In this document: positions 1-59,737 of the stretch, piece by piece
Position numbering within the stretch: the first letter of the stretch is position 1
How the letters are laid out: each line of letters opens with the position of its first letter
The notes under the pieces: generated by a model
What the model was told of the DNA's origin: nothing
What the model saw: only the letters and a program-made list of their open reading frames with translations
The model's database searches: none
IMG/VR virus record: IMGVR_UViG_3300018411_000028
Location: 1-59,737 of that record
Origin: a virus
Reading direction: 5' to 3' (one strand)
DNA length: 59,737 bases
Translations under genes and position numbers: made by a program

Positions 1-123
1 GTGGTATAAATGTTCAAATGCGATTATAGAAAAAAGTGTGAAGGATTCACTAGCGAGTCTATCTACTGTATGAGCTGGACTGAGTGCCAGGGGTGCGGAA
101 TTTGGAAGCTGTTCTCTAGGGGA
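1..123. repeat. Terminal direct repeat, left copy (identical to 59615..59737)
   Basis: Bases 1-123 (gtggtataaatgttcaaatgcg...ctgttctctagggga) recur exactly, in direct orientation, as the last 123 bases of the window. Confidence 0.95.
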
Positions 124-156
124 GAAATAAAGCAGTACAAGAAAGTGATAGATTGA
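10..156 (+). CDS. Small Cys-rich protein, 48 aa (below ORF-track cutoff)
   Basis: ATG 10 directly follows the conserved GGTGGTATAA motif, seen complete at 59614-59623 in the right repeat. Product MFKCDYRKKCEGF...CMSWTECQGCGIW has 6 Cys. The same ORF opens at 59624. Confidence 0.5.
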   Translation: MFKCDYRKKCEGFTSESIYCMSWTECQGCGIWKLFSRGEIKQYKKVID

Positions 157-308
157 GCCAGTTGTATAAAAACTGCTGTGAGTACACTAGAGTATGTGAG
201 GCATACTCAGAGTACGCTTTTACGTGCAATAACGATAGAGGGTGCTGTGCAATCAGAGAAAAGTTTTTAAACGGAGATATTAAAAGTTTTAAACTGTTTG
301 AGAAGTAA
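153..308 (+). CDS. Small Cys-rich protein, 51 aa, tandem paralogue of 10..156
   Basis: TTG start overlaps the previous stop (gaTTGA). SQLYKNCCEYTRVCEAY...CNNDRGCCAIREKFLNGDIK mirrors the Cys spacing and the G(E/D)IK tail of the upstream product. Confidence 0.35.
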   Translation: MSQLYKNCCEYTRVCEAYSEYAFTCNNDRGCCAIREKFLNGDIKSFKLFEK

Positions 309-446
309 CTTTATAAATATCAATAGTCTTAAATAGAAATACAACATATTACTGTATCCTTTTAGTGAGAATGTTAGCTTGCTAAAAGGATATATAAAGT
401 GGTGGTAAAATGGTAAAGAAACAGATTATTATAAGGAGTGTGTGAC

Positions 447-3389
447 ATGGAGAACGACAAAAAGCCTTCAAAGGCGTTTAGTGAAAAAGTCAAAGCGTCT
501 ATTGATTTGGTTTCACTTATTGGAAAGTCTGTTTCTCTGCATAAGGAAGGTAACGAATGGTACATGGGCGCGACCTCTGCAAGCAGTGTGAGTGGGAAAT
601 CGCTTAAGGTAAATTGCAGAGAACAGTACTATAAAAACTTTGCAACGAATGATAAAGGGGATATCTTTAATTGGATTGCATATGCTCATAACCTTGATAT
701 TACTAAAGACTTTCCAGAAATTCTTAAAATTGCAGCAGAAGAAGCAGGTATACCCTTTGAAGGAGTAACAGAAAAAGATATTGCAAATTCTGCGGAAGCT
801 AGAAAAGTACATGATGCCTTAACACAGGCAGCAGAAATTTATCATGCTAATCTTACACCTGAACTTAGGGCATATGTAAAGAGTAAGTGGGGAATCAATG
901 ATAGTACAATTGACTCTCTGAAAATTGGGTATGCAAAGCCAGGCAACGGTAGCAATCTAATTAATGTGATTGATGATGAAACTTTGTTAAAAACAGGACT
1001 TATAAACATTGTGTACTCTAATGATGACACTAATACTGCAGTAGAAATCTTCCAGGGTAGAATAGTATTTCCGTATTGGAATTGTGGCAAAGTTGTAAAT
1101 TTTGCTGCAAGAGGATCTGAGAAGGATAAGGAAGGAAAAGTAAAAAATCCTGAAGAGCAAAAACTTCTCAGAACACCTGATACGCCTTACGAGAGTGCGA
1201 AGTATAAAAAGCTATTAGTACACAGTGAAAAAAGACCTTATGTTAACAAGTCAATTAATAACAGATACCTCTTTGGTGAGGACTCAATACGAAAGCAAGA
1301 TTATTGTATTATTACGGAGGGTATTGCAGATGCAATAATGCTTATGCAGAACGGTATTCCTGTGCTCTCACCTGTTACTGTTCAGTTTGCAGAGAACGAC
1401 CATGATAAGCTTGTTCATGCTGCAAGGAGATTGAAAACTGTTTACATATGCAATGATAACGAGCTCTCAGGCGCAGGAGAACACGGAGCTATTAAGACAG
1501 CTTTACTGTTAAAAAATGAAGGAGTAGATGTTAAGATTATTCTGCTGCCAAAAGAGAATCTGTCTAAAATGGATGTTGCAGAGTACTTCTTGAGACACAC
1601 TAAAGAAGAGTTTGAAAAAGTAAAGGACCAGAGCAAAGACATACTGGTTCACCTGCTTAACAAAGTTCAGCCTAGCACTTGCGCAGATGCGACAATTGCA
1701 AAAACTGAGAACTTTAAGAAGGCGGTAGAATTTACAGAAACAGTATTAAAGAGCGTAACTAATGAGGATGAGGTTACATTATTTATAAGAAACAACATTA
1801 AGAACTACTTTGACAAGTTCACGACAGATGATGTAAAAGCAATAACAAGAGCGTATAAAACGGCTGTTACTGATTACAGTAATAAAAATCCTGACAAAGA
1901 CAGTAAAATGGTTTTTGATCTGGATTCTGAAACAGGTAGAAGCAGTATGACAAGGATTCTTGCAAGGGAAGTCATGCAAAAGAAGAACGTTAAATATGTT
2001 GCAGGTATGTTAAGGATTTATGACGAAGGCATTTACCCTGCTAATCCAATGGCAATAAAGAAGTTGCAAAAAGAGATCCTGGTACTTGCAGAGGAAGAAC
2101 ATAAAACTCCTGCAGTTGAAAAGCACGCCAACAGTGTTATAAAAGTGCTTGAGATACTGAACTCTACTGAAGAAGTAGACTGTAATTGCAGTGTTGATGA
2201 AATTGCAGTAGGAAACGGAATATTAAACATTAAAACATTTGAGTTAACACCTTTCACACCTGAGAAGGTGTTCTTCAATAAATTACCTGTGGACTACGAG
2301 CCGGACGCGCCAGAGCCTAAGTTATTTCTGGATCTCATGGAGAAAGTATTCAAAGGAAACGAAGAACAGTATAAGTTAATGCAAGAGGTTTTTGGCTTCT
2401 GTCTGCTGAACAACTATAAATATCAATCAATTATCTACATGTTAGGTGATGGAGGAAACGGAAAAGGAACAGTTATAAAAATTTTAACATATATGCTTGG
2501 AAATGACGCGACTTCCTCAGCTACCTTGAATCAACTGACGGACCATACTAATGTAGACTACTACCTGGCTCAACTGCATGGTAAGCGCGCTAATATTTGT
2601 GGTGATATTGGAGCCAAGAAAGTTGAGAATACAGAAAACATTAAAAAACTATCTTCAAACACTGATAGAATTAGCGCGAGGCTGCCTTATGGGGTGCCTT
2701 TTGATTTTATCAATAACGCAAAATTGATATTTGCTCTGAACAAAATGCCTAAGAAGGATGCATTTACAACAGGTGACAAAAGGAGAGATGTGATTATCTC
2801 ATTTGTGAACCATATTTCTGACACAAAAGAAGATATAAAAGGCTTTGCGGAACTGATAAAAGAATCTGGAGAAATGTCTGGTGTGTTAAACTGGGCAATT
2901 GAAGGACTAAAAAGGCTTGAGAGAAACCAGAAATTCACTGATAAGAGGACAGTTGCAGAAAAGGGTTTAGAGTATGATATGAAAAGTAACCCTATGAAGT
3001 ACTTTGTAGATGATTGCATAGAGGAAGATAACCTGGGTGGTTCTACCCCTAATGTAATAGTCTATGAAGCATACAACAAGTACAGGAAAGTCCATGGTAT
3101 GCCTGAGCTGTCGGAACAAGAAATTAAAAACGGTTTGAAATATTGGTGTGCTCAGGTTGGTATAGTTGTAGCAGAGAAAAAAATCCGTACAAATAAACTG
3201 TGTGGGTTTGTTACACCTGAAATTATGGCAATGCTGGGGGATAAAAAACAGATCCATACATTCACAGGAATAAAACTTATGGAAAATGAGGAAGGAGAAG
3301 AAAAAGGACTAGATACCTTTGCAAATGCAACACCCACTGAAGAAAAGACTTCTGTGCTAGACGATTTTAAAAATGCTCTGTGTGACTAA
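447..3389 (+). CDS. Primase-helicase fusion: DnaG-like N-terminal domain + Toprim + D5/P4-type SF3 helicase
   Basis: The N-terminus aligns with the DnaG zinc-binding domain (IDLVSLIGKSVSLHKEGNEW...YYKNFATNDKGDIFNWI). Toprim: CIITEGIADAIM and YICNDNELSGAG. Helicase Walker A: MLGDGGNGKGT. ATG 447 is preferred over GTG 438 because AAGGAG lies just upstream. Confidence 0.9.
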   Translation: MENDKKPSKAFSEKVKASIDLVSLIGKSVSLHKEGNEWYMGATSASSVSGKSLKVNCREQYYKNFATNDKGDIFNWIAYAHNLDITKDFPEILKIAAEEAGIPFEGVTEKDIANSAEARKVHDALTQAAEIYHANLTPELRAYVKSKWGINDSTIDSLKIGYAKPGNGSNLINVIDDETLLKTGLINIVYSNDDTNTAVEIFQGRIVFPYWNCGKVVNFAARGSEKDKEGKVKNPEEQKLLRTPDTPYESAKYKKLLVHSEKRPYVNKSINNRYLFGEDSIRKQDYCIITEGIADAIMLMQNGIPVLSPVTVQFAENDHDKLVHAARRLKTVYICNDNELSGAGEHGAIKTALLLKNEGVDVKIILLPKENLSKMDVAEYFLRHTKEEFEKVKDQSKDILVHLLNKVQPSTCADATIAKTENFKKAVEFTETVLKSVTNEDEVTLFIRNNIKNYFDKFTTDDVKAITRAYKTAVTDYSNKNPDKDSKMVFDLDSETGRSSMTRILAREVMQKKNVKYVAGMLRIYDEGIYPANPMAIKKLQKEILVLAEEEHKTPAVEKHANSVIKVLEILNSTEEVDCNCSVDEIAVGNGILNIKTFELTPFTPEKVFFNKLPVDYEPDAPEPKLFLDLMEKVFKGNEEQYKLMQEVFGFCLLNNYKYQSIIYMLGDGGNGKGTVIKILTYMLGNDATSSATLNQLTDHTNVDYYLAQLHGKRANICGDIGAKKVENTENIKKLSSNTDRISARLPYGVPFDFINNAKLIFALNKMPKKDAFTTGDKRRDVIISFVNHISDTKEDIKGFAELIKESGEMSGVLNWAIEGLKRLERNQKFTDKRTVAEKGLEYDMKSNPMKYFVDDCIEEDNLGGSTPNVIVYEAYNKYRKVHGMPELSEQEIKNGLKYWCAQVGIVVAEKKIRTNKLCGFVTPEIMAMLGDKKQIHTFTGIKLMENEEGEEKGLDTFANATPTEEKTSVLDDFKNALCD

Positions 3390-3412
3390 ACACACAGGTA
3401 TTTTTTTTTAAT

Positions 3413-3830
3413 TTTAGAAAAGTATCTTAAAAGCAACTTTTAGCACATTTTCAAAGAATTTCAGAGAATTTTCTGGAACTTTTGAAATATTTCTCCTGTG
3501 ACAGGCAAAAAGCAGTTTGTGACAGGTCATGTGACAACCCCTTGTGACAGGCAAAAGCAGTGTGAGGGACAGGTGTGACTACTAAATTAGTGAAATAAAT
3601 AGTATAGTAGTAAAAATAATATAATATATTTTGATATACCCTCTTTCTCTATAGAGACTCCTATGTAAAAAAAAGTTGTCACACTACGCGTTTTTACGCT
3701 ATGCAGTGGCTTGGGACAGCAGCCTAACCTATTTCCGCTTATCGTTTTTAGCAGACTGATACTGTTTTAGGTTGTCACAACTCAAAAGCCTGTCACACTT
3801 TTAGTTTAGAAAAGTATCTTTAAAGCAACT
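3413..3830. promoter_or_regulatory. Candidate replication origin: opposed iteron arrays around an AT-rich core, bounded by 26-nt direct repeats
   Basis: TGTGACA occurs at 3497, 3518, 3530 and 3543, with variant TGTGACT at 3574. Reverse-complement TGTCACA occurs at 3677, 3773 and 3791. An AT-rich stretch spans 3581-3640. tttagaaaagtatctt(a/t)aaagcaact occurs at 3413-3438 and 3805-3830. The region lies immediately 3' of the primase-helicase gene. Confidence 0.5.
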
Positions 3831-4136
3831 CTGGAGTTTGCACAGGAAATTAACAGGTAAAATAAAATATTTCATTTATCTAAACTTCTAATCATTTGAT
3901 ACGTCTAAGAATGTCAGACATACAAACATACCAACTTTGTTTATTTTCTTTACTGTGGGCTTCTCTGTAAGCCTCATGCAACTTTAGAGAGGTAAACCTA
4001 TAGTTTGATCTTTGACAGGCTAAAGTAATATTTTCAGGCTGTAACAATAGTAAGTAACAACGTTTAAATACAAGAACAGCCTATTATTCTGTGTAAGGTG
4101 GTATAACTGAATAATAAAGTTAATGCAGAACAGAAA

Positions 4137-4382
4137 ATGAAAAAATTAAGACAGTTAGAACAATTAGAACAGTCAGTGCTTAGAGAGCGAACTTTAAAGG
4201 AAAGGGAGCAATGTTCACAGCCTTTTAATCATTATGAAAGGTTGTATCATGATATAATGGCTGACATAGAAAATCAGAGAAAGTGGCGTGATGATCACCC
4301 TGAAATGGTTTTAGAAGGGTTAAAATCAGAAGTTGCAAGACTTGAAAGAAAAATTGCACGTAAAAACAAACAGATAGAATAA
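4137..4382 (+). CDS. Small charged coiled-coil protein (81 aa)
   Basis: LEQLEQ and EVARLERKIARKNKQIE heptad-like sequence. GGTGGTATAA at 4097-4106 is followed in frame by CTG 4107, so the real start may be 4107. Confidence 0.6.
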   Translation: MKKLRQLEQLEQSVLRERTLKEREQCSQPFNHYERLYHDIMADIENQRKWRDDHPEMVLEGLKSEVARLERKIARKNKQIE

Positions 4383-4397
4383 GTTAAGGTGGTATAA

Positions 4398-5978
4398 ATG
4401 ATAGAACTGAAAATAGATAATGAATTTAGAGACTTGCTTCCTCCTCTTACTGAGGAAGAGTACAAAGGGCTTGAAGATAGCCTTTTATCAGAAGGGTATG
4501 ACGAGACTTTACCTATTATTGTCTGGAAAGGACATGGAATAATAGTAGATGGGCATAACCGTTACGGGATTTGTCAGAAACATAATATTCCTTTTGTAAC
4601 TGTAGAACGTGAATTTAACTCAAAGGGTGATGTTACAAAATGGATGTGTGATATCCAGTTGAGTAGGAGGAGCCCAAACAAGAAAAAGAGGACTTACATT
4701 ATTGGTAGACGGTATTTGATAGAAAAGTCTAGTGTGGGTAATCCGAACGGGTTTTCTCAGATCTCCCAATTGCCCCAAAATGGGGCAATTGGGGAGAAAG
4801 GAAGAACATCAAAAATCATAGGTGATCAATTAGGTATAGGTAAAAACACAGTAGAACGCGCAGCCGACTTCACGCAAGCAGTAGACACAGTTGTAAGAGT
4901 CACAGGCTGTAAGGTAAATGATCTTTTGGATGATTATATCAAAGGAACCATGGAAGAAATTAACAAACTTGCAGAACTTGACGAAGAAACACAGAAAAGA
5001 ATAATAGAACTTGTGCCAGAAGAATCTGCAACAATCGCACTTGCACTTGATAGAGTAAACAGCGAAAGACGTGATAGACTTCTCAGAGAAGCTGAGGAAA
5101 GAAGGATTGCAATGGAAGAGCAGCTTAAAAATGATCGTGAAAAGCTTGCATTTGCAGAAGGTGAACGTCTAAGAGTTGAGCGTGAGGAACGCTTAAGACT
5201 TGAAAATGAACGTCTTGCAAAAGAGCATGAAGAGCAGGAAAAGCAGAAATTTGCAGAAGCTGAGAAAAGAAGGCTTGCAGCAGAGGAAACAGCTAGAAAA
5301 GCTGCAGAGAGTGCAAAAAACGCGGAAGATTTTGAACGCATAAAGAGAGACAAAGAAGAACAGGAAAGAGTAGAAAAAGAAAAGCTGCGAGAAGAGATAA
5401 AGAAGCTCCAGGAACTCAGACAAAGGAAACTTGAAAATATGCTTCTTGAGCAGAAACGTGCAGATGACGCAATCTTAAAGAAAGCTTTGCAGGAGCAGGA
5501 GTGTAAGGATAAAGAAAAGATAGCTGCTGTGAAAGTAGAAATTCCTATAACTCCTTACGATCCTTACATAAAAGGTATTAAAACAGTTATGGGAGAAATA
5601 ACCCTTAATGCGTGTAAGAAAAAGTATTCTCTGTATACAGTAGGAGCACAAAAGGAATATGAAGAGGACAGCACTTTAGACAAAACATGGTCTGGCAGTG
5701 TATGGCTTGACACATTAGGTTTAAAGGGTGACTCTAAAAGCTACATTGAAAAATTAACACTTGATTATCAGGAAGGGAAAATAACAGAAGCTCTTGCAGT
5801 TGTAAGAAATGATACAGGTGCTGAGTGGTTTAAGCATGCTGTAAACATTGCAAAAGCTGTTGTGTTTCCTCTTAATGGTGAATTGAAGAATCACGCTTTA
5901 ATATACTTTGGAAACAACACAGAGACATTTATGAGTGTGTTTGAAAAATTCGGGTGGGGAACAATTCTTAAAAATTAA
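4398..5978 (+). CDS. ParB/sulfiredoxin-like N-terminal domain protein with long coiled coil and degenerate Dam-like C-terminal domain
   Basis: GGTGGTATAA-ATG start. LLPPLTEEEYKGLEDSLLSEG...IIVDGHNRYGICQK is a ParB-type box. The middle third is Glu/Arg/Lys-rich. C-terminal WSGSVWLDTLG...TGAEWFKH...VVFPLNG resembles a phage Dam-type fold but has no (D/N)PP(Y/F) motif. Confidence 0.75.
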   Translation: MIELKIDNEFRDLLPPLTEEEYKGLEDSLLSEGYDETLPIIVWKGHGIIVDGHNRYGICQKHNIPFVTVEREFNSKGDVTKWMCDIQLSRRSPNKKKRTYIIGRRYLIEKSSVGNPNGFSQISQLPQNGAIGEKGRTSKIIGDQLGIGKNTVERAADFTQAVDTVVRVTGCKVNDLLDDYIKGTMEEINKLAELDEETQKRIIELVPEESATIALALDRVNSERRDRLLREAEERRIAMEEQLKNDREKLAFAEGERLRVEREERLRLENERLAKEHEEQEKQKFAEAEKRRLAAEETARKAAESAKNAEDFERIKRDKEEQERVEKEKLREEIKKLQELRQRKLENMLLEQKRADDAILKKALQEQECKDKEKIAAVKVEIPITPYDPYIKGIKTVMGEITLNACKKKYSLYTVGAQKEYEEDSTLDKTWSGSVWLDTLGLKGDSKSYIEKLTLDYQEGKITEALAVVRNDTGAEWFKHAVNIAKAVVFPLNGELKNHALIYFGNNTETFMSVFEKFGWGTILKN

Positions 5979-5995
5979 TTTAATTGGTGGTATAA

Positions 5996-7159
5996 ATGAA
6001 AATGATTGAATCTTTAACTAATAATAGCACAGGTCACAAATGTATTGTGATAACGGTAGGGAATCATAAAGGAGGGTGTGGAAAAACCACTCTCTCTTAT
6101 GCACTGGCAGTTAATGCATTTGAACAGGGTAAGCGTGTACTACTGGTTGATATGGATCAGCAGGGCACACTTGGAAAACTGTTTAATATTGATGGGAATG
6201 ACTACAAATATTCAGATTACACGCTGTCAAAAATGTATAACAGATGCCGTAATATTAAAAGTCATACTGTTGCAAGCACGCCCTTGCTTCTATGTGAAAG
6301 CGAAGATCCTACCTCAAAGGCTTCCGTATCAATTATCTTAGGCGACCACGGTTTAAAAGATGTTGTTGAAAATACTGAGGAAATAAGAGGGCAAGCTGAG
6401 ACCGCAGAGTGTTTCAGAAGAATTATAGACAGTTATAGGCTTTACTTTGATTTAATAATATTTGACACTACACCTGTGATTGAAAAAGTCAAAAGTTGTG
6501 TACATGCCTTAGCAGTATCAGACTGTATAGTAATGCCTGTGGACGCTTTAAAAGCTGTAGATGAAATAGATCAGACAATGCAGGCAGTTACTAAGTTTAA
6601 TCAGAAAGATCCTAACGTGCTTATCGTTTGTACAAAGTATAGGAAAGAACCTTTATACTTTTCAAGAATGTTTGATGAGCAGTGTAGAAAAAATAATGTG
6701 CCTATGTGCATTAAGTACGTTAAGTCAAAACATGTGCCAAGGGTGGCAGGGCATGACGAACGCAGAAACACTTATTACAGAATTTTAACTAAAATATTTC
6801 CTGATAATATGTGTAAAGTCGGAATACCTGACCAGACAGATATAGAAGTAAATTCCTACACAGGTGCAAATAAAGAGAATAGAGAGATTATAGATGATGT
6901 GTGTAAAGAAATCCTTTTAAAAGCTTGCAGTGGTGCTAAAGGGGAAATTGAAAACTTATGTAATGAAAAGGTCTGGAGCAGTAAGCGTGAACTATTAAAC
7001 AAATATTTAGAAATAGTTCATGAGTATAATGTTAAAAATATGTGTATTAAAAAGGATGCAGTAGCTTTTAAAACGTCTGATAAATTATCAGTGGTTTTTG
7101 ATACTGAAGCAGTCAACAGAAGGGTAGCTTTAGAACGAGAGGCACACAGAGACAGATAA
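5996..7159 (+). CDS. parA: ParA/Soj-type partition ATPase
   Basis: GGTGGTATAA-ATG start. Deviant Walker A GNHKGGCGKTT, then LLVDMDQQG and IIFDTTP. There is a C-terminal extension beyond the usual ParA core. Confidence 0.85.
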   Translation: MKMIESLTNNSTGHKCIVITVGNHKGGCGKTTLSYALAVNAFEQGKRVLLVDMDQQGTLGKLFNIDGNDYKYSDYTLSKMYNRCRNIKSHTVASTPLLLCESEDPTSKASVSIILGDHGLKDVVENTEEIRGQAETAECFRRIIDSYRLYFDLIIFDTTPVIEKVKSCVHALAVSDCIVMPVDALKAVDEIDQTMQAVTKFNQKDPNVLIVCTKYRKEPLYFSRMFDEQCRKNNVPMCIKYVKSKHVPRVAGHDERRNTYYRILTKIFPDNMCKVGIPDQTDIEVNSYTGANKENREIIDDVCKEILLKACSGAKGEIENLCNEKVWSSKRELLNKYLEIVHEYNVKNMCIKKDAVAFKTSDKLSVVFDTEAVNRRVALEREAHRDR

Positions 7160-7229
7160 CTATATAACCAATAACTCCAAATATAACAGGCTCACATTAA
7201 CGAGCCTGTTAAATAAAATGGTGGTATAA

Positions 7230-9008
7230 GTGGACAAGGATTACTTTACAACTCAAAACTTAGTGTACCTAGACATTGAAACAGACGATTCTGCAGACTG
7301 TGGTACAGATCCTTACAGATCAAAAATAGTCACTCTGCAAATGATGATGAATGGAATAAAAGGTATAAAGTGCAATGAAGAAATAACGACTAAACGCTTT
7401 AAGTTTTTAGAAAAAGCAGTAGTAGTAGGACATAACCTACTCTTTGAGTGCAAATTTATCAAGCACCATTTAAACATAACTCTAAAAAACGTCTATGATA
7501 CCATGATTGCAGAGCATGTAATAACAGGTGGTGTAAGTGGTAGAACTTCACTTAATGAACTCACAGAGAAATACTGTGGAATCACATTAGATAAAACCCT
7601 GCAGCGAAGTTTTGTCTACGGTAAAGAGCCTTCACCTGCACAGGTAGAATACGCCTATCAGGATATTGTGCATTTGGAAACAATAATGAAAAAGCAGCTT
7701 GCAGAAGTTGCACGCCTTAACCTGTGGAATACCCTAGAAATAGAAATGAACTGTGTACCTGCAGTTGCCTGGATGGAGCTATCAGGTGCAAATGTTGACA
7801 TACCTACACTGAAAGAAATAGAAGCGACAGTCAGGGCACAAAAGGACGCTGTAGAAGAAACTTTAAAATCTGAACTAACTTACGAGCAGTCAGACGCAAA
7901 AGGAAAGCAAATGACTCTCTTTGGTGGAGTAACTAAGATAACTCCTGATCTTACAAGCCCTAAGCAACTGCTTGAAGCTCTGCACAGGAAAGGTTTTAAA
8001 AACCTTGCAGGCACAGGAAAGCAGGAAATGTCTAAGTATCAAGGTAATTCAATAATAACAGATCTCAAAATATGGAAGGGTAATGAAAAGCTTCTTTCAG
8101 GTTTTATTAATCCACTGCTAGGATATGATAGGAAAACTAAGCAGTATGGAGAGTCTAAATTTATTAATCCTATCACTGGCAGGGTCCACCCAAGTTTTAA
8201 CCAGGTCGGCGCAAGGTCCGGCAGGTTTGCGTGTAATAATCCTAATCTCCAGCAGCAGCCTAGTAGGCTCAAGACATGGAGACATATTTACAAAGCAATG
8301 CCAGGATATAAAATAGTTGCAGCAGATTGGTCACAAATAGAGCTCAGAATAGTAGGGCAACTGTCACAAGAGCCCGCGTACATTGAGGCATATAACGATA
8401 AAAAAGACTTGCATAGGAGAACAGCATCACAAATGTTTGATTTACCTCTTGAACAGGTCACAGACGCTCAAAGAAGTATGGCAAAATCTATAAATTTCGG
8501 TCTAAATTATGGCATGGGCGCGGCAACCTTAAAAGAAAAACTCAAAATGGATGTTGGAATTGATATGCCAGTTGAAGAGGCACAAAGGCTTAAAGAAGTG
8601 TTTCAGGATATGTATCCTAAAGTTACAAATTACCTTTATAAGTCAGGAGAAAAAGGTTTTTCACAGGGGTATGTCTACACAGCAGCAGGCAGGCTTTGTT
8701 TAACTATGAACCCTGGCATAGAAACACCTGAATACACAGCAAAAAACAGAGGAAAGAACTTACCTATACAGGGTTTATGCGCTGATATGTTAAAAATTGC
8801 AATGCGTGAGATATTTTTAAAACTTGAGCCTAGAGGAGTTAAGCTTATCAACACAGTGCATGACGAATTAGTATTTGAGTGTAAAGCTGAGATTGCAAAT
8901 GAAGTAGGAGAAATAGTTAAGGCAGAAATGGAGAAAGCCGGAAAACAGTTTTTACCTGATTTGCCTTGTGTGTCTGAGGTAACAGTTGATAACTACTGGA
9001 GGCACTAA
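7230..9008 (+). CDS. polA: Family A DNA polymerase with 3'-5' exonuclease domain
   Basis: GTG start directly after GGTGGTATAA. Exonuclease motifs YLDIETD, GHNLLFECKF, YAYQDIVH. Polymerase motif A DWSQIELRI, motif B RSMAKSINFGLNYGMG, motif C VHDELVFE. Confidence 0.95.
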   Translation: MDKDYFTTQNLVYLDIETDDSADCGTDPYRSKIVTLQMMMNGIKGIKCNEEITTKRFKFLEKAVVVGHNLLFECKFIKHHLNITLKNVYDTMIAEHVITGGVSGRTSLNELTEKYCGITLDKTLQRSFVYGKEPSPAQVEYAYQDIVHLETIMKKQLAEVARLNLWNTLEIEMNCVPAVAWMELSGANVDIPTLKEIEATVRAQKDAVEETLKSELTYEQSDAKGKQMTLFGGVTKITPDLTSPKQLLEALHRKGFKNLAGTGKQEMSKYQGNSIITDLKIWKGNEKLLSGFINPLLGYDRKTKQYGESKFINPITGRVHPSFNQVGARSGRFACNNPNLQQQPSRLKTWRHIYKAMPGYKIVAADWSQIELRIVGQLSQEPAYIEAYNDKKDLHRRTASQMFDLPLEQVTDAQRSMAKSINFGLNYGMGAATLKEKLKMDVGIDMPVEEAQRLKEVFQDMYPKVTNYLYKSGEKGFSQGYVYTAAGRLCLTMNPGIETPEYTAKNRGKNLPIQGLCADMLKIAMREIFLKLEPRGVKLINTVHDELVFECKAEIANEVGEIVKAEMEKAGKQFLPDLPCVSEVTVDNYWRH

Positions 9009-9333
9009 ACACGCCTTTCTTAAATTAAATTTTTAGAGGAACTATGCTACCACTTATTATCGAAGCTCCAAATTCAATGATTTTTATAAAAAATGGTAGA
9101 GCTTATGTTTACCATTTTGATATTCACATTATGCTACGAATACGAGTACGTAAAGTATGTACTTGCTGGTGGTTGCTGTGAACAATCTAAATTTAGTCAA
9201 CCACACAAACACCTTAACTTAATTTATTGACTCAACCTTGCGCCTCTCTGTAAGTCTGGTGCAAGGTTTGAGTGCTAAAACACTAAGTTATTGTTTAGTC
9301 TGATCATAACTGCCTAAACGTGCAATAGAAAGT

Positions 9334-9358
9334 TATTTAAACAATAAGCGCGTATATA
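9334..9358 (+). promoter_or_regulatory. BRE/TATA-like promoter, AGCGCGTATATA family, copy 1
   Basis: tatttaaacaataAGCGCGTATATAg. The 12-mer at 9347-9358 is shared with 10845, 40054 and 38083 (minus strand). It faces the structured region and tRNA downstream. Confidence 0.5.
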
Positions 9359-9379
9359 GTTATTGCAGGCTGAGGAAGT

Positions 9380-9700
9380 TAAGCCTGTTGTCACAGACTC
9401 TTACTAAGGGCTCTGTGCAATAACTTTTGTTGCATCTTGTGTAGGTGCGTGAATTGAAACTGTGCAATAATCTTTATACATTAAAACGTGTAGAGAATAA
9501 GCAGCGTGAGGTCCACGGCACCATAGTACCTCTCAAAAGATATGCGTGCGCCGGTATACCGTTTTCGGCTAAATAAATCAACGGGAACCCTCCTACTTAA
9601 GTAAGTCATCGTGGAGTCCAAGGACCTTGTGGACTGCTTCAAAAATTTAGGTCGGCTGTTGCGGGCTCAGCCTAATAACGCCCTGCTTGCATTTCATAAA
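9380..9700 (+). ncRNA. Candidate structured leader or ncRNA between promoter copy 1 and the tRNA
   Basis: No convincing ORF, locally GC-richer, several hand-foldable hairpins: caggct/agcctg at 9367-9388, agtcca/tggact at 9615-9636, ggctg/cagcc at 9653-9671, palindrome cggtataccg at 9551-9560. Boundaries are guessed. Confidence 0.3.
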
Positions 9701-9782
9701 GGGAGTTTTGCGGATCGGTAAACGCGCTTGACTTAAAATCAAGTCCTGGAGAGGTTGACAGGTTCAACTCCTGTATCTCCCA
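9701..9782 (+). tRNA. tRNA-Leu (anticodon UAA), type II with long variable arm
   Basis: Hand-folded cloverleaf:
- Acceptor GGGAGTT/ATCTCCC (6 of 7 pairs), U8.
- D-arm GCG/CGC with A14 and G18G19.
- Anticodon stem CTTGA/TCAAG, loop CTTAAAA (U33, TAA at 9734-9736, A37).
- 14-nt variable arm.
- T-arm ACAGG/CCTGT with loop TTCAACT.
- Discriminator A, no encoded CCA. Confidence 0.75.
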
Positions 9783-10101
9783 TTCTAAGGCTGTTTAAGC
9801 TGTTATAGAACAGCTTAATAGAATTAGTCAAGAACAGAATAAAAACTTAGCTATAGTGCTGAGATTGGACGTGGTGAAGCATGAGTGTAGATATGAATTA
9901 TCTCCTAGCAGGTATGCTAACAGGTATGTCTGTTTTTGTGTTGTATACTTACCTTGAAATTGATCTATCTGCTTTGAAAATGAGGGTTTGAAGTGTTAGA
10001 TACTCTTATTGCTCTTTTTGCTGCTGTTTTTGTGACTGCTACAGTAGCTTTTTTAACTGCTTACCTTGTTTTAAAAAATAAAAAGTTGTTAACTTAACAA
10101 C

Positions 10102-10347
10102 TTACTTTTTACTAATCCTGAATAACTCTCTATATATCGTTTGATTTGTAGGGATAGTCCTAAAATTAAACGAGATAGTATCGTTCTGCATTGGTCTACA
10201 TAGGCTTTTAACAGTCAACCCTCTGCAGGCTGTAAGTGTAATTTTCTTAATCTCAGGAAAATCTCTTACAGCTCTTTTCACTTTCAGAAATATCTCTACA
10301 CTGGCAGGATGTCTATCAAATCTTTTATCTGTTTTAATTTCTGTCAT
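10102..10347 (-). CDS. Hypothetical protein (81 aa)
   Basis: ATG 10347 lies 4 nt after AGGTGATAA. The 16-nt leader ctatagtaggtgataa is identical to that of the gene starting at 39987. The track start at 10356 is a GTG inside the RBS. Confidence 0.55.
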   Translation of the reverse strand: MTEIKTDKRFDRHPASVEIFLKVKRAVRDFPEIKKITLTACRGLTVKSLCRPMQNDTISFNFRTIPTNQTIYRELFRISKK

Positions 10348-10517
10348 TGTTATCACCTACTATAGATATTGTTTTCAAAGCTTATATAATTTTCTGTGAA
10401 TGTTTGCAACAGCCTGAAGTTTAGCGTAGGGTAGTCTAAGATATAAATCACGAAAGACTTTTTATACAAAACTGCACATACTACTGTAATGTAATACATA
10501 TAAACAGGAGCTCAAAA

Positions 10518-10769
10518 ATGGTAAAAAAGTATGAGATAAAAAACGATATAATAAAGGCAGTGGATACAGGAAAGCGAAAAAAGCGTGTCTTGGTAGTCTC
10601 AGCATGTAAAGACTGCCCATGCAGAACTCACAGAAACGGTTTACCATTTTGTATGGCAACCGGAGAAGACATTCAGCTAGACTCAATAGATTTCCCTGAG
10701 TCCTGCGTCCTAGATACACTGCGAGAGTTTTACGAATCCCTGAAAAAATCTCAGAATGAGAGCAATTAA
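10518..10769 (+). CDS. Hypothetical Cys-containing protein (83 aa)
   Basis: AGGAG upstream of the ATG. CKDCPC...FC cysteines. A hairpin plus T-run follows. Confidence 0.55.
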   Translation: MVKKYEIKNDIIKAVDTGKRKKRVLVVSACKDCPCRTHRNGLPFCMATGEDIQLDSIDFPESCVLDTLREFYESLKKSQNESN

Positions 10770-10772
10770 TTT

Positions 10773-10799
10773 AAGTGGTTATTTACCACTTTCTTTTTT
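10773..10799 (+). terminator. Hairpin plus oligo-T terminator
   Basis: aagtggt-tattt-accactt followed by tctttttt, 4 nt after the stop codon of 10518..10769. Confidence 0.5.
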
Positions 10800-10831
10800 A
10801 ATTCTGTTTACTAACACCTTAAATAAAAAAC

Positions 10832-10856
10832 TTTAAATAGTTTGAGCGCGTATATA
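10832..10856 (+). promoter_or_regulatory. BRE/TATA-like promoter, AGCGCGTATATA family, copy 2
   Basis: tttaaatagtttgAGCGCGTATATAc, 50 nt upstream of the TTG start at 10906 (first adhesin cassette). Confidence 0.55.
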
Positions 10857-10905
10857 CTGTAACTGTATATACAAAAGCTACATAATATAGTTAAGAGGTG
10901 TTAGA

Positions 10906-11067
10906 TTGGTAAAGCTACAAACAACAGAGAGGGGTACGCATTTAATATCTATCCCTAAGAAACTAGCTAAGGCAATGAAGTGGAAGCCTGATGAGGACTT
11001 TGCTTTATGTCCTTGCGGTGATGGGGTGTTGAGAATAGTTCCTATACGTGGGAAGGGGTTAGTATGA
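10906..11067 (+). CDS. AbrB/SpoVT-like small DNA-binding protein (53 aa)
   Basis: TTG start after GAGGTG. VKLQTTERGTHLISIPKKLAKAMKWKPDEDFAL...GVLRIVP fits the swapped-hairpin AbrB/MazE pattern (G..isIPK...g....). ATGA overlap with the next gene. Confidence 0.55.
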   Translation: MVKLQTTERGTHLISIPKKLAKAMKWKPDEDFALCPCGDGVLRIVPIRGKGLV

Positions 11068-13055
11068 AATTTATGAAAGTAGTATCAATAGCACTTATAC
11101 TTATGCTTCTCTTTGTGAGTGCCGCAAGTGCAGCGCAGGGAGAAACAAAAGTTAAAACTAATGCTAACTTATGTGCAGACAGACTTTTAGAACTGCAAAC
11201 TAAACAATCTGTGCATATAGAAAAGGCTGAGGCAAAAGGCAGTAGTGAAAAAAATCTTTACAAACATGCAATTGTAGATATTAATGAACAGGTCACAATT
11301 TCAGCAAGTCTTGATTCAAGCACTCTTGTATGTGGCAAAAGTGCAGATGGTAATATAAGAATTAAAGACCTTGGGAAAGACCACAAACTCAGAGATATTA
11401 GAATTAAAGCCTCTGACCTTGTGGGACTGCCAGGTGTTGATAAAGGTATTGTTAAAGTAACACACTACAACGATGCCGGACTTCCTGATGCTGTATGGAT
11501 TCAAGAGATAGTTAATAATAACGGCTATGTCTACTTTGAAGCTGTACCGTTCTCAGAAGTCGTTATAGGTGGCTTTGTTGGCGATTACACAAAGACCGGG
11601 ACTTTAGACTATCAGACTTCAACAGCTTTTAGTCTTGGAACTACCTTTGATGCAAGCGCAGTAAATGCAATAGAAGCAACAGTAACACCAACATACACGG
11701 AAACAAGTCCTTATGATATTCCTACAGATGGGCTTGTTGGATTCTGGAAATTTGACGAAAACACAGGTACGAATGTTTCTGATAGTTCAGGAAATGGAAA
11801 TCACGGGACTGCAAGCGGGATGACTTGGACTGACGGAAAATACAATTCAGCCGGAAGTTTTGATGGAGTTAATGATTATGTTGATACGCCTATATGTGTG
11901 AATGGTTCGTTTACAATTGACTTAACCACTAATATATACATAGATAATAGAGACATCTGTAGTTGTTGGGGGGTTGTTGATAGCCGAGCTTTTGCAATAT
12001 ATCAACAGGGGGGTTATACTAAAATATTAGTATCACCGAATGGTTCAACCGAAGGTAGCTCATACACAATGGCTGATCAGTATGTATTAAATGAATTAGT
12101 AAATATAGGTATAGTTTATGACCACACCGCACAAACAATCTCCTTTTATAAAAATGGAGTATTGTCAAATACTGTGAATACTATAAAAATGTTTGAAAAT
12201 ACAACATCACAATTAAGAATTGGTCCATCATATATTAAGGGACCTCATAGTGGAACAGTTGATAATTTTATCTTATATAACCGTACACTTTCGGAATCTG
12301 AAATTACAGCAATCTATTACGACTCACTCGTAGACCTGAAACTCAAAACAAACAGCAATACCGGATATTCGGACGAAATAGACGAAAGCGGAACAGTTTC
12401 AATTCCATACGATTCAGAAGACAGTGATATAACAAGCCTTAGTGCTTACGTACCTGAAAACGTAACAATCGGCGGGGTAACAGTTCGGGATTATACAAAC
12501 ACTGTAACACCATTTGGAATAAGTGCAACAGTAGGGTATACAGAAGACACAACTTTAATAACCGAAACACTGACAGACGAAAGTTATCAGCTTGTAATAA
12601 GGCATACCCCAGGCAATGACTACACAGCAGCTTCAACAGTGGTTTATACCTCTGACACAAACGCTATACTTAGTAGCTCATACCTGACCTATGACCTTAC
12701 AAGCACTAATCCAAATGCAGTATTAGCGTTTAATCCAGCAACCTTAAAGTGGGCCATTACCACAGGAGCAATAACAGCAGACACAGCTTATACATACAAC
12801 ATTATAGCAACCACAGAAGGAACTGAAGTTCTTGACGTTGAAAACGGTGTTGGTGATTCATTCGTTGAAACATTCCCACAGGAAGGAAACGAAAACACAG
12901 CTATAGGAACTAGCTTTACTGTGGAATCAAACAGTGAAATATTAGGTATGATGAACGGTGCTGACATATGGAACACAACCTCAGCAGTAGTGCTGGCAGT
13001 CATAGTTATAATGGGTGCTTGTTTACTGTTAACATATGTAAGGAAGGTGGATTAA
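11064..13055 (+). CDS. Large secreted, membrane-anchored LamG/concanavalin-like lectin-domain protein (candidate receptor-binding/adhesin protein)
   Basis: Signal peptide MKFMKVVSIALILMLLFVSAASAAQG. LamG signature GLVGFWKFDENTGTNVSDSSGNGNHGT...FDGVNDYV. Thr/Ser-rich C-terminal half with many N-x-S/T sites. C-terminal TM AVVLAVIVIMGACLLL. Confidence 0.85.
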   Translation: MKFMKVVSIALILMLLFVSAASAAQGETKVKTNANLCADRLLELQTKQSVHIEKAEAKGSSEKNLYKHAIVDINEQVTISASLDSSTLVCGKSADGNIRIKDLGKDHKLRDIRIKASDLVGLPGVDKGIVKVTHYNDAGLPDAVWIQEIVNNNGYVYFEAVPFSEVVIGGFVGDYTKTGTLDYQTSTAFSLGTTFDASAVNAIEATVTPTYTETSPYDIPTDGLVGFWKFDENTGTNVSDSSGNGNHGTASGMTWTDGKYNSAGSFDGVNDYVDTPICVNGSFTIDLTTNIYIDNRDICSCWGVVDSRAFAIYQQGGYTKILVSPNGSTEGSSYTMADQYVLNELVNIGIVYDHTAQTISFYKNGVLSNTVNTIKMFENTTSQLRIGPSYIKGPHSGTVDNFILYNRTLSESEITAIYYDSLVDLKLKTNSNTGYSDEIDESGTVSIPYDSEDSDITSLSAYVPENVTIGGVTVRDYTNTVTPFGISATVGYTEDTTLITETLTDESYQLVIRHTPGNDYTAASTVVYTSDTNAILSSSYLTYDLTSTNPNAVLAFNPATLKWAITTGAITADTAYTYNIIATTEGTEVLDVENGVGDSFVETFPQEGNENTAIGTSFTVESNSEILGMMNGADIWNTTSAVVLAVIVIMGACLLLTYVRKVD

Positions 13056-13056
13056 A

Positions 13057-13509
13057 ATGGCTTTGAACATGGAAAAAGGTATGGTATACCTTATAGGGGT
13101 AGTCACAATAATGGCTATCTTTACAATTGTGCCATATGTGGGTACTATGTTAGGGGAATCTAACAGCGTGACAGAGCGTATTGGCTCTGTTAACGTTTTC
13201 TTTAACGATGTGGGTACAGATGCAACAGCTTTTGAAGTAGCAGTCTATAATGAAGAAGGCAGGAAAATAGGCACTACTGAAGCAGGGGAAGTATTAGGTG
13301 ATTCATGGTGTACTGCAAGCTTTAAAACACCTGTGAGGGTGACACATGAGGAAAAGATAACATTCCTTGTATCAGCTAATGGGAACTTTGTAATACCTGG
13401 GGATGAAACAGGGATTATTGAAGAGAGTATTAGCGGATATGGTGCTTTTCCTTTTTCAATAAGTGAAGAGGGTACAGGAAGCTTAAGCGTTTATGCTAGC
13501 TTCCTTTAA
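13057..13509 (+). CDS. Membrane-anchored protein (150 aa)
   Basis: Starts 1 nt after the previous stop, with an AAGGTGGA RBS. N-terminal TM helix VYLIGVVTIMAIFTIVPYV. Confidence 0.7.
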   Translation: MALNMEKGMVYLIGVVTIMAIFTIVPYVGTMLGESNSVTERIGSVNVFFNDVGTDATAFEVAVYNEEGRKIGTTEAGEVLGDSWCTASFKTPVRVTHEEKITFLVSANGNFVIPGDETGIIEESISGYGAFPFSISEEGTGSLSVYASFL

Positions 13510-13589
13510 TTTTCTTTTTTAGTTGTTTCCTACTGTTTTATATACTTTGAGTACATAGTAACTTCTATCATAAAATGAGGTGGTAGAAA

Positions 13590-13772
13590 GTGAAACTTGA
13601 AAATATAATTATAACTGTAACTCCAATAGGCAATAAATTTAAATTCTCTGCTGAAAGTGATAATCAGATAGTCTCATTTGGTGTAACTGAGACATTTTCA
13701 TACAATGCAATGACAAGGACATTTTATGCTGGTGGCATGAAACTAGGCGGAGTAAAGAAAGTTAATTTCTGA
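13590..13772 (+). CDS. Hypothetical protein (60 aa)
   Basis: GTG start after GAGGTGGTAGAAA, a variant of the conserved RBS. Confidence 0.5.
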   Translation: MKLENIIITVTPIGNKFKFSAESDNQIVSFGVTETFSYNAMTRTFYAGGMKLGGVKKVNF

Positions 13773-13782
13773 GGTGGTATAT

Positions 13783-13893
13783 ATGAGAAACAGAGATTCA
13801 GATGATTATTATAACATGCTGAAAAGCAAGAAAGTTAAGAAATGCGCTGAAGACTATGAAGAATCTGCAGAGGAAGTAGTATGGACAAAGTAA
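13783..13893 (+). CDS. Small charged peptide (36 aa)
   Basis: ATG directly after GGTGGTATAT at 13773-13782. Overlaps the next gene by 13 nt. Confidence 0.35.
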   Translation: MRNRDSDDYYNMLKSKKVKKCAEDYEESAEEVVWTK

Positions 13894-14435
13894 ACACAAA
13901 CAAAGAACATGTTAAAAGCCTGCTTTCCTCTGTGGATAGAGAGGGTATGCAGGCTCTCATAGCCTGGCTTGAGCAGTCAGATTATTTTATTGCTCCTGCA
14001 TCGACTATTTACCATGGATCTTTTGAGGGTGGTCTTTGTGCGCACTCACTTAAGGTTATGAAACTGTTTAATGAGGTGAATTTACACATTATGGACTGTG
14101 CTCATGCAGACACAGTAATTATTTGTGGGTTGCTGCATGATCTGTGTAAAGTAGGTGCCTACAAGAAGTTTATTAAAGAGCAAAAAGTAGTTTATCGACA
14201 CACAGAAAACCATGCCTCAAGGTACTACCATGCAACTTTATCCCTGGACATTATAGAGGGGTTTATCGAGCTTACACCCTTAGAGCATGACATAATCCTT
14301 TATCATATGGGGCTCTTCGGCTGTTATGGTCGGTATTGTGAGTATACTTCAAAAGAGTTACATAACGCAATTGCAAAAAATTGTTTAATACAGATATTTG
14401 CTTCCTGTGATACAGAAGAGGCACATAGCTGTTAA
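13881..14435 (+). CDS. HD-superfamily metal-dependent phosphohydrolase
   Basis: H...HD...H pattern: CAHSLKV, GLLHDLCKVG, ILYHMG. Confidence 0.7.
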   Translation: MDKVNTNKEHVKSLLSSVDREGMQALIAWLEQSDYFIAPASTIYHGSFEGGLCAHSLKVMKLFNEVNLHIMDCAHADTVIICGLLHDLCKVGAYKKFIKEQKVVYRHTENHASRYYHATLSLDIIEGFIELTPLEHDIILYHMGLFGCYGRYCEYTSKELHNAIAKNCLIQIFASCDTEEAHSC

Positions 14436-14600
14436 TACCTTACCTCTCCTTCTCTTTTTTCGTTTACTGTTTTTTTAATAAAGTTTTATATACCAAAACT
14501 TTTTATAGTTTGCACACCATAACCTATTATAGGAAGTGATAAACTGACTAAAACTAGGAAATGGCACCAGAAAAGCGGTACTTATGCACCTGGCTATAAA

Positions 14601-14801
14601 ATGCTATTAGCAGGCGTTAAGCCTGGTAAATGTATTCTAGCAGGTGTTGACCCTTCAGATATGAGAAAAATACTTAGATTTCGTGCTGTGCAGGGGCAGA
14701 ACCTTACTTTATCAGAATTTGCAGCTAAAACTGGTCTGTCACGGCACACATGCAATAATCTGAAAAAGATTTACATTGCTCATAAGGGGAGAAAAGTATG
14801 A
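14601..14801 (+). CDS. Small HTH-like protein preceding the second adhesin gene
   Basis: LTLSEFAAKTGLSRHTCNNL is helix-turn-helix-like. ATGA overlap with 14798. The frame is open upstream to 14523 with AGTGATAAA-CTG at 14544, so a longer form is possible. Confidence 0.5.
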   Translation: MLLAGVKPGKCILAGVDPSDMRKILRFRAVQGQNLTLSEFAAKTGLSRHTCNNLKKIYIAHKGRKV

Positions 14802-17335
14802 GGTTTAGAAATATTATAATAGTTGGTGTACTGCTATTACTCCTCTGTGGTATTGCAGGTGCGGCAACTGAAGAAAAGTATACTAAGTCTAAAAATGGAG
14901 TACTGTTTCAGAGATCAGTTAATACTGACTCAGTAGATATTGCAAAGGAGAATCACAAGATAACTATTAGCTCAAGTGAGCACATGGAGACAAAAATAAA
15001 AATTAAAAGATCTGATATAGAAGCTTTAGATGGATTTACTGGGACTCTGCAGGTTTCACACTTTACAGATAGTGGTGTGAATGACTGGAATAGAGTAATA
15101 ACTCCTGTAGATAATAACGGATATTACAATATAGAAGTAGAGTTTTCGGCTGTTACATTGACAGTAACTACAAGTCCTATAGTTAATTGGAACTTTGAAG
15201 CTTTCACTGGTGATGCACCTGACTCTTGGACTGTTATAACTGCTGGAGGGGCAAAGACAGTATATCTAGCTGATGCTTATGTGTCCTCTTACGCTTATAA
15301 AATAACTGGCGGTTCAGGGAATAAAGGAAACATTCAACAGGCAATTACACTTGCAGCTAACACAGAGTATACATTCGGAGCTTGGATTAAAACCAGTGGG
15401 GTAACGTCTGGAAACTCACCAATATATATTACTGATGGCACAGGCTCAACAATTGCAGCACTTTGGACATATGGAATAGGTACAACTGATTATACATGGT
15501 ACGAAACAACAGTTGATACCACAGGGCATTCAGGTCCGTATAAAATAGCTCTATATGCATATGACTTTCCCTCTACGAGTTACATTTGTTATGATGGTAT
15601 ATTGGTTGGAAAATCAGTTGATATAGGTGGAGCAGAAGTTATAGATACGGTGAACTGCACTGCAGCTATTTCATTTACCTACACACCTGATCAAGATTAT
15701 ACCTCGGATGTTGTAACAGTTGACTTTACAACTATTAGTCTAGGAGATTACAGACATGGTACTAAAGGCGCAGTAGTAGCTCAGGTAGGAGCAGCACCTG
15801 TAACAGCTTACCTGGGAGGGTCAAAGCTCTACTTAGACGGTGTTACTATGACAAGCGGTGTACCGTATAACTTTTACGCAATTGTGCCGTTTAATCTACC
15901 TCCAACATTAATAAGCCCTACAAACGGGTCTACAATAACAAGAGAGTTTCCTCCACTATATGCAAGTCAGGTGTTTACGTGGAGTGATACTAGCACAACT
16001 TGCCAGATACAAATAGCAGAGGACTCCGCCTTTAGCAATGTTGTTTACTCTACTGAAACAACAGCAGCTACAGCCACAGCGTCTTTGGCAGCAGGCACGT
16101 ATTATTGGAGAGTAAGAAGTTATGATTCTATACTTGCACAATACGGTGCTTACCCTGCAAGTTACAGTGTTGTAGTTGTAACAACCACAGGAAGTATAGT
16201 AGGTACAGGTATCGCAGGGTGTGTTTATGAATCTAAAGGATTGGGGAATTATCAGGTAGTTTCAGGTGCACTTGCAACTGTGTATAATGACACGTACTCA
16301 ACCACAAAAACAACAGGTTCAGAAGGTTATTATCAAGTGCTGGGTTTATCAGAGGGTACATATTACGTGAGTATAAAGAAAACAGGTTATGACGCTTCAG
16401 ACATCACTCCTGTTAATGTTACTGCTGGCGAAGTGGTAATACAGAATATAGCCATACAACAGGCACAAAGTTATTTCGCACCCACTGACTGCAGCATAAA
16501 AGTAAAGCAGCATTGGTATAGCTTCTCAGGTGTTTCTGGAGTTGCTTACTCATACTATCAGAATGGTGACACTGCTACACAAGGGACTGGCACAACAGAT
16601 AGTACTGGTAGGTTCACTATGTCAAATGTTAACATAGGGACGAAGTATAGAATAGTGCTTACTACAGACGATGGGACGCAAACAGATTATATAACTCCTT
16701 CAAGTTCGGAGCTATCGTTTATAATTGTGCTGGATTTAACAGAAGCACCTTTGTTACCTGACTCGCAGTTTTATGATGTGGTTAATGTATCAGTAAGTAA
16801 GTTAGTGCTTAACTCAACTGCTGCAAGTGTTACAGTGAATTGGGAAGGCAATAGCTCAAGCATGACGGAGGTTTATTACAGGATAGGGCAAACAGCTAAT
16901 AACGGCACTTTTGTTATGCTGGATGATTATACAGAAACACCCACAGGAACTTTGGGCAACCACTCATTTGTAGTTAGTGACTACTTAGGGCAGTCTTACA
17001 AGGTCATAGTAGAATTTACAGAAGATAGCTTTGGGGAGGTAGAGAAAACTTACACAGTAACATTTGCAGGGTCCACAGTTCCATTTATCGGAGGAAAAGC
17101 ACTGTCTTACTTCGGTGTTTTCCTTGTATTTGTTGTTGCCATGATGTTTGGAAAAGCAGAACATGCAGTAGGCGGCTTAATGGTTTGTGGATTCTCATGG
17201 TTCTTGTGGTACTTAGATGTATTCACAGGCTTTGGGGCAGCAACTAATACCACAATGGCAGCAGGGCTAATAATTGGGACAGTGTTTGCTTTGTTAGCAG
17301 TAATTAACGAAGCTAGAAAGGGGGCGAATATCTAA
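14798..17335 (+). CDS. Very large secreted multi-domain adhesin-like protein with C-terminal TM helices
   Basis: Signal peptide present. The N-terminal domain is paralogous to 11064..13055: IKIKRSDIEALDGFTGTLQVSHFTDSG...NNGYYNIEVEFSAV versus IRIKASDLVGLPGVDKGIVKVTHYNDAG...NNGYVYFEAVPFSEV. It also has a CBM4/9-like NWNFEAF...W segment, an Fn3-like SPTNGS...YYWRVRS segment, a carboxypeptidase-regulatory-like GYYQVLGLSEGTYYVSIKKTGY segment and three C-terminal TM helices. Confidence 0.85.
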   Translation: MRFRNIIIVGVLLLLLCGIAGAATEEKYTKSKNGVLFQRSVNTDSVDIAKENHKITISSSEHMETKIKIKRSDIEALDGFTGTLQVSHFTDSGVNDWNRVITPVDNNGYYNIEVEFSAVTLTVTTSPIVNWNFEAFTGDAPDSWTVITAGGAKTVYLADAYVSSYAYKITGGSGNKGNIQQAITLAANTEYTFGAWIKTSGVTSGNSPIYITDGTGSTIAALWTYGIGTTDYTWYETTVDTTGHSGPYKIALYAYDFPSTSYICYDGILVGKSVDIGGAEVIDTVNCTAAISFTYTPDQDYTSDVVTVDFTTISLGDYRHGTKGAVVAQVGAAPVTAYLGGSKLYLDGVTMTSGVPYNFYAIVPFNLPPTLISPTNGSTITREFPPLYASQVFTWSDTSTTCQIQIAEDSAFSNVVYSTETTAATATASLAAGTYYWRVRSYDSILAQYGAYPASYSVVVVTTTGSIVGTGIAGCVYESKGLGNYQVVSGALATVYNDTYSTTKTTGSEGYYQVLGLSEGTYYVSIKKTGYDASDITPVNVTAGEVVIQNIAIQQAQSYFAPTDCSIKVKQHWYSFSGVSGVAYSYYQNGDTATQGTGTTDSTGRFTMSNVNIGTKYRIVLTTDDGTQTDYITPSSSELSFIIVLDLTEAPLLPDSQFYDVVNVSVSKLVLNSTAASVTVNWEGNSSSMTEVYYRIGQTANNGTFVMLDDYTETPTGTLGNHSFVVSDYLGQSYKVIVEFTEDSFGEVEKTYTVTFAGSTVPFIGGKALSYFGVFLVFVVAMMFGKAEHAVGGLMVCGFSWFLWYLDVFTGFGAATNTTMAAGLIIGTVFALLAVINEARKGANI

Positions 17336-17715
17336 TGTGGGCTAAAGAAATAGCCTTCTTTCTCCTTGCTTTTGTAGTAGCAGGAGGGATAATAAACGGA
17401 GCTGGAATATTTGATACTGTAACTATTCCAGAGGCAACAATGCCAGGGGCAGATTTAGCAGATGGAATAGTAGAGGCAGGGTCTTCAGGGTCAGAATCAG
17501 ACATAGCAAGTGCATTTGACGGGTGGGCAATGATAGCTAGTATGTACTCCACAGTAAAAACTGTATTTTCTGTGCTGATACTGCCAGGTCCTTACTTATT
17601 CAGTATTGGAATACCTGCAGCTTTCGCATATGGGATTCAAACCATGGTAACTTTAGCAGAAGTTTGGGGATTAATGCAACTAATAACGAATCGTAGCACA
17701 GGGGGAATGGATTAA
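17335..17715 (+). CDS. Multi-pass membrane protein (126 aa)
   Basis: TAATG overlap with the upstream gene. Several hydrophobic helices. Confidence 0.7.
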   Translation: MWAKEIAFFLLAFVVAGGIINGAGIFDTVTIPEATMPGADLADGIVEAGSSGSESDIASAFDGWAMIASMYSTVKTVFSVLILPGPYLFSIGIPAAFAYGIQTMVTLAEVWGLMQLITNRSTGGMD

Positions 17716-18365
17716 TGAGAGCTAGATTTATACTTATCTTACTCTCAATTTTTATGCTGTGTGGGGTGACTGCAGCAACTCCTGTAATTTCCTTTGTAGG
17801 AGATAGTAACCAAGTTATCACTGTTGGGGCTACTCATGCGTTTAATTTCACTTCAGACGTAGCTATAAACTCAGCAGATTATTATTTAGATGGTGTCAAA
17901 ACAACAGTAGCAGGACAAAGCAAAGAGTACACGTTCACGGATGATAGCACTTATCATAATGTTTCTGTGATTGCCTCAGATGGTAATCCTTCAAACATGC
18001 TTACGTGGACTGTAACAATTCCAAGAGAAAAAGCAACTGTTTCAATTGCAACAATAGGAGATGATGAAGAGTATAACAGTCTAATGGATAACTTTACTGA
18101 TATGAATTGGGAAGGATTAACACAGTCTGCAACAACACCTTTTACTAATGCAATGGGTAGAATGTTTTATGTAGTGCTGTTTATCTTGCCATTTGTCTTA
18201 ATGTGGAAACAACAGGAAACAATGACAATACCTGCAATAGTCGCAATGTTCTTTGGTACTTTGTTAATAGGGTTTGTACCTGAACAGTATAAAACGTTGA
18301 TTACATTTGCGGTTATTCTATCATTTGCAGCGAATTTCTATCTGATGAGTAGGAATAGGCTTTAA
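17715..18365 (+). CDS. Secreted/membrane-anchored protein with beta-rich ectodomain (216 aa)
   Basis: TAATG overlap. Signal peptide ILILLSIFMLCGVTAA, N-x-S/T sites, two C-terminal TM helices. Confidence 0.7.
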   Translation: MRARFILILLSIFMLCGVTAATPVISFVGDSNQVITVGATHAFNFTSDVAINSADYYLDGVKTTVAGQSKEYTFTDDSTYHNVSVIASDGNPSNMLTWTVTIPREKATVSIATIGDDEEYNSLMDNFTDMNWEGLTQSATTPFTNAMGRMFYVVLFILPFVLMWKQQETMTIPAIVAMFFGTLLIGFVPEQYKTLITFAVILSFAANFYLMSRNRL

Positions 18366-18383
18366 AGGGTTTAAAACCCTTTT
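18365..18383 (+). terminator. Hairpin plus T-run
   Basis: aaggg-tttaaaa-ccctt followed by tt, at the stop codon of 17715..18365. Confidence 0.4.
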
Positions 18384-18401
18384 AATTTTATTGATAGGAG
18401 A

Positions 18402-18429
18402 TTTTAAATAGTTTGACAACAGTATATTC
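18402..18429 (+). promoter_or_regulatory. Promoter-like element related to the TTTAAATAG...TATATA family
   Basis: ttttaaatagtttgacaacagtatattc has the same TTTAAATAGTTTGA upstream half as copy 2 but a diverged downstream half. It precedes the 18474 operon. Confidence 0.35.
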
Positions 18430-18473
18430 TATAAGTAAATATTAAATAAATATAAATAAAGAGGTTATATAAT

Positions 18474-18629
18474 ATGACACAAGCTAAGAAATACGTTGTT
18501 AAAGTTGTGACAATGTCTACAAGTGTACCACTGGGTAAGGCTGCAGCTGTAAAAGCCAAACGTGCTATAGATGCCGAAATCAGGAAAAAACATGTTAAGA
18601 ATGTTAGAGTTTCGGTAATTCAGGCTTGA
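18474..18629 (+). CDS. Small basic protein (51 aa)
   Basis: MTQAKKYVVKVVTMSTSVPLGKAAAVKAKRAIDAEIRKKHVK... with AAGAGG upstream. The 68-aa minus-strand track ORF here is treated as its shadow. Confidence 0.5.
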   Translation: MTQAKKYVVKVVTMSTSVPLGKAAAVKAKRAIDAEIRKKHVKNVRVSVIQA

Positions 18630-18636
18630 GGTGGTA

Positions 18637-18810
18637 ATGATGGAAAGTATCGAAAACACTGAAAATGTCATAAGCAGAAGAAGTAATATGGTTGGTGGAA
18701 TTATCTCACTCTCTGTATTTACCCTTGTACTCTTAACTATGGAGAGTTTTGTGTTTGCAGCTATTGCTTCTATAGGCTGTTATCAAGGATATAAACAAGT
18801 TAAAAAATAA
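18637..18810 (+). CDS. Small membrane protein (57 aa)
   Basis: GAGGTGGTAATG start context. Hydrophobic core GGIISLSVFTLVLLTMESFVFAAIASIG. Confidence 0.5.
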   Translation: MMESIENTENVISRRSNMVGGIISLSVFTLVLLTMESFVFAAIASIGCYQGYKQVKK

Positions 18811-18828
18811 TAGCTCTGAGGTGTGCAT

Positions 18829-21621
18829 ATGGGAACAGGTCATGCAACAATAAGAGGCAGAGGAGGGACTTCTACAAGTGGAAAAAAAGTTTCCTCCTAC
18901 TCTCCTCAATATTCACAGACTACAGGAAAAGATAAAGAGGATAGAGGCACACAGAGTTATAAGCAGGCTGTGGAAAACGGAATAGCACAGGCCACAAAGA
19001 AAGCGGCTATTTTACCTTTCAATCCGTACATACAACAGGACAGAGTAATAACTAAAAAAGAGCAGGTAGCAGCTAAGAAACACGCAGCTATTAGAGCAGC
19101 AAATAAGAGCAGTATTATTACTTCTCCATTGCTCAATAAATCAGGTAATGAGATTAAACAAATACAGTTAGGCAAAAGTAATAGCCATGCCGTGGGAATT
19201 ATTGGCAGGAGTTCAGCAGTTTCAGCAGCTTCTCTTAAGCAAGCCTATAGGTATAGACAGCAGACAGGGCGACAGATAAGCAGATCACAGGACTTTAAAG
19301 AGAAGTTGGCTAATACTGCAAGGTCCTTTGTTTCCTCTGCTTCTGTAGCTGAAGCGGATAAATACATTGATTATGCTAATCGTCCTGTGACAAACAGCAC
19401 TAACGCATTTGACAAGCGCAGAATAACGATTGCTAGAAACATTATAGGTCAATCACTGCCAGCAGGACAGCAGCAGGCTTATTATGCTTCTATGAGAGCT
19501 TTTGATGCTGAGGTTAGGCAGTATAAATCTGAAACTGGTTATTCTGACAGTAAAATTATATCAATAATGAAAGGTAAAATATCTGAACCATCTCAAAATA
19601 AGGTTGAGGATACACCAGAAAAATACACTGATAAAGCTTTTGAGGCTAAGCTATCTAAATCAAAGTACACAGAAGCACAGAAAAAGCAGTTAAGGGATAC
19701 ACACTATAACAAAACTAATGTGGTTACAGATGTTGTTAATTCTGTAAAGGATTATTTAGCCGTCGGTGATAAAGTTGCTAATGTTGTAATGAATGTAAAG
19801 CCTAATCAGCAGTATGGCAAACTTAGTGATAAAACAACAGGTAACACATTTAGAGAAGCACTAAATAGTGAGAAGAGAGGTATAATTGAAAAACCTATAA
19901 CAAAAGGTGCTGAAGCTATAGCAATGTATTATGGTGGAAAATTATTTGGTGCTGGTTTATCATCTGTTACCGCAGGTGTGAGATTAGGCACTTTAGGTAT
20001 AGCGTCTAAAATATCAAACCCTTTATTAAAAAGTGCCTTAACAACTTTAGAAACAGTTGTAGAGCCTGGAACTGCGGGAGTAATGCTTTATCAAGGAGGT
20101 AAAGAAGTTAGAACAATGTCAAAGGCTAAAAATTATAGTGGTTTAATAGATTTAGGTGAAAACCTTTTAGTAGGTGGTGCAGGCTTTAAACGTGGGCAGC
20201 CCTTAGGTATGTTACCATATGATGCTGCAAGAGTTGCAGGAAGAAAAGAAATTGCACTTACACAAGTTGTAAAGGACTCCGAAACACTTGCAGGCAGGTT
20301 ACAGTTTCCACACACAAAGAAGGGTGAAACACCTACAAGCTTTATGAAGACTTTTGAAACAGACACAGGCACAATCAAAGGTTTTCATGCTTCACAAGGA
20401 ACTTTAGGCAATATAGCAACTGTTAGAGGTGAAATAGCACGACCTACTGATAACCCTGGGTTATACATGTCAGGCTTTAAGACAGGTACATCCCCGTGGT
20501 TCTTAAGGTTAGGTAATAAGTCAGATGTCCCATGGTTACTTGACTCTGTAATTGGTATTAGAGCAACACTTTCAAAAGCAGGTAGTAACCCTAAAGCTAC
20601 AGCAATACAACTTGTAAGTGCTATCACAAGACAGCCAGTAAAAACAGTTAAAGGGTTAGTAACTAAAGTATTAGGAGAGTCACAGCCTTTAAAACCTACT
20701 ATACACTCTATAGAGTTTAAAGGTGTTTCAAGGATGCCTAAAGATGTAAGAGGGAAAACGAAGCTATCCCAAGAGTTCATGCAGTCAGAGAAAGCTAAAA
20801 AAGAAGTTGCTTATCTCACTTCAAGGCTTGAAAGAGACATAGCAGGCGGGAGGGCAGAGGCAGAAGCAGTTTTAACACCTGGTACAACTATAGTAAAAGT
20901 ACCTGGTGAGTCAACAACATTTGTTAGATTTAAAGGGCGTTTGTTGCCAATAGATGAGTATATAACACAAAGTGTAAAGTTAAATGATGGTTTAATAAAA
21001 ACAACTATCTCAAAAGCTACAAAGCAAAAAATGCCTAATGAGTATAGGAAAGGTATAAAAACAGGGTTAAAAACAACTAAAGCAAGAAGAACAACTGAAG
21101 CAAGAAAACCTGCCACAACTACAACTAGAACAGTAAGACCTAAAGCCAGAGCAAGAAGCGTTAGTACAACTGCAGTACGTACTGCACCAAGAAAGTCTGT
21201 TGAAAGACCTAGTGTTTCTACCTCAAGAAGCAATAAACGTACTACTACACGCTCAACACCTGCAAGAAACACAGATAGAGCCACTACAGATAGAATAGTA
21301 GGTAAAACAAAAGGCAGCAGTGGTTATGTACGGAGGGTTTCTGAACGTACACCTCCAATAGTTTTAGTGCAGAAAAAGAAGAAACTTCAGAAGGGTACAA
21401 AACAAGAGAAAACTTTTAAGGCAGTGAGAGGCAATAGATTAATCAAAAACAAGTTAGGAAGCTTTGAATCTATATTGGGGAGTAGTTCAAAGCCTACAAA
21501 GAAGGTTACAAAGAGGCCTGCAGTAAAGAGAACAACCACAAAGAAGCCTGCAGTTAAGAAGGTCACAAATAAACCCAAACCTGTGACCACTACGAAGAGG
21601 CGTAAAACCTCTTCTAAATAA
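18829..21621 (+). CDS. Very large basic protein with Lys/Arg/Thr-rich disordered tail (structural or DNA-condensing candidate)
   Basis: ATG 18829 follows GAGGTG (18818-18823). Gly-rich hydrophobic segment AIAMYYGGKLFGAGLSSVTAGVRLGTLGIA. The last ~200 aa are dominated by K, R, T, P (KARRTTEARKPATTTTRTVRPKARARS...KKPAVKKVTNKPKP). Confidence 0.8.
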   Translation: MGTGHATIRGRGGTSTSGKKVSSYSPQYSQTTGKDKEDRGTQSYKQAVENGIAQATKKAAILPFNPYIQQDRVITKKEQVAAKKHAAIRAANKSSIITSPLLNKSGNEIKQIQLGKSNSHAVGIIGRSSAVSAASLKQAYRYRQQTGRQISRSQDFKEKLANTARSFVSSASVAEADKYIDYANRPVTNSTNAFDKRRITIARNIIGQSLPAGQQQAYYASMRAFDAEVRQYKSETGYSDSKIISIMKGKISEPSQNKVEDTPEKYTDKAFEAKLSKSKYTEAQKKQLRDTHYNKTNVVTDVVNSVKDYLAVGDKVANVVMNVKPNQQYGKLSDKTTGNTFREALNSEKRGIIEKPITKGAEAIAMYYGGKLFGAGLSSVTAGVRLGTLGIASKISNPLLKSALTTLETVVEPGTAGVMLYQGGKEVRTMSKAKNYSGLIDLGENLLVGGAGFKRGQPLGMLPYDAARVAGRKEIALTQVVKDSETLAGRLQFPHTKKGETPTSFMKTFETDTGTIKGFHASQGTLGNIATVRGEIARPTDNPGLYMSGFKTGTSPWFLRLGNKSDVPWLLDSVIGIRATLSKAGSNPKATAIQLVSAITRQPVKTVKGLVTKVLGESQPLKPTIHSIEFKGVSRMPKDVRGKTKLSQEFMQSEKAKKEVAYLTSRLERDIAGGRAEAEAVLTPGTTIVKVPGESTTFVRFKGRLLPIDEYITQSVKLNDGLIKTTISKATKQKMPNEYRKGIKTGLKTTKARRTTEARKPATTTTRTVRPKARARSVSTTAVRTAPRKSVERPSVSTSRSNKRTTTRSTPARNTDRATTDRIVGKTKGSSGYVRRVSERTPPIVLVQKKKKLQKGTKQEKTFKAVRGNRLIKNKLGSFESILGSSSKPTKKVTKRPAVKRTTTKKPAVKKVTNKPKPVTTTKRRKTSSK

Positions 21622-21639
21622 TTTATAGGGGGTTGAGGT

Positions 21640-22251
21640 GTGAAAGATTTGTTTAGTGATGAAAGGGCAGACAGCATGACGATGTTTGTAATAGCTGCAA
21701 CTGTCCTTGTCTTTGGTCTTGCCTACACAATATTAACATGGACATTTGATGTACCAATACAGGCAATAAATGATTTGATTGCTTCAGGGTCCTTAACAGT
21801 AGATACCACAGAGCATTTTAATACAATGTTAAACCTCTGGCAAGCAAGTCCTTTCTTTGTGCTTGTAGGGCTTGTATTGTGGTGCTTTGAGAGGTCAAAG
21901 GGCACGGACCTTTCTTCAGGAAAATACTTTGAATACTTAATGCTCATGGTAGTATCACTTATCATATCCGCTTATATGGTGTTTGCATACGGACTTTGTC
22001 TCGATGGCATAACCTCAGAGCTTGATGGTGTAAGCTTCTTTACAAGCGTTTCAGAAGTATGGGACACTTCAGACGCAAGAGGTTTGTGCGTTTCAGCTAT
22101 ATATTGGCTTTGTATGCTGCCAGGTTACTTAGGTGTTATACTGTTTACTCTTCACCCAATATTGAAACAGCTTGAAGGTAAAACAGACTTCTTCGGAGGA
22201 AGTGAAGAATCTGATGAGACAGTGACAGACTATCAAATTCAACAATTTTAA
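21640..22251 (+). CDS. Multi-pass membrane protein (203 aa)
   Basis: GTG start after GGGGTTGAGG. Four or more hydrophobic helices and an acidic tail. An ATG at about 21676 is an alternative start. Confidence 0.65.
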   Translation: MKDLFSDERADSMTMFVIAATVLVFGLAYTILTWTFDVPIQAINDLIASGSLTVDTTEHFNTMLNLWQASPFFVLVGLVLWCFERSKGTDLSSGKYFEYLMLMVVSLIISAYMVFAYGLCLDGITSELDGVSFFTSVSEVWDTSDARGLCVSAIYWLCMLPGYLGVILFTLHPILKQLEGKTDFFGGSEESDETVTDYQIQQF

Positions 22252-22465
22252 ATACCTTCTTTTCTTTTTTTTAATTACCTTAGTTTCCTACTATTTTATG
22301 AGAAACTTGGTGGGTATGAGAACACTATAGAAACACTTAAGCAGAAAAGAGAAGAAATTGGACTAATAATGTCTCATGCACAAAACAACTGCGCACATTG
22401 GAAAAATAGCAACAGTAAATTTAAAAAAGTAATGGATTTTTCGATTTAATTTTGGAGGATTAATT

Positions 22466-22813
22466 ATGACTGAAACAGATTGGTATAAAAAATTAAGTGT
22501 TGGTGATAAAGTAGTTGTTGACAATGGAAGAGGTGGACTTGGAATACGGTATAATATAGGAACCGTCACTAAAGTTACACCAACAAAAATGATTCAAGTA
22601 GACAACAAGGAGACAAAGTTTAAAAACGGTATGATACTCGGTAACAGGTACAAGGAAACAAAGGTTATCCATCCATTTGATTCAGTTTGGGCAGAGGTAG
22701 CCTTCAGATGTTGGGCTGTTTGGCAGTTAGAAAACACAAATTTTAATAATCACAGCACAGAAGAGTTGAAAGATATAGTAAAAGTATTGGGGTGGGAGTA
22801 TGTTAAACAGTAA
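22466..22813 (+). CDS. Hypothetical protein (115 aa)
   Basis: GGAGG upstream of the ATG. No motif recognised. Confidence 0.6.
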   Translation: MTETDWYKKLSVGDKVVVDNGRGGLGIRYNIGTVTKVTPTKMIQVDNKETKFKNGMILGNRYKETKVIHPFDSVWAEVAFRCWAVWQLENTNFNNHSTEELKDIVKVLGWEYVKQ

Positions 22814-22884
22814 CTATGAGCTTTTAAGTTAAAACCTGATGGTAACTTTAAATTTTGGTTGTTTTTACATTACGAAGCGTAAAA

Positions 22885-23263
22885 CCCCTGAGTCTTTAGC
22901 TCAGGGGATATAAGCGTCAACCTAAACTGTTAACCGTTATTGATTCTGTCAATTGTTAAATATTTTCAAAACCTTTGTAATATTAGATTTTGCTGTCACC
23001 ACAACCTCACAGTTCACCAAGAATGTTGCTGATTCTCAAAGCGAAAACCAAGCGAGGTAACGTTTGAACATCGGGGAGTTGGATAACAGGGCAAGAATCA
23101 TCCTGAAGGGATCAGGATTAAGGCGGGGAAAGCCGTTAGCCGTATGGTATCTCTAGTATCACACTCATATTTTCACCTGCGGGACGCAGGGTTGAGCTCG
23201 CGTGACTTGTCCTCAATAGAGGAAGGGATGACCCGAGAAGCCAGTCAGTCTTTAGCTGAGTGG
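22885..23263 (+). other. GC-rich structured non-coding element bracketed by two co-varying hairpins with identical loop TCTTTAG
   Basis: Hairpin 1 at 22885-22907: cccctgag-tctttag-ctcagggg. Hairpin 2 at 23241-23263: ccagtcag-tctttag-ctgagtgg. Internal hairpins lie at 23100-23118 and 23176-23190. No ORF. Strand not established. Confidence 0.4.
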
Positions 23264-23324
23264 TAGTTCACCCTTTTAGATATGTTGGGAACGTGTATGA
23301 GAATCCGGAATTATTGGAGGCAGA

Positions 23325-23765
23325 ATGAGAGATATAGAATTCCGAGGAAAAAATGACGATGGCGAATGGATATATGGCGCATATTCAAAGTCATATAGCG
23401 CTTGGGATATAGAAGATCCTTTCAGAGTGGCCCATTCTATAATTACAAGTAAAACAGTTGAATTTATTGAGCCTGATACATTAGGCCAGTATATAGAAAG
23501 ATTGGACAAATTTGAGAATAAAATCTATGATGGAGATATTGTTGAACTCAAAATAGAGACAATATTTCCTCTTAATGACTATGCAACTGAATGTACCACG
23601 TATCAATATTGTTATGGGGTTGTTGAATGGGTTGCTCCGGAGTTTAGAATCAAAGGTTTGAGAGGATCAGAATTTTATGATCCGATGGGGGATCTTTTTT
23701 CATGGGAAGAATTGAGAGTTATGGGGAATAGATGGGATAATCCAGAATTATTGGAGGATAAATGA
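23325..23765 (+). CDS. YopX-like phage protein
   Basis: N-terminus MRDIEFRGKNDDGEWIYG matches the YopX pattern (M..IkFRaw...g.w.yG). GGAGG RBS rather than the GGTGGTATAA motif. Confidence 0.65.
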   Translation: MRDIEFRGKNDDGEWIYGAYSKSYSAWDIEDPFRVAHSIITSKTVEFIEPDTLGQYIERLDKFENKIYDGDIVELKIETIFPLNDYATECTTYQYCYGVVEWVAPEFRIKGLRGSEFYDPMGDLFSWEELRVMGNRWDNPELLEDK

Positions 23766-23866
23766 CTGAATACAGTCCAAATGACAATCAAGAAATCTGC
23801 ATAAAGCGGAAACGAAAGGATGATAAAAAGAAGAAGTTGCCGAGAAAGTTAAGAAATGGATGGTAA
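23762..23866 (+). CDS. Small basic peptide (34 aa)
   Basis: ATGA overlap with the YopX-like gene. Preceded by a near-duplicate (22 of 26 nt) of the YopX translation-initiation region. Confidence 0.35.
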   Translation: MTEYSPNDNQEICIKRKRKDDKKKKLPRKLRNGW

Positions 23867-23872
23867 TTACAA

Positions 23873-24169
23873 ATGAAAATTACAAAATCAGATCTCTTAG
23901 AACATGCATCCAGGTTTGATTTCCATTATGGAAACTTCCCAACGGATCTAGTAATAGTAGAGAGAATCAGGAGAAGTTCAACCCCGGACTATTGGACTAT
24001 CAAATGGGGAGGCAGTAGATGGAGTAAGAAAGATGAGTTATTTGTTATGGAGCCTGCGCGCCCTTTGCCTGATGAATATATAGAAGATACGAAGTTCAAT
24101 TTTGAAGAGGCTTATACTCTGGCTGGGTCGGTTAATTTGATTCAAGAACATGAGAAAAGAATGAAATAA
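23873..24169 (+). CDS. Hypothetical protein (98 aa)
   Basis: Track ORF on the same strand as its neighbours. No motif recognised. Confidence 0.5.
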   Translation: MKITKSDLLEHASRFDFHYGNFPTDLVIVERIRRSSTPDYWTIKWGGSRWSKKDELFVMEPARPLPDEYIEDTKFNFEEAYTLAGSVNLIQEHEKRMK

Positions 24170-24626
24170 TTGATTTAATCCTGTCGTTCACGGGCTGGGA
24201 AAACGGCAGGAAATCAACACACCAACATAATAATAAATGTTGCAATTATATAAATAAGTTATTCTCTTTTTTTTAATCTTATTACACACTCAAAAAAGTT
24301 ACTTGATTGAAATTTATCGCTGAGACTTTGCCTGACGTCCTGCAAGATACAGGCAAAGTTTCCAACGCAAATTAAGTTAAAGCACTACCACTATTATGGT
24401 ATAAATTACATATGTATATACTACAAAGATAGTAATGGGAAATCCTTATACTTAAACATTGTCATAATAATCGGAGTATATTTATAGTTATTTAAATAAA
24501 ATTCCCCAATTTAAATTCATATTATCTATTTTAAATCCCGTCTAAATATACTTCTAACTAATATAATATCGGAACATATAAACGCTCTCACGATATACCC
24601 TCCTATAAAAACAAGAGGTTGATACT

Positions 24627-24845
24627 GTGACACTTACTTACAGATGCGAACTTCATACAAATCCTAATTACCATCCATCAAGTAGATGTATTGTTGATGC
24701 CGAAGGCCGCGGGCAGTGTGGGGATTTGAATATTAGACATGATTGTATCTGGGGGTCATGGACGAAGTTGGATGAGGGGGAATATCGAGAGGAGATTGGG
24801 AGGAAGTACGGTGAGCGTTTGGGGTTTGTGGATTTGATTTGTTGA
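24627..24845 (+). CDS. Hypothetical Cys-containing protein (72 aa)
   Basis: GTG start after AAGAGG. A T-run follows the stop. Confidence 0.4.
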   Translation: MTLTYRCELHTNPNYHPSSRCIVDAEGRGQCGDLNIRHDCIWGSWTKLDEGEYREEIGRKYGERLGFVDLIC

Positions 24846-24966
24846 GGGGGTTTCTTTTTTTTGATTAATTTCTCATCTTTTTTATAATAATTTTTAAATA
24901 CTCAGTAAGTTACTTATACATATAACGCGTTATGTAACATAGTAACATAGTAACAATGGTGCAAAC

Positions 24967-25197
24967 ATGAATACCGATAGAAATAAACTACAAAGAACAA
25001 CTCTTGAGAAAATCAAGAAATTGAATGACTTGCAGAAAGATGAACTCGTAGACATCGTAATGGCATATACCGAGAAAGCCATCTCCGTGATTAAAGCCCT
25101 ACTAATCCTATTTTCTTTACAGTCGTTGTATCACAACCTATATAATTATTTACTGTATAAGTATATGTATGCAAAAGTATTTAAATGTGTTTGTTAA
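24967..25197 (+). CDS. Hypothetical protein (76 aa)
   Basis: Track ORF. The C-terminal half is low-complexity, so the call is weak. Confidence 0.3.
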   Translation: MNTDRNKLQRTTLEKIKKLNDLQKDELVDIVMAYTEKAISVIKALLILFSLQSLYHNLYNYLLYKYMYAKVFKCVC

Positions 25198-25244
25198 ATT
25201 AAAAAAAGAAAGTTGGAGTGTTCAGGTGACTGAACAGGTTCCTT

Positions 25245-26693
25245 TTAAATTCCTGCTGCCCTTGCGTGCCTGTTGTAGCACTCTTTTGCATTTCTGTCTC
25301 TAAAAGGTATTTTACCAGACATAAATAGCTTACATTGGCTATTCCAATCTTCTCTTGCTTCGTCTACTACTCTTGCTTTTTTGTTTTTCTCATCTATGTT
25401 TCTGAGCTTCAGCTTATGCTGTCTAATATCCTCCTGTATTTTTTCAACCTCTGCTCTTAGTTTTTTAACATGCTCCATGGTTCCAGATACATTAGCTTCC
25501 ATACCGCTAGTATCAGGTGCTTTTCTCTGTCTCATATCTGCAAGGTGCTTTGTGAAGTCATAGTGAACCTTGAGATACTTTTCAATATCATTGCTTAACT
25601 TGTTGTGTTTCTCCTCAAGTTCCTTTATTTTGTTTATTTCAACCTCTTCAGGAGGAAGTTTAACTTTTTTAGCTCTTACTTTCTTTGCTGGTACCTTAGC
25701 AGCTTTCCTTGAAGCTATAATAGCTTTCTGCTCTTGGGTGAGTCTTAAAGACTGTATTGCAGAAGGTCTGTATTTAAAATTATCGCCCATTTTTAGGTTT
25801 TTCTTAGCTGTCCTGCCTTTAGGTTTTTCAGGCTTTGGCAATACTGACGCGCGTCTTATCTTGAATTTTAGTGTATCATAAGGTGATCCGTTTGTTTTTA
25901 TCTCCTTCTTTTCCATGATCTTCTTTGCCTTTGCTATGTATGGTTCAACGTCCTTTCTTGTTGCAATTGCACCTTTAAGGATCTGCCTTTCTACCTGATC
26001 TTTCATACCGTCAGTAAAGTACCTTACAGCATTTGAGTATTTTATCAAAGCCTGCATTTTTCTGCCTTCTGCAAGGTCCACAAGCTCATAAGATTTAATC
26101 TTTTCAGGACTAATCTTTGTTTCTGTGGAAATCACAGTATGAGGCATACGGTTATATCTGAAGTCTTTATCAGATGCTCTTGTGTCTTCATATTTGAAAG
26201 GTACACCAGGGTTAAACCAACTTCCTAGAGGTCTACTAAAGGAAGCATACCTTCTTCTTGTAGATGGTGTAGCTTTCTTAGGCATACTCTTCACAGCAGC
26301 CTTATGCACCATCTTAGCAGGCGTTTTCTTAGTCCGGCTGGATAGTTTTGCAGGTGACTTAATGCTGGAGAGGGAGAACTTAGGCTTACCTGCCTTAACT
26401 TCTTTCTTCTCCACACCCTTCTTAGTATCAACACCAGGATAGTCCAGCTTATGAGGTTGTGCTCTCCACTGAGCTTTAGATACTGCAAGCTTTCCGGTTC
26501 TCTTACTATCATTTGCAAGAGAGTATTTCACCCATACGCCTTTACCAGTATGGAAATATTTGCCATTATCTGCAACACTTCCATATTTTGTGGTAATAGC
26601 TTTAACAGCTTGCGTGGCTGTTTGTGACCTTGTTATTTTAGCTTTTTTCGTTGCTAGGGCTTTGATTTGTCGCCCTGAATATAGACCTTTCAT
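25245..26693 (-). CDS. Large Lys/Arg-rich basic protein (482 aa), function unknown
   Basis: ATG 26693 is preferred because GAGGTG lies within the track's extra 5 codons. Sequence is rich in KK/KAK/KKV runs, with a coiled-coil-like C-terminus. It is the lone minus-strand gene inside the plus-strand arm. Confidence 0.75.
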   Translation of the reverse strand: MKGLYSGRQIKALATKKAKITRSQTATQAVKAITTKYGSVADNGKYFHTGKGVWVKYSLANDSKRTGKLAVSKAQWRAQPHKLDYPGVDTKKGVEKKEVKAGKPKFSLSSIKSPAKLSSRTKKTPAKMVHKAAVKSMPKKATPSTRRRYASFSRPLGSWFNPGVPFKYEDTRASDKDFRYNRMPHTVISTETKISPEKIKSYELVDLAEGRKMQALIKYSNAVRYFTDGMKDQVERQILKGAIATRKDVEPYIAKAKKIMEKKEIKTNGSPYDTLKFKIRRASVLPKPEKPKGRTAKKNLKMGDNFKYRPSAIQSLRLTQEQKAIIASRKAAKVPAKKVRAKKVKLPPEEVEINKIKELEEKHNKLSNDIEKYLKVHYDFTKHLADMRQRKAPDTSGMEANVSGTMEHVKKLRAEVEKIQEDIRQHKLKLRNIDEKNKKARVVDEAREDWNSQCKLFMSGKIPFRDRNAKECYNRHARAAGI

Positions 26694-26808
26694 TTGTGTA
26701 CACCTCATAATTATATAGGCTGTTAAGATATTTAAGTTTATGGTTTATAAATGTTTCTATTAAGTATATCTGATAAGCTATAAATATAATAATAGTATAT
26801 CCATTGTG

Positions 26809-27111
26809 ATGAAAACAAACACATTCTACGGAGACTGCAAGCACCTAAACTTACCCGATGGAGAAACAGAGTGCTTTTGCAGTCGAAGGCACAAATGGAT
26901 AACTGATTGCAAATACTGTAAATCATTTGAAACATGCCTAGAGCCTGGAGCTGAGAGCTTATGCATTACCTGTGCTTTCTGTACTCCTGCACCTGAAGAG
27001 AAGAAGCGGATAGGGAAGTATATTTGCGTGCATGAGATTTACCCTAGTAAGGTAAGACCACACTACGTGAAGGGGTTGAAAAGCTGCAGGCTGTACAGGC
27101 GTAAGGTGTGA
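26809..27111 (+). CDS. Cys-rich protein (100 aa)
   Basis: CKHL...ECFCSRRHKWITDCKYCKSFETC...CITCAFC. Multiple CxxC-like pairs suggest zinc binding. Confidence 0.5.
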   Translation: MKTNTFYGDCKHLNLPDGETECFCSRRHKWITDCKYCKSFETCLEPGAESLCITCAFCTPAPEEKKRIGKYICVHEIYPSKVRPHYVKGLKSCRLYRRKV

Positions 27112-27433
27112 GTTTAATTTAACCTTAACCTACTTTTTTAATTTTTATTTTCAGGCTGTTTCTTAGAATTTTGTTCTTTTAACTGAAAGTATCGAAACAC
27201 CTTAAAACGTCTTATCAAACGAGCCTTTTAGACATCAAAAACTAGATATACAGTTTTATATAGTTTTTGTGACATCAAATACTTTTTAGGAATTTCTTTG
27301 CAGAACTTGCACAAACCTTAATATATCCTGTTATATGAAACAGTGTTTCATTTATCATACTGTACGCAAGCTATATATACGATAAATTACATATTACAGT
27401 ATATAGCATAAATTGATAATAGGTGAGGCTGCT

Positions 27434-27667
27434 ATGGATTGGGAGTATATAGGTACACCAAATAAGGTTTTTGTAGATGTTATGCCTTGCGTAATTAGGT
27501 CGCTGCAAAAAAGGGTTAAAAAGAATTATAGCTTGTGTATAGTATTTTTCATAGGAAAAAAATATACTTACAAGGCAGTTCCTGAAAGTGGATCAGTATT
27601 TATATATCGTATAAATAAAAAATACTGTACTAGACACGATGTAGCAGTAATCTGCGGAGAATATTAA
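27434..27667 (+). CDS. Hypothetical protein (77 aa)
   Basis: ATG 27434 follows AGGTGAGG. The track start at 27413 is a TTG. Confidence 0.4.
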   Translation: MDWEYIGTPNKVFVDVMPCVIRSLQKRVKKNYSLCIVFFIGKKYTYKAVPESGSVFIYRINKKYCTRHDVAVICGEY

Positions 27668-27912
27668 CATTTTCTTTTTTATTGTTATAAACAAGCTTTA
27701 AACATTTTACATTTTAGATCCAGAGAGATTTGTAGGTTAGGTATATTTAACGCTGTGTCCGACTTCCCATAATAAAGGACAAAAACTTATGAAATTTTCT
27801 CTTTTCAGGTGTTAGCTTATAAAGCCGAAAAGTATTTATCCTTTGGTGTCCTATATTATTGTAAAGTAGGAAAAACATTTACAAAATAAAATTTAGAAAG
27901 TCTGGGAATTAT

Positions 27913-28449
27913 ATGGGCGATGGTCAACCGGTTTTAATAGGTGTTTTCATACTTTGTTTCATGGTGTATGGGTATGCCGAAGAAAATTTCATTCTTGGAG
28001 ATGAATACGAGAAAGGAATAACAACCTACGGGGCAACTTTCGTAGGAGCAGATGGACACGAAATCAAACTTCTCGAATGTAAGAACGCGACCGATGCTTC
28101 ATACAATGAAGTCATCGCGTTTATAAAAGCCGACAAGACGGATAAGAGGGCTTATACACAAAACTATCAATGTGGTGACTTTGCGGAAACAGTGCAACAC
28201 AACGCTGAAATCCATGGGATAAACTGCGGAATAGTTATAATCGAGGGAATAAATCACGCATGCAACGTATTCAATACAACTGACAGGGGGTTGTTATTCG
28301 TTGACTGTACAAACGGCAATGGCGGTGGATCATGGGATACCACAGTAAACATCAAAGAAGGAAAACAATACATACCAAAACCTGTTAAATCGAATGGGTA
28401 CACATACGAATCAATGGGAATTGTAACGAGTTATGAAATATATTGGTGA
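27913..28449 (+). CDS. Secreted/TM-anchored protein with transglutaminase-like Cys-His-Asp pattern
   Basis: N-terminal hydrophobic segment. YQCGDFAETVQHNAEIHGINCGIVII...INHACNVFNTTDRGLLFVD resembles the C...H...D core of transglutaminase-like cysteine peptidases. Assessed by eye only. Confidence 0.45.
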   Translation: MGDGQPVLIGVFILCFMVYGYAEENFILGDEYEKGITTYGATFVGADGHEIKLLECKNATDASYNEVIAFIKADKTDKRAYTQNYQCGDFAETVQHNAEIHGINCGIVIIEGINHACNVFNTTDRGLLFVDCTNGNGGGSWDTTVNIKEGKQYIPKPVKSNGYTYESMGIVTSYEIYW

Positions 28450-28489
28450 TACATAAACGTAAACACATGCAACAGGACGTGAGATATAT

Positions 28490-29056
28490 ATGAACAATCA
28501 ACTAAAACATATACTAATATTTACTGCAATAATCTTAATAACCGGATGCGTAGAAAACGAAAACACAAATTTAAACGAAACCGACACAACAAATTTATCT
28601 ATGCAATACAGCGCAACAGAAGAGCAACTTAACCTAGACGAACAGTTTAATATTGAACATGCAAAACAAATGTCCGAGTTGTGTACACAATCGTATTATC
28701 AGATATATACAAACAAAAACAGTGCAGAATTTGATAGGATCGTTTCGTCTGCGTGGTTTGGAGCGTGCCCTCTGTCAGAAGAAGATTACAAAGCATATGT
28801 ACAATCATACTTCGATACAATCGACTTGCTCGGGGAATTTGACTATAACATGGAAAACGCGATTGTATCAACAAAAAACAAAACCCCCGCACAGAACGCG
28901 TCAATAATTTCACATAGGAACTGTGTGTTAAACAACATATCCAACGTCAATGCCGTCGTGAGTTACACTACAAACAAAAATCGTCTAAGAATGTCAGAGA
29001 CAAACGTAAATTGGTACTTTAATTACATCGATGAGAACGAACAGAACGCCGCTTGA
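28490..29056 (+). CDS. Putative lipoprotein (188 aa)
   Basis: Signal peptide ending in the lipobox-like LITGC. Asn/Thr/Gln-rich mature part. Confidence 0.6.
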   Translation: MNNQLKHILIFTAIILITGCVENENTNLNETDTTNLSMQYSATEEQLNLDEQFNIEHAKQMSELCTQSYYQIYTNKNSAEFDRIVSSAWFGACPLSEEDYKAYVQSYFDTIDLLGEFDYNMENAIVSTKNKTPAQNASIISHRNCVLNNISNVNAVVSYTTNKNRLRMSETNVNWYFNYIDENEQNAA

Positions 29057-29434
29057 ATGTGTCAATTCGAAACGTTGTACAATACACAAGAGGAACTTTT
29101 ATGCATATCCAGCACAACGACATAAAAATGATGTGTTCAATTGGGCAATCTGATAACAATGCACAAACACGATGGAAAAAAATGAATTGGTATGCAGTGA
29201 GCAGGTCGCATGACATAATACACACGCACGGAAGAAAAGGGCATGTGCAACGTCAACGATACCGCCACAAACTATGGCAAATAGTTCAAAACAAATATCC
29301 AGAATCACGGATATATAAAATCCCGTATAGTATACGCGGTAATAGTCAATGCAAAATTAAAATAAAATACAGAATAATTAACAAATTAAAGAACAGTTGG
29401 ATTTCAAAAATATTTGGAAACAAACGGTGAAACA

Positions 29435-30016
29435 ATGCTTCAAAAAAGAACAAGGTACACAACTGGAGAAAAAGCCCTAACAAAGTCAGAGTGGGAAAAG
29501 CTCCAAATCTGTATAGACAACCTTGAGGATGAGGTTCTATTCAAGCTGGCAATCTCTGCAGGAATACGTAGAGAGGATATAGGGTATAGTAAGAAACATA
29601 ATACAGGCATAAGGCTTTCTGATATTACGGAGCTCCCTAATGGCTCTGGAAAACTAAAGTTTATGGAGCACAAGAAAAACCGGATTCATGAAGTCCCGCT
29701 TTCAAGGGAGATGATGCGGATTATTAAATTGTTAGTGAACTCAAGGGATAAAAAAAGTTCTTCACCATTCTTGATAACTTATTCAGGAAGAACATGCTTT
29801 AGAAGATTGCAGGAATACTGTGATAAGGCAGAAATCCCAAGAAGACCTTTCCACGCATTAAGGGCAACATGTGTAAAGTTCTGCCAGGCTGCAGGATGGA
29901 GAGTTGAGGAGGTTGCCAAGCTCACAGGTGACACAATTGCAGTTATTCAGGAACACTATTCAACACCCAATGAAGGGGAAATGCAAGAAGTAGTTGATAA
30001 GAAAACGATTATTTAA
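29435..30016 (+). CDS. Tyrosine recombinase / integrase (short form, 193 aa)
   Basis: GIRREDIGY (Arg I), FHALRATCV (H-x-x-R), IQEHYSTP (catalytic Tyr candidate). ATG 29435 is preferred to TTG 29414. Confidence 0.8.
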   Translation: MLQKRTRYTTGEKALTKSEWEKLQICIDNLEDEVLFKLAISAGIRREDIGYSKKHNTGIRLSDITELPNGSGKLKFMEHKKNRIHEVPLSREMMRIIKLLVNSRDKKSSSPFLITYSGRTCFRRLQEYCDKAEIPRRPFHALRATCVKFCQAAGWRVEEVAKLTGDTIAVIQEHYSTPNEGEMQEVVDKKTII

Positions 30017-30066
30017 AGAAGAACAGAACACAATAAACAATTTAGGTATAAGGTTTAGGTGATAAT

Positions 30067-30264
30067 ATGACAGTAGAATTTAAAGCTTTAAACAAAATTA
30101 TAGAAGATTTATATAACGAAGATCTGGTGTGTCCTTACTGCGGAGCTAAGCAGCAGGATACATGGGAATTAGACGAAGGTGAAGGAGAAATTGAATGTCT
30201 AGCTTGCGAAAAGACATTTAAATTTACTAAAGAGTATATCGTTAAATTCAGAGTTACAGAATAA
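30067..30264 (+). CDS. Zinc-ribbon protein (65 aa)
   Basis: CPYCGAKQ ... CLACEK. TAGGTGAT RBS. Confidence 0.6.
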   Translation: MTVEFKALNKIIEDLYNEDLVCPYCGAKQQDTWELDEGEGEIECLACEKTFKFTKEYIVKFRVTE

Positions 30265-30337
30265 GGCTTAGGTGATTTCATGGTATTTAGGTATAAGATT
30301 CAGGTGACGTCAAAACGATTGAACTGAATGTGATAAT

Positions 30338-30508
30338 ATGGACGAAGAAATAACTGAAACAGAATACAGAGAGGAATTTAGAAACTATTACAAATGCATA
30401 ATCCTTAACACAAAATGCATTTATAACAACTGCCAGGACTGCACTACAGGTATTGCTTTTAGAAAGGGTGTTGCATGGGAACAGATAAGGCAGAAATGGA
30501 GCAGATAA
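30338..30508 (+). CDS. Small Cys-rich protein (56 aa)
   Basis: YYKCIILNTKCIYNNCQDC. Co-oriented with its neighbours and replaces the 83-aa antisense track ORF. Confidence 0.4.
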   Translation: MDEEITETEYREEFRNYYKCIILNTKCIYNNCQDCTTGIAFRKGVAWEQIRQKWSR

Positions 30509-30559
30509 CTTTATAAACAATGAAAGCGTAGAACACATAAAGAAAGGTTAGGCGGTTAC

Positions 30560-30823
30560 ATGGGAACAAACTATTACATTGGAGATAAGCACCTGGGCAA
30601 ATCTTCGTGTGGTTGGAGATTTACCTTCAGGTATTACAAACAGCATAAATCAATAAAAGATGTAAAGAAGAAGTTTAAATCTGGAAAAATTATAGATGAA
30701 TATGGAGAAGAAATATCCTTTAAAGAGCTTTGGGATAAAATAGAGGCTAAACAGTCAGGTAAAAAACATTCAAACTGTATTACAATTGATGGTTATGACT
30801 TCCTGAATGTAAATTTTAGCTAA
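30560..30823 (+). CDS. Hypothetical protein (87 aa)
   Basis: Track ORF, co-oriented with neighbours. Confidence 0.5.
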   Translation: MGTNYYIGDKHLGKSSCGWRFTFRYYKQHKSIKDVKKKFKSGKIIDEYGEEISFKELWDKIEAKQSGKKHSNCITIDGYDFLNVNFS

Positions 30824-30926
30824 TTACACTAATTTCAGAGGTATAAACACACCAGACTGTAAAACAAATTGAACCTTGAGCCTCTCAGTGGCTCGTAGGA
30901 GACTGTAGACGAAAATAGGTGGTATA

Positions 30927-31193
30927 ATGGACAAAGACGCACTACTAACAAAATTACAGGATATTTACAAGATAATTGATGCTTTAATGATTGCAGCATT
31001 TGCATATTTTACGTCTATATTCCTACTTGTGCTTATGTGGCAGAACTTTGACCCACTTGCACCAGCTTTAGAAGCTGACCGTGTGACAGCATTTGCAAGA
31101 TCATTTGAGTATTACACATATATTGTGGGGTGGATTACTGTTACAAGAGTACTTACAGCATTTAAAATATTTTTCTTTCCAAAGGTGGTATAA
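30927..31193 (+). CDS. Membrane protein (88 aa)
   Basis: GGTGGTATA-ATG start. Two hydrophobic helices. Confidence 0.65.
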   Translation: MDKDALLTKLQDIYKIIDALMIAAFAYFTSIFLLVLMWQNFDPLAPALEADRVTAFARSFEYYTYIVGWITVTRVLTAFKIFFFPKVV

Positions 31194-31321
31194 TGAAAAT
31201 ACGACTACTGAATAAACCTGAAACCGAGGAAGAGTGCAATTCAATAAAAGCGTGTAATAATTGTGTGTACTGGTATTCTCCAGACTGCCCAGACTTTAAT
31301 GATCCTGATGAGGTGGTATAA
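31193..31321 (+). CDS. Small Cys-rich protein (42 aa)
   Basis: GGTGGTATA-ATG start with TAATG overlaps on both sides. EECNSIKACNNCVYWYSPDCPDF. Confidence 0.5.
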   Translation: MKIRLLNKPETEEECNSIKACNNCVYWYSPDCPDFNDPDEVV

Positions 31322-32349
31322 TGGGCATAACAAGAGAATCATTTGTGGACCTTAAAGCAATTGACAATACCAGAGCTCAAGAACTTGTAAATGATGATAA
31401 CAGCGTATTTGAAAGAAAGTATGACGGGACTGCAGGTATAATTAATGTGGACATTGAAGCAGAAGAGTATAAGATTTTTGGCAGGGGTATTCTTAAGGAT
31501 GGATCTCAGCAGGAATACACTGATACATTCCCTGATTTACTGCCAAGCATAGAAAAGTTTTGTGAGTTATTCACCAATATCCTAGAATGTAAGAGTATCA
31601 CTCTCCTAGGAGAAATTGTAGTCCTTGACTCTGAAGGTAATGAGTCTTTCAAAGGTATTGAGAGCAGGTGCAACCGGAAAAAAGATATTGACCTGTATGC
31701 TAAAAAGTTTCCTGCTCAATTTATGATATTTGATATTCTGAACTGTAATAACTTCACACTCTGTAACTTACCTTTCGGTGCTCGCAGGCTTACGCTGGAC
31801 TCCCACAAGACACTTATAGAAGAAACTGATAGACTTAAATTAATTGAACAAAGGTTGTACCCAATAGGCAAGCAAGATCTTCTGGATAGAGTCAACTCTG
31901 GCAAGTACGGGTTTGAAGGAATAGTTGTTAAAGACCTGAGAGCTCCGTATTCAGAAAGTGCATTGAAGTATAAATACAAGAAAACAGAAGATGTTTTTTG
32001 GGAGGGTGCCTACAAAGAAGGAAAAGGCAAGCACGAAGGTAGAGTAGGCAGTCTTGTATGTTACCAGTACATTAATGGAAAGAAGATAGAGGTTGCACAG
32101 GTAGGAGGAGGACTTACTGACAGCCTAAGAGATGAACTTATGCAGATGATAGAAAAGGGTGATGTGTCAGCAGAGAACCCCAGGACGCTTGAGGTCCAGA
32201 CACATGAGCTCTTACCGAGTGGTAAGATGAGATACCCTAACTTTGTAAGGTGGAGATTTGATAAGAGCCCTGTCCAGTGTACCAGAGAGCTTAAACAGTC
32301 TGAGCATGTGGCACAGAAGGTTAAGCAAAGTTTGAATGATTGGTTTTAA
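31321..32349 (+). CDS. ATP-dependent DNA ligase
   Basis: GGTGGTATA-ATG start. Motif I ERKYDGTAG (KxDG), LLGEIVVLD, FMIFDIL, EGIVVKD, LKYKYKK. Confidence 0.9.
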   Translation: MGITRESFVDLKAIDNTRAQELVNDDNSVFERKYDGTAGIINVDIEAEEYKIFGRGILKDGSQQEYTDTFPDLLPSIEKFCELFTNILECKSITLLGEIVVLDSEGNESFKGIESRCNRKKDIDLYAKKFPAQFMIFDILNCNNFTLCNLPFGARRLTLDSHKTLIEETDRLKLIEQRLYPIGKQDLLDRVNSGKYGFEGIVVKDLRAPYSESALKYKYKKTEDVFWEGAYKEGKGKHEGRVGSLVCYQYINGKKIEVAQVGGGLTDSLRDELMQMIEKGDVSAENPRTLEVQTHELLPSGKMRYPNFVRWRFDKSPVQCTRELKQSEHVAQKVKQSLNDWF

Positions 32350-32443
32350 TCAGTGATAGGCACTTAAACCTATCATTGTTTCCTATTATTTTATATACTG
32401 TTACTGCATAGAACTTGTATAGGAAATTTATACAGGTGGTTTA

Positions 32444-32677
32444 GTGGATTACACTTTTTGTAAAACTGACATAACAGAGCAGCTTACAACCTATCTCACA
32501 AAGACAGGCTTTCTAGGACATCAGGCAATTGTAGCAGAGGACACGCAGGAAGTCAAGACTTACGTGCTTTGTGATGAGAACAATATGCCTTACTACGATA
32601 GTCAGTGTATAGAAGATGTTCTGAACTACATTGATATGAACGCTGTAGCTAAGCTGCATATGGAAGCACGCCAGTAA
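32444..32677 (+). CDS. Hypothetical protein (77 aa)
   Basis: GTG start after AGGTGGTTTA. Last gene of the plus-strand arm. Confidence 0.5.
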   Translation: MDYTFCKTDITEQLTTYLTKTGFLGHQAIVAEDTQEVKTYVLCDENNMPYYDSQCIEDVLNYIDMNAVAKLHMEARQ

Positions 32678-32680
32678 ATA

Positions 32681-32717
32681 GCTATTCATACCTTGAATAG
32701 CAAGTTTCTTTCTTTTT
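32681..32717 (+). terminator. Hairpin plus T-rich tract at the convergence of the two arms
   Basis: gctattca-tacct-tgaatagc followed by aagtttctttcttttt. Confidence 0.5.
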
Positions 32718-32958
32718 AACTCCTTCTCAACCAATGCTTTTTTAAATGATGCCTACCACTTGCGTATGGTGATTATGATAGCCACCGTAGCAACAAACCC
32801 CAGGCATACAGTATGCCCTTTGATGTGTTGCCCATGTATGATTACATGTGAGCTGTATGATGAGAATAGAAAAGAGTGCTGCATTAGATCACTGTCAATT
32901 GCAGTGTGGGATATAGGAGGTATAATGAGAAATAAAAAGTAATGGTTGTGGAGTCAGG

Positions 32959-34020
32959 TTAATCCTGGCTCTTTTCTTTTTTAGTCCTCCATACAGGCGC
33001 AGGGTGTGTAAGGTAAGTCCAGTACAACTTAATTGCTTGTTTATCTCTGCTTTCTGCAGGTGTATTGTTAAAGTACCACTCAAGAGCCCTTGTATTAATT
33101 TCTGCCATACCTTTACCTGTGTTCCCATTATGAGGTATAGACACATGTAACTCTTTAGGAATGTGTATTACAATATCATTATCCTTATACTTTGGATCGT
33201 TTGTATATCTTAGGTGGTGTTTCACAGCTCCAGAGAAATTCTTATTTATAGGCTTAAATCCTAGTCCTCTTCTTTTAAATGCGTGCTTTGCGTCTACTGC
33301 TTGTACGCTTTCTTTCTGTGCTGGATCTTTCCTTCTGTTCTTTCTCTGTTCTAGTATGGTATTATGTACTGCAGGGTTATGGTACCTTGCAAGACTCCGG
33401 TTTATCTTACTCTCTTTGTATGCCAAGTCACTACTGTACTTCTTCCTATCTCTGCATCTAGTGCGTTCTTTAACGTCAGCTTTACCATGATAATCTTTAG
33501 CCCATGCTTTAGCGTGTAGCTTAAATTTATCGGTTGACTTATAAACCTTCAAAGCCTCTGTGTGTGATTCTTTGTACTCCTTGTTATACTGCTTCTGTTT
33601 CTCTTTATTAATAGGGTCATTACTATACTTTTTATTATACTGTCTAATCTTTTCTCTATTCTCAGGCTTGCTATAGTATTCTTTATTATGTACTTTAGCA
33701 TACTCCCTAGATCTCTTTATTATTTCAGGTCTGCTGTTATACTCTTTTATCTTCTTCTTTCCTTCTTCGCTGTCTCTTCTCTTCTGCTCTCGTTCTCGTT
33801 TCTTTCTTCTTTCATCTTCCCCTTGTGTCCTTTTTACTTCATATGCTGCTCTGCAAACTTTACAGGCAGCTTGAAATTTATCTCCTGCAGGAGAATACTC
33901 AGACACAGGCTTAACAGCCTTACACATACTACAGCGTTTATGCAAAACTCCATTAATAGTCTCATATACCTTGATCAAATCTATCACCTTATAGTCTACA
34001 TAATAGTACATCTGTTTCAA
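32959..34020 (-). CDS. Zn-ribbon / basic-repeat protein with C-terminal HNH-like His-rich motif (paralogue of 38226..39023)
   Basis: CSMCKAVKPVSEYSPAGDKFQAACKVCRAAY, then Lys/Glu/Tyr/Asn-rich repeats (KEYNSRPE, KEYYSKPEN, KKYSNDPINKEK, KEYKESH). C-terminus KRRGLGFKPINKNFSGAVKHHL...IHIPKELHVSIPHN. Confidence 0.7.
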   Translation of the reverse strand: MKQMYYYVDYKVIDLIKVYETINGVLHKRCSMCKAVKPVSEYSPAGDKFQAACKVCRAAYEVKRTQGEDERRKKREREQKRRDSEEGKKKIKEYNSRPEIIKRSREYAKVHNKEYYSKPENREKIRQYNKKYSNDPINKEKQKQYNKEYKESHTEALKVYKSTDKFKLHAKAWAKDYHGKADVKERTRCRDRKKYSSDLAYKESKINRSLARYHNPAVHNTILEQRKNRRKDPAQKESVQAVDAKHAFKRRGLGFKPINKNFSGAVKHHLRYTNDPKYKDNDIVIHIPKELHVSIPHNGNTGKGMAEINTRALEWYFNNTPAESRDKQAIKLYWTYLTHPAPVWRTKKEKSQD

Positions 34021-34137
34021 AAGAGAAAAGTTGAGTATATTTGCGATTCACAGTGTTAACAGTCTAAAAGGTTACTTTCTTCGGAATTGTTAGTTATTAG
34101 GAGGAGTGATAGTAAAAATTGAAGGAACATGGAACAT

Positions 34138-35121
34138 TTAGTCCCTTCCTGCAGACACTTTCCGCGCGTATCCATAGTCTAAAGAGTTCTCTGCACATGC
34201 CGCTTTTAGTGTACCGTACACGCCTGCTTCAACATCTCGTATAAGCTCTAAACACCTTGCTTTTTTAGTCACTTTTTTAGGTACATCATCAGGAACTTTC
34301 TTACCTGCTGATTTATCCACTTTTTCTTTAGGTGTCATACCATCTAAAATAGCTTCAACATTACTCAGTTGAACTCTACGGAGCTGGATTTTCCTCACAG
34401 CCTCATAAATTTCTTCCAGTTCATTAGGTGCCTTGCCAAAGATAATTTTATTGTACACGGCACCTTTTGTTTTAATGTAAGGATAAATGTTTTTTCTTGA
34501 GGACGTGTTATACATTTTCTGAACTTCTGTTAGTCTACCAACTGCAACAGACTTACCTATCCTCTCCAGTTGCTTAGAGAATATAGGTTTATCCATAACT
34601 ATCTTAAACCTAAGAATATTTCTACCTTTAATATCAATCCAGTCAGAGTCAGGCACAGACATAAATATAATGTTGTTGTCTGTTCTCATTGTCTGGAGTA
34701 CATCATTCATTGCTTCATTAGGCTTACTCTGCCATTTACGATTATTATATGCGACTCCAAAGTCATCGAAGACAAAGACACCATAGTGACTCTCAGGTCT
34801 TCTCATAACATTAATACACCGCATTACCTGGTCAGGTGCGATAGTGGCTATGTGCCCAATATTGAAATAGTGTGAAGGAACACCACCAAAATGATTTGCA
34901 AGCTGGATAGCACACCAGCACGCAGTATTCATAGTAGCATTGCTTTTCCCCATCCCTGGCTTGCCTTCAAAAAGGCATATTACGTTTTGATTCTTGGAGT
35001 GGATAATAATATCTGTGAAAAGCTGTGCTAAAGACATTTCAGATAGGTCTTCCTCAACTATTTTGAAGAAATCTTCCACTTCCATATTATCTTCTGTTGA
35101 TTCAGTAGTATTTTCGACCAT
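34138..35121 (-). CDS. P-loop NTPase (morphogenesis/packaging-type ATPase candidate)
   Basis: Walker A FEGKPGMGKSN, Walker B GVFVFDDFG. Last gene of the operon headed by the MCP-like gene. Confidence 0.8.
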   Translation of the reverse strand: MVENTTESTEDNMEVEDFFKIVEEDLSEMSLAQLFTDIIIHSKNQNVICLFEGKPGMGKSNATMNTACWCAIQLANHFGGVPSHYFNIGHIATIAPDQVMRCINVMRRPESHYGVFVFDDFGVAYNNRKWQSKPNEAMNDVLQTMRTDNNIIFMSVPDSDWIDIKGRNILRFKIVMDKPIFSKQLERIGKSVAVGRLTEVQKMYNTSSRKNIYPYIKTKGAVYNKIIFGKAPNELEEIYEAVRKIQLRRVQLSNVEAILDGMTPKEKVDKSAGKKVPDDVPKKVTKKARCLELIRDVEAGVYGTLKAACAENSLDYGYARKVSAGRD

Positions 35122-35122
35122 T

Positions 35123-35701
35123 TTACGTCTCTCCAGCAGCTATCTTTCTTAAATTCGCTTCCTTCTCTTTAATTCTCTGCTCAGTCTCCTCTATTTCCCT
35201 GATTGCACTCTGCATAGACTCCAACAGGGTACCCGTTTTATCCTCTGCAAACGCTGCCGTACACTCAAATATCCCGAAATTCACTGCTTTCTTTTTCAGA
35301 TCTTCACTTGTTACCTGCATAATCACTTGTTTCTTCTTGAGCCCTAAGAAGTTATCAAATTCCTCAAAGCATTTGGCAATCATTTTTATGTTTTCTCTAA
35401 ATATTAACTGATTCTGTTTTGTTGGTTCTCTTGTATTCTTTTTAATCTCGTCTATCTTGTCATCCCTTGAGTCTAACAACTTTGTGCATTCTTTCTCATC
35501 AAGTACAAATGTCGTAAGAAGCATGGTCAGCATTTCAAGTCTCTGATCTGCGTACTTATCCGCGCCTGTTGCTGTTTGTAAAACGTTAGTCATACCATCA
35601 ACAACATTATACATGCGCTGTAAGTGCTGATCCTTTACCACAAATTGCCTATCTTCTGTTGTATAGGTCTTTGTGCCGCTTTCTTTGTCTATCTGAGGCA
35701 T
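35123..35701 (-). CDS. Hypothetical helical protein (192 aa)
   Basis: 1-nt spacing from its neighbours in the operon. No motif recognised. Confidence 0.7.
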   Translation of the reverse strand: MPQIDKESGTKTYTTEDRQFVVKDQHLQRMYNVVDGMTNVLQTATGADKYADQRLEMLTMLLTTFVLDEKECTKLLDSRDDKIDEIKKNTREPTKQNQLIFRENIKMIAKCFEEFDNFLGLKKKQVIMQVTSEDLKKKAVNFGIFECTAAFAEDKTGTLLESMQSAIREIEETEQRIKEKEANLRKIAAGET

Positions 35702-36055
35702 TTACATCCCTACTATACCCATATTACAGATTTCTAAACATGTTATGCGAAATACATCCAGTGTGTATCTACAGTACCTAATAGGATTCTCTTTACTGTA
35801 TACTCTTTTCTCCCATTTAGCAAATGTTTTCTGAACGTCTTTGTCAAACTTGTTGGAAAAGTCTGTCATTGTCTGAGTGAGGTAGTACAGTTCACTAAAC
35901 ATTAGCCTGAAGTGCTCAAGTTTTCCAAGTGCATCTGCATATTGCCTATTGTTTAGCTTTGTCTGAATGTATGAGGCTGTTTCGCACAAATCCATGTATA
36001 AGAAAGTTGCTTTATAAAGTAAAGGGGACTGTTCTATTGAAGTAGTGTCCCCCAT
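35702..36055 (-). CDS. Hypothetical protein (117 aa)
   Basis: Abuts 35701. Operon context. Confidence 0.7.
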   Translation of the reverse strand: MGDTTSIEQSPLLYKATFLYMDLCETASYIQTKLNNRQYADALGKLEHFRLMFSELYYLTQTMTDFSNKFDKDVQKTFAKWEKRVYSKENPIRYCRYTLDVFRITCLEICNMGIVGM

Positions 36056-36058
36056 AGT

Positions 36059-36369
36059 TTAAACCCCTGTCTGAGTACTCAATATGTAAATTCCAAGCAC
36101 AGTAACACCAACAACCATACAGAAAGCAATAATCTTACTCATATGCTTATCTAAGAAGTCCACAAGATCCCTTTTATCTCCCTGCTCCTGGAGAGTAAGG
36201 AGATTGCTTACCATGCTGCCAGTAAGTCCCATGCTGCAAAGATCTGCAGCTTCAGAGAGGCAAAGAGCTTCTGACTGGATAGGTATAAGTTTAATCTCTT
36301 CTCTGTATGCTAGGATCTTTTCTGCGAGTCTCTGTGAAACTCTCTCAATGTCTACGTTCTGTTGCCTCA

Positions 36370-36370
<1 letters not shown>
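36059..36370 (-). CDS. Protein with C-terminal TM anchor (103 aa)
   Basis: C-terminal IIAFCMVVGVTVLGIYIL. Start overlaps the previous stop by 1 nt. Confidence 0.65.
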
Positions 36371-37062
<692 letters not shown>

Positions 37063-37662
37063 TTATTTTCCTCCGAATGACCAAAAACTTTTCTTTTTGG
37101 CTTTAGTTTCTACTTCATAAGGTCTTGTAACTTCCTGCACCTGGATATTGCGAGTCCCAAGTTCAGCATTAATAAGACGTTCTCTCTTTTCCCCTACTGA
37201 CCTAGAGACATAGGCTTCAAATACTGACATTATATTTTTCTCTAGTGCTGAAACATTCATACTCAACATATCTTCCTGAGTCGCGGCACATCTTGTTAAT
37301 TCAAGCTTCAACTGTGCAAATATTAATACATACTTCAAAGGGTCATTCTGCCCAAATATACCAAGTTTTCTAACGCTGTTATTTGCTAGTACCTGCTCAC
37401 GTGCAAAGAGTGAGTAAACACAGGAAACAAGTTCACGCTTATACCTTTCTGTGACTGCTGCCGTCTTAATATGCCCCATTATATCCGCAAGGTAAGGACT
37501 CGCGCCCATCATTGTGGCGTACTTTAAACTGTCATCTGAGAATGAAGGACGCTCTACATTACTTGCGCCAAATCCAAATGAGATTGCGCCTAAGTCATCA
37601 TCCTCTGGATACTGGTCTTCTTCTTCGTGTTCTTCTTCGTTTAGATAGCTGTCGCTGTTCAT
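37063..37662 (-). CDS. Hypothetical protein with acidic N-terminus (199 aa)
   Basis: NEEEHEEEDQYPEDDD N-terminus. Abuts 37062. Confidence 0.7.
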   Translation of the reverse strand: MNSDSYLNEEEHEEEDQYPEDDDLGAISFGFGASNVERPSFSDDSLKYATMMGASPYLADIMGHIKTAAVTERYKRELVSCVYSLFAREQVLANNSVRKLGIFGQNDPLKYVLIFAQLKLELTRCAATQEDMLSMNVSALEKNIMSVFEAYVSRSVGEKRERLINAELGTRNIQVQEVTRPYEVETKAKKKSFWSFGGK

Positions 37663-37745
37663 ATTTCCTCCTATTAAAACACCACCTAAGTGAATGAAAA
37701 AAAATTATTTAAAAGAGAGAAGAGGGGTTAAGAAACTCCCTCTGT

Positions 37746-37994
37746 TTATTCCTTCAGACCTTTAAGGGCTCTGATAGCAATTGCAACTGCAGCGATTACG
37801 ATAACTGCACCGAGGATTGCAACACCAGATGTCCAGATGTCAGCACCAGTGGTTGCGCTGCCAAAATCACCACTTGCGTTAATTGGCAGAGAGGTAGACA
37901 TACTTTCGCCAAGCCCCGGCCCCAAGTACAGAATGACGACAACCGTGAGAAGGCCCATACAAAAAGCTGAAATCTCTTCTATTACAGTAACCAT
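37746..37994 (-). CDS. Small two-helix hydrophobic protein: major capsid protein candidate of spindle/pleomorphic-type viruses
   Basis: 82 aa. Hydrophobic helix ISAFCMGLLTVVVILYLGPGLG, loop with an N-x-S site, second helix GVAILGAVIVIAAVAIAI, basic tail. First gene behind a strong AGCGCGTATATA promoter. Confidence 0.55.
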   Translation of the reverse strand: MVTVIEEISAFCMGLLTVVVILYLGPGLGESMSTSLPINASGDFGSATTGADIWTSGVAILGAVIVIAAVAIAIRALKGLKE

Positions 37995-38082
37995 AGTTTA
38001 AAACTCCCATATATTTGTGTATATTATTTTACTGTTTTGTTTGTTTATTTGTTTATTTGTTTAGGTAATAATACCCTACTAC

Positions 38083-38108
38083 TATATACGCGCTCTTTCT
38101 ATTTAAAA
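38083..38108 (-). promoter_or_regulatory. BRE/TATA-like promoter, AGCGCGTATATA family, copy 3 (minus strand)
   Basis: Reverse complement reads ttttaaatagaaagAGCGCGTATATAg, 89 nt upstream of the start at 37994. Confidence 0.55.
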
Positions 38109-38225
38109 CTTTCTATACAGTGGTTAACAGGCTTAAAATTTGTATTTAGGCAGTGAAATACTGTCGAAAAGCTTATAGTCTTTTAGAACGTATATACTTT
38201 ATACAATAATTTGGTGGTGCATTTG

Positions 38226-39023
38226 ATGGACGAATATAAAATGTGTAGAGTGTGTAAGCAACTACTTCCCTTGTGTAGCTTTAACACTAGAAAAGGTGCT
38301 AAAGATGGACACAGAAACGACTGTAAGGTATGCCAAGCAGTCAGGAATAAACATTGGGGAGAAAATAATAAAGAGTACATAGCTAAGTATAATAAAAAAT
38401 ACTGGGAGGAAAACAAAGAAATTTTAGCAGATAAACATAAAGAATATTGGGAGGAAAACAAAGAGGCTATGCATGCTAAAAACAAGCAATGGAGAGAAGA
38501 AAACAAAGAACACACTCAGGCGTATAATAAAGAAAAATATGCAAATAATAAAGAAGCAAATAGAGAGCATAACAAAGCATATTGGGCAGCCAATAAAGAA
38601 AGATTAAAAGAACAGTGTAAGAAGTGGAGAAAAGAACACCCAGGTTACTTAACAGAAAAACAAAAGGAATGGAGAGAAAACAACAAAGAGCACTACATAG
38701 AATACCACAAGAAATACAGAGAAGAGAATGCAGAAACCATTAAAGAACGTCATAATGCATGGAAACAAACACCAGGTTATAAACTCGCAAACATCAGACA
38801 TAAACAAAAACGCAGAGAACTAGGATTCAACCCCATAAATGAACGCTTTGAGGGTTCAGAGTTCCACCACTTGCACGTAGACATGGAAGGCAACACAGAT
38901 AACGCAATTGGCTTATTTATCCCTGCAGAGCTTCACAAGTCTATTGCACATAACCATTCAACATGGGTAGGTATGGAAGAGATTAACGCCGTAGCAATTG
39001 ACTGGTTCTTTTCTGAAGAATAA
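38226..39023 (+). CDS. Zn-ribbon / ~15-aa NKE-repeat protein with C-terminal HNH-like motif (paralogue of 32959..34020)
   Basis: CRVCKQLLPLCSFNTRKGAKDGHRNDCKVCQAV. About nine repeats of the type NKEYIAKYNKKYWEE. C-terminus KRRELGFNPINERFEGSEFHHLH...LFIPAELHKSIAHN. ATG 38226 follows TTGGTGGTG. Confidence 0.7.
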   Translation: MDEYKMCRVCKQLLPLCSFNTRKGAKDGHRNDCKVCQAVRNKHWGENNKEYIAKYNKKYWEENKEILADKHKEYWEENKEAMHAKNKQWREENKEHTQAYNKEKYANNKEANREHNKAYWAANKERLKEQCKKWRKEHPGYLTEKQKEWRENNKEHYIEYHKKYREENAETIKERHNAWKQTPGYKLANIRHKQKRRELGFNPINERFEGSEFHHLHVDMEGNTDNAIGLFIPAELHKSIAHNHSTWVGMEEINAVAIDWFFSEE

Positions 39024-39068
39024 CTTTTCAAAACAGAAATAAAAAAAAATTTGAGAGTCGCGGCACTC

Positions 39069-39326
39069 TCAGTATCTTCTCTTGTTTTTTAATGCTGAAA
39101 TTCCGAAAATTAACATCATAATGCCTAGTATTGCAGCTATGGGGGTAAACAAGTTAGATGTTGCGCTCTGTATTGCTGTGTTACTTTCGTATGACTGCTC
39201 ATATGCTGTATCTGTTACATTTATATTCTCATCATTCGCGCTTAACACACCATACATGTAGCTTACACCTACCATTAGCACTGCCATAAGTGCCAGCATT
39301 GGGACTATCTTACTCATTTGACTCAT
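39069..39326 (-). CDS. Second small two-helix hydrophobic (MCP-like) protein (85 aa)
   Basis: ATG 39326 follows AGGTGGTAAGA. Helix IVPMLALMAVLMVGVSYMYGV, polar loop with N-x-T, helix IAAILGIMMLIFGISAL, basic tail KNKRRY. Confidence 0.65.
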   Translation of the reverse strand: MSQMSKIVPMLALMAVLMVGVSYMYGVLSANDENINVTDTAYEQSYESNTAIQSATSNLFTPIAAILGIMMLIFGISALKNKRRY

Positions 39327-39576
39327 TCTTACCACCTTTCTTTATTTTGGCTGCTGCGTCTTTTAGATCCTTCTCAACATCTAGCAGAAACACAGGATTT
39401 TCTGTTATAACTTTTATATACGTGCGCTTGCAGTAGCATATACAGTAGATAATCGCTGCAAGATAAGTGAAAATTTCCACTGCTGGCGAAAGCACATCAG
39501 TTACGGCAACTGTGACTATGGACCCAAGCGAAATTAAAAAACCCCAATCAAGAGGGTTTGCAAACTGCTGTTTCAT
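39310..39576 (-). CDS. Membrane protein (88 aa)
   Basis: GGAGG RBS. Two hydrophobic helices. Confidence 0.6.
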   Translation of the reverse strand: MKQQFANPLDWGFLISLGSIVTVAVTDVLSPAVEIFTYLAAIIYCICYCKRTYIKVITENPVFLLDVEKDLKDAAAKIKKGGKNESNE

Positions 39577-39987
39577 TTATATTTCCTCCACTACTTTACT
39601 TTCTTTTATAAACTGGTATATCTGTAACAAAATGGTTATACTGATTACTATCCCTATCAACTGGAATACCTGTGATACCGCACTATTCCGTATTACCTCT
39701 GTTGATACTATAACTTCATTGGTTGAGCTTAAAAATCTTTCTGTGGTTGTTAGAGTCCCGTCAAGAAACAGGTTAGAAATTTTAAAGCTGATTATTGCAG
39801 GTATTAATGTTGTTCCTACTGATAATGCCGTAACTCCTCCAGATCCCCATGTGAACAAACCAATAACAAAGAACACTATTCCCATTGCAAGGAGCATCCA
39901 AACAGTGTTTATGTCAGTTGTGGTGAGTTCTGCAGCAGCAGGAGAAATTAAGCAAAGCAGTCCTAATACTGTTAGTTCTGATTTCAT
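39577..39987 (-). CDS. Multi-pass membrane protein with signal-like N-terminus (136 aa)
   Basis: AGGTGATAAA-ATG start. The leader ctatagtaggtgataa is shared with the 10347 gene. Confidence 0.7.
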   Translation of the reverse strand: MKSELTVLGLLCLISPAAAELTTTDINTVWMLLAMGIVFFVIGLFTWGSGGVTALSVGTTLIPAIISFKISNLFLDGTLTTTERFLSSTNEVIVSTEVIRNSAVSQVFQLIGIVISITILLQIYQFIKESKVVEEI

Positions 39988-40039
39988 TTTATCACCTACT
40001 ATAGTAATAGGTGCTAAAAGTATTTAAAATGTACGTTAG

Positions 40040-40065
40040 TTTTATAACGGTTGAGCGCGTATATA
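40040..40065 (+). promoter_or_regulatory. BRE/TATA-like promoter, AGCGCGTATATA family, copy 4
   Basis: ttttataacggttgAGCGCGTATATAa, 46 nt upstream of ATG 40111. Confidence 0.55.
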
Positions 40066-40110
40066 ATAGTAAAGAGGGATACTAACAACAATATAAAGGA
40101 GATAACAAAC

Positions 40111-40302
40111 ATGGCTAAAATAGACCTTAGAACTCTGCAGAAAGGTACAGGCTTATGGGAAGTTTCTGCAACAAAAAACTTTAGACGCATTAAAACAAAC
40201 ATGGGTTTTGATAAGCCGACTGCACAGTTAGTTGCAAAACAGCTTAACGAAGACTACCCTGGCGCAAATGCAAGAGTAGTTAAAGGTGGTAAGAAAAAAT
40301 AA
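40111..40302 (+). CDS. Small basic protein (63 aa), probably highly expressed
   Basis: AAGGAG RBS, a strong promoter upstream and a clean terminator downstream. MAKIDLRTLQKGTGLWEV...VVKGGKKK. Confidence 0.6.
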   Translation: MAKIDLRTLQKGTGLWEVSATKNFRRIKTNMGFDKPTAQLVAKQLNEDYPGANARVVKGGKKK

Positions 40303-40328
40303 GCTGAGTCAAAACTCAGCACTTTTTT
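40303..40328 (+). terminator. Hairpin plus T-run terminator
   Basis: gctgagt-caaa-actcagc followed by acTTTTTT immediately after the stop codon. Confidence 0.6.
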
Positions 40329-40353
40329 AATTATTTTTCTAATCATTACTTTT

Positions 40354-40560
40354 TTAATCATTTTTATTCTTGAGTGCAAGATAAATCATGTAAAATGCGC
40401 TCAAGACTTCCACAAGATAAACTAGACTGTTAGGATCTTGAAAGAAAAGTGCATGAATTATTGTTCCTGTGCCGTACAGCAGAAAGAATTTATCCATAAG
40501 TGTGTATTTCACTTTATTTTCGTTATCAGTAGGAGTACAAGCCATTCTAAGCCTCACCAT
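40354..40560 (-). CDS. Small membrane protein (68 aa)
   Basis: Track ORF with a hydrophobic C-terminal half. No clear RBS. Confidence 0.4.
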   Translation of the reverse strand: MVRLRMACTPTDNENKVKYTLMDKFFLLYGTGTIIHALFFQDPNSLVYLVEVLSAFYMIYLALKNKND

Positions 40561-40646
40561 TCAATTTATTTTAAGTGGGTGGTGTGTTTGTACCTTGGAA
40601 ATATAAGAAAAAGAGTGTAATTTGGTACAAACACACTACAAATGAT

Positions 40647-40880
40647 TTATGCGTTAAGTTTCTTCTTAGATCCTTTCTTTTTCTGTGCATCAAGCACTTG
40701 TGTAATTTCTGCCAGGATAGTTGCAACACCTGCAAGGTTATCTTCGTTAAGATCCATTTCAAGTTTGTCTGCATATTCCTTCATACCCTCCACACCGGAG
40801 GACCTGAGCTTTGCAATTGCACCACGGGCTATAATTTTCACTGTCTTGTCTGTTACTTTTGTTACTTTTCTACACATCAT
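40647..40880 (-). CDS. Hypothetical protein (77 aa)
   Basis: GGTGGTATAA motif lies 4 nt upstream of the start (40885-40893 on the plus strand). Chosen over two overlapping plus-strand track ORFs. Confidence 0.55.
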   Translation of the reverse strand: MMCRKVTKVTDKTVKIIARGAIAKLRSSGVEGMKEYADKLEMDLNEDNLAGVATILAEITQVLDAQKKKGSKKKLNA

Positions 40881-41026
40881 ATATTATACCACCATTAAGT
40901 AGTTTACTTTCGATTAACTTACTACGTAATTAAACGCTGTCAATGTATTTAAAACTTACTACAAAACTATACTCTGAAAACGTTTATATGAATACACGTA
41001 ATAGTATAGTTTGGAGATGAAAACAA

Positions 41027-41296
41027 ATGGTAGGAGAAACAACAGCTAGAAAGAATCCTCAAAGCATGAGAGAGCTTGAAGACGAGTTTCACAGAAGATT
41101 ACTCGAAGCTAAGCAGAAAAAGGTAGATCTTGGCAAACAGATGCTTGAGCTTGAGAAAATGTATTCAGCAGCAGAAGCGGAAGAAGATACATGGGACGCT
41201 GCACTTTATTCCCTGCAAAATGTTGGTGTGTCATCTGGACCTAAAAGCAGAAGAAGAAACGGTAAGAGTAATGAAGAAGAGGAAGGAGAGGATTAA
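41027..41296 (+). CDS. Coiled-coil protein (89 aa)
   Basis: Track ORF. Charged heptad-like sequence. Confidence 0.5.
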   Translation: MVGETTARKNPQSMRELEDEFHRRLLEAKQKKVDLGKQMLELEKMYSAAEAEEDTWDAALYSLQNVGVSSGPKSRRRNGKSNEEEEGED

Positions 41297-41305
41297 ACCT
41301 CTCTA

Positions 41306-41446
41306 TTACTTTCTTGTTTTAACTTTCCTGTTTGCAGCCTCAAAAGCTGCTTCTCTTTCTGCTATATCTTCTGCAGGAGGAATGTAAACATATCTTCTTG
41401 CCGTGTGACTATATGAATAATATTCTAATCCTGTTCTTGTTTCCAT
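41306..41446 (-). CDS. Small protein (46 aa)
   Basis: ATG directly after GGTGGTATAG (reverse complement of 41447-41456). Confidence 0.45.
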   Translation of the reverse strand: METRTGLEYYSYSHTARRYVYIPPAEDIAEREAAFEAANRKVKTRK

Positions 41447-41456
41447 CTATACCACC

Positions 41457-41804
41457 TTATACAGTTATTTTTATTAATGAGTTATCAAACATTGCAGGAG
41501 TCCTGTGTAGCTCTTTATGACATTTATCACAAACAGGTAGAATATTTGCAATGTCATTATCGTGAAAAATTGCTATTGGTTTTACATGGTGAAAAGTAAT
41601 CAAAGTTTCATTGCGTGACTGCCCACAAATTGCACAGCAGTCACCATGAACAGCAGAGATTAAATTTTTGTGCCCTTTAAAACCATGCAGAGCACCCCTT
41701 GGGCAGTGACCTTTTGCGTCTTTCTGCCCTTGAGTAGATAGACCCATTGGGAGTGTGTCACCCTCTGGACGGTTATTAATGTAGTTTATGTAGTGCATAT
41801 GCAC
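41457..41804 (-). CDS. HNH endonuclease
   Basis: CAICGQSRNETLITFHHVKPIAIFHDNDIANILPVCDKCHKELH (CxxC...HH...N...CxxCH). Confidence 0.75.
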   Translation of the reverse strand: MHMHYINYINNRPEGDTLPMGLSTQGQKDAKGHCPRGALHGFKGHKNLISAVHGDCCAICGQSRNETLITFHHVKPIAIFHDNDIANILPVCDKCHKELHRTPAMFDNSLIKITV

Positions 41805-41961
41805 TTTATCTTTGCTCTTTGAAGCGTTCCATGCTTTTAAAAAGACTTTTGACTCTTGCCAGGTTATTTTCTGTGTCGTTTCTTAATCCCCCTCAATTCC
41901 TATACAAAGTAATTCTTTTCAATGTATATAAAATCTTCGGAGGTTAAAAGTAAAGGGGTGT

Positions 41962-42216
41962 TTAAGGGTTTATCACCTCAAGCACTCTACTTTCAAGCAG
42001 TTCACTACCTTTGAATATCTCTTCTATAGTAAAAAACCTATCTTCCACCTGGAGCACAGGAGCATTATTTGTGAACACTTGATTAAACCTAAGCTCTGCG
42101 AGATTCTCAGCTTCCTGCATGTCGAGAGATTCAAATGCGATACCGTTAGAAGTGAGAAAGGCTTTAAGCCTCTTACACTTCGGGCATACTTTTGTTGAAT
42201 ATACGTTTACTATCAT
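41962..42216 (-). CDS. Glutaredoxin/NrdH-like redoxin
   Basis: VNVYSTKVCPKCKRLKAFL: CxxC in a thioredoxin-fold context, 84 aa. Confidence 0.8.
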   Translation of the reverse strand: MIVNVYSTKVCPKCKRLKAFLTSNGIAFESLDMQEAENLAELRFNQVFTNNAPVLQVEDRFFTIEEIFKGSELLESRVLEVINP

Positions 42217-42354
42217 TTAATCTTCCTCCACAGTGTTAATAGCTTCCTCTAAGTTAAAAAACACAAACTCAATATCAGGCTCAAGCTTGAGATAAGCTTT
42301 TAAAGCAGACACAAGGCTTTCCCATGCAGTGTCTTTAGCTTCATTTATTGCCAT
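42217..42354 (-). CDS. Small acidic protein (45 aa)
   Basis: GGAGGAAAATTAA-ATG context. TAAATG junction with the redoxin gene. Confidence 0.4.
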   Translation of the reverse strand: MAINEAKDTAWESLVSALKAYLKLEPDIEFVFFNLEEAINTVEED

Positions 42355-42426
42355 TTAATTTTCCTCCACAACTCTAGTTTCTAGTATACGTTCTATTAGT
42401 CTTATGCCTTCTATTTACACCACCTC

Positions 42427-42951
42427 TTAGGTGTCAGGAGATACTACAAATACCCTGTCTGTACAAATTATAACTAACGGATATTCAGTTAAGTACATGT
42501 AACCTGTGACAGTATATAGGCTTGTAATGAGTTCTACGTATTCATCCCACACACGATAACTAGCTTTTATCTCTTCAGTGATTGTTTGCAGTGTTCTAAG
42601 CCTGTAGATCCATGCAGACTCTTCAAAAGCTTGCTTAAACTCTTCAAGAGATTTAAATTCACAGAAAGAATTGTTATAATTTCGTTTACACTTTACACCT
42701 TTATACTCAAAGTCAAGAATAGGAAGAAGCCCTTCAGTGTCATCCTGCACACTCTTTTTAACGTACTCCTCTGCAATATGGCAACCTCTGCAGTCCTCAC
42801 GCCAGCAATCACTTTCTGTTATATTACACGTTACAGATATTGTTTGGTATCTGTCAGAATAAATGTTTTTCAATGCACCTTCAGGACCGTTAAGCTGTGC
42901 GTCTACCATAGCTTTAAAAACTGCATTATTTTCAACTTCTGAAAATTCCAT
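42427..42951 (-). CDS. Hypothetical Cys-containing protein (174 aa)
   Basis: GGTGGTATAAC-ATG start. Contains CWREDCRGCH. Confidence 0.7.
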   Translation of the reverse strand: MEFSEVENNAVFKAMVDAQLNGPEGALKNIYSDRYQTISVTCNITESDCWREDCRGCHIAEEYVKKSVQDDTEGLLPILDFEYKGVKCKRNYNNSFCEFKSLEEFKQAFEESAWIYRLRTLQTITEEIKASYRVWDEYVELITSLYTVTGYMYLTEYPLVIICTDRVFVVSPDT

Positions 42952-42988
42952 GTTATACCACCTTATTACTCGTTATACCCCTGCATAA

Positions 42989-43207
42989 TCAATAATCCAA
43001 TAACTCTGTCTCGTTTATTATACCTTTTATTACATACTGCTGGTTTGCAGCATCGAATACCCATCTTACAATTATTACGTTACCTTCCTGTACGTTGGTT
43101 GCTAGTTCATGTTCGTTAGCGAAATATAGTATCTTGCAACCGGCTTCTCTCCAATCAGATGAATTCAAGTTTTTGAGCCAATCACTTATTATATATTCGC
43201 CGGTCAT
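42989..43207 (-). CDS. Hypothetical protein (72 aa)
   Basis: AGGTGGTGGA-ATG start. Confidence 0.55.
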   Translation of the reverse strand: MTGEYIISDWLKNLNSSDWREAGCKILYFANEHELATNVQEGNVIIVRWVFDAANQQYVIKGIINETELLDY

Positions 43208-43263
43208 TCCACCACCTTGTTAATTTCTTGATACTTTATCTACAACTTAATACTATTTAAACA

Positions 43264-44874
43264 TTACTCTACTACTGCCTCAATAAACCAACTTCTGAAA
43301 TACTCTCTGTGTTTCCTATAAAACACTATCCATTCTGGTTCTGTAATTATCGTATTTGTGGTTTTCTTATCATTCCGGTTAACTCGCCCATACTGTTGCA
43401 TAACTTCATTTGCAGCTTCTACATACTCCCATTCTTTACCCTGATACTTCCACTTTGCTCTGGTCAGATGATCTGTGGGATTCTGTCTCTTAACATATGT
43501 AATTACATTATTTAGTATGTCATTCTCAGGTAAATCAATACCTCTCCCCATGTTAACAGCTATTAAGATCTGTGTTTTATTTCTTGCTCTTTTAAACCTA
43601 TCTATTGCGTCACCTCTTAGGACTGCGCCTTCAATACTTGCCATAGTGCTTTCTCTCGATTGCACTATGGGTTTTACCTTGCCGTGACTTACTCTGTATA
43701 TTTCAGACCCTAGCCTTTCTGCAATTGAGTAAGAGGGCACATGCACAATAGTCTTGCCTGGCAGAAGAATGTCTGAAGGTTCGCTTAACATTTTAGCCAG
43801 CTTTGGTATTGTCTCATCTCTGTTTTTCATGGTTAAGGACCCTACAGGAATAAACTTAAAGGGTCTTACTTCCTTTGGAAACGGGCTTTTAACCTCTATA
43901 AACTCCCACCCTTCAAGCTTTTGAGGGGTTGCACTCATAAGGACAACTATTCTATTTTCTGTGTCAAGTGCTTCGTCTAAGAACCTTTCAATTGAAACAG
44001 GTTCAAAAGGTGTTGTTTTACCGTTATCATCTGACACTATGTACTTATTTCCTTCTTTTATGTCGGTAAGCAACCTCTCTATTCTATCAATCTTATCGGT
44101 AAGTCCTCTTCTATGTTTGATATTTTCTAATGTTTTATCTAAGCTTTCAAGCTCATAAGTGTAAGCTTCTTTCTTATCCTGCAGGCACATTTCATAATCT
44201 GCAAAATCGTTAAAATGCCAGTAATCATCTATTATTAATTTCCTGAACATCCTAATAAATGGTTCCATGTAATCACACTCATCCACAATAACAACTTCAG
44301 GAGAGTTTGTTACACCCATTTGCAATAAGGTAAAATTACTGTTACCTATCATATGTCTTTTGTAAGCCCCAAACGCTTGTTTATAACTGCAATACTTACA
44401 TGGGCAAGCATCTGCGTCAGGTCTACTGCAATTATCACATTCGCGTTCATCAAACATTTTTAATTTATTCTTTGAGTCCATTGCCTCTTTATAACTCATT
44501 GTGCAAATGCCTGCAGCACAGAAACCATTGTCACAGGAAACCTTTTCCCTTTTTACTGCTCTCATTGCAGCACATTCATAATGTTTCTTGCCAGTGAGGG
44601 ATAAAAGAGGAAATTTACTGTCTGCCTCAAACTCTTTGTACTGGTCCACAAGAGTATTGAGAGGTGATGTGATAAGAGTAGGCAACCCCTTAAACGCTGC
44701 CAGGTTAGCCATGGCTTTTGCAATACCAGACTTTCCGGCACCAGTGGGAGCACAAATAATAAATTTACGTTTTCCCTCAAACAGTTTTTGCTCAAACCAC
44801 TCTAAAACCTCAATCTGTTGAGGTCTTGGAGTGTTTATTTTTGCTGTCTGTGGGAAGTAGTTTAAAATTGTCAT
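43264..44874 (-). CDS. XPD/Rad3/DinG-like SF2 helicase with Fe-S cluster-type cysteines
   Basis: Walker A CAPTGAGKSG, Walker B VIVDECD, motif VI QQYGRVNR. A Cys cluster lies between Walker A and B (CDNGFCAAGIC ... CDNC...CPCKYC). Confidence 0.85.
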   Translation of the reverse strand: MTILNYFPQTAKINTPRPQQIEVLEWFEQKLFEGKRKFIICAPTGAGKSGIAKAMANLAAFKGLPTLITSPLNTLVDQYKEFEADSKFPLLSLTGKKHYECAAMRAVKREKVSCDNGFCAAGICTMSYKEAMDSKNKLKMFDERECDNCSRPDADACPCKYCSYKQAFGAYKRHMIGNSNFTLLQMGVTNSPEVVIVDECDYMEPFIRMFRKLIIDDYWHFNDFADYEMCLQDKKEAYTYELESLDKTLENIKHRRGLTDKIDRIERLLTDIKEGNKYIVSDDNGKTTPFEPVSIERFLDEALDTENRIVVLMSATPQKLEGWEFIEVKSPFPKEVRPFKFIPVGSLTMKNRDETIPKLAKMLSEPSDILLPGKTIVHVPSYSIAERLGSEIYRVSHGKVKPIVQSRESTMASIEGAVLRGDAIDRFKRARNKTQILIAVNMGRGIDLPENDILNNVITYVKRQNPTDHLTRAKWKYQGKEWEYVEAANEVMQQYGRVNRNDKKTTNTIITEPEWIVFYRKHREYFRSWFIEAVVE

Positions 44875-45092
44875 TATCGCATCTCTGAGAACATTTCCTC
44901 ATACTTTTTGTATTCTTCTTCCATACGCTTTAAAAACTTTTTCTTTGAGGTTAGGCTTGACTCTAAAATATTAAGTTTAGCTGTATCATCATCTGAATGA
45001 AAAAGCAAGTTATTTAGAGATGTTATATCTTTCTGAAGACCTGTAATCTCTTTTTTAATTGCTATTATATCTCTCTGTCTAACGAATCCCAT
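44874..45092 (-). CDS. Small coiled-coil protein (72 aa)
   Basis: GGTGGTATAA-ATG start. Its stop overlaps the helicase start by 1 nt. Confidence 0.6.
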   Translation of the reverse strand: MGFVRQRDIIAIKKEITGLQKDITSLNNLLFHSDDDTAKLNILESSLTSKKKFLKRMEEEYKKYEEMFSEMR

Positions 45093-45160
45093 TTATACCA
45101 CCTTATAATACTTATTACATTATCAGTAACGGAAATTTAAATTTAGAGGTGAGTAAACCT

Positions 45161-46078
45161 CTAACACACAACTGTTTGAATAAGTAATGTCACAAAATAC
45201 CCTAGTATAGTACAAGAGCACAGTGCAGGCAGAGCCGGAAGTCCACCTTCGTGTTTTGTCATCCAATATACTAAAGCAACTACACCAAGCATTGTTCCAG
45301 TTATTGTCCCAACTGCAAGATATAAGCCACCTGACACATATGCCCCAACCACTAGCAATGTTGGAAATATTGCATCCCCAAAACCCATAAATCCACATCC
45401 ATTATGATCTTCACTCGTTGGATTATCAAATACATAGGAGTATTTCAAACTATGTGGAATAATAAACATTAACGGTAATTTTAAATCAAGAGCACACTCA
45501 GCCAGTTTCAGCATATGCTTAGACAAGAATACAGCAACCAAGTCATATATTGCAAATGCAAGCATTAAAACTATTATAACATTTATTGAAAGAATCCCTC
45601 CTATAATCGCCACTACAGATGCACAGATGCCAATCCCAACAATATTGACAATATACCACTCTGGATATACCCACAGACATACCATTAATACGCCACAAAA
45701 TGCTATTATATAATCTGCTATAACTGGATCGGATAAATTAAACATCAGCAGTATAGATTCAGTTATTAATACAGTGTTACTGAAAATTGATAAAAATATA
45801 AACCCTTTTACTATTACCCATAGTTTCAGTTTAATTATCAATAATATTATAAATGTCTCTACAATTACAATAATCAACATGTGTGCAACATTACCCATAC
45901 TGTTAGAGTCAACTGGACTGGTATCTACTATAAATTCTACTAATGAATTGGATTCATCACCTGGTCCAAATGTAGATAATACACCAATTGAAAGAAACTG
46001 AACAGATAAAATTATAAGCGCAGTAGGTAAACAGTTTTTTATAAAACTAACATAGTTGTATTTTTCTAATTCTGTCAT
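45161..46078 (-). CDS. Presenilin / signal-peptide-peptidase-like (GxGD, family A22) intramembrane aspartyl protease
   Basis: GGTGGTATAA-ATG start. Polytopic membrane protein with all three signature motifs in order: LAFAIYDLVAVFLSKHMLKLAE (YD), GFMGFGDAIFPTLLV (GxGD), GGLPALPAL (PAL). Confidence 0.8.
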   Translation of the reverse strand: MTELEKYNYVSFIKNCLPTALIILSVQFLSIGVLSTFGPGDESNSLVEFIVDTSPVDSNSMGNVAHMLIIVIVETFIILLIIKLKLWVIVKGFIFLSIFSNTVLITESILLMFNLSDPVIADYIIAFCGVLMVCLWVYPEWYIVNIVGIGICASVVAIIGGILSINVIIVLMLAFAIYDLVAVFLSKHMLKLAECALDLKLPLMFIIPHSLKYSYVFDNPTSEDHNGCGFMGFGDAIFPTLLVVGAYVSGGLYLAVGTITGTMLGVVALVYWMTKHEGGLPALPALCSCTILGYFVTLLIQTVVC

Positions 46079-46096
46079 TTATACCACCACTAAAAT

Positions 46097-46342
46097 TTAA
46101 TAATCACAAGAAACAAAATCAAAGTCTTCTTCTTCATCTGCAACTTTCAGCACACAGGGCTCTGGAAGTTCTCTGTACTGCTGGACCAGCCAGGCTACGG
46201 GAATTAATGTCACCAGTGCAAGAATTACAGGTAGGTTGCACAGGTATAATACTGTTTCAACTACAATACCTGCAATCGTAATGCCTATGATTACATTAGG
46301 AATATTTTCTCTATTCAGTTTCCCTTTTACTGTAAAATTCAT
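46097..46342 (-). CDS. Membrane protein (81 aa)
   Basis: GGTGAT RBS. Two hydrophobic helices and an acidic tail. Confidence 0.6.
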   Translation of the reverse strand: MNFTVKGKLNRENIPNVIIGITIAGIVVETVLYLCNLPVILALVTLIPVAWLVQQYRELPEPCVLKVADEEEDFDFVSCDY

Positions 46343-46620
46343 TTCAAATCACCACTTTTAAAATTCTGTTCTAACCTATAAAGTTTAGACTTTTTCCACT
46401 CAGCTATGTTATCTTTTCCCATTACTAACTTCATACGATCAAGCATTATCTCAACGTCTGCCATTTCTTCACAAATATGCTCATAAGTGGTAGGTGTGGG
46501 GTCTACCTTCCATTTTAATGCAGCTTGCCCCAACTCACAGCACTCTTCAGCTAGTTTATCAGTTGAGGCTTTAATTCCAAGTTTTTCTAGTACTGCTAAA
46601 TGTAATTCTATCTCTTCCAT
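46339..46620 (-). CDS. MazG-like nucleoside triphosphate pyrophosphohydrolase
   Basis: LAEECCELGQAALKW and CEEMADVEIMLD match the EExxE...ExxD MazG pattern in a 93-aa all-helical protein. Confidence 0.7.
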   Translation of the reverse strand: MEEIELHLAVLEKLGIKASTDKLAEECCELGQAALKWKVDPTPTTYEHICEEMADVEIMLDRMKLVMGKDNIAEWKKSKLYRLEQNFKSGDLK

Positions 46621-46622
46621 CC

Positions 46623-46760
46623 TTACCCCTGCTTCCCATGCTCACAAGAATCATTATACAGCACCCTCTTATTGAAATTTGGGGATACTCTCAACCTACA
46701 AACAAAGACGACACCTTCAGAACATCGAAAAGCTTTAAAACACTTTGCACAGTTACACAT
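46623..46760 (-). CDS. Small Cys-rich protein (45 aa)
   Basis: GGTGGTATAAA-ATG start. MCNCAKCFKAFRCSEGVVFVC. Confidence 0.45.
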   Translation of the reverse strand: MCNCAKCFKAFRCSEGVVFVCRLRVSPNFNKRVLYNDSCEHGKQG

Positions 46761-46932
46761 TTTATACCACCTCATTTTAACTTAACTTACATCCTTACCT
46801 ATGATTCATAACTATATAAAGTTATTGCTTGAGAATCAAACATAATTAAAAATTTATTTTAGGCTGTCATTTGTAATGATAGGCTCTATATAAAGAACCA
46901 TTCATTACAAACGAAGGCTATTTAAGGAATAA

Positions 46933-47178
46933 TCATTTCTCTAATCCTATTTCATAATCCCAAACACAAGCACCATAACCCATTTTAAACACAAAAGGTA
47001 AAAGTTTTTGAAGATCTTTATTATCCTCTGCCAACTTTTTTATTTGCTCTAGCTTTTTCTCTGTATGTTCACTGAATTTCCCGCCTGTTATATACACCAT
47101 AAAACTATCTTCTAACAGCCCGTCTGTATCAGTAAATGGGTCATTCTTGCTTGGAAAGTGTTTATTTATAGACTCCAC
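46933..47178 (-). CDS. Hypothetical protein (81 aa)
   Basis: Track ORF in the operon, directly downstream of nrdD. Confidence 0.5.
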   Translation of the reverse strand: MESINKHFPSKNDPFTDTDGLLEDSFMVYITGGKFSEHTEKKLEQIKKLAEDNKDLQKLLPFVFKMGYGACVWDYEIGLEK

Positions 47179-47187
47179 TATATCACC

Positions 47188-49908
47188 TCAAATCTCCACT
47201 CTTTTTCTGTCCTTAAGCTCCTGTCTCTTTCCTGCGTTCCAGCCTTCTACAGCCTGCAGATACCCAGTAATCCTTGACAAATGCTGCACTTTATCAGACC
47301 CACATTTAGGACATTTATCATGCAACCCACTACTTACAGATCCTTCTGCTGTGCAAACTGTCATGTCCCGTGTGAAGGCGAAGTACCCAACCTGCGTATT
47401 TTTTGCCAACTGCATTGCAAACTCCATGAGCCCTGCAGGGTTTGAGCTGCCCTCACCTAGCCAGATATGAAGGATGTTCCCACCATCTACCACAGGGAAG
47501 AAGGTGTGTTCATAATTAATTCTCTCAGGCAGTGTTATGTTTGCGTTAACTGCTACGTGCGTACCGTTTGTGTAATAAATTGGCAGGTCCTTTGTCTTGC
47601 CGATCTGCTGTAAGGCTGCTTCAAGATCCCCTTTTATTACAGTTGCCGCTTTATCCCTGTACTCTTCGTGCAGTAGGTCACTAACTGCAAATCTCTGTGC
47701 TGTTGTCTCTGCAGGTGTACGCGCCAGGGCAATTGTTATACCGTTTTCTTTTGAGAGCTTCTGTGCATAGAGTTTCATCTCAAGCATTGCTCTGATTGCA
47801 AGTTTATAGGCTTCTTTACTTTCATGTATTTGTTTGCCTGTGTGGTACTGTACCATTTCGTTAATTCCTATTACTCCAATTGTGTACACAAGGCTATCAA
47901 AGTCCACTGCCATTGAACCTATTTCTCCAGTGTTAGGATCTCTAGGACGCTGTGAAGCGAAAGGTATTCTACCCTTTGCAATTAGGTTATTCATCCAAGA
48001 ACGCTTAACCTTGAAGATCTCAATGGCGTTATCCATGAGAGTTTTTAACCCTTTGAATAATTTCTCATCGTTGTGTTCTGCGTCATATGCTACTCTAGGA
48101 CAGTTTAAGGACATTACCATCCAGGACCCCATGGAGAAATGAGATCCGTTTCTGAAGTACATTTTATCCTCAAATTCCAAATCGGAGGTAGGATCTGCCG
48201 AGAATTGGTAAGCACAGCATTGATAGCAACTTATCCCGCCTTTTGAGCTTCTATACTCCGGCAACTGATTGTCAAAGTAGGGAGTTCCAAATTTGGCAGC
48301 TAGTTCAAATGCCTTAAGATACAGATCATGGTAACTTAGCATGTTAGGATTATTCCTATTAAACTCTTCGTCCTCCTGCATAAAGTCAGCTTCCATTGAT
48401 ATTTCAGGCTTCGGGAAGCTAAAGGGTTTACCTATTGCGTCACCTTCTATCATTACATCCATGAGAGCTTTAAAGCCTAGTCTTACTTCTCTTTCAAATT
48501 CTCCGTAGGTTCTGAGAGGTGCGTTAACACCATCAAATACTTTACCCATTGCGACTACTGGCTTGTCTTTCCAAAGGTTGTTTACTCCTGGCGTGAGCTG
48601 CACAGAGCTAAATACTGTATTGTGTGCTACAATACCGTTTGCAAGTACAAAGTTCTCGTTGTCCTGTACGCTTACATCATAAACATACTCAGGCATATTA
48701 ACTTCTGTTATGCGTGCAACACTGGACATTTCAATTTCGGACTGAATCTTAGACGAATCCCAGCGAACCATGAAATGTGCTGTAACGATTTTATCAGGGT
48801 GTGATGCTGGTGAAATTTCCACAATTGTGCTGTCATCTGTTAAGGTGAAAAGACTGTGGTCAGACGTAGTTACTACACTTCTACCATCAACTAGGGTGGT
48901 TTTTACAGTTTTTGACGCTGGAGCATGTCTGTGAACTGCTGTAAGTGGTTTCCACTCAACAGAGTGTGTTTTTTTGTTAAGAGAAAGTATTTCAGTCCCA
49001 TCAGACACTTTTTTACTCCCAGTATAAACAGTGTATTGACTACATAACTCCCCGATTTGTACCCTACTCACAACACCGCGTCTTCGAATTACAAGACACT
49101 CTTCATAAGCAAGGCTTTGACCGCCTCTTGCACACATCATCTGCATCATTTCATAGACAAACATCTGCATTAACTGTTTAATTTCTTTTTCTGTTTTTCC
49201 TTCAAAATAAGGGGCAAGAAACGTTAAAAAGTTGTACAGACCTTGTCCTCCAGCAAAATTTGTCTGCGCTGCACCAAGTAACTTGACTAAATGAAGTATT
49301 GCAACTTCAGCCTTTAATGAAGGCTTCGCTATACTCGACTGTGTCCCTACTCCGTCAGGCATAAGCCCATAGTAAAAACAGTATCGTGCGTCCCAATCTT
49401 GGCAAAACGGGCGAGTTCCAAAGTATTCTAAATCATGAATGTACTGTGTACCCGATAAGTGCAGATTAGCCAGCTTTTCAGGCATAAGCAAAAGGTTTTG
49501 CTCTTTGCTCATCTTATCAGCTTTTCTTTTGTGTGAAGTTTCCGCGTTATTCAACTGGTTTGCGTTATCGTTAGCTTCAAAACCATACCCTGAGTCAATC
49601 TCGTAAGCGTCATACACAGAGGCTCCTACCCTAGTCATAATGTTACGCCATTCTGCCTTACCTTCTTCAAGCAGTACAGAGTTTACTACCTCTCGAATAA
49701 GAGGACCTGAAACCTGCCTAATGTTAAGCTTAAGTATAAGATCCTCTGCTTTCTGTGCAACTGCCTGAGCTTCAGCTATAGTTGCCGCAGGCTTGTTATA
49801 GAAGTTTACGCTTAATTTAGTTTCCTTTACGATTTGCTTTACGATTACTTCTCTGTCCCATGGCATTATATAGCCGTCTGTATTTTTTACTGTAATATTA
49901 TTAATCAT
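47188..49908 (-). CDS. nrdD: Anaerobic (class III) ribonucleoside-triphosphate reductase, intein-containing
   Basis: N-terminal ATP-cone (ITVKNTDGYIMPWDREVIVKQIVKE). C-terminal Zn site CTAEG...CPKCGS and glycyl-radical motif SRITGYL. A Hint-type insertion interrupts ARGGQ / TVFSSVQL. Confidence 0.95.
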   Translation of the reverse strand: MINNITVKNTDGYIMPWDREVIVKQIVKETKLSVNFYNKPAATIAEAQAVAQKAEDLILKLNIRQVSGPLIREVVNSVLLEEGKAEWRNIMTRVGASVYDAYEIDSGYGFEANDNANQLNNAETSHKRKADKMSKEQNLLLMPEKLANLHLSGTQYIHDLEYFGTRPFCQDWDARYCFYYGLMPDGVGTQSSIAKPSLKAEVAILHLVKLLGAAQTNFAGGQGLYNFLTFLAPYFEGKTEKEIKQLMQMFVYEMMQMMCARGGQSLAYEECLVIRRRGVVSRVQIGELCSQYTVYTGSKKVSDGTEILSLNKKTHSVEWKPLTAVHRHAPASKTVKTTLVDGRSVVTTSDHSLFTLTDDSTIVEISPASHPDKIVTAHFMVRWDSSKIQSEIEMSSVARITEVNMPEYVYDVSVQDNENFVLANGIVAHNTVFSSVQLTPGVNNLWKDKPVVAMGKVFDGVNAPLRTYGEFEREVRLGFKALMDVMIEGDAIGKPFSFPKPEISMEADFMQEDEEFNRNNPNMLSYHDLYLKAFELAAKFGTPYFDNQLPEYRSSKGGISCYQCCAYQFSADPTSDLEFEDKMYFRNGSHFSMGSWMVMSLNCPRVAYDAEHNDEKLFKGLKTLMDNAIEIFKVKRSWMNNLIAKGRIPFASQRPRDPNTGEIGSMAVDFDSLVYTIGVIGINEMVQYHTGKQIHESKEAYKLAIRAMLEMKLYAQKLSKENGITIALARTPAETTAQRFAVSDLLHEEYRDKAATVIKGDLEAALQQIGKTKDLPIYYTNGTHVAVNANITLPERINYEHTFFPVVDGGNILHIWLGEGSSNPAGLMEFAMQLAKNTQVGYFAFTRDMTVCTAEGSVSSGLHDKCPKCGSDKVQHLSRITGYLQAVEGWNAGKRQELKDRKRVEI
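48619..49116 (-). mobile_element. Mini-intein (about 160-166 aa, no endonuclease domain) inside nrdD
   Basis: Starts SLAYEECLVIRRRG (compare the classic CLSYETEIL-type block A) or at Cys 6 residues later (49098). Ends VLANGIVAHN followed by Thr (+1). Removing it restores ARGGQ-TVFSS. Confidence 0.8.
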
Positions 49909-50045
49909 TATAACAGCCTCTGTTTATTTTTAATCTCATACTCAAGTTCATTTACTGTTACTTTAATATCGTCTATACTTATTCCACACTGAAGCATTAA
50001 TTTATAGATTACATTTTTAGCATAATTCTTTGTTGAAGCGTACAT
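49908..50045 (-). CDS. Small protein (45 aa)
   Basis: TAATG overlaps at both ends couple it to the TS-fold gene and nrdD. Confidence 0.45.
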   Translation of the reverse strand: MYASTKNYAKNVIYKLMLQCGISIDDIKVTVNELEYEIKNKQRLL

Positions 50046-50668
50046 TAAACCCTCTCCCACATATCGAATTTATCAGCATCACCCATTTTCAAATGAGCAT
50101 TAATAACATACCTGCAGTACTTCCCTATACCCCTTCCAAGTCTAAAAGCAAAATATCTTTGCAGTTGCCGGAATCCAAAGTCATCTGAAGGACTTGCCTG
50201 CCCACAGTCATTACTTCTAAAGATAGTAGTCATGCAGACTAAGCCATCTATAATTTCAATCTGCAGACCTACACAGCAGGGTACTTCTTTTGTGGACCCT
50301 ACGTGTTCAGGACGGAATAAAGGAATATATGCTCTCCTGGTGTTAGGGTTCTGTCGAAGTACTCTAATAGTTTTTTCTATGAGTCTATCCATCCACATTA
50401 ACCAACCATAACCATAATCGAAGCCAAGTCCTCTAAGCATGGCATGAGAAGAATAAACAAGACCTGCTGCAAAGTCATTATCCAATATTTCTGTTGTCTC
50501 TCCCATGGGTACATGGCTAAGGTCTGCCGAGTCACAAATGAAGTGTATATTATGGCAAAATATGCATGAATCGCCATTCTGATCTTTAGTAAGCTCTCCG
50601 TTCTGCCTAATGTATTTCACACCTGCAGAGTGAATACCCTTCAAAGTTTTTTCTACTATTTCAGTCAT
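50045..50668 (-). CDS. Thymidylate-synthase-fold pyrimidine C5 transferase with Asp at the base-specificity position (candidate dCMP methylase/hydroxymethylase)
   Basis: NPNTRRAYIPLF and PCCVGLQIEIIDGLVCMTTIFRSNDCGQASPSDDF align without gaps to the ThyA segments DPDSRRIIVSAW and [34 protein letters not shown]. The Cys nucleophile, RS and D are conserved. The Asn177 equivalent is Asp. Confidence 0.75.
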   Translation of the reverse strand: MTEIVEKTLKGIHSAGVKYIRQNGELTKDQNGDSCIFCHNIHFICDSADLSHVPMGETTEILDNDFAAGLVYSSHAMLRGLGFDYGYGWLMWMDRLIEKTIRVLRQNPNTRRAYIPLFRPEHVGSTKEVPCCVGLQIEIIDGLVCMTTIFRSNDCGQASPSDDFGFRQLQRYFAFRLGRGIGKYCRYVINAHLKMGDADKFDMWERV

Positions 50669-51266
50669 TTGAACACCTTGCAGTAATAATACTTACTATT
50701 TCGTCAGCAACTTCTTCAATAGATCTGTTAGCGTTTATCTCAACGTATTTAGGATTACCTTTATTTTCTTCAAGAAGTCTTTTGTACCCACGTACAATTT
50801 TCTCGTTATTATCGTACTTCTCACCATCTGTGGTAAATGGTGTACCTGTAAACACAAACACTAAGTCAGGCTGAACAAGCATTGAGTTCATCTCGTCAAT
50901 CCACTCTCTAGGAAGCCCGTCACTTTCGCCATAAATTGTGCCACTGTCAACATACCTATCAATAATTAAGTGACCCTGCATAGGTGTTAAAAGCCTGTCA
51001 ATTATATTAAGTGCCTGGAACCCTGCAGGCTCAAAGGGTCTTTTCCCTTGCAAAATCTCTCTTAATACTTTACCAGAGTAAAGATTAGGATTTGGAAATT
51101 TCATGTACTGAAAGTTTAACTGTTTGCACACAACTTCTGCAACTGTTGTTTTTCCTAAATTATCCGATCCCTCAAACACCACAAAGAAGTTTTCACTGCC
51201 CATATGCAAAAGTTTCTTCATCTGAAGTACCTCTTCAGTAACATAAGCCTCTTTTATAGTAAACAT
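50661..51266 (-). CDS. tmk: Thymidylate-kinase-family dNMP kinase
   Basis: P-loop FEGSDNLGKTT, DRY-type IIDRYVDSGTIYG. 8-nt overlap with the TS-fold gene. Confidence 0.85.
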   Translation of the reverse strand: MFTIKEAYVTEEVLQMKKLLHMGSENFFVVFEGSDNLGKTTVAEVVCKQLNFQYMKFPNPNLYSGKVLREILQGKRPFEPAGFQALNIIDRLLTPMQGHLIIDRYVDSGTIYGESDGLPREWIDEMNSMLVQPDLVFVFTGTPFTTDGEKYDNNEKIVRGYKRLLEENKGNPKYVEINANRSIEEVADEIVSIITARCSND

Positions 51267-51626
51267 TTAAACCGCCTCTGGGATGCCATTCTCAGCATAG
51301 TAAATTTTTAATCCTTTTTCTTCACCATAAGAACGTTCTAGTACAGCACCTTTTGACTGCTCCCACCCAGGCAACATAAATAGTGCGTCACCTTCTGCAG
51401 GACTCATTCTGTCAATAAATGCTAGATCTCCTGCCATCCAAACCTCCCAAGGTAAATCAGTGTGTTGAAAACCTTGTGTGTTTTTATGAGGACAAATAGC
51501 AGCCCACCCTTTTTCCCATGCCTCAAGAGCATATTTAGAGGCTGTTAAAACGTTCTGCTCTACCCCGTGTAGATTGTCGCTAGAGCTGTACTTACCTGAT
51601 ATGTATAATATTGGCATTCTTTTCAT
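51267..51626 (-). CDS. DUF4406 / nucleoside 2-deoxyribosyltransferase-like protein
   Basis: GGTGGTATAA-ATG start. ILYISGKYS...ICPH...GDLAFIDRM...DALFMLPGWEQSKGAVLE fits the DUF4406 pattern (iYiaGp...nP...D...cdai..l.gWe.S.Ga..E). Confidence 0.6.
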   Translation of the reverse strand: MKRMPILYISGKYSSSDNLHGVEQNVLTASKYALEAWEKGWAAICPHKNTQGFQHTDLPWEVWMAGDLAFIDRMSPAEGDALFMLPGWEQSKGAVLERSYGEEKGLKIYYAENGIPEAV

Positions 51627-51826
51627 TTATACCACCTCAACATAAATTTTACACAGCAGAAAGGACATTTGATAAACCCTGCTCCTATAGCTGTTTTCCT
51701 GAACTCACCACCACATGCCGGACAGGTTATAAGTTTGTAAATTTTATCACCTAGACTACTATACAGTGAAAGTATATAACATTTTTGGCTAAGTTTGTGA
51801 CTGTTTAAAAATTAGAGTTTAGAGGG

Positions 51827-52171
51827 TTAGCAGTAGTCTTTCTCAATAACTACTGTAAGCCCGTCTATGTCATTGAATAGCAGTTTTGAAGCTGTGTAAA
51901 TTTTATCAAACAACTGCTCTTCTACATTTCCTATAGTTAATGTACATGTTTCTGTGTCAAGCTTTCCCCAAAACGCTACTGAGAATGGAAAAATGTGTGT
52001 AATTCTTTTCCACCTTGAATTATACAGGACTTCAAAATCATACTCAATAGTCTTACTATATGCAGATTTATTAACTCTTATATTATTCAGCTTCCCATTG
52101 TTCTTTATCTGCCTGCAGATCCTTCTTAATTTACATTCTTCTGTTGCAAGTTCTTTAATTATTATTGTCAT
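51827..52171 (-). CDS. Hypothetical protein (114 aa)
   Basis: ATGA overlap with the methyltransferase gene. Confidence 0.6.
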   Translation of the reverse strand: MTIIIKELATEECKLRRICRQIKNNGKLNNIRVNKSAYSKTIEYDFEVLYNSRWKRITHIFPFSVAFWGKLDTETCTLTIGNVEEQLFDKIYTASKLLFNDIDGLTVVIEKDYC

Positions 52172-53844
52172 GCTAATAACCCCTTCCCCTTCCAGTATGC
52201 CCTTCTTACAGAATCAAACACTTCACAAGGTGCTTCTATAAGCATATCCTCGTAACTTTCTCTTTCTGTGTCTTCTAGTGTCCTCTCTAAGTCGTCAAGG
52301 CTTGCTTCTGTGTACTCAGGTACTTCTATTATATTTCTATAAGGACTTATGCTTACTCCTGCCCTGGCTTCTATTATTTCTTTGTACTCTTCTGTTAGTT
52401 CACAGCCTACAAACTTTCTGTTTAAGACTCTTGCAGCTTCTAATGTTGTGCCGCTTCCTGCAAATGGATCTAGTATTAAATCTCCTTCTCTACTGCCCAT
52501 TGTTATTAGGTAGGACATTAGTTTTAATGGTTTTACTGTTGGGTGTTTGTTTTCACAGTATTTGTTTTTCTCACTCTTTGCAGGCTTTGGAACTATTAGG
52601 TAAGGGTATGTTTTTTGTGCTTGTTCAGGTAGTTTAGATTTAAACCATGCATCAAGGTCAAAGTAGCGTGAGAATGAACCTGAATCGTTGCAGCTGGAAT
52701 AAACATCACCAATACCAGCCGTGGTTGTTGTATCTTTTTGAATTATACCCATCCCACTTTTGTTTTTTCTCACACCTGCAGTAGATTTTGTTATAGTCCC
52801 ATCATTCAAACAATCATCTGAAACTAACAAATTTGCAGGGAATCTGCCTTCTGGAACTGTGTAATCAGACTCATTGTACTTCCCGTAAAGTTCAGTATCT
52901 CTAAATGTATGTGTATGTGGATTTTTAGCGTGTATAACATCAGAATTATTAATAGGAATCCTACAATCACTCAACCATGTTACACCCTTACCATTATTCA
53001 AACACTGGTCAACATAGGTCTTTTCTGACAAAGGTTTCATTACTACTATTATTATTTCTACTGAAGGCTTCGGCTGAAATCCTGCGTATGCTCCGTTAAA
53101 TTCTTTTGCTTGTTCTGTAGCTGGTAAAGTTAAGTCTATTTCAGTTTTAGAGTATTCACCACCTTCTGACGAGTAACCCCCACCATTAACGTAGGCGTTT
53201 AATTTTTGTTTCTTGCCTATTACTTCTCGTTCAGCCTCATCTCTTTTATTAATAGCTCTCTCAATTAACTGAATAAAAACTTCATTATCAAATTTAAGAA
53301 CATCTTTTAAAACAATCCACTGTTCCATTGTTGGAATATTAGCTCCACTCTCCCAATTCCAAACACAACCAGTTAAACCTCCAGTCCTGCTTGGAAAATA
53401 CTTTGCTATATCTTTTTGGGATAAACCTAGTGCTTCTCTTGACTCTTTTAAATAACCACAAAGTTCTTTAGATAACTCTGAGTATTTCTCATTCTCTAGC
53501 CCTCTTTTATCAATAACTTTACTAATATCTTGAGCTTTCGGAAATCCAGTAGCATAACACCAGTAAATACTTGTAAACCCCGTATTAAACCCTGCATCCT
53601 CAAGCTTTATAATCATCCTACTTAATACATCCTGTCTCGGAGCACACATAAAAAACCCAAATGCACCAGGCTTTAAAACCCTGCAACACTCTTTAAGAGC
53701 TTCAATAGAAGGAAGTGCCCGATCCCAACTTTTATTCATAAACGAATAGCCATAAGGAGGATCTGTAATTATACAGTCAAAAGTCTCCGCAGGGTACTTT
53801 TTAAGTGTGTCTTTACAGTCTCCTAACAATACTTCATTTTCCAT
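52168..53844 (-). CDS. DNA methyltransferase (beta-class N6A/N4C) with an inserted HTH segment
   Basis: GGTGGTATAA-ATG start. Motif IV DCIITDPPYG is near the N-terminus and motif I LILDPFAGSGTT near the C-terminus. The insert contains LGLSQKDIAKYF. Confidence 0.9.
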   Translation of the reverse strand: MENEVLLGDCKDTLKKYPAETFDCIITDPPYGYSFMNKSWDRALPSIEALKECCRVLKPGAFGFFMCAPRQDVLSRMIIKLEDAGFNTGFTSIYWCYATGFPKAQDISKVIDKRGLENEKYSELSKELCGYLKESREALGLSQKDIAKYFPSRTGGLTGCVWNWESGANIPTMEQWIVLKDVLKFDNEVFIQLIERAINKRDEAEREVIGKKQKLNAYVNGGGYSSEGGEYSKTEIDLTLPATEQAKEFNGAYAGFQPKPSVEIIIVVMKPLSEKTYVDQCLNNGKGVTWLSDCRIPINNSDVIHAKNPHTHTFRDTELYGKYNESDYTVPEGRFPANLLVSDDCLNDGTITKSTAGVRKNKSGMGIIQKDTTTTAGIGDVYSSCNDSGSFSRYFDLDAWFKSKLPEQAQKTYPYLIVPKPAKSEKNKYCENKHPTVKPLKLMSYLITMGSREGDLILDPFAGSGTTLEAARVLNRKFVGCELTEEYKEIIEARAGVSISPYRNIIEVPEYTEASLDDLERTLEDTERESYEDMLIEAPCEVFDSVRRAYWKGKGLLA

Positions 53845-53978
53845 TTATACCACCATATAATAAGGACTCTAAAAATATATAAAGTTATTGTGAGTGTTCA
53901 CCACTCTTTAAAACTTTATCTTTAGAGGGTTTATAATCCGCATCATGCAGCACCCTCCAGAGCATTTCACCTGTCTTC

Positions 53979-54746
53979 TCACTTAATACAACTACCCTCA
54001 GCACTATAATTCTCCAAATGCAGGTGCTCATACAGCGATTTAGCCCATGTTTTAAAGTCGTCTAGGGTGTATGCACGCTTTGCAACATTGCACTTACCGC
54101 AGCACGCTACAACATTATCTACAACATACCCTTTTGAGTTATCAACTCTATCAACACCGTTATATAAGATATTCCCGTTGGATGCACCTGCGCGCTGCTG
54201 TTGTGGAGGACACCCACAATAATAGCAGTCTTGCTGGATTAACTTTCTAAACTCATCTGTAGTAAGTTCAAAGCAAATATTTCTATCCTTTGCGCTGTTT
54301 TTATACCCTCTTAAAATTGTGTTAAAGGAGGCTACTCCAAAAGATTTTTCATTTTGCTTTCCTACAACTTCTTTATAGTAACATCCACAACTTTTGACCC
54401 TCCCACGGTGTAGTGTATTTCCGCGAGTTACAGTAGTGTTTCCACAATCACATTTACATAACCATAAAGATTGTTTGTTTTTGTCTAAGTGTGATAGTTC
54501 AACCACAACAAGTTTACCAAAGCGCATACCAGTTAAGTCTAGTACACGTGAGTGCTTACCACACGTCTTTAACTGTCCATTTAATAATGCAGACTCTCTT
54601 GCAATACGTTTATTGCCACAGTCGCAAGTGCACTCCCACTGCCTCTGACCTAACCCGTTTGGAAAAGTTCTCGCTAATACTACAAGCTTCCCAAAACGTT
54701 TCCCAACTAAATTTCGTTCAAGTGCAAACATCTTCCTCACAACCAC
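53979..54746 (-). CDS. HNH endonuclease with N-terminal tandem Cys-rich repeats
   Basis: Two repeats of GKRFGKLVV...W.C.CDCGN...L..G...(S/T)CG(C/K). C-terminus NGVDRVDNSKGYVVDNVVACCGKCNVAKR. Confidence 0.75.
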   Translation of the reverse strand: MVVRKMFALERNLVGKRFGKLVVLARTFPNGLGQRQWECTCDCGNKRIARESALLNGQLKTCGKHSRVLDLTGMRFGKLVVVELSHLDKNKQSLWLCKCDCGNTTVTRGNTLHRGRVKSCGCYYKEVVGKQNEKSFGVASFNTILRGYKNSAKDRNICFELTTDEFRKLIQQDCYYCGCPPQQQRAGASNGNILYNGVDRVDNSKGYVVDNVVACCGKCNVAKRAYTLDDFKTWAKSLYEHLHLENYSAEGSCIK

Positions 54747-54755
54747 GTAAAATTT

Positions 54756-54920
54756 TCACCACACACTTATTAACTGTCCTATCTTTGCATAGAGGTCTTT
54801 AAGAAGCCCTAACTGTCTGTCAGAAAGGGTTATTCTGTCTTCTACACTCATGCCAAACTTGCTATCTTCAAGTTCATTTAATTTTAACAGAAGCCTGTTT
54901 ATTTCGTGAAGATCACACAT
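54756..54920 (-). CDS. Small coiled-coil protein (54 aa)
   Basis: AGGTGGTTTAA-ATG start. Replaces the out-of-frame 60-aa track ORF 54921..55103. Confidence 0.45.
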   Translation of the reverse strand: MCDLHEINRLLLKLNELEDSKFGMSVEDRITLSDRQLGLLKDLYAKIGQLISVW

Positions 54921-54930
54921 TTAAACCACC

Positions 54931-55704
54931 TTACAAAACCACTTCTTCCATTTTAATAGACCTGTCCACAGGGTTGAAAATTGCCTTAAGGTACCCAACT
55001 TTATTAGGGTGATACCCTGCTGATTCTGCATATGACGTTTGCCCCTCAATGTAGCTGCGTAAGAAGGTGCCGCTATTCCCAAAGTACACATACTTACTTT
55101 CATAGTTTCCGTTGCTTGTCATTGTGTCCCTTACGGCACTACTCACAAAAAGATCGTGAGTATGCCCTGACACATACAGGTCTGCATAGTGAGAGAAGGA
55201 AATACCCTCAAGAGAATTTAGTCTGCTTCCTCTCTGCCTTCCGCTTGAAAAACCATGAACCTGGTACATTAGAGTACTGCACTTTTTACCGTATGCAGTA
55301 TAGCAAAGTCTATTATACGCTGCATTTCTAAGATATGGAATTTCAAGGTCATCACAAATTTGTTCTACCATATCAATTTCTGCGTTCTTTGCGTTTCTTT
55401 CGTCATGGTTCCCCGTGATTAGCCCTGCGCACTGTGCTGCAATTGGTTTAATCAGTTTTTTAGCGTATGCATACTCTTGCCCTATGCCCTGAATCTCTGG
55501 ATCTGTTGTTCTGTGGTCATAATTTTTCTGAGTATGTGGTGTTGACTCACATAGGTCGCCATTGTGTACCCAATTACAACCAGTCTTTTTTATGTAGTCA
55601 ATCATTTTAGCCAGTGCCTTTTTATCTACATTTTTTGCCCCAATATGCCAGTCACTCGTAATAACAGTCTCAAAAGAATCTGCTTTGAACGTCTTGCATT
55701 CCAT
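54931..55704 (-). CDS. Calcineurin-like metallophosphoesterase
   Basis: GGTGGTATAA-ATG start. SDWHIG, NGDL, TGNHDE, SGHTHD. Confidence 0.85.
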   Translation of the reverse strand: MECKTFKADSFETVITSDWHIGAKNVDKKALAKMIDYIKKTGCNWVHNGDLCESTPHTQKNYDHRTTDPEIQGIGQEYAYAKKLIKPIAAQCAGLITGNHDERNAKNAEIDMVEQICDDLEIPYLRNAAYNRLCYTAYGKKCSTLMYQVHGFSSGRQRGSRLNSLEGISFSHYADLYVSGHTHDLFVSSAVRDTMTSNGNYESKYVYFGNSGTFLRSYIEGQTSYAESAGYHPNKVGYLKAIFNPVDRSIKMEEVVL

Positions 55705-55720
55705 TTATACCACCCACCAC

Positions 55721-56515
55721 TTAATATTCAATCAATCCCTTTTCAAGTAAAATATCAGAAATTCCCCTTTCCATGGTTACAGGTTCTACCCATGCACCTA
55801 GTACCGAGTCAGTACAGGTACAGATATAATCTGTGTGATCTCTATAAACTGATTTTTTAAGCTCAAGCACTACATCAATTGAGTGTTGACACTTCACAGA
55901 AAGACAAGGCGTTTCACCTACTTTTTTATCCCCCTTATAATCGTCCTTCATTTGCCCTGTGAGAATGAAAAGCCCGTCTGTTTCTTCTGCCCACCCACAG
56001 CCAGCTTCCACAAATGCCCTTTCAATATCATTCATTGCACCCCATTCTTCAGACATTGGATTTTCTCTATCAGGGTGTGTGTGTTTCCAGTATTCAAGCC
56101 CCATGTAGCTGCGCAAGATTGGTACTGCCCCGTCCATAATTAATACTTGGAAGTCTTCTCTTGCCAGGATTGAGTCTATTATACTATCCTTCAACTGAAT
56201 GAATGAGTTAAGATAATCAGGAGCGTTTCTAAGCTCCATTTTCATGTCTGCTTGAGTTACCTTTTTACCTGCTCTAAAAGTTGTTTCTGTCTTTGATTCT
56301 TTTCTAGGAAGCAGGAGATTATATATCTCAAAGTGCTCTTTCATTTCAGGAAAACATAGTGATATTGTTTTATCATATTTCCCTGTCTTTCCTTGTTTAC
56401 CTTCAAAATCTAAGACTACTGCCTTAAGTCCTAGATCAGTCACTATTTTTGCAGTTCCATAGGTTTTACCAGTGCCTGGAACACCGTTTAATGAAAGTGA
56501 CTGTGTTATGCCCAT
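55721..56515 (-). CDS. RecA-superfamily P-loop ATPase (AAA_24/Sak4-like recombination ATPase candidate)
   Basis: LNGVPGTGKTYGT followed by VVLDFEGK, and LIMDG as Walker B. Confidence 0.65.
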   Translation of the reverse strand: MGITQSLSLNGVPGTGKTYGTAKIVTDLGLKAVVLDFEGKQGKTGKYDKTISLCFPEMKEHFEIYNLLLPRKESKTETTFRAGKKVTQADMKMELRNAPDYLNSFIQLKDSIIDSILAREDFQVLIMDGAVPILRSYMGLEYWKHTHPDRENPMSEEWGAMNDIERAFVEAGCGWAEETDGLFILTGQMKDDYKGDKKVGETPCLSVKCQHSIDVVLELKKSVYRDHTDYICTCTDSVLGAWVEPVTMERGISDILLEKGLIEY

Positions 56516-56553
56516 TTATTACCACCACCGATTTAAAAAAAGTTTGAGCTGAA

Positions 56554-57315
56554 TTACATCAGCCCTTCAAGAATCTTATCGTCATTCTTTGCGTACTCTA
56601 CACCTTTCTTACTGAGGTACCCTTCAGCAACAAGCATGTCAATCATGGATTTAACTTTTCTTGCTTCGGAGTAAAAAGCAGTCTCTTCAGCAGAAAAAAC
56701 CTTTCCTTTCACAAAATCATTCTTTGCCGCAAGCAACCCTGAGAACTGACATTTCTCTGGAATCCCACTGATAATATTAAGCCAGTTCCTCTTTACTGCC
56801 TCAAGATCCACAGGCTTTGCTTCAACAGTTGCTACAGGTGAAGGCTTTGAGGGTGCTGCTGAAGAGTTGCCTTTGATTGAGGCAACCTTCCATATGTAAA
56901 ATGTCACAGTCCTTGGATCTCCTGTTTCTGCGTCTACCTCACCAGGATCTGGCACAAAGGACTTAGCCTGTACCTCGAATGAAACTTCTTTTCCTAGCAG
57001 GCTTGGAGTTGTAGTTACCTCAGTGTAGTCATCGTTGAAATCAAACTCAATGTTAAGCTTTGCACAAGACTTGAAGAACTTGTATATGGTGCTGGAGGTC
57101 TTTGGAGTTCTGCCCCCGTTTCCGTCATCTACCCACTTATCGAGCTTCAGATCCAGCTTAAGGACAGGTTCATCCTCGCCAAATTCAAAGACAAGCTCAG
57201 TCTTGAGTCCACCACCAAAAGCGTCTGCCTCTTCAATTTTGACATCTGAAACAACTGCGCTAAAGTTCTCAATTCTCTTATCAAATTTGTTCTGAAGAAT
57301 TACGAGTCTAGCCAT
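56554..57315 (-). CDS. Hypothetical protein, possible DUF669-like ssDNA-binding partner of the ATPase
   Basis: ATG 57315 follows GGTGGTATAAG (the track start is 15 nt upstream, inside the RBS). The function guess rests on its position next to the Sak4-like gene. Confidence 0.6.
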   Translation of the reverse strand: MARLVILQNKFDKRIENFSAVVSDVKIEEADAFGGGLKTELVFEFGEDEPVLKLDLKLDKWVDDGNGGRTPKTSSTIYKFFKSCAKLNIEFDFNDDYTEVTTTPSLLGKEVSFEVQAKSFVPDPGEVDAETGDPRTVTFYIWKVASIKGNSSAAPSKPSPVATVEAKPVDLEAVKRNWLNIISGIPEKCQFSGLLAAKNDFVKGKVFSAEETAFYSEARKVKSMIDMLVAEGYLSKKGVEYAKNDDKILEGLM

Positions 57316-57316
57316 C

Positions 57317-57460
57317 TTATACCACCTCAATATTAAGCATCTTTAAAGTCCTTACACATACTTTTTCTGTCTGTTCATCTACAACCATTTCACCACAAAC
57401 AACACGTACTAAGACTTTCATAAGTGCTGCGCGTTCTTCACAAGTAAGAGAGTGCAGCAT
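57317..57460 (-). CDS. Small protein (47 aa)
   Basis: Fills the gap between 57462 and 57315. Its last codons encode the GGTGGTATAA motif of the next gene. Confidence 0.4.
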   Translation of the reverse strand: MLHSLTCEERAALMKVLVRVVCGEMVVDEQTEKVCVRTLKMLNIEVV

Positions 57461-57461
57461 A

Positions 57462-57869
57462 TTACTGCATCTCCGGCTTACCTTTGTTAAGATTCTTTTT
57501 CATGTCTGCGATAACTGCCTTAACCTGTCCTGACAGATCCATAAAGTCCTGCCCGATCATGTCATAAACTTCCAGTGAATCACCTTCACATTCCAAGTGC
57601 CTGGTAATTCTAACCTTTGCATACGGCTTAACTTCTCCCTTTGCTCCTGTGTCTGCTCCTGCCTCTACTTCAATTGTTACAGGCTGTTTGATGATTGAAA
57701 TTGTTTCAATTACCTGGTCAGGTATTATTTCTTCCTCTTCTCCTTCAAACTCTTCCTCTTCGTCTTCACCTCCCATAATTTCTTCAAGTTCTTCTTCTGT
57801 CAGGTCTTCGTCCATGTCTTCATTTGCGTTAATTTCGTCTGAAATCTGCTTTGCTTCTTCTGGTGTCAT
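57462..57869 (-). CDS. Acidic protein (135 aa)
   Basis: Glu/Asp-rich N-terminal half (EDMDEDLTEEELEEIMGGEDEEEEFEGEEEE). Confidence 0.65.
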   Translation of the reverse strand: MTPEEAKQISDEINANEDMDEDLTEEELEEIMGGEDEEEEFEGEEEEIIPDQVIETISIIKQPVTIEVEAGADTGAKGEVKPYAKVRITRHLECEGDSLEVYDMIGQDFMDLSGQVKAVIADMKKNLNKGKPEMQ

Positions 57870-57929
57870 ATTCTACATCTCCTTATCTTAGTTCATTTTG
57901 TACTCAGTTTATTTAATCAGTCCCGTTCA

Positions 57930-58148
57930 TTACTGTTTTACTGTCAGGCTCCTTACGCAGTCAATAAGAGCTTTATAATTATCATACTGTGCTAGGGCAG
58001 TGTTTACCGCCGAAACATCACCGATTTTTGAGAATTTTACAATATCTTTGAGCTTATCTCCAGCCCTAACATGAAGCTCAGCCAGAGATTCAGCAACAGA
58101 ACGCTTATCTCCTTTCTCACAAAGTTCTATTATATCCATTTGTACCAC
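57930..58148 (-). CDS. Hypothetical protein (72 aa), first gene of the minus-strand arm
   Basis: AGGTGGTACAA-ATG start. Confidence 0.6.
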   Translation of the reverse strand: MVQMDIIELCEKGDKRSVAESLAELHVRAGDKLKDIVKFSKIGDVSAVNTALAQYDNYKALIDCVRSLTVKQ

Positions 58149-58433
58149 CTTTCAAACTGTCATTTTAGCCTGTTGCTTAAGACTTGCTCACCTTAGCAAA
58201 TCTTAGCAACACTTACTAGGATACGATAATATATAAGTTTTTCGTATGTAGGTGGAATACTTACCTAGCTTATATACCAACAATAGATTTTAGCAGATTT
58301 TTTGCCTTACATTATACTACCTTAGAACCAGTTACGCAAACATTATATACTACTTGTATGCATACTGTACAGAAACGGAAAAGTAAAATTTCTACTGTAA
58401 AATTTACGTAATAAAAAATTAGGTGGTTATGGT

Positions 58434-58598
58434 ATGATGCACACAATGAACACAGCAAAATTTGTTGTAAAAAATGGATCAGTAGGGAATCTACAGAACA
58501 CACTTAATGATCTGGCTGAACAGAACTATGATTTTGTTAGTCTTCACCAGTTTATGACACCAGACGGACTGAAATTCTCACTTGTGATGAAGAGGTGA
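58434..58598 (+). CDS. Small protein (54 aa), first gene of the plus-strand arm
   Basis: AGGTGGTTATGGT-ATG context. Replaces the antisense track ORF 58312..58503. Confidence 0.45.
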   Translation: MMHTMNTAKFVVKNGSVGNLQNTLNDLAEQNYDFVSLHQFMTPDGLKFSLVMKR

Positions 58599-58602
58599 GA
58601 TA

Positions 58603-58989
58603 ATGACCAGATCCAGAAAAGTAGAACAGGCAATAAAAAATGATTTTGTTTTTAAGGCGATTGGGGAAGACTACACAGACAGAGATCCTGCAGAGTATAC
58701 TAATATTAATGCAGTGGGATTCTGCCCACACATCGACAACAGCAGGCTTCAGAAAATTATTCTGTCAAAAAATGGTGACGGAATTATCCACAGAAGGTGT
58801 GTTGCCTCAAATGGCACAGACAGATTTTACCATTACGTACAGCTCCAGGATTTTAAGCCCGTGCAATTCTGCAAACTACAGAGAGATCCTGAGGCAGACA
58901 TAGAAAAATGCGAGAGATTTTTCACAAAATGCCCTGCGTACATAGCAGAAATAGTAGAAGAAAAGAGAGCTAAAAAGAGGGTGGTTTAA
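58603..58989 (+). CDS. Hypothetical protein (128 aa)
   Basis: GAGGTGAGATA-ATG start. Confidence 0.65.
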   Translation: MTRSRKVEQAIKNDFVFKAIGEDYTDRDPAEYTNINAVGFCPHIDNSRLQKIILSKNGDGIIHRRCVASNGTDRFYHYVQLQDFKPVQFCKLQRDPEADIEKCERFFTKCPAYIAEIVEEKRAKKRVV

Positions 58990-59250
58990 ATGGCAGAGAA
59001 AATTATTATTGATATGGAAAAGGGAACTTACACATACCCAGAGTGTCCTGACACTGAAATTATGGACATTTGCAAAGATACACTTATGACTGGTGCAAAA
59101 CTTGAACTGTTCAAAGTGCAGTACAAGCAGGTTGCAACAGAGTTTGTAGTTCTTCGTGATAAACAGGACGGAGGGCAAACCTGGCAGTATAAAACAAAAA
59201 GAGCAGCACAGAACAAGTATATGAAACTCATAGAAGAGGAACTTTGTTAA
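58990..59250 (+). CDS. Hypothetical protein (86 aa)
   Basis: GGGTGGTTTAA-ATG start, abutting the previous stop. Confidence 0.6.
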   Translation: MAEKIIIDMEKGTYTYPECPDTEIMDICKDTLMTGAKLELFKVQYKQVATEFVVLRDKQDGGQTWQYKTKRAAQNKYMKLIEEELC

Positions 59251-59264
59251 AAGAAGGAGTACAA

Positions 59265-59489
59265 ATGAAACTAAAGACAATAGTACTGTACACTGTTGCG
59301 CTATCTCCAATCCTTCTAGGAGAAATTACAAGAAGTGTCTATGGTGATGAAATAACTACAGCATTAATGATAGGATGCCTAACTGGTTTTGTTGCTGGAA
59401 CAATTATAACACTGCTTGGAGTTGAGACAGCAGAAAACGGCTACAAAGAAACTATGCTTGAAGAAGAAAAATGGTTGAAAAACAAGTAA
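59265..59489 (+). CDS. Membrane protein (74 aa)
   Basis: ATG 59265 follows AAGGAG. Two hydrophobic helices. Confidence 0.6.
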   Translation: MKLKTIVLYTVALSPILLGEITRSVYGDEITTALMIGCLTGFVAGTIITLLGVETAENGYKETMLEEEKWLKNK

Positions 59490-59614
59490 AAGAAGTGGTG
59501 GTATAGAGGGAGATTAAACCTCCCTCTGGTGGTATAAATGAACAACGATTCTAAAAAAGAGTTGTTGTACAAATACTATATACGCAGGTATTATATTTAA
59601 ATCTATCTATAGGG

Positions 59615-59737
59615 GTGGTATAAATGTTCAAATGCGATTATAGAAAAAAGTGTGAAGGATTCACTAGCGAGTCTATCTACTGTATGAGCTGGACTGAGTG
59701 CCAGGGGTGCGGAATTTGGAAGCTGTTCTCTAGGGGA
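59615..59737. repeat. Terminal direct repeat, right copy (identical to 1..123)
   Basis: Exact copy of bases 1-123. Confidence 0.95.

Follow-up and report, generated by a model that had tools for sequence, protein, structure and literature searches.

A presenilin-type intramembrane aspartyl protease gene in a replaceable cassette of a circular, probably viral archaeal element

The minus-strand open reading frame (ORF) 45161..46078 in the window, by which we mean the whole analysed stretch of 59,737 nucleotides (IMG/VR record IMGVR_UViG_3300018411_000028), starts with ATG and encodes a 305-aa protein that is confirmed as a genuine archaeal homologue of presenilin and SPP (PSH, MEROPS family A22). 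The gene is a replaceable accessory cassette gene and does not belong to the core of its lineage. Based on sequence comparisons and a structural model, we consider it probable (about 0.6) that the product is a catalytically competent, stand-alone PSH carried as an accessory cassette by a 59.6-kb element, which is likely a non-tailed virus of methanogens.

Family assignment, active site and predicted topology

45161..46078, minus strand: gene for a PSH-type (A22, PF06550) intramembrane aspartyl protease, based on motifs, profiles, alignments, AF2 and Foldseek

Membership of the A22/PSH family, which had been claimed in a preliminary description of this DNA, is supported in agreement by profile, sequence and structure searches. 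The protein scores 134.3 bits against the Pfam profile PF06550 (SPP; E=7.8e-39, cutoff 23.9) and 170 bits against the NCBIfam PSH equivalog NF041679 ('presenilin family intramembrane aspartyl protease PSH', cutoff 125), and its sole phmmer matches in the PDB are the Methanoculleus marisnigri PSH structures 4hyc, 4hyd, 4hyg and 4y6k (E=1.3e-24). The profile of the eukaryotic presenilins, PF01080, reaches 17.1 bits, below its cutoff of 34.3, and matches residues 231-300 alone. PF04258 (Peptidase_A22B) gives no Pfam match to the protein at E<=10, and the same holds for the A24 (preflagellin/prepilin peptidase) profiles of both Pfam and NCBIfam; A24 proteins are also missing from the Foldseek matches. 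The profile search that had been proposed earlier (A22B, presenilin and preflagellin peptidase) thus singles out the PSH profiles. Some homologues of the protein match PF04258 weakly.

All three motif strings quoted in the preliminary description are present in the protein, in the order and hydrophobic context given there, i.e. YD (Y178-D179, within LAFAIYDLVAVFLSKHMLKLAE), GxGD (G232-x-G234-D235, here GFGD, within GFMGFGDAIFPTLLV) and PAL (P284-A285-L286, within GGLPALPAL). In alignments of 13, 62 and 11 homologues, the residues Y178, D179, K187-H188-M189, G232, G234, D235, P281, L283, P284 and L286 are invariant, and P284-A285-L286 is aligned with the invariant L-P-x-L of the family; the KHM..LA extension past YD, also noticed earlier, is therefore a genuine family feature, as KHM is invariant in these alignments. 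The occurrence of this motif set together with these profile scores is far beyond chance. Relative to cellular PSHs, to which it is ~30-40% identical, the protein has a shorter TM6-TM7 loop (about 45 aa), reads LSKHM where KTKHM is expected, and carries a duplicated PAL (LPALPAL).

The AF2 model of the protein (pLDDT 86.3, pTM 0.86) consists of nine TM helices. Of these, helix 165-186 contains D179, helix 233-275 has D235 at its start and follows a beta-strand (228-232), and helix 282-304 opens with PAL. The two aspartates of the model thus fall in TM6 and TM7, neighbouring helices of a nine-TM presenilin fold, and not outside such a pair. When the model was compared with archaeal PSH structures, as had been suggested, PSH 4y6k, 4hyc and 4hyg were the best Foldseek matches (E=3e-8, TM-score 0.77), with SPPL2a and PSEN1 (TM-score 0.71) among the further ones; no protein other than PSH, SPPL2a or presenilin is among the first 24 PDB matches, after which E exceeds 0.6. 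Furthermore, the Lys and Arg residues (~10) are confined to loops predicted to be cytoplasmic, and the outer loops are free of them. From this charge distribution we infer an N-in topology as in presenilin, an orientation that implies type-I substrates.

The cassette slot and the carrier element

The features that delimit the slot of the PSH gene are as follows.

46097..46342, minus strand: 81-aa membrane protein with an acidic tail, conserved upstream neighbour (93 aa in the relatives L006/L007)
46079..46090, minus strand: upstream cassette boundary, SD/start signal GTGGTGGTATAA; homology to L006/L007 ends exactly after the ATG
45103..45160, minus strand: cassette-specific 3' spacer, read from the sequence
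45093..45102, minus strand: downstream cassette boundary, second GGTGGTATAA, the start signal of the 72-aa gene; homology to L006/L007 resumes
44874..45092, minus strand: 72-aa coiled-coil protein, conserved downstream neighbour (N- and C-termini conserved in L006 and L007)
43264..44874, minus strand: XPD/DinG-like helicase, synteny anchor (94-95% identity to L006/L007, 52% to UViG_3300029822_000863)

Each edge of the slot coincides exactly with a copy of the GTGGTGGTATAAATG start signal; the window has 18 copies of GGTGGTATAA. The copy at the downstream boundary falls in the repeat families D6 and D15. A 6-bp hairpin (AGAGGT/ACCTCT, 45145-45162) overlaps the stop codon of the PSH gene and is followed by A/T-rich sequence. 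In L006 and L007, two relatives that are ~87% identical, PSH is absent at the syntenic position, and the slot is filled by unrelated small ORFs; PSH is likewise not found in the full 42.9-kb reconstruction of the distant relative UViG_3300029822_000863. It had been proposed that the gene, since it uses the shared start signal of the element, is a resident viral gene and not a recent insert. The signal is indeed there, with GTGGTGGTATAA directly 5' of the ATG on the minus strand; the proposal of residency, on the other hand, is contradicted by the lack of the gene in all three relatives, and sharing of the signal is no evidence for it because the signal is itself the cassette boundary. The low GC content of the gene (33.6% versus 37.7%) might point to a foreign source, but this reading was rejected, as a membrane protein rich in Leu, Ile and Phe is expected to be AT-rich. 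The gene is located among those for NrdD, a MazG-like protein, the helicase, ThyA and Tmk, and this position in a block of replication and nucleotide metabolism suggests early or middle expression.

Two features bear on the nature of the carrier.

1..123, no strand: direct repeat at the ends of the window, letter for letter the same as 59615-59737 (assembly overlap)
34138..35121, minus strand: DnaA-like AAA+ ATPase (phrog_5484, E=1e-5; LSV-48N by tblastn, E=8e-5)

As the terminal repeat is an assembly overlap, the genome is a circle of 59,614 bp. The identical genotype was assembled in eight contigs from several samples, and the element has relatives in IMG/VR that are classed there as viral. 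The ATPase is the only hallmark that ties the element to known non-tailed viruses of archaea: its match in LSV-48N, a lemon-shaped virus of Haloferax, is a 'DnaA-like replication initiation protein', and it is all that the window and the LSV-48N genome have in common by tblastx. Among its homologues are one on the PSH-bearing contig L176 and one, 75% identical, from a relative in IMG/VR. The ATPase finds no match among 72,556 plasmids and shows no similarity to His1 ORF16. A scan of contigs for proviruses with this ATPase, from which a host might be named, found none. Searches of the window found no capsid, portal or terminase gene. ParA, an integrase and replication genes are present on the element. 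The earlier wording 'virus-encoded' is likely to hold, given the circular genome, the IMG/VR relatives and the lemon-virus-type ATPase, while no capsid protein could be demonstrated. Taken together, the carrier, a complete circular replicon, is probably a non-tailed archaeal virus, and its host is probably a Methanosarcinales-like methanogen, judging from PSH similarity, the landfill and digester environment of the samples (PRJNA823399, ERZ27247962, SRR7974114) and GC content.

PSH genes elsewhere and comparison with known systems

The preliminary description had remarked that this family is not a standard component of viral genomes, and our searches agree. The protein has no match among the PHROG profiles, tblastn found no PSH in the 50,697 phage records of INPHARED, a set that does not include PQ167755, and neither did three pattern scans of IMG/VR, which were of limited sensitivity (with the window protein, P0019 and a 62-sequence profile); a literature search returned no paper linking presenilin with archaeal viruses. 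No bacterial or archaeal virus is documented with an A22 protease. The single protein of PSH fold in BFVD is the SPP of a eukaryotic giant virus ('Megaviridae environmental sample', A0A5J6VK56; E=8e-6). Because it is of the eukaryotic type, with 18% identity and a TM-score of about 0.5, its acquisition was independent, and it is a precedent for a virus with an A22 protease. In the plasmid collection, the sole PSH counterpart resides on a 987-kb Natrinema replicon.

The closest cellular PSHs are those of Methanosarcinales (34-40% identity), and the nearest homologues overall (30-44% identity) are all encoded on ORFan-rich contigs resembling mobile genetic elements (MGEs). These PSH-bearing contigs represent at least eight distinct elements, with GC contents from 37% to 59% and lengths from a few kb to at least 94 kb, and several of them have the DnaA-like ATPase or other genes in common with the window. 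In L004/L184 the PSH gene lies beside genes for large secreted PKD/BNR proteins (1053 aa and 1358 aa), in L180 it adjoins a DUF3821 gene with overlapping stop and start codons, and in L009 it is inside a block with a homologue of the window gene 37063..37662. It is tentatively conceivable, at distinctly less than even odds, that such PSHs are recurrent, unrecognised accessory genes of an archaeal virus/MGE network, which would be exchanged as cassettes at start motifs and would process the envelope or adhesin proteins of the elements themselves or surface proteins of the host. Monophyly of the MGE-borne PSHs was dropped, since their neighbour-joining clade has a bootstrap value of only 11/32 and long-branch attraction could explain it. 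Reading L038 as a 7.4-kb circular PSH replicon from a repeat spacing of 7,411 nt was also rejected, as just 3.4 kb are duplicated and the flanks differ. L004, L184 and L185 have the closest of the MGE-borne PSH alleles, but these are identical, which makes dN/dS uninformative.

Among characterised proteins, the M. marisnigri JR1 PSH (MCMJR1; 4HYC, 4HYD, 4HYG, 4Y6K) shares with the window protein the family, the nine TM helices and the fold, with YD in TM6, GxGD in TM7, PAL before TM9 and KHM-x-LA after YD. Like MCMJR1, the window PSH is a single chain, and genes for cofactors are absent nearby; cellular PSHs are chromosomal, whereas the window PSH is a dispensable cassette on a circular virus-like element. 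Presenilin-1/2 (PF01080) agrees with it in fold and active-site architecture (TM-scores of 0.68-0.71 to 6idf_B, 8oqz_B and 8x52_B), but the window PSH lacks the large cytosolic loop and the endoproteolysis site, as well as the partners nicastrin, APH-1 and PEN-2. The GxGD intramembrane protease fold is also shared with SPP/SPPL (SPPL2a, 9K92; Foldseek E=3e-7). In SPPs the orientation in the membrane is inverted and the substrates are of type II, whereas the charge distribution of the window PSH fits the presenilin orientation. FlaK/PibD (A24) are archaeal GxGD membrane aspartyl proteases whose substrates are small structural proteins, processed at a hydrophobic N-terminal segment; they are functionally analogous to the earlier idea that the window PSH processes major capsid proteins (MCPs), but differ from it in TM number and fold.

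Among viruses, the element resembles Methanosarcina spindle-shaped virus 1 (Eurekaviridae, PQ167755), compared by description only, in its complete circular genome, its methanogenic waste environment and its two small coat-like genes, which for PQ167755 are given in the ICTV description (PMC12451623). With His1 it shares proteins that have a signal peptide and a C-terminal anchor (cf. His1 ORF26/27), although His1 VP21 and ORF16 have no significant similarity to window proteins, and with LSV-48N it shares the DnaA-like ATPase. None of these three viruses is reported to have a PSH.

Candidate substrates and the role of the protease

Presenilin-type enzymes (gamma-secretase) prefer type-I substrates with short ectodomains. 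The membrane proteins of the element number only a dozen or so; some have this topology, and in at least six window ORFs a hydrophobic segment near the N-terminus is found together with a TM segment at the C-terminus. The main candidates are as follows; ORFs 17715..18365, 30927..31193 and 36059..36370 are further ones.

11064..13055, plus strand: 663-aa secreted protein, signal-like N-terminus, single C-terminal TM segment (type-I), candidate substrate
14798..17335, plus strand: 845-aa adhesin-like protein, CarboxypepD_reg, signal-like N-terminus, C-terminal TM segments, candidate substrate
37746..37994, minus strand: 82-aa protein with two hydrophobic segments, candidate coat protein/substrate (46% identity in the distant relative)
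39069..39335, minus strand: 88-aa protein with two hydrophobic segments and basic C-terminus, candidate coat protein/substrate (44% identity in the distant relative)

Both small proteins consist of an N-terminal hydrophobic segment, a loop of ~30-35 aa and a C-terminal TM segment with a basic tail. Attempts to establish them as MCPs failed: they have no Pfam or PHROG match and no meaningful tblastn match, hhalign against His1 VP21 gives probabilities below 5%, and a single-sequence AF2 model of an MCP-like protein (pLDDT 68, low confidence) has no match in BFVD.

The preliminary description had offered maturation of these two small proteins, or processing of the adhesins, as a role for the protease, which in its strict form would make PSH a dedicated enzyme for an obligatory step of virion assembly. 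Their short-ectodomain type-I shape is in keeping with such a role, as are the location of PSH genes beside large secreted proteins in L004/L184 and L180 and, in L009, in a block with the 37063..37662 homologue. However, both small proteins have homologues in UViG_3300029822_000863 (44-46% identity), which retains the whole block 34138-39987 as well but has no PSH of its own; this weakens the proposal for the MCP-like proteins. In addition, close relatives hold unrelated small ORFs in place of the cassette, the gene lies outside the structural-like block, and a PSH of the host could do the same job, so that we regard an obligatory maturation role as quite unlikely. Somewhat better placed, though still unlikely, is a strain-specific weapon against the host, in which PSH would cleave TM proteins of host signalling or defence or, so as to exclude superinfection, receptors or the anchors of the S-layer. 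The presence of the gene varies among near-identical genomes and its slot holds differing small, often membrane, ORFs, a variability typical of host-range or counter-defence cargo; moreover, it is co-located with early-type genes, and its identity of at most 40% to cellular PSHs may indicate an altered specificity. A PADLOC scan, on the other hand, gave no defence or anti-defence match for PSH and its small neighbours; its one match, DinG-like, was for the helicase.

It is improbable that the gene has no viral function at all, either because the carrier is a plasmid or another non-viral MGE or because PSH is a recently captured, neutral host gene. The failure to find a capsid or packaging gene in the window points in this direction, ParA, integrase and replication genes are compatible with a plasmid, and PSH is dispensable in relatives; these points are opposed by the viral classification of the relatives in IMG/VR, the affinity of the ATPase to a lemon-shaped virus and to none of the plasmids, the restriction of the plasmid PSH counterpart to the Natrinema replicon, and the recovery of one genotype from several samples. 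Recent capture is contradicted by an identity of at most 40% to any cellular PSH, at which the catalytic and structural motifs are nevertheless intact. Non-proteolytic roles have been proposed for presenilins, and a catalytically dead pseudo-protease serving as scaffold or channel might be imagined here; nothing specific favours it beyond the short TM6-TM7 loop and the change of KTKHM to LSKHM, and it is hardly credible given that both aspartates, the GxGD glycines, PAL and KHM are conserved and the score exceeds the equivalog cutoff.

According to the reading we prefer, that of a competent accessory PSH, the viral enzyme would insert into the cytoplasmic membrane of the host after infection and hydrolyse the TM helix of single-pass, type-I membrane proteins with short ectodomains, as presenilin and PSH do. 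A cellular PSH is presumably present in the host, and relatives manage without a viral copy; the viral PSH is therefore best read as an auxiliary enzyme, which may supplement intramembrane proteolysis or direct it to other targets at the time when the virus fills the membrane with anchored proteins of its own. The outcome could be that membrane stubs are cleared or trimmed, or that anchored viral proteins are released, rather than that an indispensable maturation step is carried out. PSH could also be a neutral passenger.

Archaeal PSHs are the structural model for presenilin/gamma-secretase, and the documented substrates of cellular PSHs are heterologous only, e.g. APP-C99 (PMC9282858). The few membrane proteins of the 59.6-kb element offer a very small set of candidate substrates, which can be tested by co-expression, and the exact junctions at GTGGTGGTATAAATG give an example of how such genomes may exchange their accessory genes. 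If PSHs do form a recurrent part of an archaeal virus/MGE network, they would be the first system of intramembrane proteases from viruses of prokaryotes, and with their natural substrates they would provide PSH-substrate pairs few enough to be tractable. The membrane is where archaeal viruses without tails are assembled and leave the cell, and the recurrence of PSH genes on MGE-like contigs suggests that intramembrane proteolysis is an overlooked lever in the membrane interactions between archaeal viruses and their hosts.

Sequence and predicted fold of the PSH protein

The minus strand of the window carries at 45161..46078 an ORF with an ATG start, encoding 305 aa, in which the YD, GxGD and PAL strings quoted in a preliminary description are all found, and the start signal claimed there, GTGGTGGTATAA, lies immediately 5' of the ATG. 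The product matches Pfam PF06550 (SPP, presenilin-type aspartyl protease; E=7.8e-39, 134 bits, gathering score 23.9) and scores 170 bits with the NCBIfam equivalog NF041679 ('presenilin family intramembrane aspartyl protease PSH'; cutoff 125), and its sole relative in a PDB sequence search is the Methanoculleus marisnigri PSH (4hyc and related entries, E=1.3e-24). In the Pfam search the eukaryotic Presenilin model PF01080 scored below threshold, and profile searches gave no match to preflagellin-peptidase (A24) or Peptidase_A22B. The earlier assignment to the A22/PSH family was thus correct, the profiles pointing to a presenilin-type protease and not to a non-protease membrane family. The residues Y178-D179, K187-H188-M189, G232-x-G234-D235, P281 and L283-P284-x-L286 are invariant in alignments of 13, 62 and 11 homologues.

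An AlphaFold2 model built from the 62-sequence alignment (mean pLDDT 86.3, pTM 0.86) contains nine TM helices. D179 lies within helix 165-186 (TM6) and D235, preceded by a short beta-strand, at the beginning of helix 233-275 (TM7/8), which places the two aspartates in adjacent TM helices; PAL is at the beginning of the last helix (282-304). In the comparison with archaeal PSH structures that had been proposed earlier, the top 24 Foldseek matches in the PDB were PSH, SPPL2a or presenilin-1 only (PSH, E=3e-8, TM 0.77; presenilin-1 in substrate complexes, TM ~0.7), and the following matches had E>0.6. When the sequence is laid over the model helices, all Lys and Arg residues fall in the N-terminus or in loops TM2-3, TM6-7 and TM8-9, and none in the alternate loops, a distribution that fits an N-in orientation as in presenilin and PSH. 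In this family, the N-in orientation accompanies type-I (N-out/C-in) substrates. The window PSH is a predicted enzyme with an intact A22/PSH catalytic core and, in the model, the right fold and topology.

The preliminary description did not know the family as a standard part of viral genomes, and our surveys bear this out: no PHROG family matches the protein, no match was found in 50,697 GenBank phage and archaeal-virus records, and three pattern scans of IMG/VR found none. PLSDB contains one match, on a 987-kb Natrinema replicon, and the single structural match in BFVD is the SPP of an environmental Megaviridae genome. Our full-text searches of the literature turned up no paper on archaeal viruses that also dealt with presenilin or signal peptide peptidase, and the landfill virome paper depositing two relatives of the window does not mention PSH. 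The window PSH is thus a further member of an enzyme family already known, but its carrier is of a new kind.

The carrier element

Bases 1-123 of the window are repeated exactly at 59615-59737, the ENA copy is a 59,755-bp MEGAHIT k141 contig with the matching 141-nt k-mer overlap, and at least seven further assemblies (50 kb or more) contain the same contig. Because of this terminal repeat and the recovery across assemblies, the window represents an entire circular genome, 59,614 bp long. Encoded on it are an XPD/DinG-like helicase, a family-A DNA polymerase, a DnaG-primase/D5-helicase fusion, ParA and an ATP-dependent ligase, as well as ThyA, Tmk, a DNA methylase, an intein-containing NrdD and the following features:

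9701-9782: tRNA-Leu (anticodon TAA), single
29414-30016: short tyrosine integrase
34138..35121: DnaA-like AAA+ ATPase, matching phrog_5484 and its counterpart in LSV-48N, a Haloferax lemon-shaped virus

The tRNA could be linked to integration, a tyrosine integrase being present, or, at the genome's GC content of 38%, to codon supply.

The DnaA-like ATPase has no match among 72,556 plasmids. Three relatives occur in IMG/VR. Two are close and come from landfill leachate in Southern Ontario; the third, a distant contig of 42.9 kb (UViG_3300029822_000863), has in common with the window the helicase, ThyA, NrdD and the entire block 34138-39987, which comprises the ATPase and small membrane proteins. 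Two small proteins with two hydrophobic segments, previously described as capsid-like, are 44-46% identical in the distant relative; a link to the MCPs of His1 or SSV type was sought for them and none was found. The element is a probable non-tailed archaeal virus. The earlier label 'virus-encoded' is thus probable, given the IMG/VR relatives and the LSV-48N-type ATPase, but unproven, since Pfam and PHROGs revealed no capsid, portal or terminase in the window.

Several other features of the element were observed. An intergenic motif, TTTAAA..N..GCGCGTATATA(GT), probably a strong archaeal promoter (TATA-like), is repeated in both orientations (9331-9358, 10832-10856, 38080-38117, 40038-40065, 59574-59611) and flanks both sides of the small coat-like gene block. 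The paralogous, highly basic proteins of 32959-34020 and 38211-39023 contain 15-aa 'KEYWEENKE'-like repeats (45-nt periodicity at 38391-38510) and a C-terminal HNH-like 'HH..H' region, and also occur on a 94-kb PSH-bearing contig (L184, 2835-3479). The conserved module protein 36370..37062, with an N-terminal TM, ends in a (Pro-Glu)n and poly-Glu tail (36370-36514) encoded by CTCAGG/TTC repeats. NrdD (47188-49908) carries an intein (Pfam Intein_splicing); in the close relative L006 (3934-4923 and 5396-6444) a different ~1 kb insert is found at window 48687-48932 and an extra one of ~1 kb at ~48215, which suggests variable intein content.

Gene content of the PSH slot

The close relatives L006 and L007 have helicases 94-95% identical to that of the window and are collinear with it on both sides of the PSH gene at ~77-92% nucleotide identity; tblastn found no PSH in either. 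Their homology upstream of PSH reaches through GTGGTGGTATAAATG, ends just after the ATG, and restarts at the next GGTGGTATAAATG, the start signal of a 72-aa gene. Copies of the translation-start motif GTGGTGGTATAAATG thus mark precisely where a gene-cassette slot is joined on its left and on its right, and the slot contains different genes in three genomes ~87% identical. The window has 18 occurrences of GGTGGTATAA.

Slot content and junctions
Window: 46079-46090 and 45093-45102; PSH and a 58-nt spacer
L006: ~9480-9496 and ~9775-9790; ~300 nt with a 71-aa ORF
L007: ~9252-9268 and ~9806-9820; two small TM ORFs (110 and 68 aa)

Cassette exchange might use the motif as microhomology. In the distant relative, rebuilt from four pieces, ThyA abuts the helicase and no PSH was found in all 42,909 bp. 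Because the gene is lacking in all three relatives and the slot content differs, sequence comparison identifies PSH as an accessory cassette. The preliminary description had taken the core start signal as the mark of a resident viral gene; this view is refuted, as the signal reflects the cassette junction. The cassette also includes a 6-bp hairpin (AGAGGT-N6-ACCTCT, 45145-45162), which overlaps with the stop codon of PSH and precedes AAATTTAAATTT; this hairpin could act as a 3' element of the transcript.

When 1.84 billion cluster representatives were scanned exhaustively with HMMER, one homologue (P0019) was 44% identical to the window PSH and all others at most 39%, and the nearest PSHs of cellular origin, found in GTDB genomes and mostly from Methanosarcinales (Methanomethylovorans, Methanosarcina, Methanolobus and others), showed 34-40% identity. 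Judged by these distances, the gene is not a fresh capture.

Related PSHs and the proposed role

The PSHs nearest the window protein are all found on contigs of nearly only short co-directional ORFs without Pfam hits; such ORFan-rich contigs carry the homologues P0019/P0283, P0021, P0020, P0028, P0039, P0041 and P0023. P0019/P0283 are encoded on contigs of 16.5 and 94 kb (GC 37%, like the window) between secreted-type proteins of 1053 and 1358 aa, together with a 3,513-aa PKD-repeat protein and an MC1 chromatin protein. This closest homologue (contigs L184, L004 and L185) is 42-44% identical to the window PSH, and its 1053-aa neighbour is a PKD/BNR protein. L184 (JGI Ga0395982_0000026; 94,356 bp, ORFan-rich) has four gene families in common with the window, and could be a large virus of archaea, or an MGE, from the same group of hosts. 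The contig with P0039 (22.6 kb) belongs to the same ENA series as the window's, and on the P0023 contigs (19-27 kb) the PSH start overlaps the stop of a DUF3821 protein. In addition, contig L176 encodes a DnaA-like ATPase as in the window (E=9e-11, phrog_5484), L009 a homologue of 37063..37662, and L004/L184 homologues of 27913..28449, 58603..58989 and the 32959..34020 family. In NJ trees the PSHs of such contigs group with the window PSH, apart from all 80 PSHs derived from genomes. Recurrence of PSH on MGEs is well supported by this context; a single viral clade is not claimed, because the pair of the window PSH and P0019 (32/32 bootstraps) is the sole robust grouping and a 10-member group reached 11/32.

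Two further observations concern PSH-bearing or related virus-like contigs. L038 (JABXJQ010000053.1; 1014-1922 and 7921-9333) has a 3.4-kb exact direct repeat with copies 7,411 nt apart. In the second copy an N-terminal domain of 168 aa precedes PSH in the same frame (470-aa ORF), which reflects an artefact of assembly or else a fusion variant. TnpB/IS605 OrfB (Cas12f-like) genes are present on L176 (14950-16152), L180 (10660-11892) and L003 (5002-6207).

The viral PSH would insert in the host membrane and cut TM helices of single-pass proteins. Candidate substrates that combine a hydrophobic N-terminal segment with a C-terminal TM are encoded at 11064..13055, 14798..17335, 17715..18365, 30927..31193, 37746..37994 and 39069..39335, and the window also encodes small tail-anchored proteins. 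Maturation of the MCP-like proteins, as proposed in the preliminary description, is possible, but an auxiliary or retargeting role is favoured over an obligatory one, because the gene is missing from the relatives and methanogen hosts as a rule have a PSH of their own. The main rival is a host-directed role in exclusion or counter-defence, which found no support from PADLOC. Since the gene sits among those for NrdD, a MazG-like protein, helicase, ThyA and Tmk, its expression is probably early or middle.

To our knowledge, only heterologous substrates have been documented for cellular PSHs. The PSH on this element may open a route to the natural substrates of the family, and it points to a part for intramembrane proteolysis in the biology of archaeal viruses.

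Follow-up and report, generated by a model that had tools for sequence, protein, structure and literature searches.

A short-form thymidylate synthase homologue with a cytosine-type Asp, predicted to act on dCMP, in the deoxynucleotide operon of a probably archaeal virus

Does the thymidylate synthase (TS)-fold enzyme encoded in the deoxynucleotide operon of this virus make thymidylate, or does it modify cytosine? The window, which is the whole stretch of 59,737 nt analysed here (IMG/VR record IMGVR_UViG_3300018411_000028), is a circular viral genome of about 60 kb. A preliminary description of it had noted a TS-fold ORF carrying the Asp that specifies cytosine and, from the genes around it, had proposed a cytosine hypermodification pathway resembling that of the T-even phages.

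The TS-fold ORF and its active site

The ORF at 50045..50668 is a real gene on the (-) strand. Its 207-aa product has a TS fold, as seen from matches to PF00303 (32.3 bits against the Pfam cutoff of 24.3) and to four PHROG thymidylate-synthase families (best E 6.5e-15), and from an AF2 model (pLDDT 87) whose top structural matches in Foldseek are MilA, AfhB and canonical TS (probability 1.00, TMq 0.7-0.84). The ungapped alignment to E. coli ThyA given earlier was reproduced with phmmer against PDB sequences, with hmmalign and with hhalign; it pairs Cys131 of the query with Cys146, Arg151-Ser152 with Arg166-Ser167, Asp154 with Asp169 and Asp162 with Asn177. The phmmer comparison and the two profile alignments (hmmalign and hhalign) thereby confirm the Asp at the Asn177 position. 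Asp162 also aligns with T4 Asp179 and MilA Asp186, and it is invariant in 14 close homologues.

Among homologues, the Pro130-Cys131 nucleophile, the phosphate-binding pairs Arg111-Arg112 and Arg151-Ser152 (part of Arg151-Ser152-Asn153-Asp154), the catalytic Tyr87 and His192, the residue for the 3'-OH, are invariant or nearly so. Two residues are exceptions to the superfamily set, namely Asn31 in the Arg21 region, which is found in the subclade of the query where most of the Asp clade has Arg, and Lys194 at the Tyr209 position. Glu128 lies three positions before the catalytic Cys131, the motif Tyr85-Gly86-Tyr87 has a Tyr where T4 has the Ser of Ser94-x-Tyr96, and the C-terminal tail is absent, the protein stopping 15 residues past His192.

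Judged by its sequence, the protein falls within the short methanogen-type ThyA family. Its alignment to the model of that family, TIGR03283, spans the full length (model positions 6-197 of 201); the two are colinear over about 200 aa, end in the same truncated C-terminus and have the motifs Tyr-x-Tyr-Gly, Thr-Arg-Arg, Glu/Asp-x-Pro-Cys, Phe-Arg-Ser-Asn-Asp and Ala-His in common. The score of the query, 72.8 bits, is below the equivalog cutoff of 174.55.

Two clades of short ThyA and the predicted substrate

The position of Asp162 splits the short-form family, with Asp in 26/26 members of one clade and Asn in 35/35 members of the other, and it is the sole perfect discriminator. The Cys, the Arg-Arg pair, Arg-Ser, both Tyr and the His are common to the two clades. 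Three active-site positions co-vary with the Asp that stands in for the base-reading Asn: the equivalents of His147 and Trp133 are changed in the Asp clade, and that of Tyr209 is Lys, Arg or Ile. The Asn clade includes cellular copies from Altiarchaeota and Asgard genomes, and the TIGR03283 equivalog cutoff was passed by 7 of the 10 Asn-type short proteins tested (186-213 bits). Asn is present in every cellular archaeal copy examined, so that the possibility of genuine archaeal TS enzymes with the same Asp, raised beforehand as a test, proved not to be the case for the short form. The Asp clade lies on viral or metagenomic contigs wherever the context is known and was not found in the cellular genomes sampled. 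On these sequences, the viral Asp clade evidently derives from the methanogen-type ThyA family.

The query could be an ordinary short archaeal-type TS that converts dUMP to dTMP, in which the Asp is tolerated and specificity is unchanged. The full-length colinearity with TIGR03283, the dNTP-supply operon with NrdD and Tmk, and the annotation of relatives as thymidylate synthase in databases would all agree with this. However, the sub-cutoff TIGR03283 score, the strict retention of Asn in one clade and of Asp in the other, and the co-varying equivalents of His147, Trp133 and Tyr209 make this reading quite improbable, as does the finding that Asn-to-Asp TS mutants turn into dCMP methylases (Liu and Santi 1992 and Hardy and Nalivaika 1992, both cited in PMC8670742). 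In published work, an Asp at the Asn177 position makes the enzyme specific for dCMP and serves as a marker of metavirome contigs whose cytosine is modified (PMC5175136, PMC8670742, PMC13326640). Since the base-reading Asn is an Asp in the query, the enzyme most likely makes 5-hydroxymethyl- or 5-methyl-dCMP. Hence, we predict, and consider it likely, that it is a dCMP-specific C5 one-carbon transferase, i.e., a dCMP C5-(hydroxy)methylase, and that the modified dCMP feeds viral DNA synthesis.

Of the two products, 5-hydroxymethyl-dCMP is slightly favoured over 5-methyl-dCMP, although sequence cannot separate them. The published hydroxymethylase signature is an acidic residue at -3 from the Cys together with the lack of a C-terminal tail (PMC6400193). 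In T4-type hydroxymethylases, this Asp or Glu activates the water used as substrate. The -3 rule fails here, because true short TS enzymes, which pass the equivalog cutoff, carry Glu or Asp at this position too. The missing tail and the Tyr in place of Ser/Thr in the Ser/Thr-x-Tyr motif are both found in the Asn clade as well.

T4 gp42, which works with the gp1 dNMP kinase and the gp56 dCTPase, is like the query in its TS fold, catalytic Cys, Asp at the Asn177 position, acidic -3 residue and absent C-terminal tail, and both genomes encode a dedicated dNMP kinase, an all-alpha NTP pyrophosphatase (a candidate dCTPase here) and their own DNA polymerase. Unlike gp42, the query is built on the short methanogen-type scaffold, another branch of the TS superfamily (about 20% identity), and has Tyr-Gly-Tyr instead of Ser-x-Tyr. 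Its kinase partner is of the Tmk family and not of the gp1 family, a glucosyltransferase is absent, relatives do not consistently keep the accessory genes, and the virus belongs to an anaerobic, probably archaeal setting. The phage trick is already known; what is new is the enzyme scaffold and, probably, the host domain.

Xp12-type dCMP methyltransferases are likewise TS homologues with Asp177 that act before replication, and an Xp12-like 5-methyl-dCMP would be the expected outcome if the viral enzyme keeps the methyl transfer of its Asn-type sister clade. However, those enzymes are long-form, and the window has no cytidine deaminase partner. At the position of E. coli ThyA Leu143, where a published rule (not read from the Xp12 sequence) expects a hydrophobic residue, the query has Glu128; the validity of this rule for a methyl product is doubtful in short-form enzymes. 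In metaviromes, Xp12-type enzymes are often linked to MazG/PRA-PH-like genes and PolA (bioRxiv 10.1101/2024.12.05.627091).

The structural matches bring in a further reaction, that of the flavin/O2-dependent dCMP 5-hydroxylases (5-hydroxy-dCMP synthases) HY126 AfhB, RB69 gp48 and DLP3 gp80. These are short TS-fold enzymes (217-234 aa for AfhB) with the cytosine-type Asp (TM about 0.8), and the AF2 model of the query matches AfhB 9iqc/9iqu with a TMq of 0.80-0.84 and a TMt of 0.75-0.77, about equal to MilA. That the query is such an enzyme is nevertheless very unlikely: the diagnostic change of Asp169 to Asn (PMC13326640) is absent, the query keeping Asp154 in Arg-Ser-Asn-Asp, and in sequence the query resembles AfhB only weakly (E 0.0017, compared to 5.5e-13 for MilA). 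Moreover, the reaction needs O2, yet the operon carries an O2-sensitive class III RNR, and nothing was seen here of the flavin use and arabinosyltransferase links of these systems, no arabinosyl- or glycosyltransferase being encoded.

The operon, its predicted pathway and its conservation

The TS gene is translationally coupled to its neighbours on the (-) strand, as the preliminary description had reported and as the junctions of DUF4406, Tmk, the 45-aa ORF and NrdD confirm. The upstream gene (50661..51266) encodes a Tmk-family dNMP kinase, a candidate for acting on modified dCMP (PF02223, 53 bits; TIGR00041, 55.5 bits, below the cutoff of 83), and the 8-nt overlap with TS claimed for it is present in the sequence (ATGACTGA). 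Directly abutting the Tmk ATG is the TAA stop of a DUF4406 gene (51267..51626). Downstream of TS, a 45-aa ORF (49908..50045), kept in L043 at 93% identity, overlaps both TS and NrdD by 1 nt, each time via TAATG. NrdD itself (47188..49908; PF13597, 489 bits; PF14890, 64.6 bits) is an anaerobic (class III) ribonucleotide reductase that has an ATP-cone and contains a mini-intein at aa 283-430 (nt 48619..49062, approximately). Further down, a MazG-like all-alpha NTP pyrophosphohydrolase of 93 aa (46339..46620), a candidate dCTPase, carries an EXXE...EXXD motif (E26/E29, E52/D55) and matches phrog_2245 (E 3.7e-17), with no match in Pfam or among PDB sequences. The glutaredoxin/NrdH-like gene (CPKC motif; PF00462, 30.6 bits against a cutoff of 22.9) that had been counted with this cluster does exist further down the same strand, but at 41962..42216, outside the span 46339-51626 assigned to the cluster. 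Also on this strand, 52168..53844 encodes an N6/N4 DNA methyltransferase of 558 aa (PF01555, 108 bits).

For these genes we infer a pathway, and with it what the enzyme acts on and produces, its cofactor, the specificity of the kinase and the occurrence of modified bases in the DNA of the virion. Cys131 would attack C6 of dCMP, with Asp162 reading the N3/N4 face of the cytosine, and C5 would receive its one-carbon unit from a methylene-tetrahydropterin, which may be the folate or the H4MPT form according to the host. Phosphorylation of the modified dNMP to the diphosphate would fall to the co-translated Tmk-family kinase and the step to the triphosphate to host NDK, and the viral family-A polymerase would incorporate the modified dCTP. 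NrdD and the glutaredoxin would supply deoxynucleotides under anoxia, and the MazG-like enzyme may lower the competing dCTP.

The DUF4406 protein belongs to the nucleoside 2-deoxyribosyltransferase / N-glycosidase superfamily (PF14359, 33 bits; phrog_355, nucleoside 2-deoxyribosyltransferase, E 1.6e-19) and has the invariant residues Tyr8, Asp67 and Glu97. Its AF2 model (pLDDT 87) resembles the NDT 8pqr, the structure 1t1j (TM 0.75), the CMP N-glycosidases MilB and BcmB, and DNPH1, all with weak E-values (0.065-0.17 for MilB and BcmB). The TS homologue and DUF4406 might thus form a pair like MilA/MilB or BcmA/BcmB, the former hydroxymethylating a cytidine nucleotide and the latter freeing the modified base or destroying the nucleotide, which implies a small-molecule or pool-sabotage role and not DNA modification. 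MilA, the mildiomycin CMP 5-hydroxymethylase, is the PDB entry closest to the query both in sequence (E 5.5e-13) and in structure (TMq 0.81), with Asp at the base-reading position, an acidic -3 residue and an NDT-superfamily gene (MilB) nearby, and DUF4406, kinase and TS are co-translated in the window and linked in L072. However, MilA has 325 aa, comes from an antibiotic gene cluster and prefers ribonucleotides by virtue of Ala176 and Lys133 (PMC5175136), whereas the query has the deoxyribose-type Ser152 and Arg111 at these positions in the phmmer alignment and lies in a viral operon for deoxynucleotide supply (NrdD, Tmk). As DUF4406 is also missing from most Asp-type loci and its structural E-values are weak, we give such a pair very little credence.

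The gene set had been equated with that of the T-even phages; this did not hold, as the set is unstable, with Tmk, DUF4406 and MazG each missing in some close relatives. The constant partner is NrdD, which lies directly downstream of TS not only in the window but also in L004, L041-L043 and L072, all of them near relatives. The glutaredoxin-like gene is kept in L004, L041 and L072, and at L074, another Asp-type locus, the order is TS, a dUTPase-family gene, NrdG, Grx and NrdD. In the closest relatives (TS 84-90% identical), Tmk, DUF4406 and the methyltransferase are absent from the examined flanks, the block 51267..53844, methyltransferase included, being missing; no counterpart of the methyltransferase was found in L041-L043 or L004, and L041 has an ERCC4-like gene at that place. 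MazG-like homologues occur in L041-L043 at 40% identity, with none within 10 kb of TS in L004 and L072, and MazG near TS is not enriched (1/13 Asp-type vs 1/20 Asn-type clusters). A Tmk-like neighbour, in contrast, was found in 4/13 Asp-type and 0/20 Asn-type clusters after dereplication (Fisher p = 0.018). The Tmk-TS pairing recurs at the Asp-type loci L072, L073, L079, L088 and L092; the TS of L072 and L073 are 73% and 40% identical to that of the window, and the Tmk coupled to the distant TS of L073 is 34% identical to the window Tmk (E 5e-27).

Upstream of the operon, the intergenic leader (51627..51826) may act as its promoter. On the (-) strand, it has a TATA-like TTATATA at about 51773..51779. 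It also contains an open frame for a Cys4 zinc-ribbon-like peptide, for which the window offers no canonical start codon and whose end overlaps the DUF4406 start through ATGA. In L072, a similar Cys4 mini-ORF (GTG start) and a CTTATATA element precede the TS gene.

Extent of cytosine modification and the host

The window contains 8 GGCC sites where 60 are expected, a strong avoidance that near relatives show as well (0/18, 1/23, 0/16 and 1/14); in other viruses carrying an Asp-type TS, the avoided site is GATC. Since GGCC avoidance would be unexpected if every cytosine were C5-modified, it argues against complete replacement, and cytosine replacement is probably partial, not total. The proposal of hypermodification is unsupported, because a Pfam search of the called genes of the genome found no tailoring enzyme (glycosyltransferase, carbamoyltransferase, radical-SAM or other); a GT4-like gene is present only in the relative L072, 9 kb from the TS gene.

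The avoidance of GGCC also suggests that C-sensitive restriction can still act on the DNA, as would be the case if 5-methyl-dCMP were made from dCMP and mainly deaminated to dTMP/dTTP by a host or an unrecognised viral deaminase. The adjacent kinase would then be an ordinary dTMP kinase, and the module would raise dTTP and leave the DNA unmarked. In Xp12-type phages, deamination turns part of the 5-methyl-dCTP pool into dTTP, so that a second TS is not needed (bioRxiv 10.1101/2024.12.05.627091). The kinase is indeed of the Tmk family, and no second ThyA or ThyX was found by Pfam domain search of the called genes. However, the same kind of search found no deaminase domain, and an Asp kept in 26/26 sequences is hard to explain under this bypass, because dTMP would be the direct product of an Asn-type member of this family. 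We therefore regard thymidylate supply by this route as unlikely, and prefer the prediction that the modified dCMP enters viral DNA.

No virion proteins were identified in the genome, and hence none that would speak for or against the non-tailed form supposed earlier; the virus encodes its own family-A DNA polymerase (PolA). The host is probably an anaerobic archaeon. An archaeal host, as had been supposed, is likely because PCNA and ERCC4/XPF are encoded beside the TS gene in syntenic relatives, and the window itself encodes an archaeal-type presenilin/SPP, which we also count toward this assignment.

Fold, catalytic residues and sister clades of the TS-like enzyme

The 207-aa thymidylate synthase (TS)-like protein (50045..50668, minus strand) is recognised by the Pfam profile PF00303 (32.3 bits, cutoff 24.3) and is colinear over its full length with TIGR03283, the model for methanogen-type TS, although its 72.8 bits fall far short of the equivalog cutoff of 174.55. 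In a phmmer search of PDB sequences, the top match was the CMP 5-hydroxymethylase MilA (E 5.5e-13), followed by canonical TS enzymes at 1e-6 or weaker. These alignments place Asp162 of the query on Asp186 of MilA and on the Asn of TS, and they pair Cys131 with Cys146, Asp154 with Asp169, Ser152 with Ser167 (Ala176 in MilA) and Arg111 with Arg126 (Lys133 in MilA). In Foldseek, an AlphaFold model (pLDDT 87, built on 14 homologues) hit MilA (TMq 0.81) and AfhB, a flavin-dependent dCMP hydroxylase (TMq 0.80-0.84), ahead of many canonical TS structures; the viral models that it matched are phage TS homologues, one of them a gp42 dCMP hydroxymethylase. Four independent methods thus agree on the alignment to ThyA and on an Asp at the place of Asn177, both put forward in the preliminary description. 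The Asn177 mapping is confirmed by the PDB-sequence alignment. For the Glu58 equivalent, the hhalign alignments of the N-terminal half to E. coli ThyA and to the T4 dCMP hydroxymethylase (dCH) conflict. No close homologue was found in the sequenced phage isolates searched, where full-length similarity peaks at 26% identity, with proteins of two Pseudomonas phages, the TS homologue of Lucjan and that of ZC01, which is annotated as a deoxyuridylate hydroxymethyltransferase.

We searched 1.84 billion representative proteins with a profile and retrieved 6,406 relatives. The short proteins (200-230 aa) among the best 150 of these form two groups, which a neighbour-joining tree separates cleanly. 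The Asp clade comprises about 35 representatives at 50% clustering, including the query. The Asn clade includes copies on large contigs of Altiarchaeota and Asgard (Wukongarchaeum, Hodarchaeota) genomes, and seven of its ten tested proteins score above the TIGR03283 equivalog cutoff. After close relatives were thinned, position 162 was Asp in 26/26 members of the Asp clade and Asn in 35/35 members of the Asn clade, which removes the concern, raised with the original claim, that archaeal TS enzymes might share the Asp. It is the sole site that is strongly conserved within both clades yet different between them, the Cys, Arg-Arg, Arg-Ser, both Tyr and the His being common to the two. The next most divergent sites also lie near the active site, namely the equivalents of Tyr209 (Tyr in the Asn clade versus Arg, Lys or Ile in the Asp clade), His147 (Leu versus Cys, Ala or Val; the second position flagged by MetaGPA, PMC8670742) and Trp133 (Trp versus Phe or Tyr). 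Across GTDB species genomes, the cellular homologues found are all distant and Asn-type, with at most 30% identity to the TS-like protein.

Bacteriophages classically counter restriction by letting TS homologues modify cytosine ahead of replication, and the pairing of a TS homologue carrying the Asn177-to-Asp change with a dNMP kinase is textbook phage logic, already applied to metavirome mining. The novelty here lies in the scaffold, since the enzyme belongs to an Asp-type clade that is sister to methanogen-type ThyA. The Asp clade offers a concrete, testable enzyme with a natural control, the sister clade, from which one residue discriminates it perfectly.

Operon layout and gene context in relatives

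On the minus strand, the TS-like ORF is the third gene of a packed operon that begins with DUF4406 (51267..51626) and a Tmk-family kinase (50661..51266) and continues with a 45-aa ORF (49908..50045) and the class III ribonucleotide reductase (RNR) NrdD (47188..49908). The same strand carries a MazG-like ORF (46339..46620; phrog_2245 E 3.7e-17, EXXE...EXXD motif), further down an XPD-like helicase (43264..44874), and a glutaredoxin (41962..42216; PF00462 30.6 bits, CPKC motif). The tight gene coupling described previously is borne out by the junctions as read from the sequence: the Tmk and TS genes share 8 nt (ATGACTGA), the ATG of Tmk abuts the TAA stop of DUF4406, and a TAATG overlap joins both the TS gene to the 45-aa ORF and the latter to NrdD. 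Within NrdD lies a mini-intein of ~148 aa (PF14890, at about 48619..49062), in which no homing endonuclease is recognisable. NrdD is intein-free (743 aa) in the related loci L004, L041 and L043, the intein is present in L072 (909 aa), and the NrdD ORF of L042 (1504 aa) probably holds inteins that are larger or more numerous. An NrdG activase was not detected in the window.

PDB sequence searches with the MazG-like and DUF4406 proteins gave no matches. The DUF4406 model (pLDDT 87) resembles, with weak E-values, nucleoside 2'-deoxyribosyltransferases, 1t1j, the CMP N-glycosidases MilB/BcmB and DNPH1, and its Tyr8, Asp67 and Glu97 are invariant; literature searches on DUF4406 function and on AfhB returned nothing usable. 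Compared with solved Tmk structures, the kinase appears to keep the O4-contacting Arg, in an alignment too weak for a conclusion on base specificity. A mini open frame resembling a Cys4 zinc ribbon (CPACGG...CPFCC; 51627..51760, minus strand) terminates in an ATGA overlap with the DUF4406 start but lacks a canonical start codon within the window. L072 carries a comparable mini-ORF immediately before its TS gene (about 9880..10000), which begins with GTG and has CTTATATA ahead of it. The element could be a conserved operon leader or regulator.

We compared the surroundings of the TS gene in related loci. The IMG/VR loci L041-L043 (TS 84-90% identical) keep TS, NrdD, the MazG-like gene (40% identical) and the helicase; Tmk, DUF4406 and the methyltransferase (MTase) are absent near their TS gene, and L041 has a weakly ERCC4-like gene instead. 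L004 (TS 72% identical) has TS and NrdD, without Tmk, DUF4406 or MazG within 10 kb. L072 retains DUF4406 (72%), Tmk (71%), TS (73%) and NrdD, without MazG within 10 kb, and the 71-73% identity of this block indicates its vertical inheritance. At 33% TS identity, L062, L063 and L066 preserve the genomic position, with flanking genes 55-59% identical, and in L066 PCNA and an ERCC4/XPF-like gene are neighbours of TS. In L073 (TS 40% identical), TS is followed by a 29-aa ORF and then a coupled Tmk, which is 34% identical to the window Tmk (E 5e-27), far closer than any solved Tmk; the TS-Tmk pair recurs in L079, L088 and L092 (TS profile scores 214-311 bits). The more distant L074 (TS 30% identical) encodes TS, YopX, a dUTPase-family gene, NrdG, Grx and NrdD, and L075 (28%), which has terminase and portal genes, is a tailed virus.

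With clusters dereplicated at 80% identity, a Tmk-like neighbour was found in 4/13 Asp-type and 0/20 Asn-type clusters (Fisher p = 0.018, in a small sample of clusters that are not phylogenetically independent) and an N6/N4 MTase-like neighbour in 5/13 versus 1/20, whereas MazG was not enriched (1/13 versus 1/20). Taken together, the gene content of the relatives and these counts show that the robust partners of the Asp-type TS are the kinase and the anaerobic RNR module, and that MazG and DUF4406 are optional. Of the T4-style gene set proposed at first, only part is retained in the relatives.

The segment 51267..53844, which comprises DUF4406, Tmk, a 114-aa ORF (51827..52171) and the N6/N4 MTase, lies where L041, the closest relative, has an ERCC4/XPF-like gene (6414..7265), and this position is a hot spot for the exchange of DNA-metabolism cargo; a 58% identical homologue of the 114-aa ORF lies at another place in L066. 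In L062 (9109..10933), a serine resolvase and an IS605 OrfB/TnpB element (Cas12f-like TNB domain) are inserted directly downstream of the Asp-type TS.

Predicted product and extent of cytosine replacement

An Asp at the Asn177 position directs the enzyme to cytosine, according to the studies of T4 D179 and of TS N177D/N229D that are cited in PMC5175136, PMC8670742 and PMC13326640. Ser152 and Arg111 of the query predict a 2'-deoxy substrate, and dCMP is a well-grounded prediction for the substrate of the TS-like enzyme. We consider it likely that this enzyme modifies dCMP at C5 before replication.

Within this C5-modification reading, we lean slightly towards a hydroxymethyl product, with a methyl product almost as probable. 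For product prediction, the equivalents of Leu143, Asp169 and Ser94 were inspected. Parsimony favours 5-methyl-dCMP, because the product of the sister clade is a methylated one and TS mutants with the Asn-to-Asp change are dCMP methylases. The additional changes around the active site favour 5-hydroxymethyl-dCMP, as does the fact that MilA and the long Asp-type enzymes are more similar to the query. The published hydroxymethylation signature combines an acidic residue at the third position ahead of the catalytic Cys (-3) with the lack of a C-terminal tail (PMC6400193), and it serves product prediction in metaviromes (PMC13326640; bioRxiv 10.1101/2024.12.05.627091). The query shows this signature, with Glu128. 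Short-form enzymes above the TS equivalog cutoff have Glu, Asp or Asn at -3 and are equally truncated; since true short TS enzymes thus carry the acidic residue too, the rule is not transferable to this scaffold and is uninformative on it as a predictor of the product. This failure on the short ThyA scaffold is itself new, and it exposes a limit of metavirome mining that separates methyl from hydroxymethyl products by the -3 rule.

A 5-hydroxy-dCMP synthase was also considered and is improbable: its Asp169-to-Asn signature is absent from the query, and O2-dependent hydroxylase chemistry fits badly with an operon built on an oxygen-sensitive class III RNR. The hypermodification initially proposed is unsupported, as a search for a tailoring enzyme across all genes of the genome detected none.

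The window contains 8 GGCC sites against 60.2 expected (z = -6.7), located at 12752, 18990, 21515, 23429, 23484, 24705, 37918 and 37952, none of them in the nucleotide-metabolism operon. The near relatives L004, L041, L043 and L072 likewise have 0-1 sites against 14-23 expected (observed/expected counts among them 0/18, 1/23, 0/16 and 1/14), and GATC is the depleted site in a further two viruses that carry an Asp-type TS (0/47.5 and 24/78). The GGCC depletion implies long-standing pressure by a host GGCC-specific restriction system. Enzymes of the HaeIII/MthTI type are blocked by C5 methylation, so the persistent avoidance of their site suggests partial cytosine replacement, incomplete protection or the loss of some product to another route, such as the deamination to thymidylate that occurs in Xp12-type phages (bioRxiv 10.1101/2024.12.05.627091). 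The separate N6/N4 methyltransferase points in the same direction.

A fuller scheme, which we hold only tentatively and regard as rather improbable as a whole, is that an Asp-type offshoot of methanogen-type ThyA in viruses of anaerobic archaea, with a co-evolving Tmk-like kinase and possibly using methylene-H4MPT instead of folate, would put 5hmC or 5mC in place of a large share of dC before replication. If true, this would be the first pathway traced to genes by which archaeal viruses modify pyrimidines ahead of replication. In this scheme, the N-glycosidase-like DUF4406 protein and unannotated ORFs might contribute modification steps so far undescribed. If methylene-H4MPT were used, TS-family nucleotide modification would gain a second C1 carrier. 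The practical value is modest: the clade may yield new enzymes with which modified cytosines can be made or read, and it could mark a little-known lineage of archaeal viruses.

Genome, virion and host

The first 123 nt of the window recur as its last 123 nt (1..123 and 59615..59737), which makes the window a complete genome of 59,614 bp, either circular or terminally redundant. Several samples contain independent assemblies, 59,665-59,755 bp long, in which the primase gene directly follows the window end; the source samples are ERZ27247961, SRR7974361 and SRR20958211. No terminase, portal or capsid protein was recognised in the large ORFs by Pfam and PHROG scans or by PDB sequence searches with three of them. 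The large-ORF block (11064..22251, plus strand, and 25245..26708, minus strand) encodes proteins of 663, 845, 930 and 487 aa and smaller ORFs; apart from a CarboxypepD_reg domain in the 845-aa protein, it has no Pfam, PHROG or PDB matches, and it presumably supplies virion or host-recognition proteins of undescribed architecture.

The host of this virus is probably archaeal, as was suspected from the outset, given the archaeal TS scaffold, the presenilin/signal-peptide-peptidase (SPP) gene, the PCNA and XPF genes of syntenic relatives and a TTATATA element upstream of the DUF4406-NrdD operon, which could be read as a promoter. This assignment is tempered by PolA, the DnaG/D5-type primase-helicase and ParA, which are of phage and plasmid type, and by one distant Asp-clade protein labelled as originating from a Parabacteroides MAG. 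The presence of NrdD implies an anoxic habitat. The literature searched contains no paper that ties a TS-homologue cytosine modification gene to any archaeal virus. The host domain of the Asp-type TS pathway is probably new as well.

The presenilin/SPP-family protein (45161..46078, minus strand, 305 aa; PF06550 E 7.8e-39) is a polytopic membrane protein of archaeal type and an unusual virus cargo, missing at the corresponding position in L004 and L041-L043. A single tRNA gene, tRNA-Leu(TAA), lies downstream of PolA (9701..9782, plus strand). Amid the large unannotated ORFs, an HD-domain metal-dependent phosphohydrolase (13881..14435, plus strand; phrog_28876 E 1.4e-23, PF01966 22.8 bits) could be a further nucleotide-pool enzyme, either a dNTPase or a nucleotidase.
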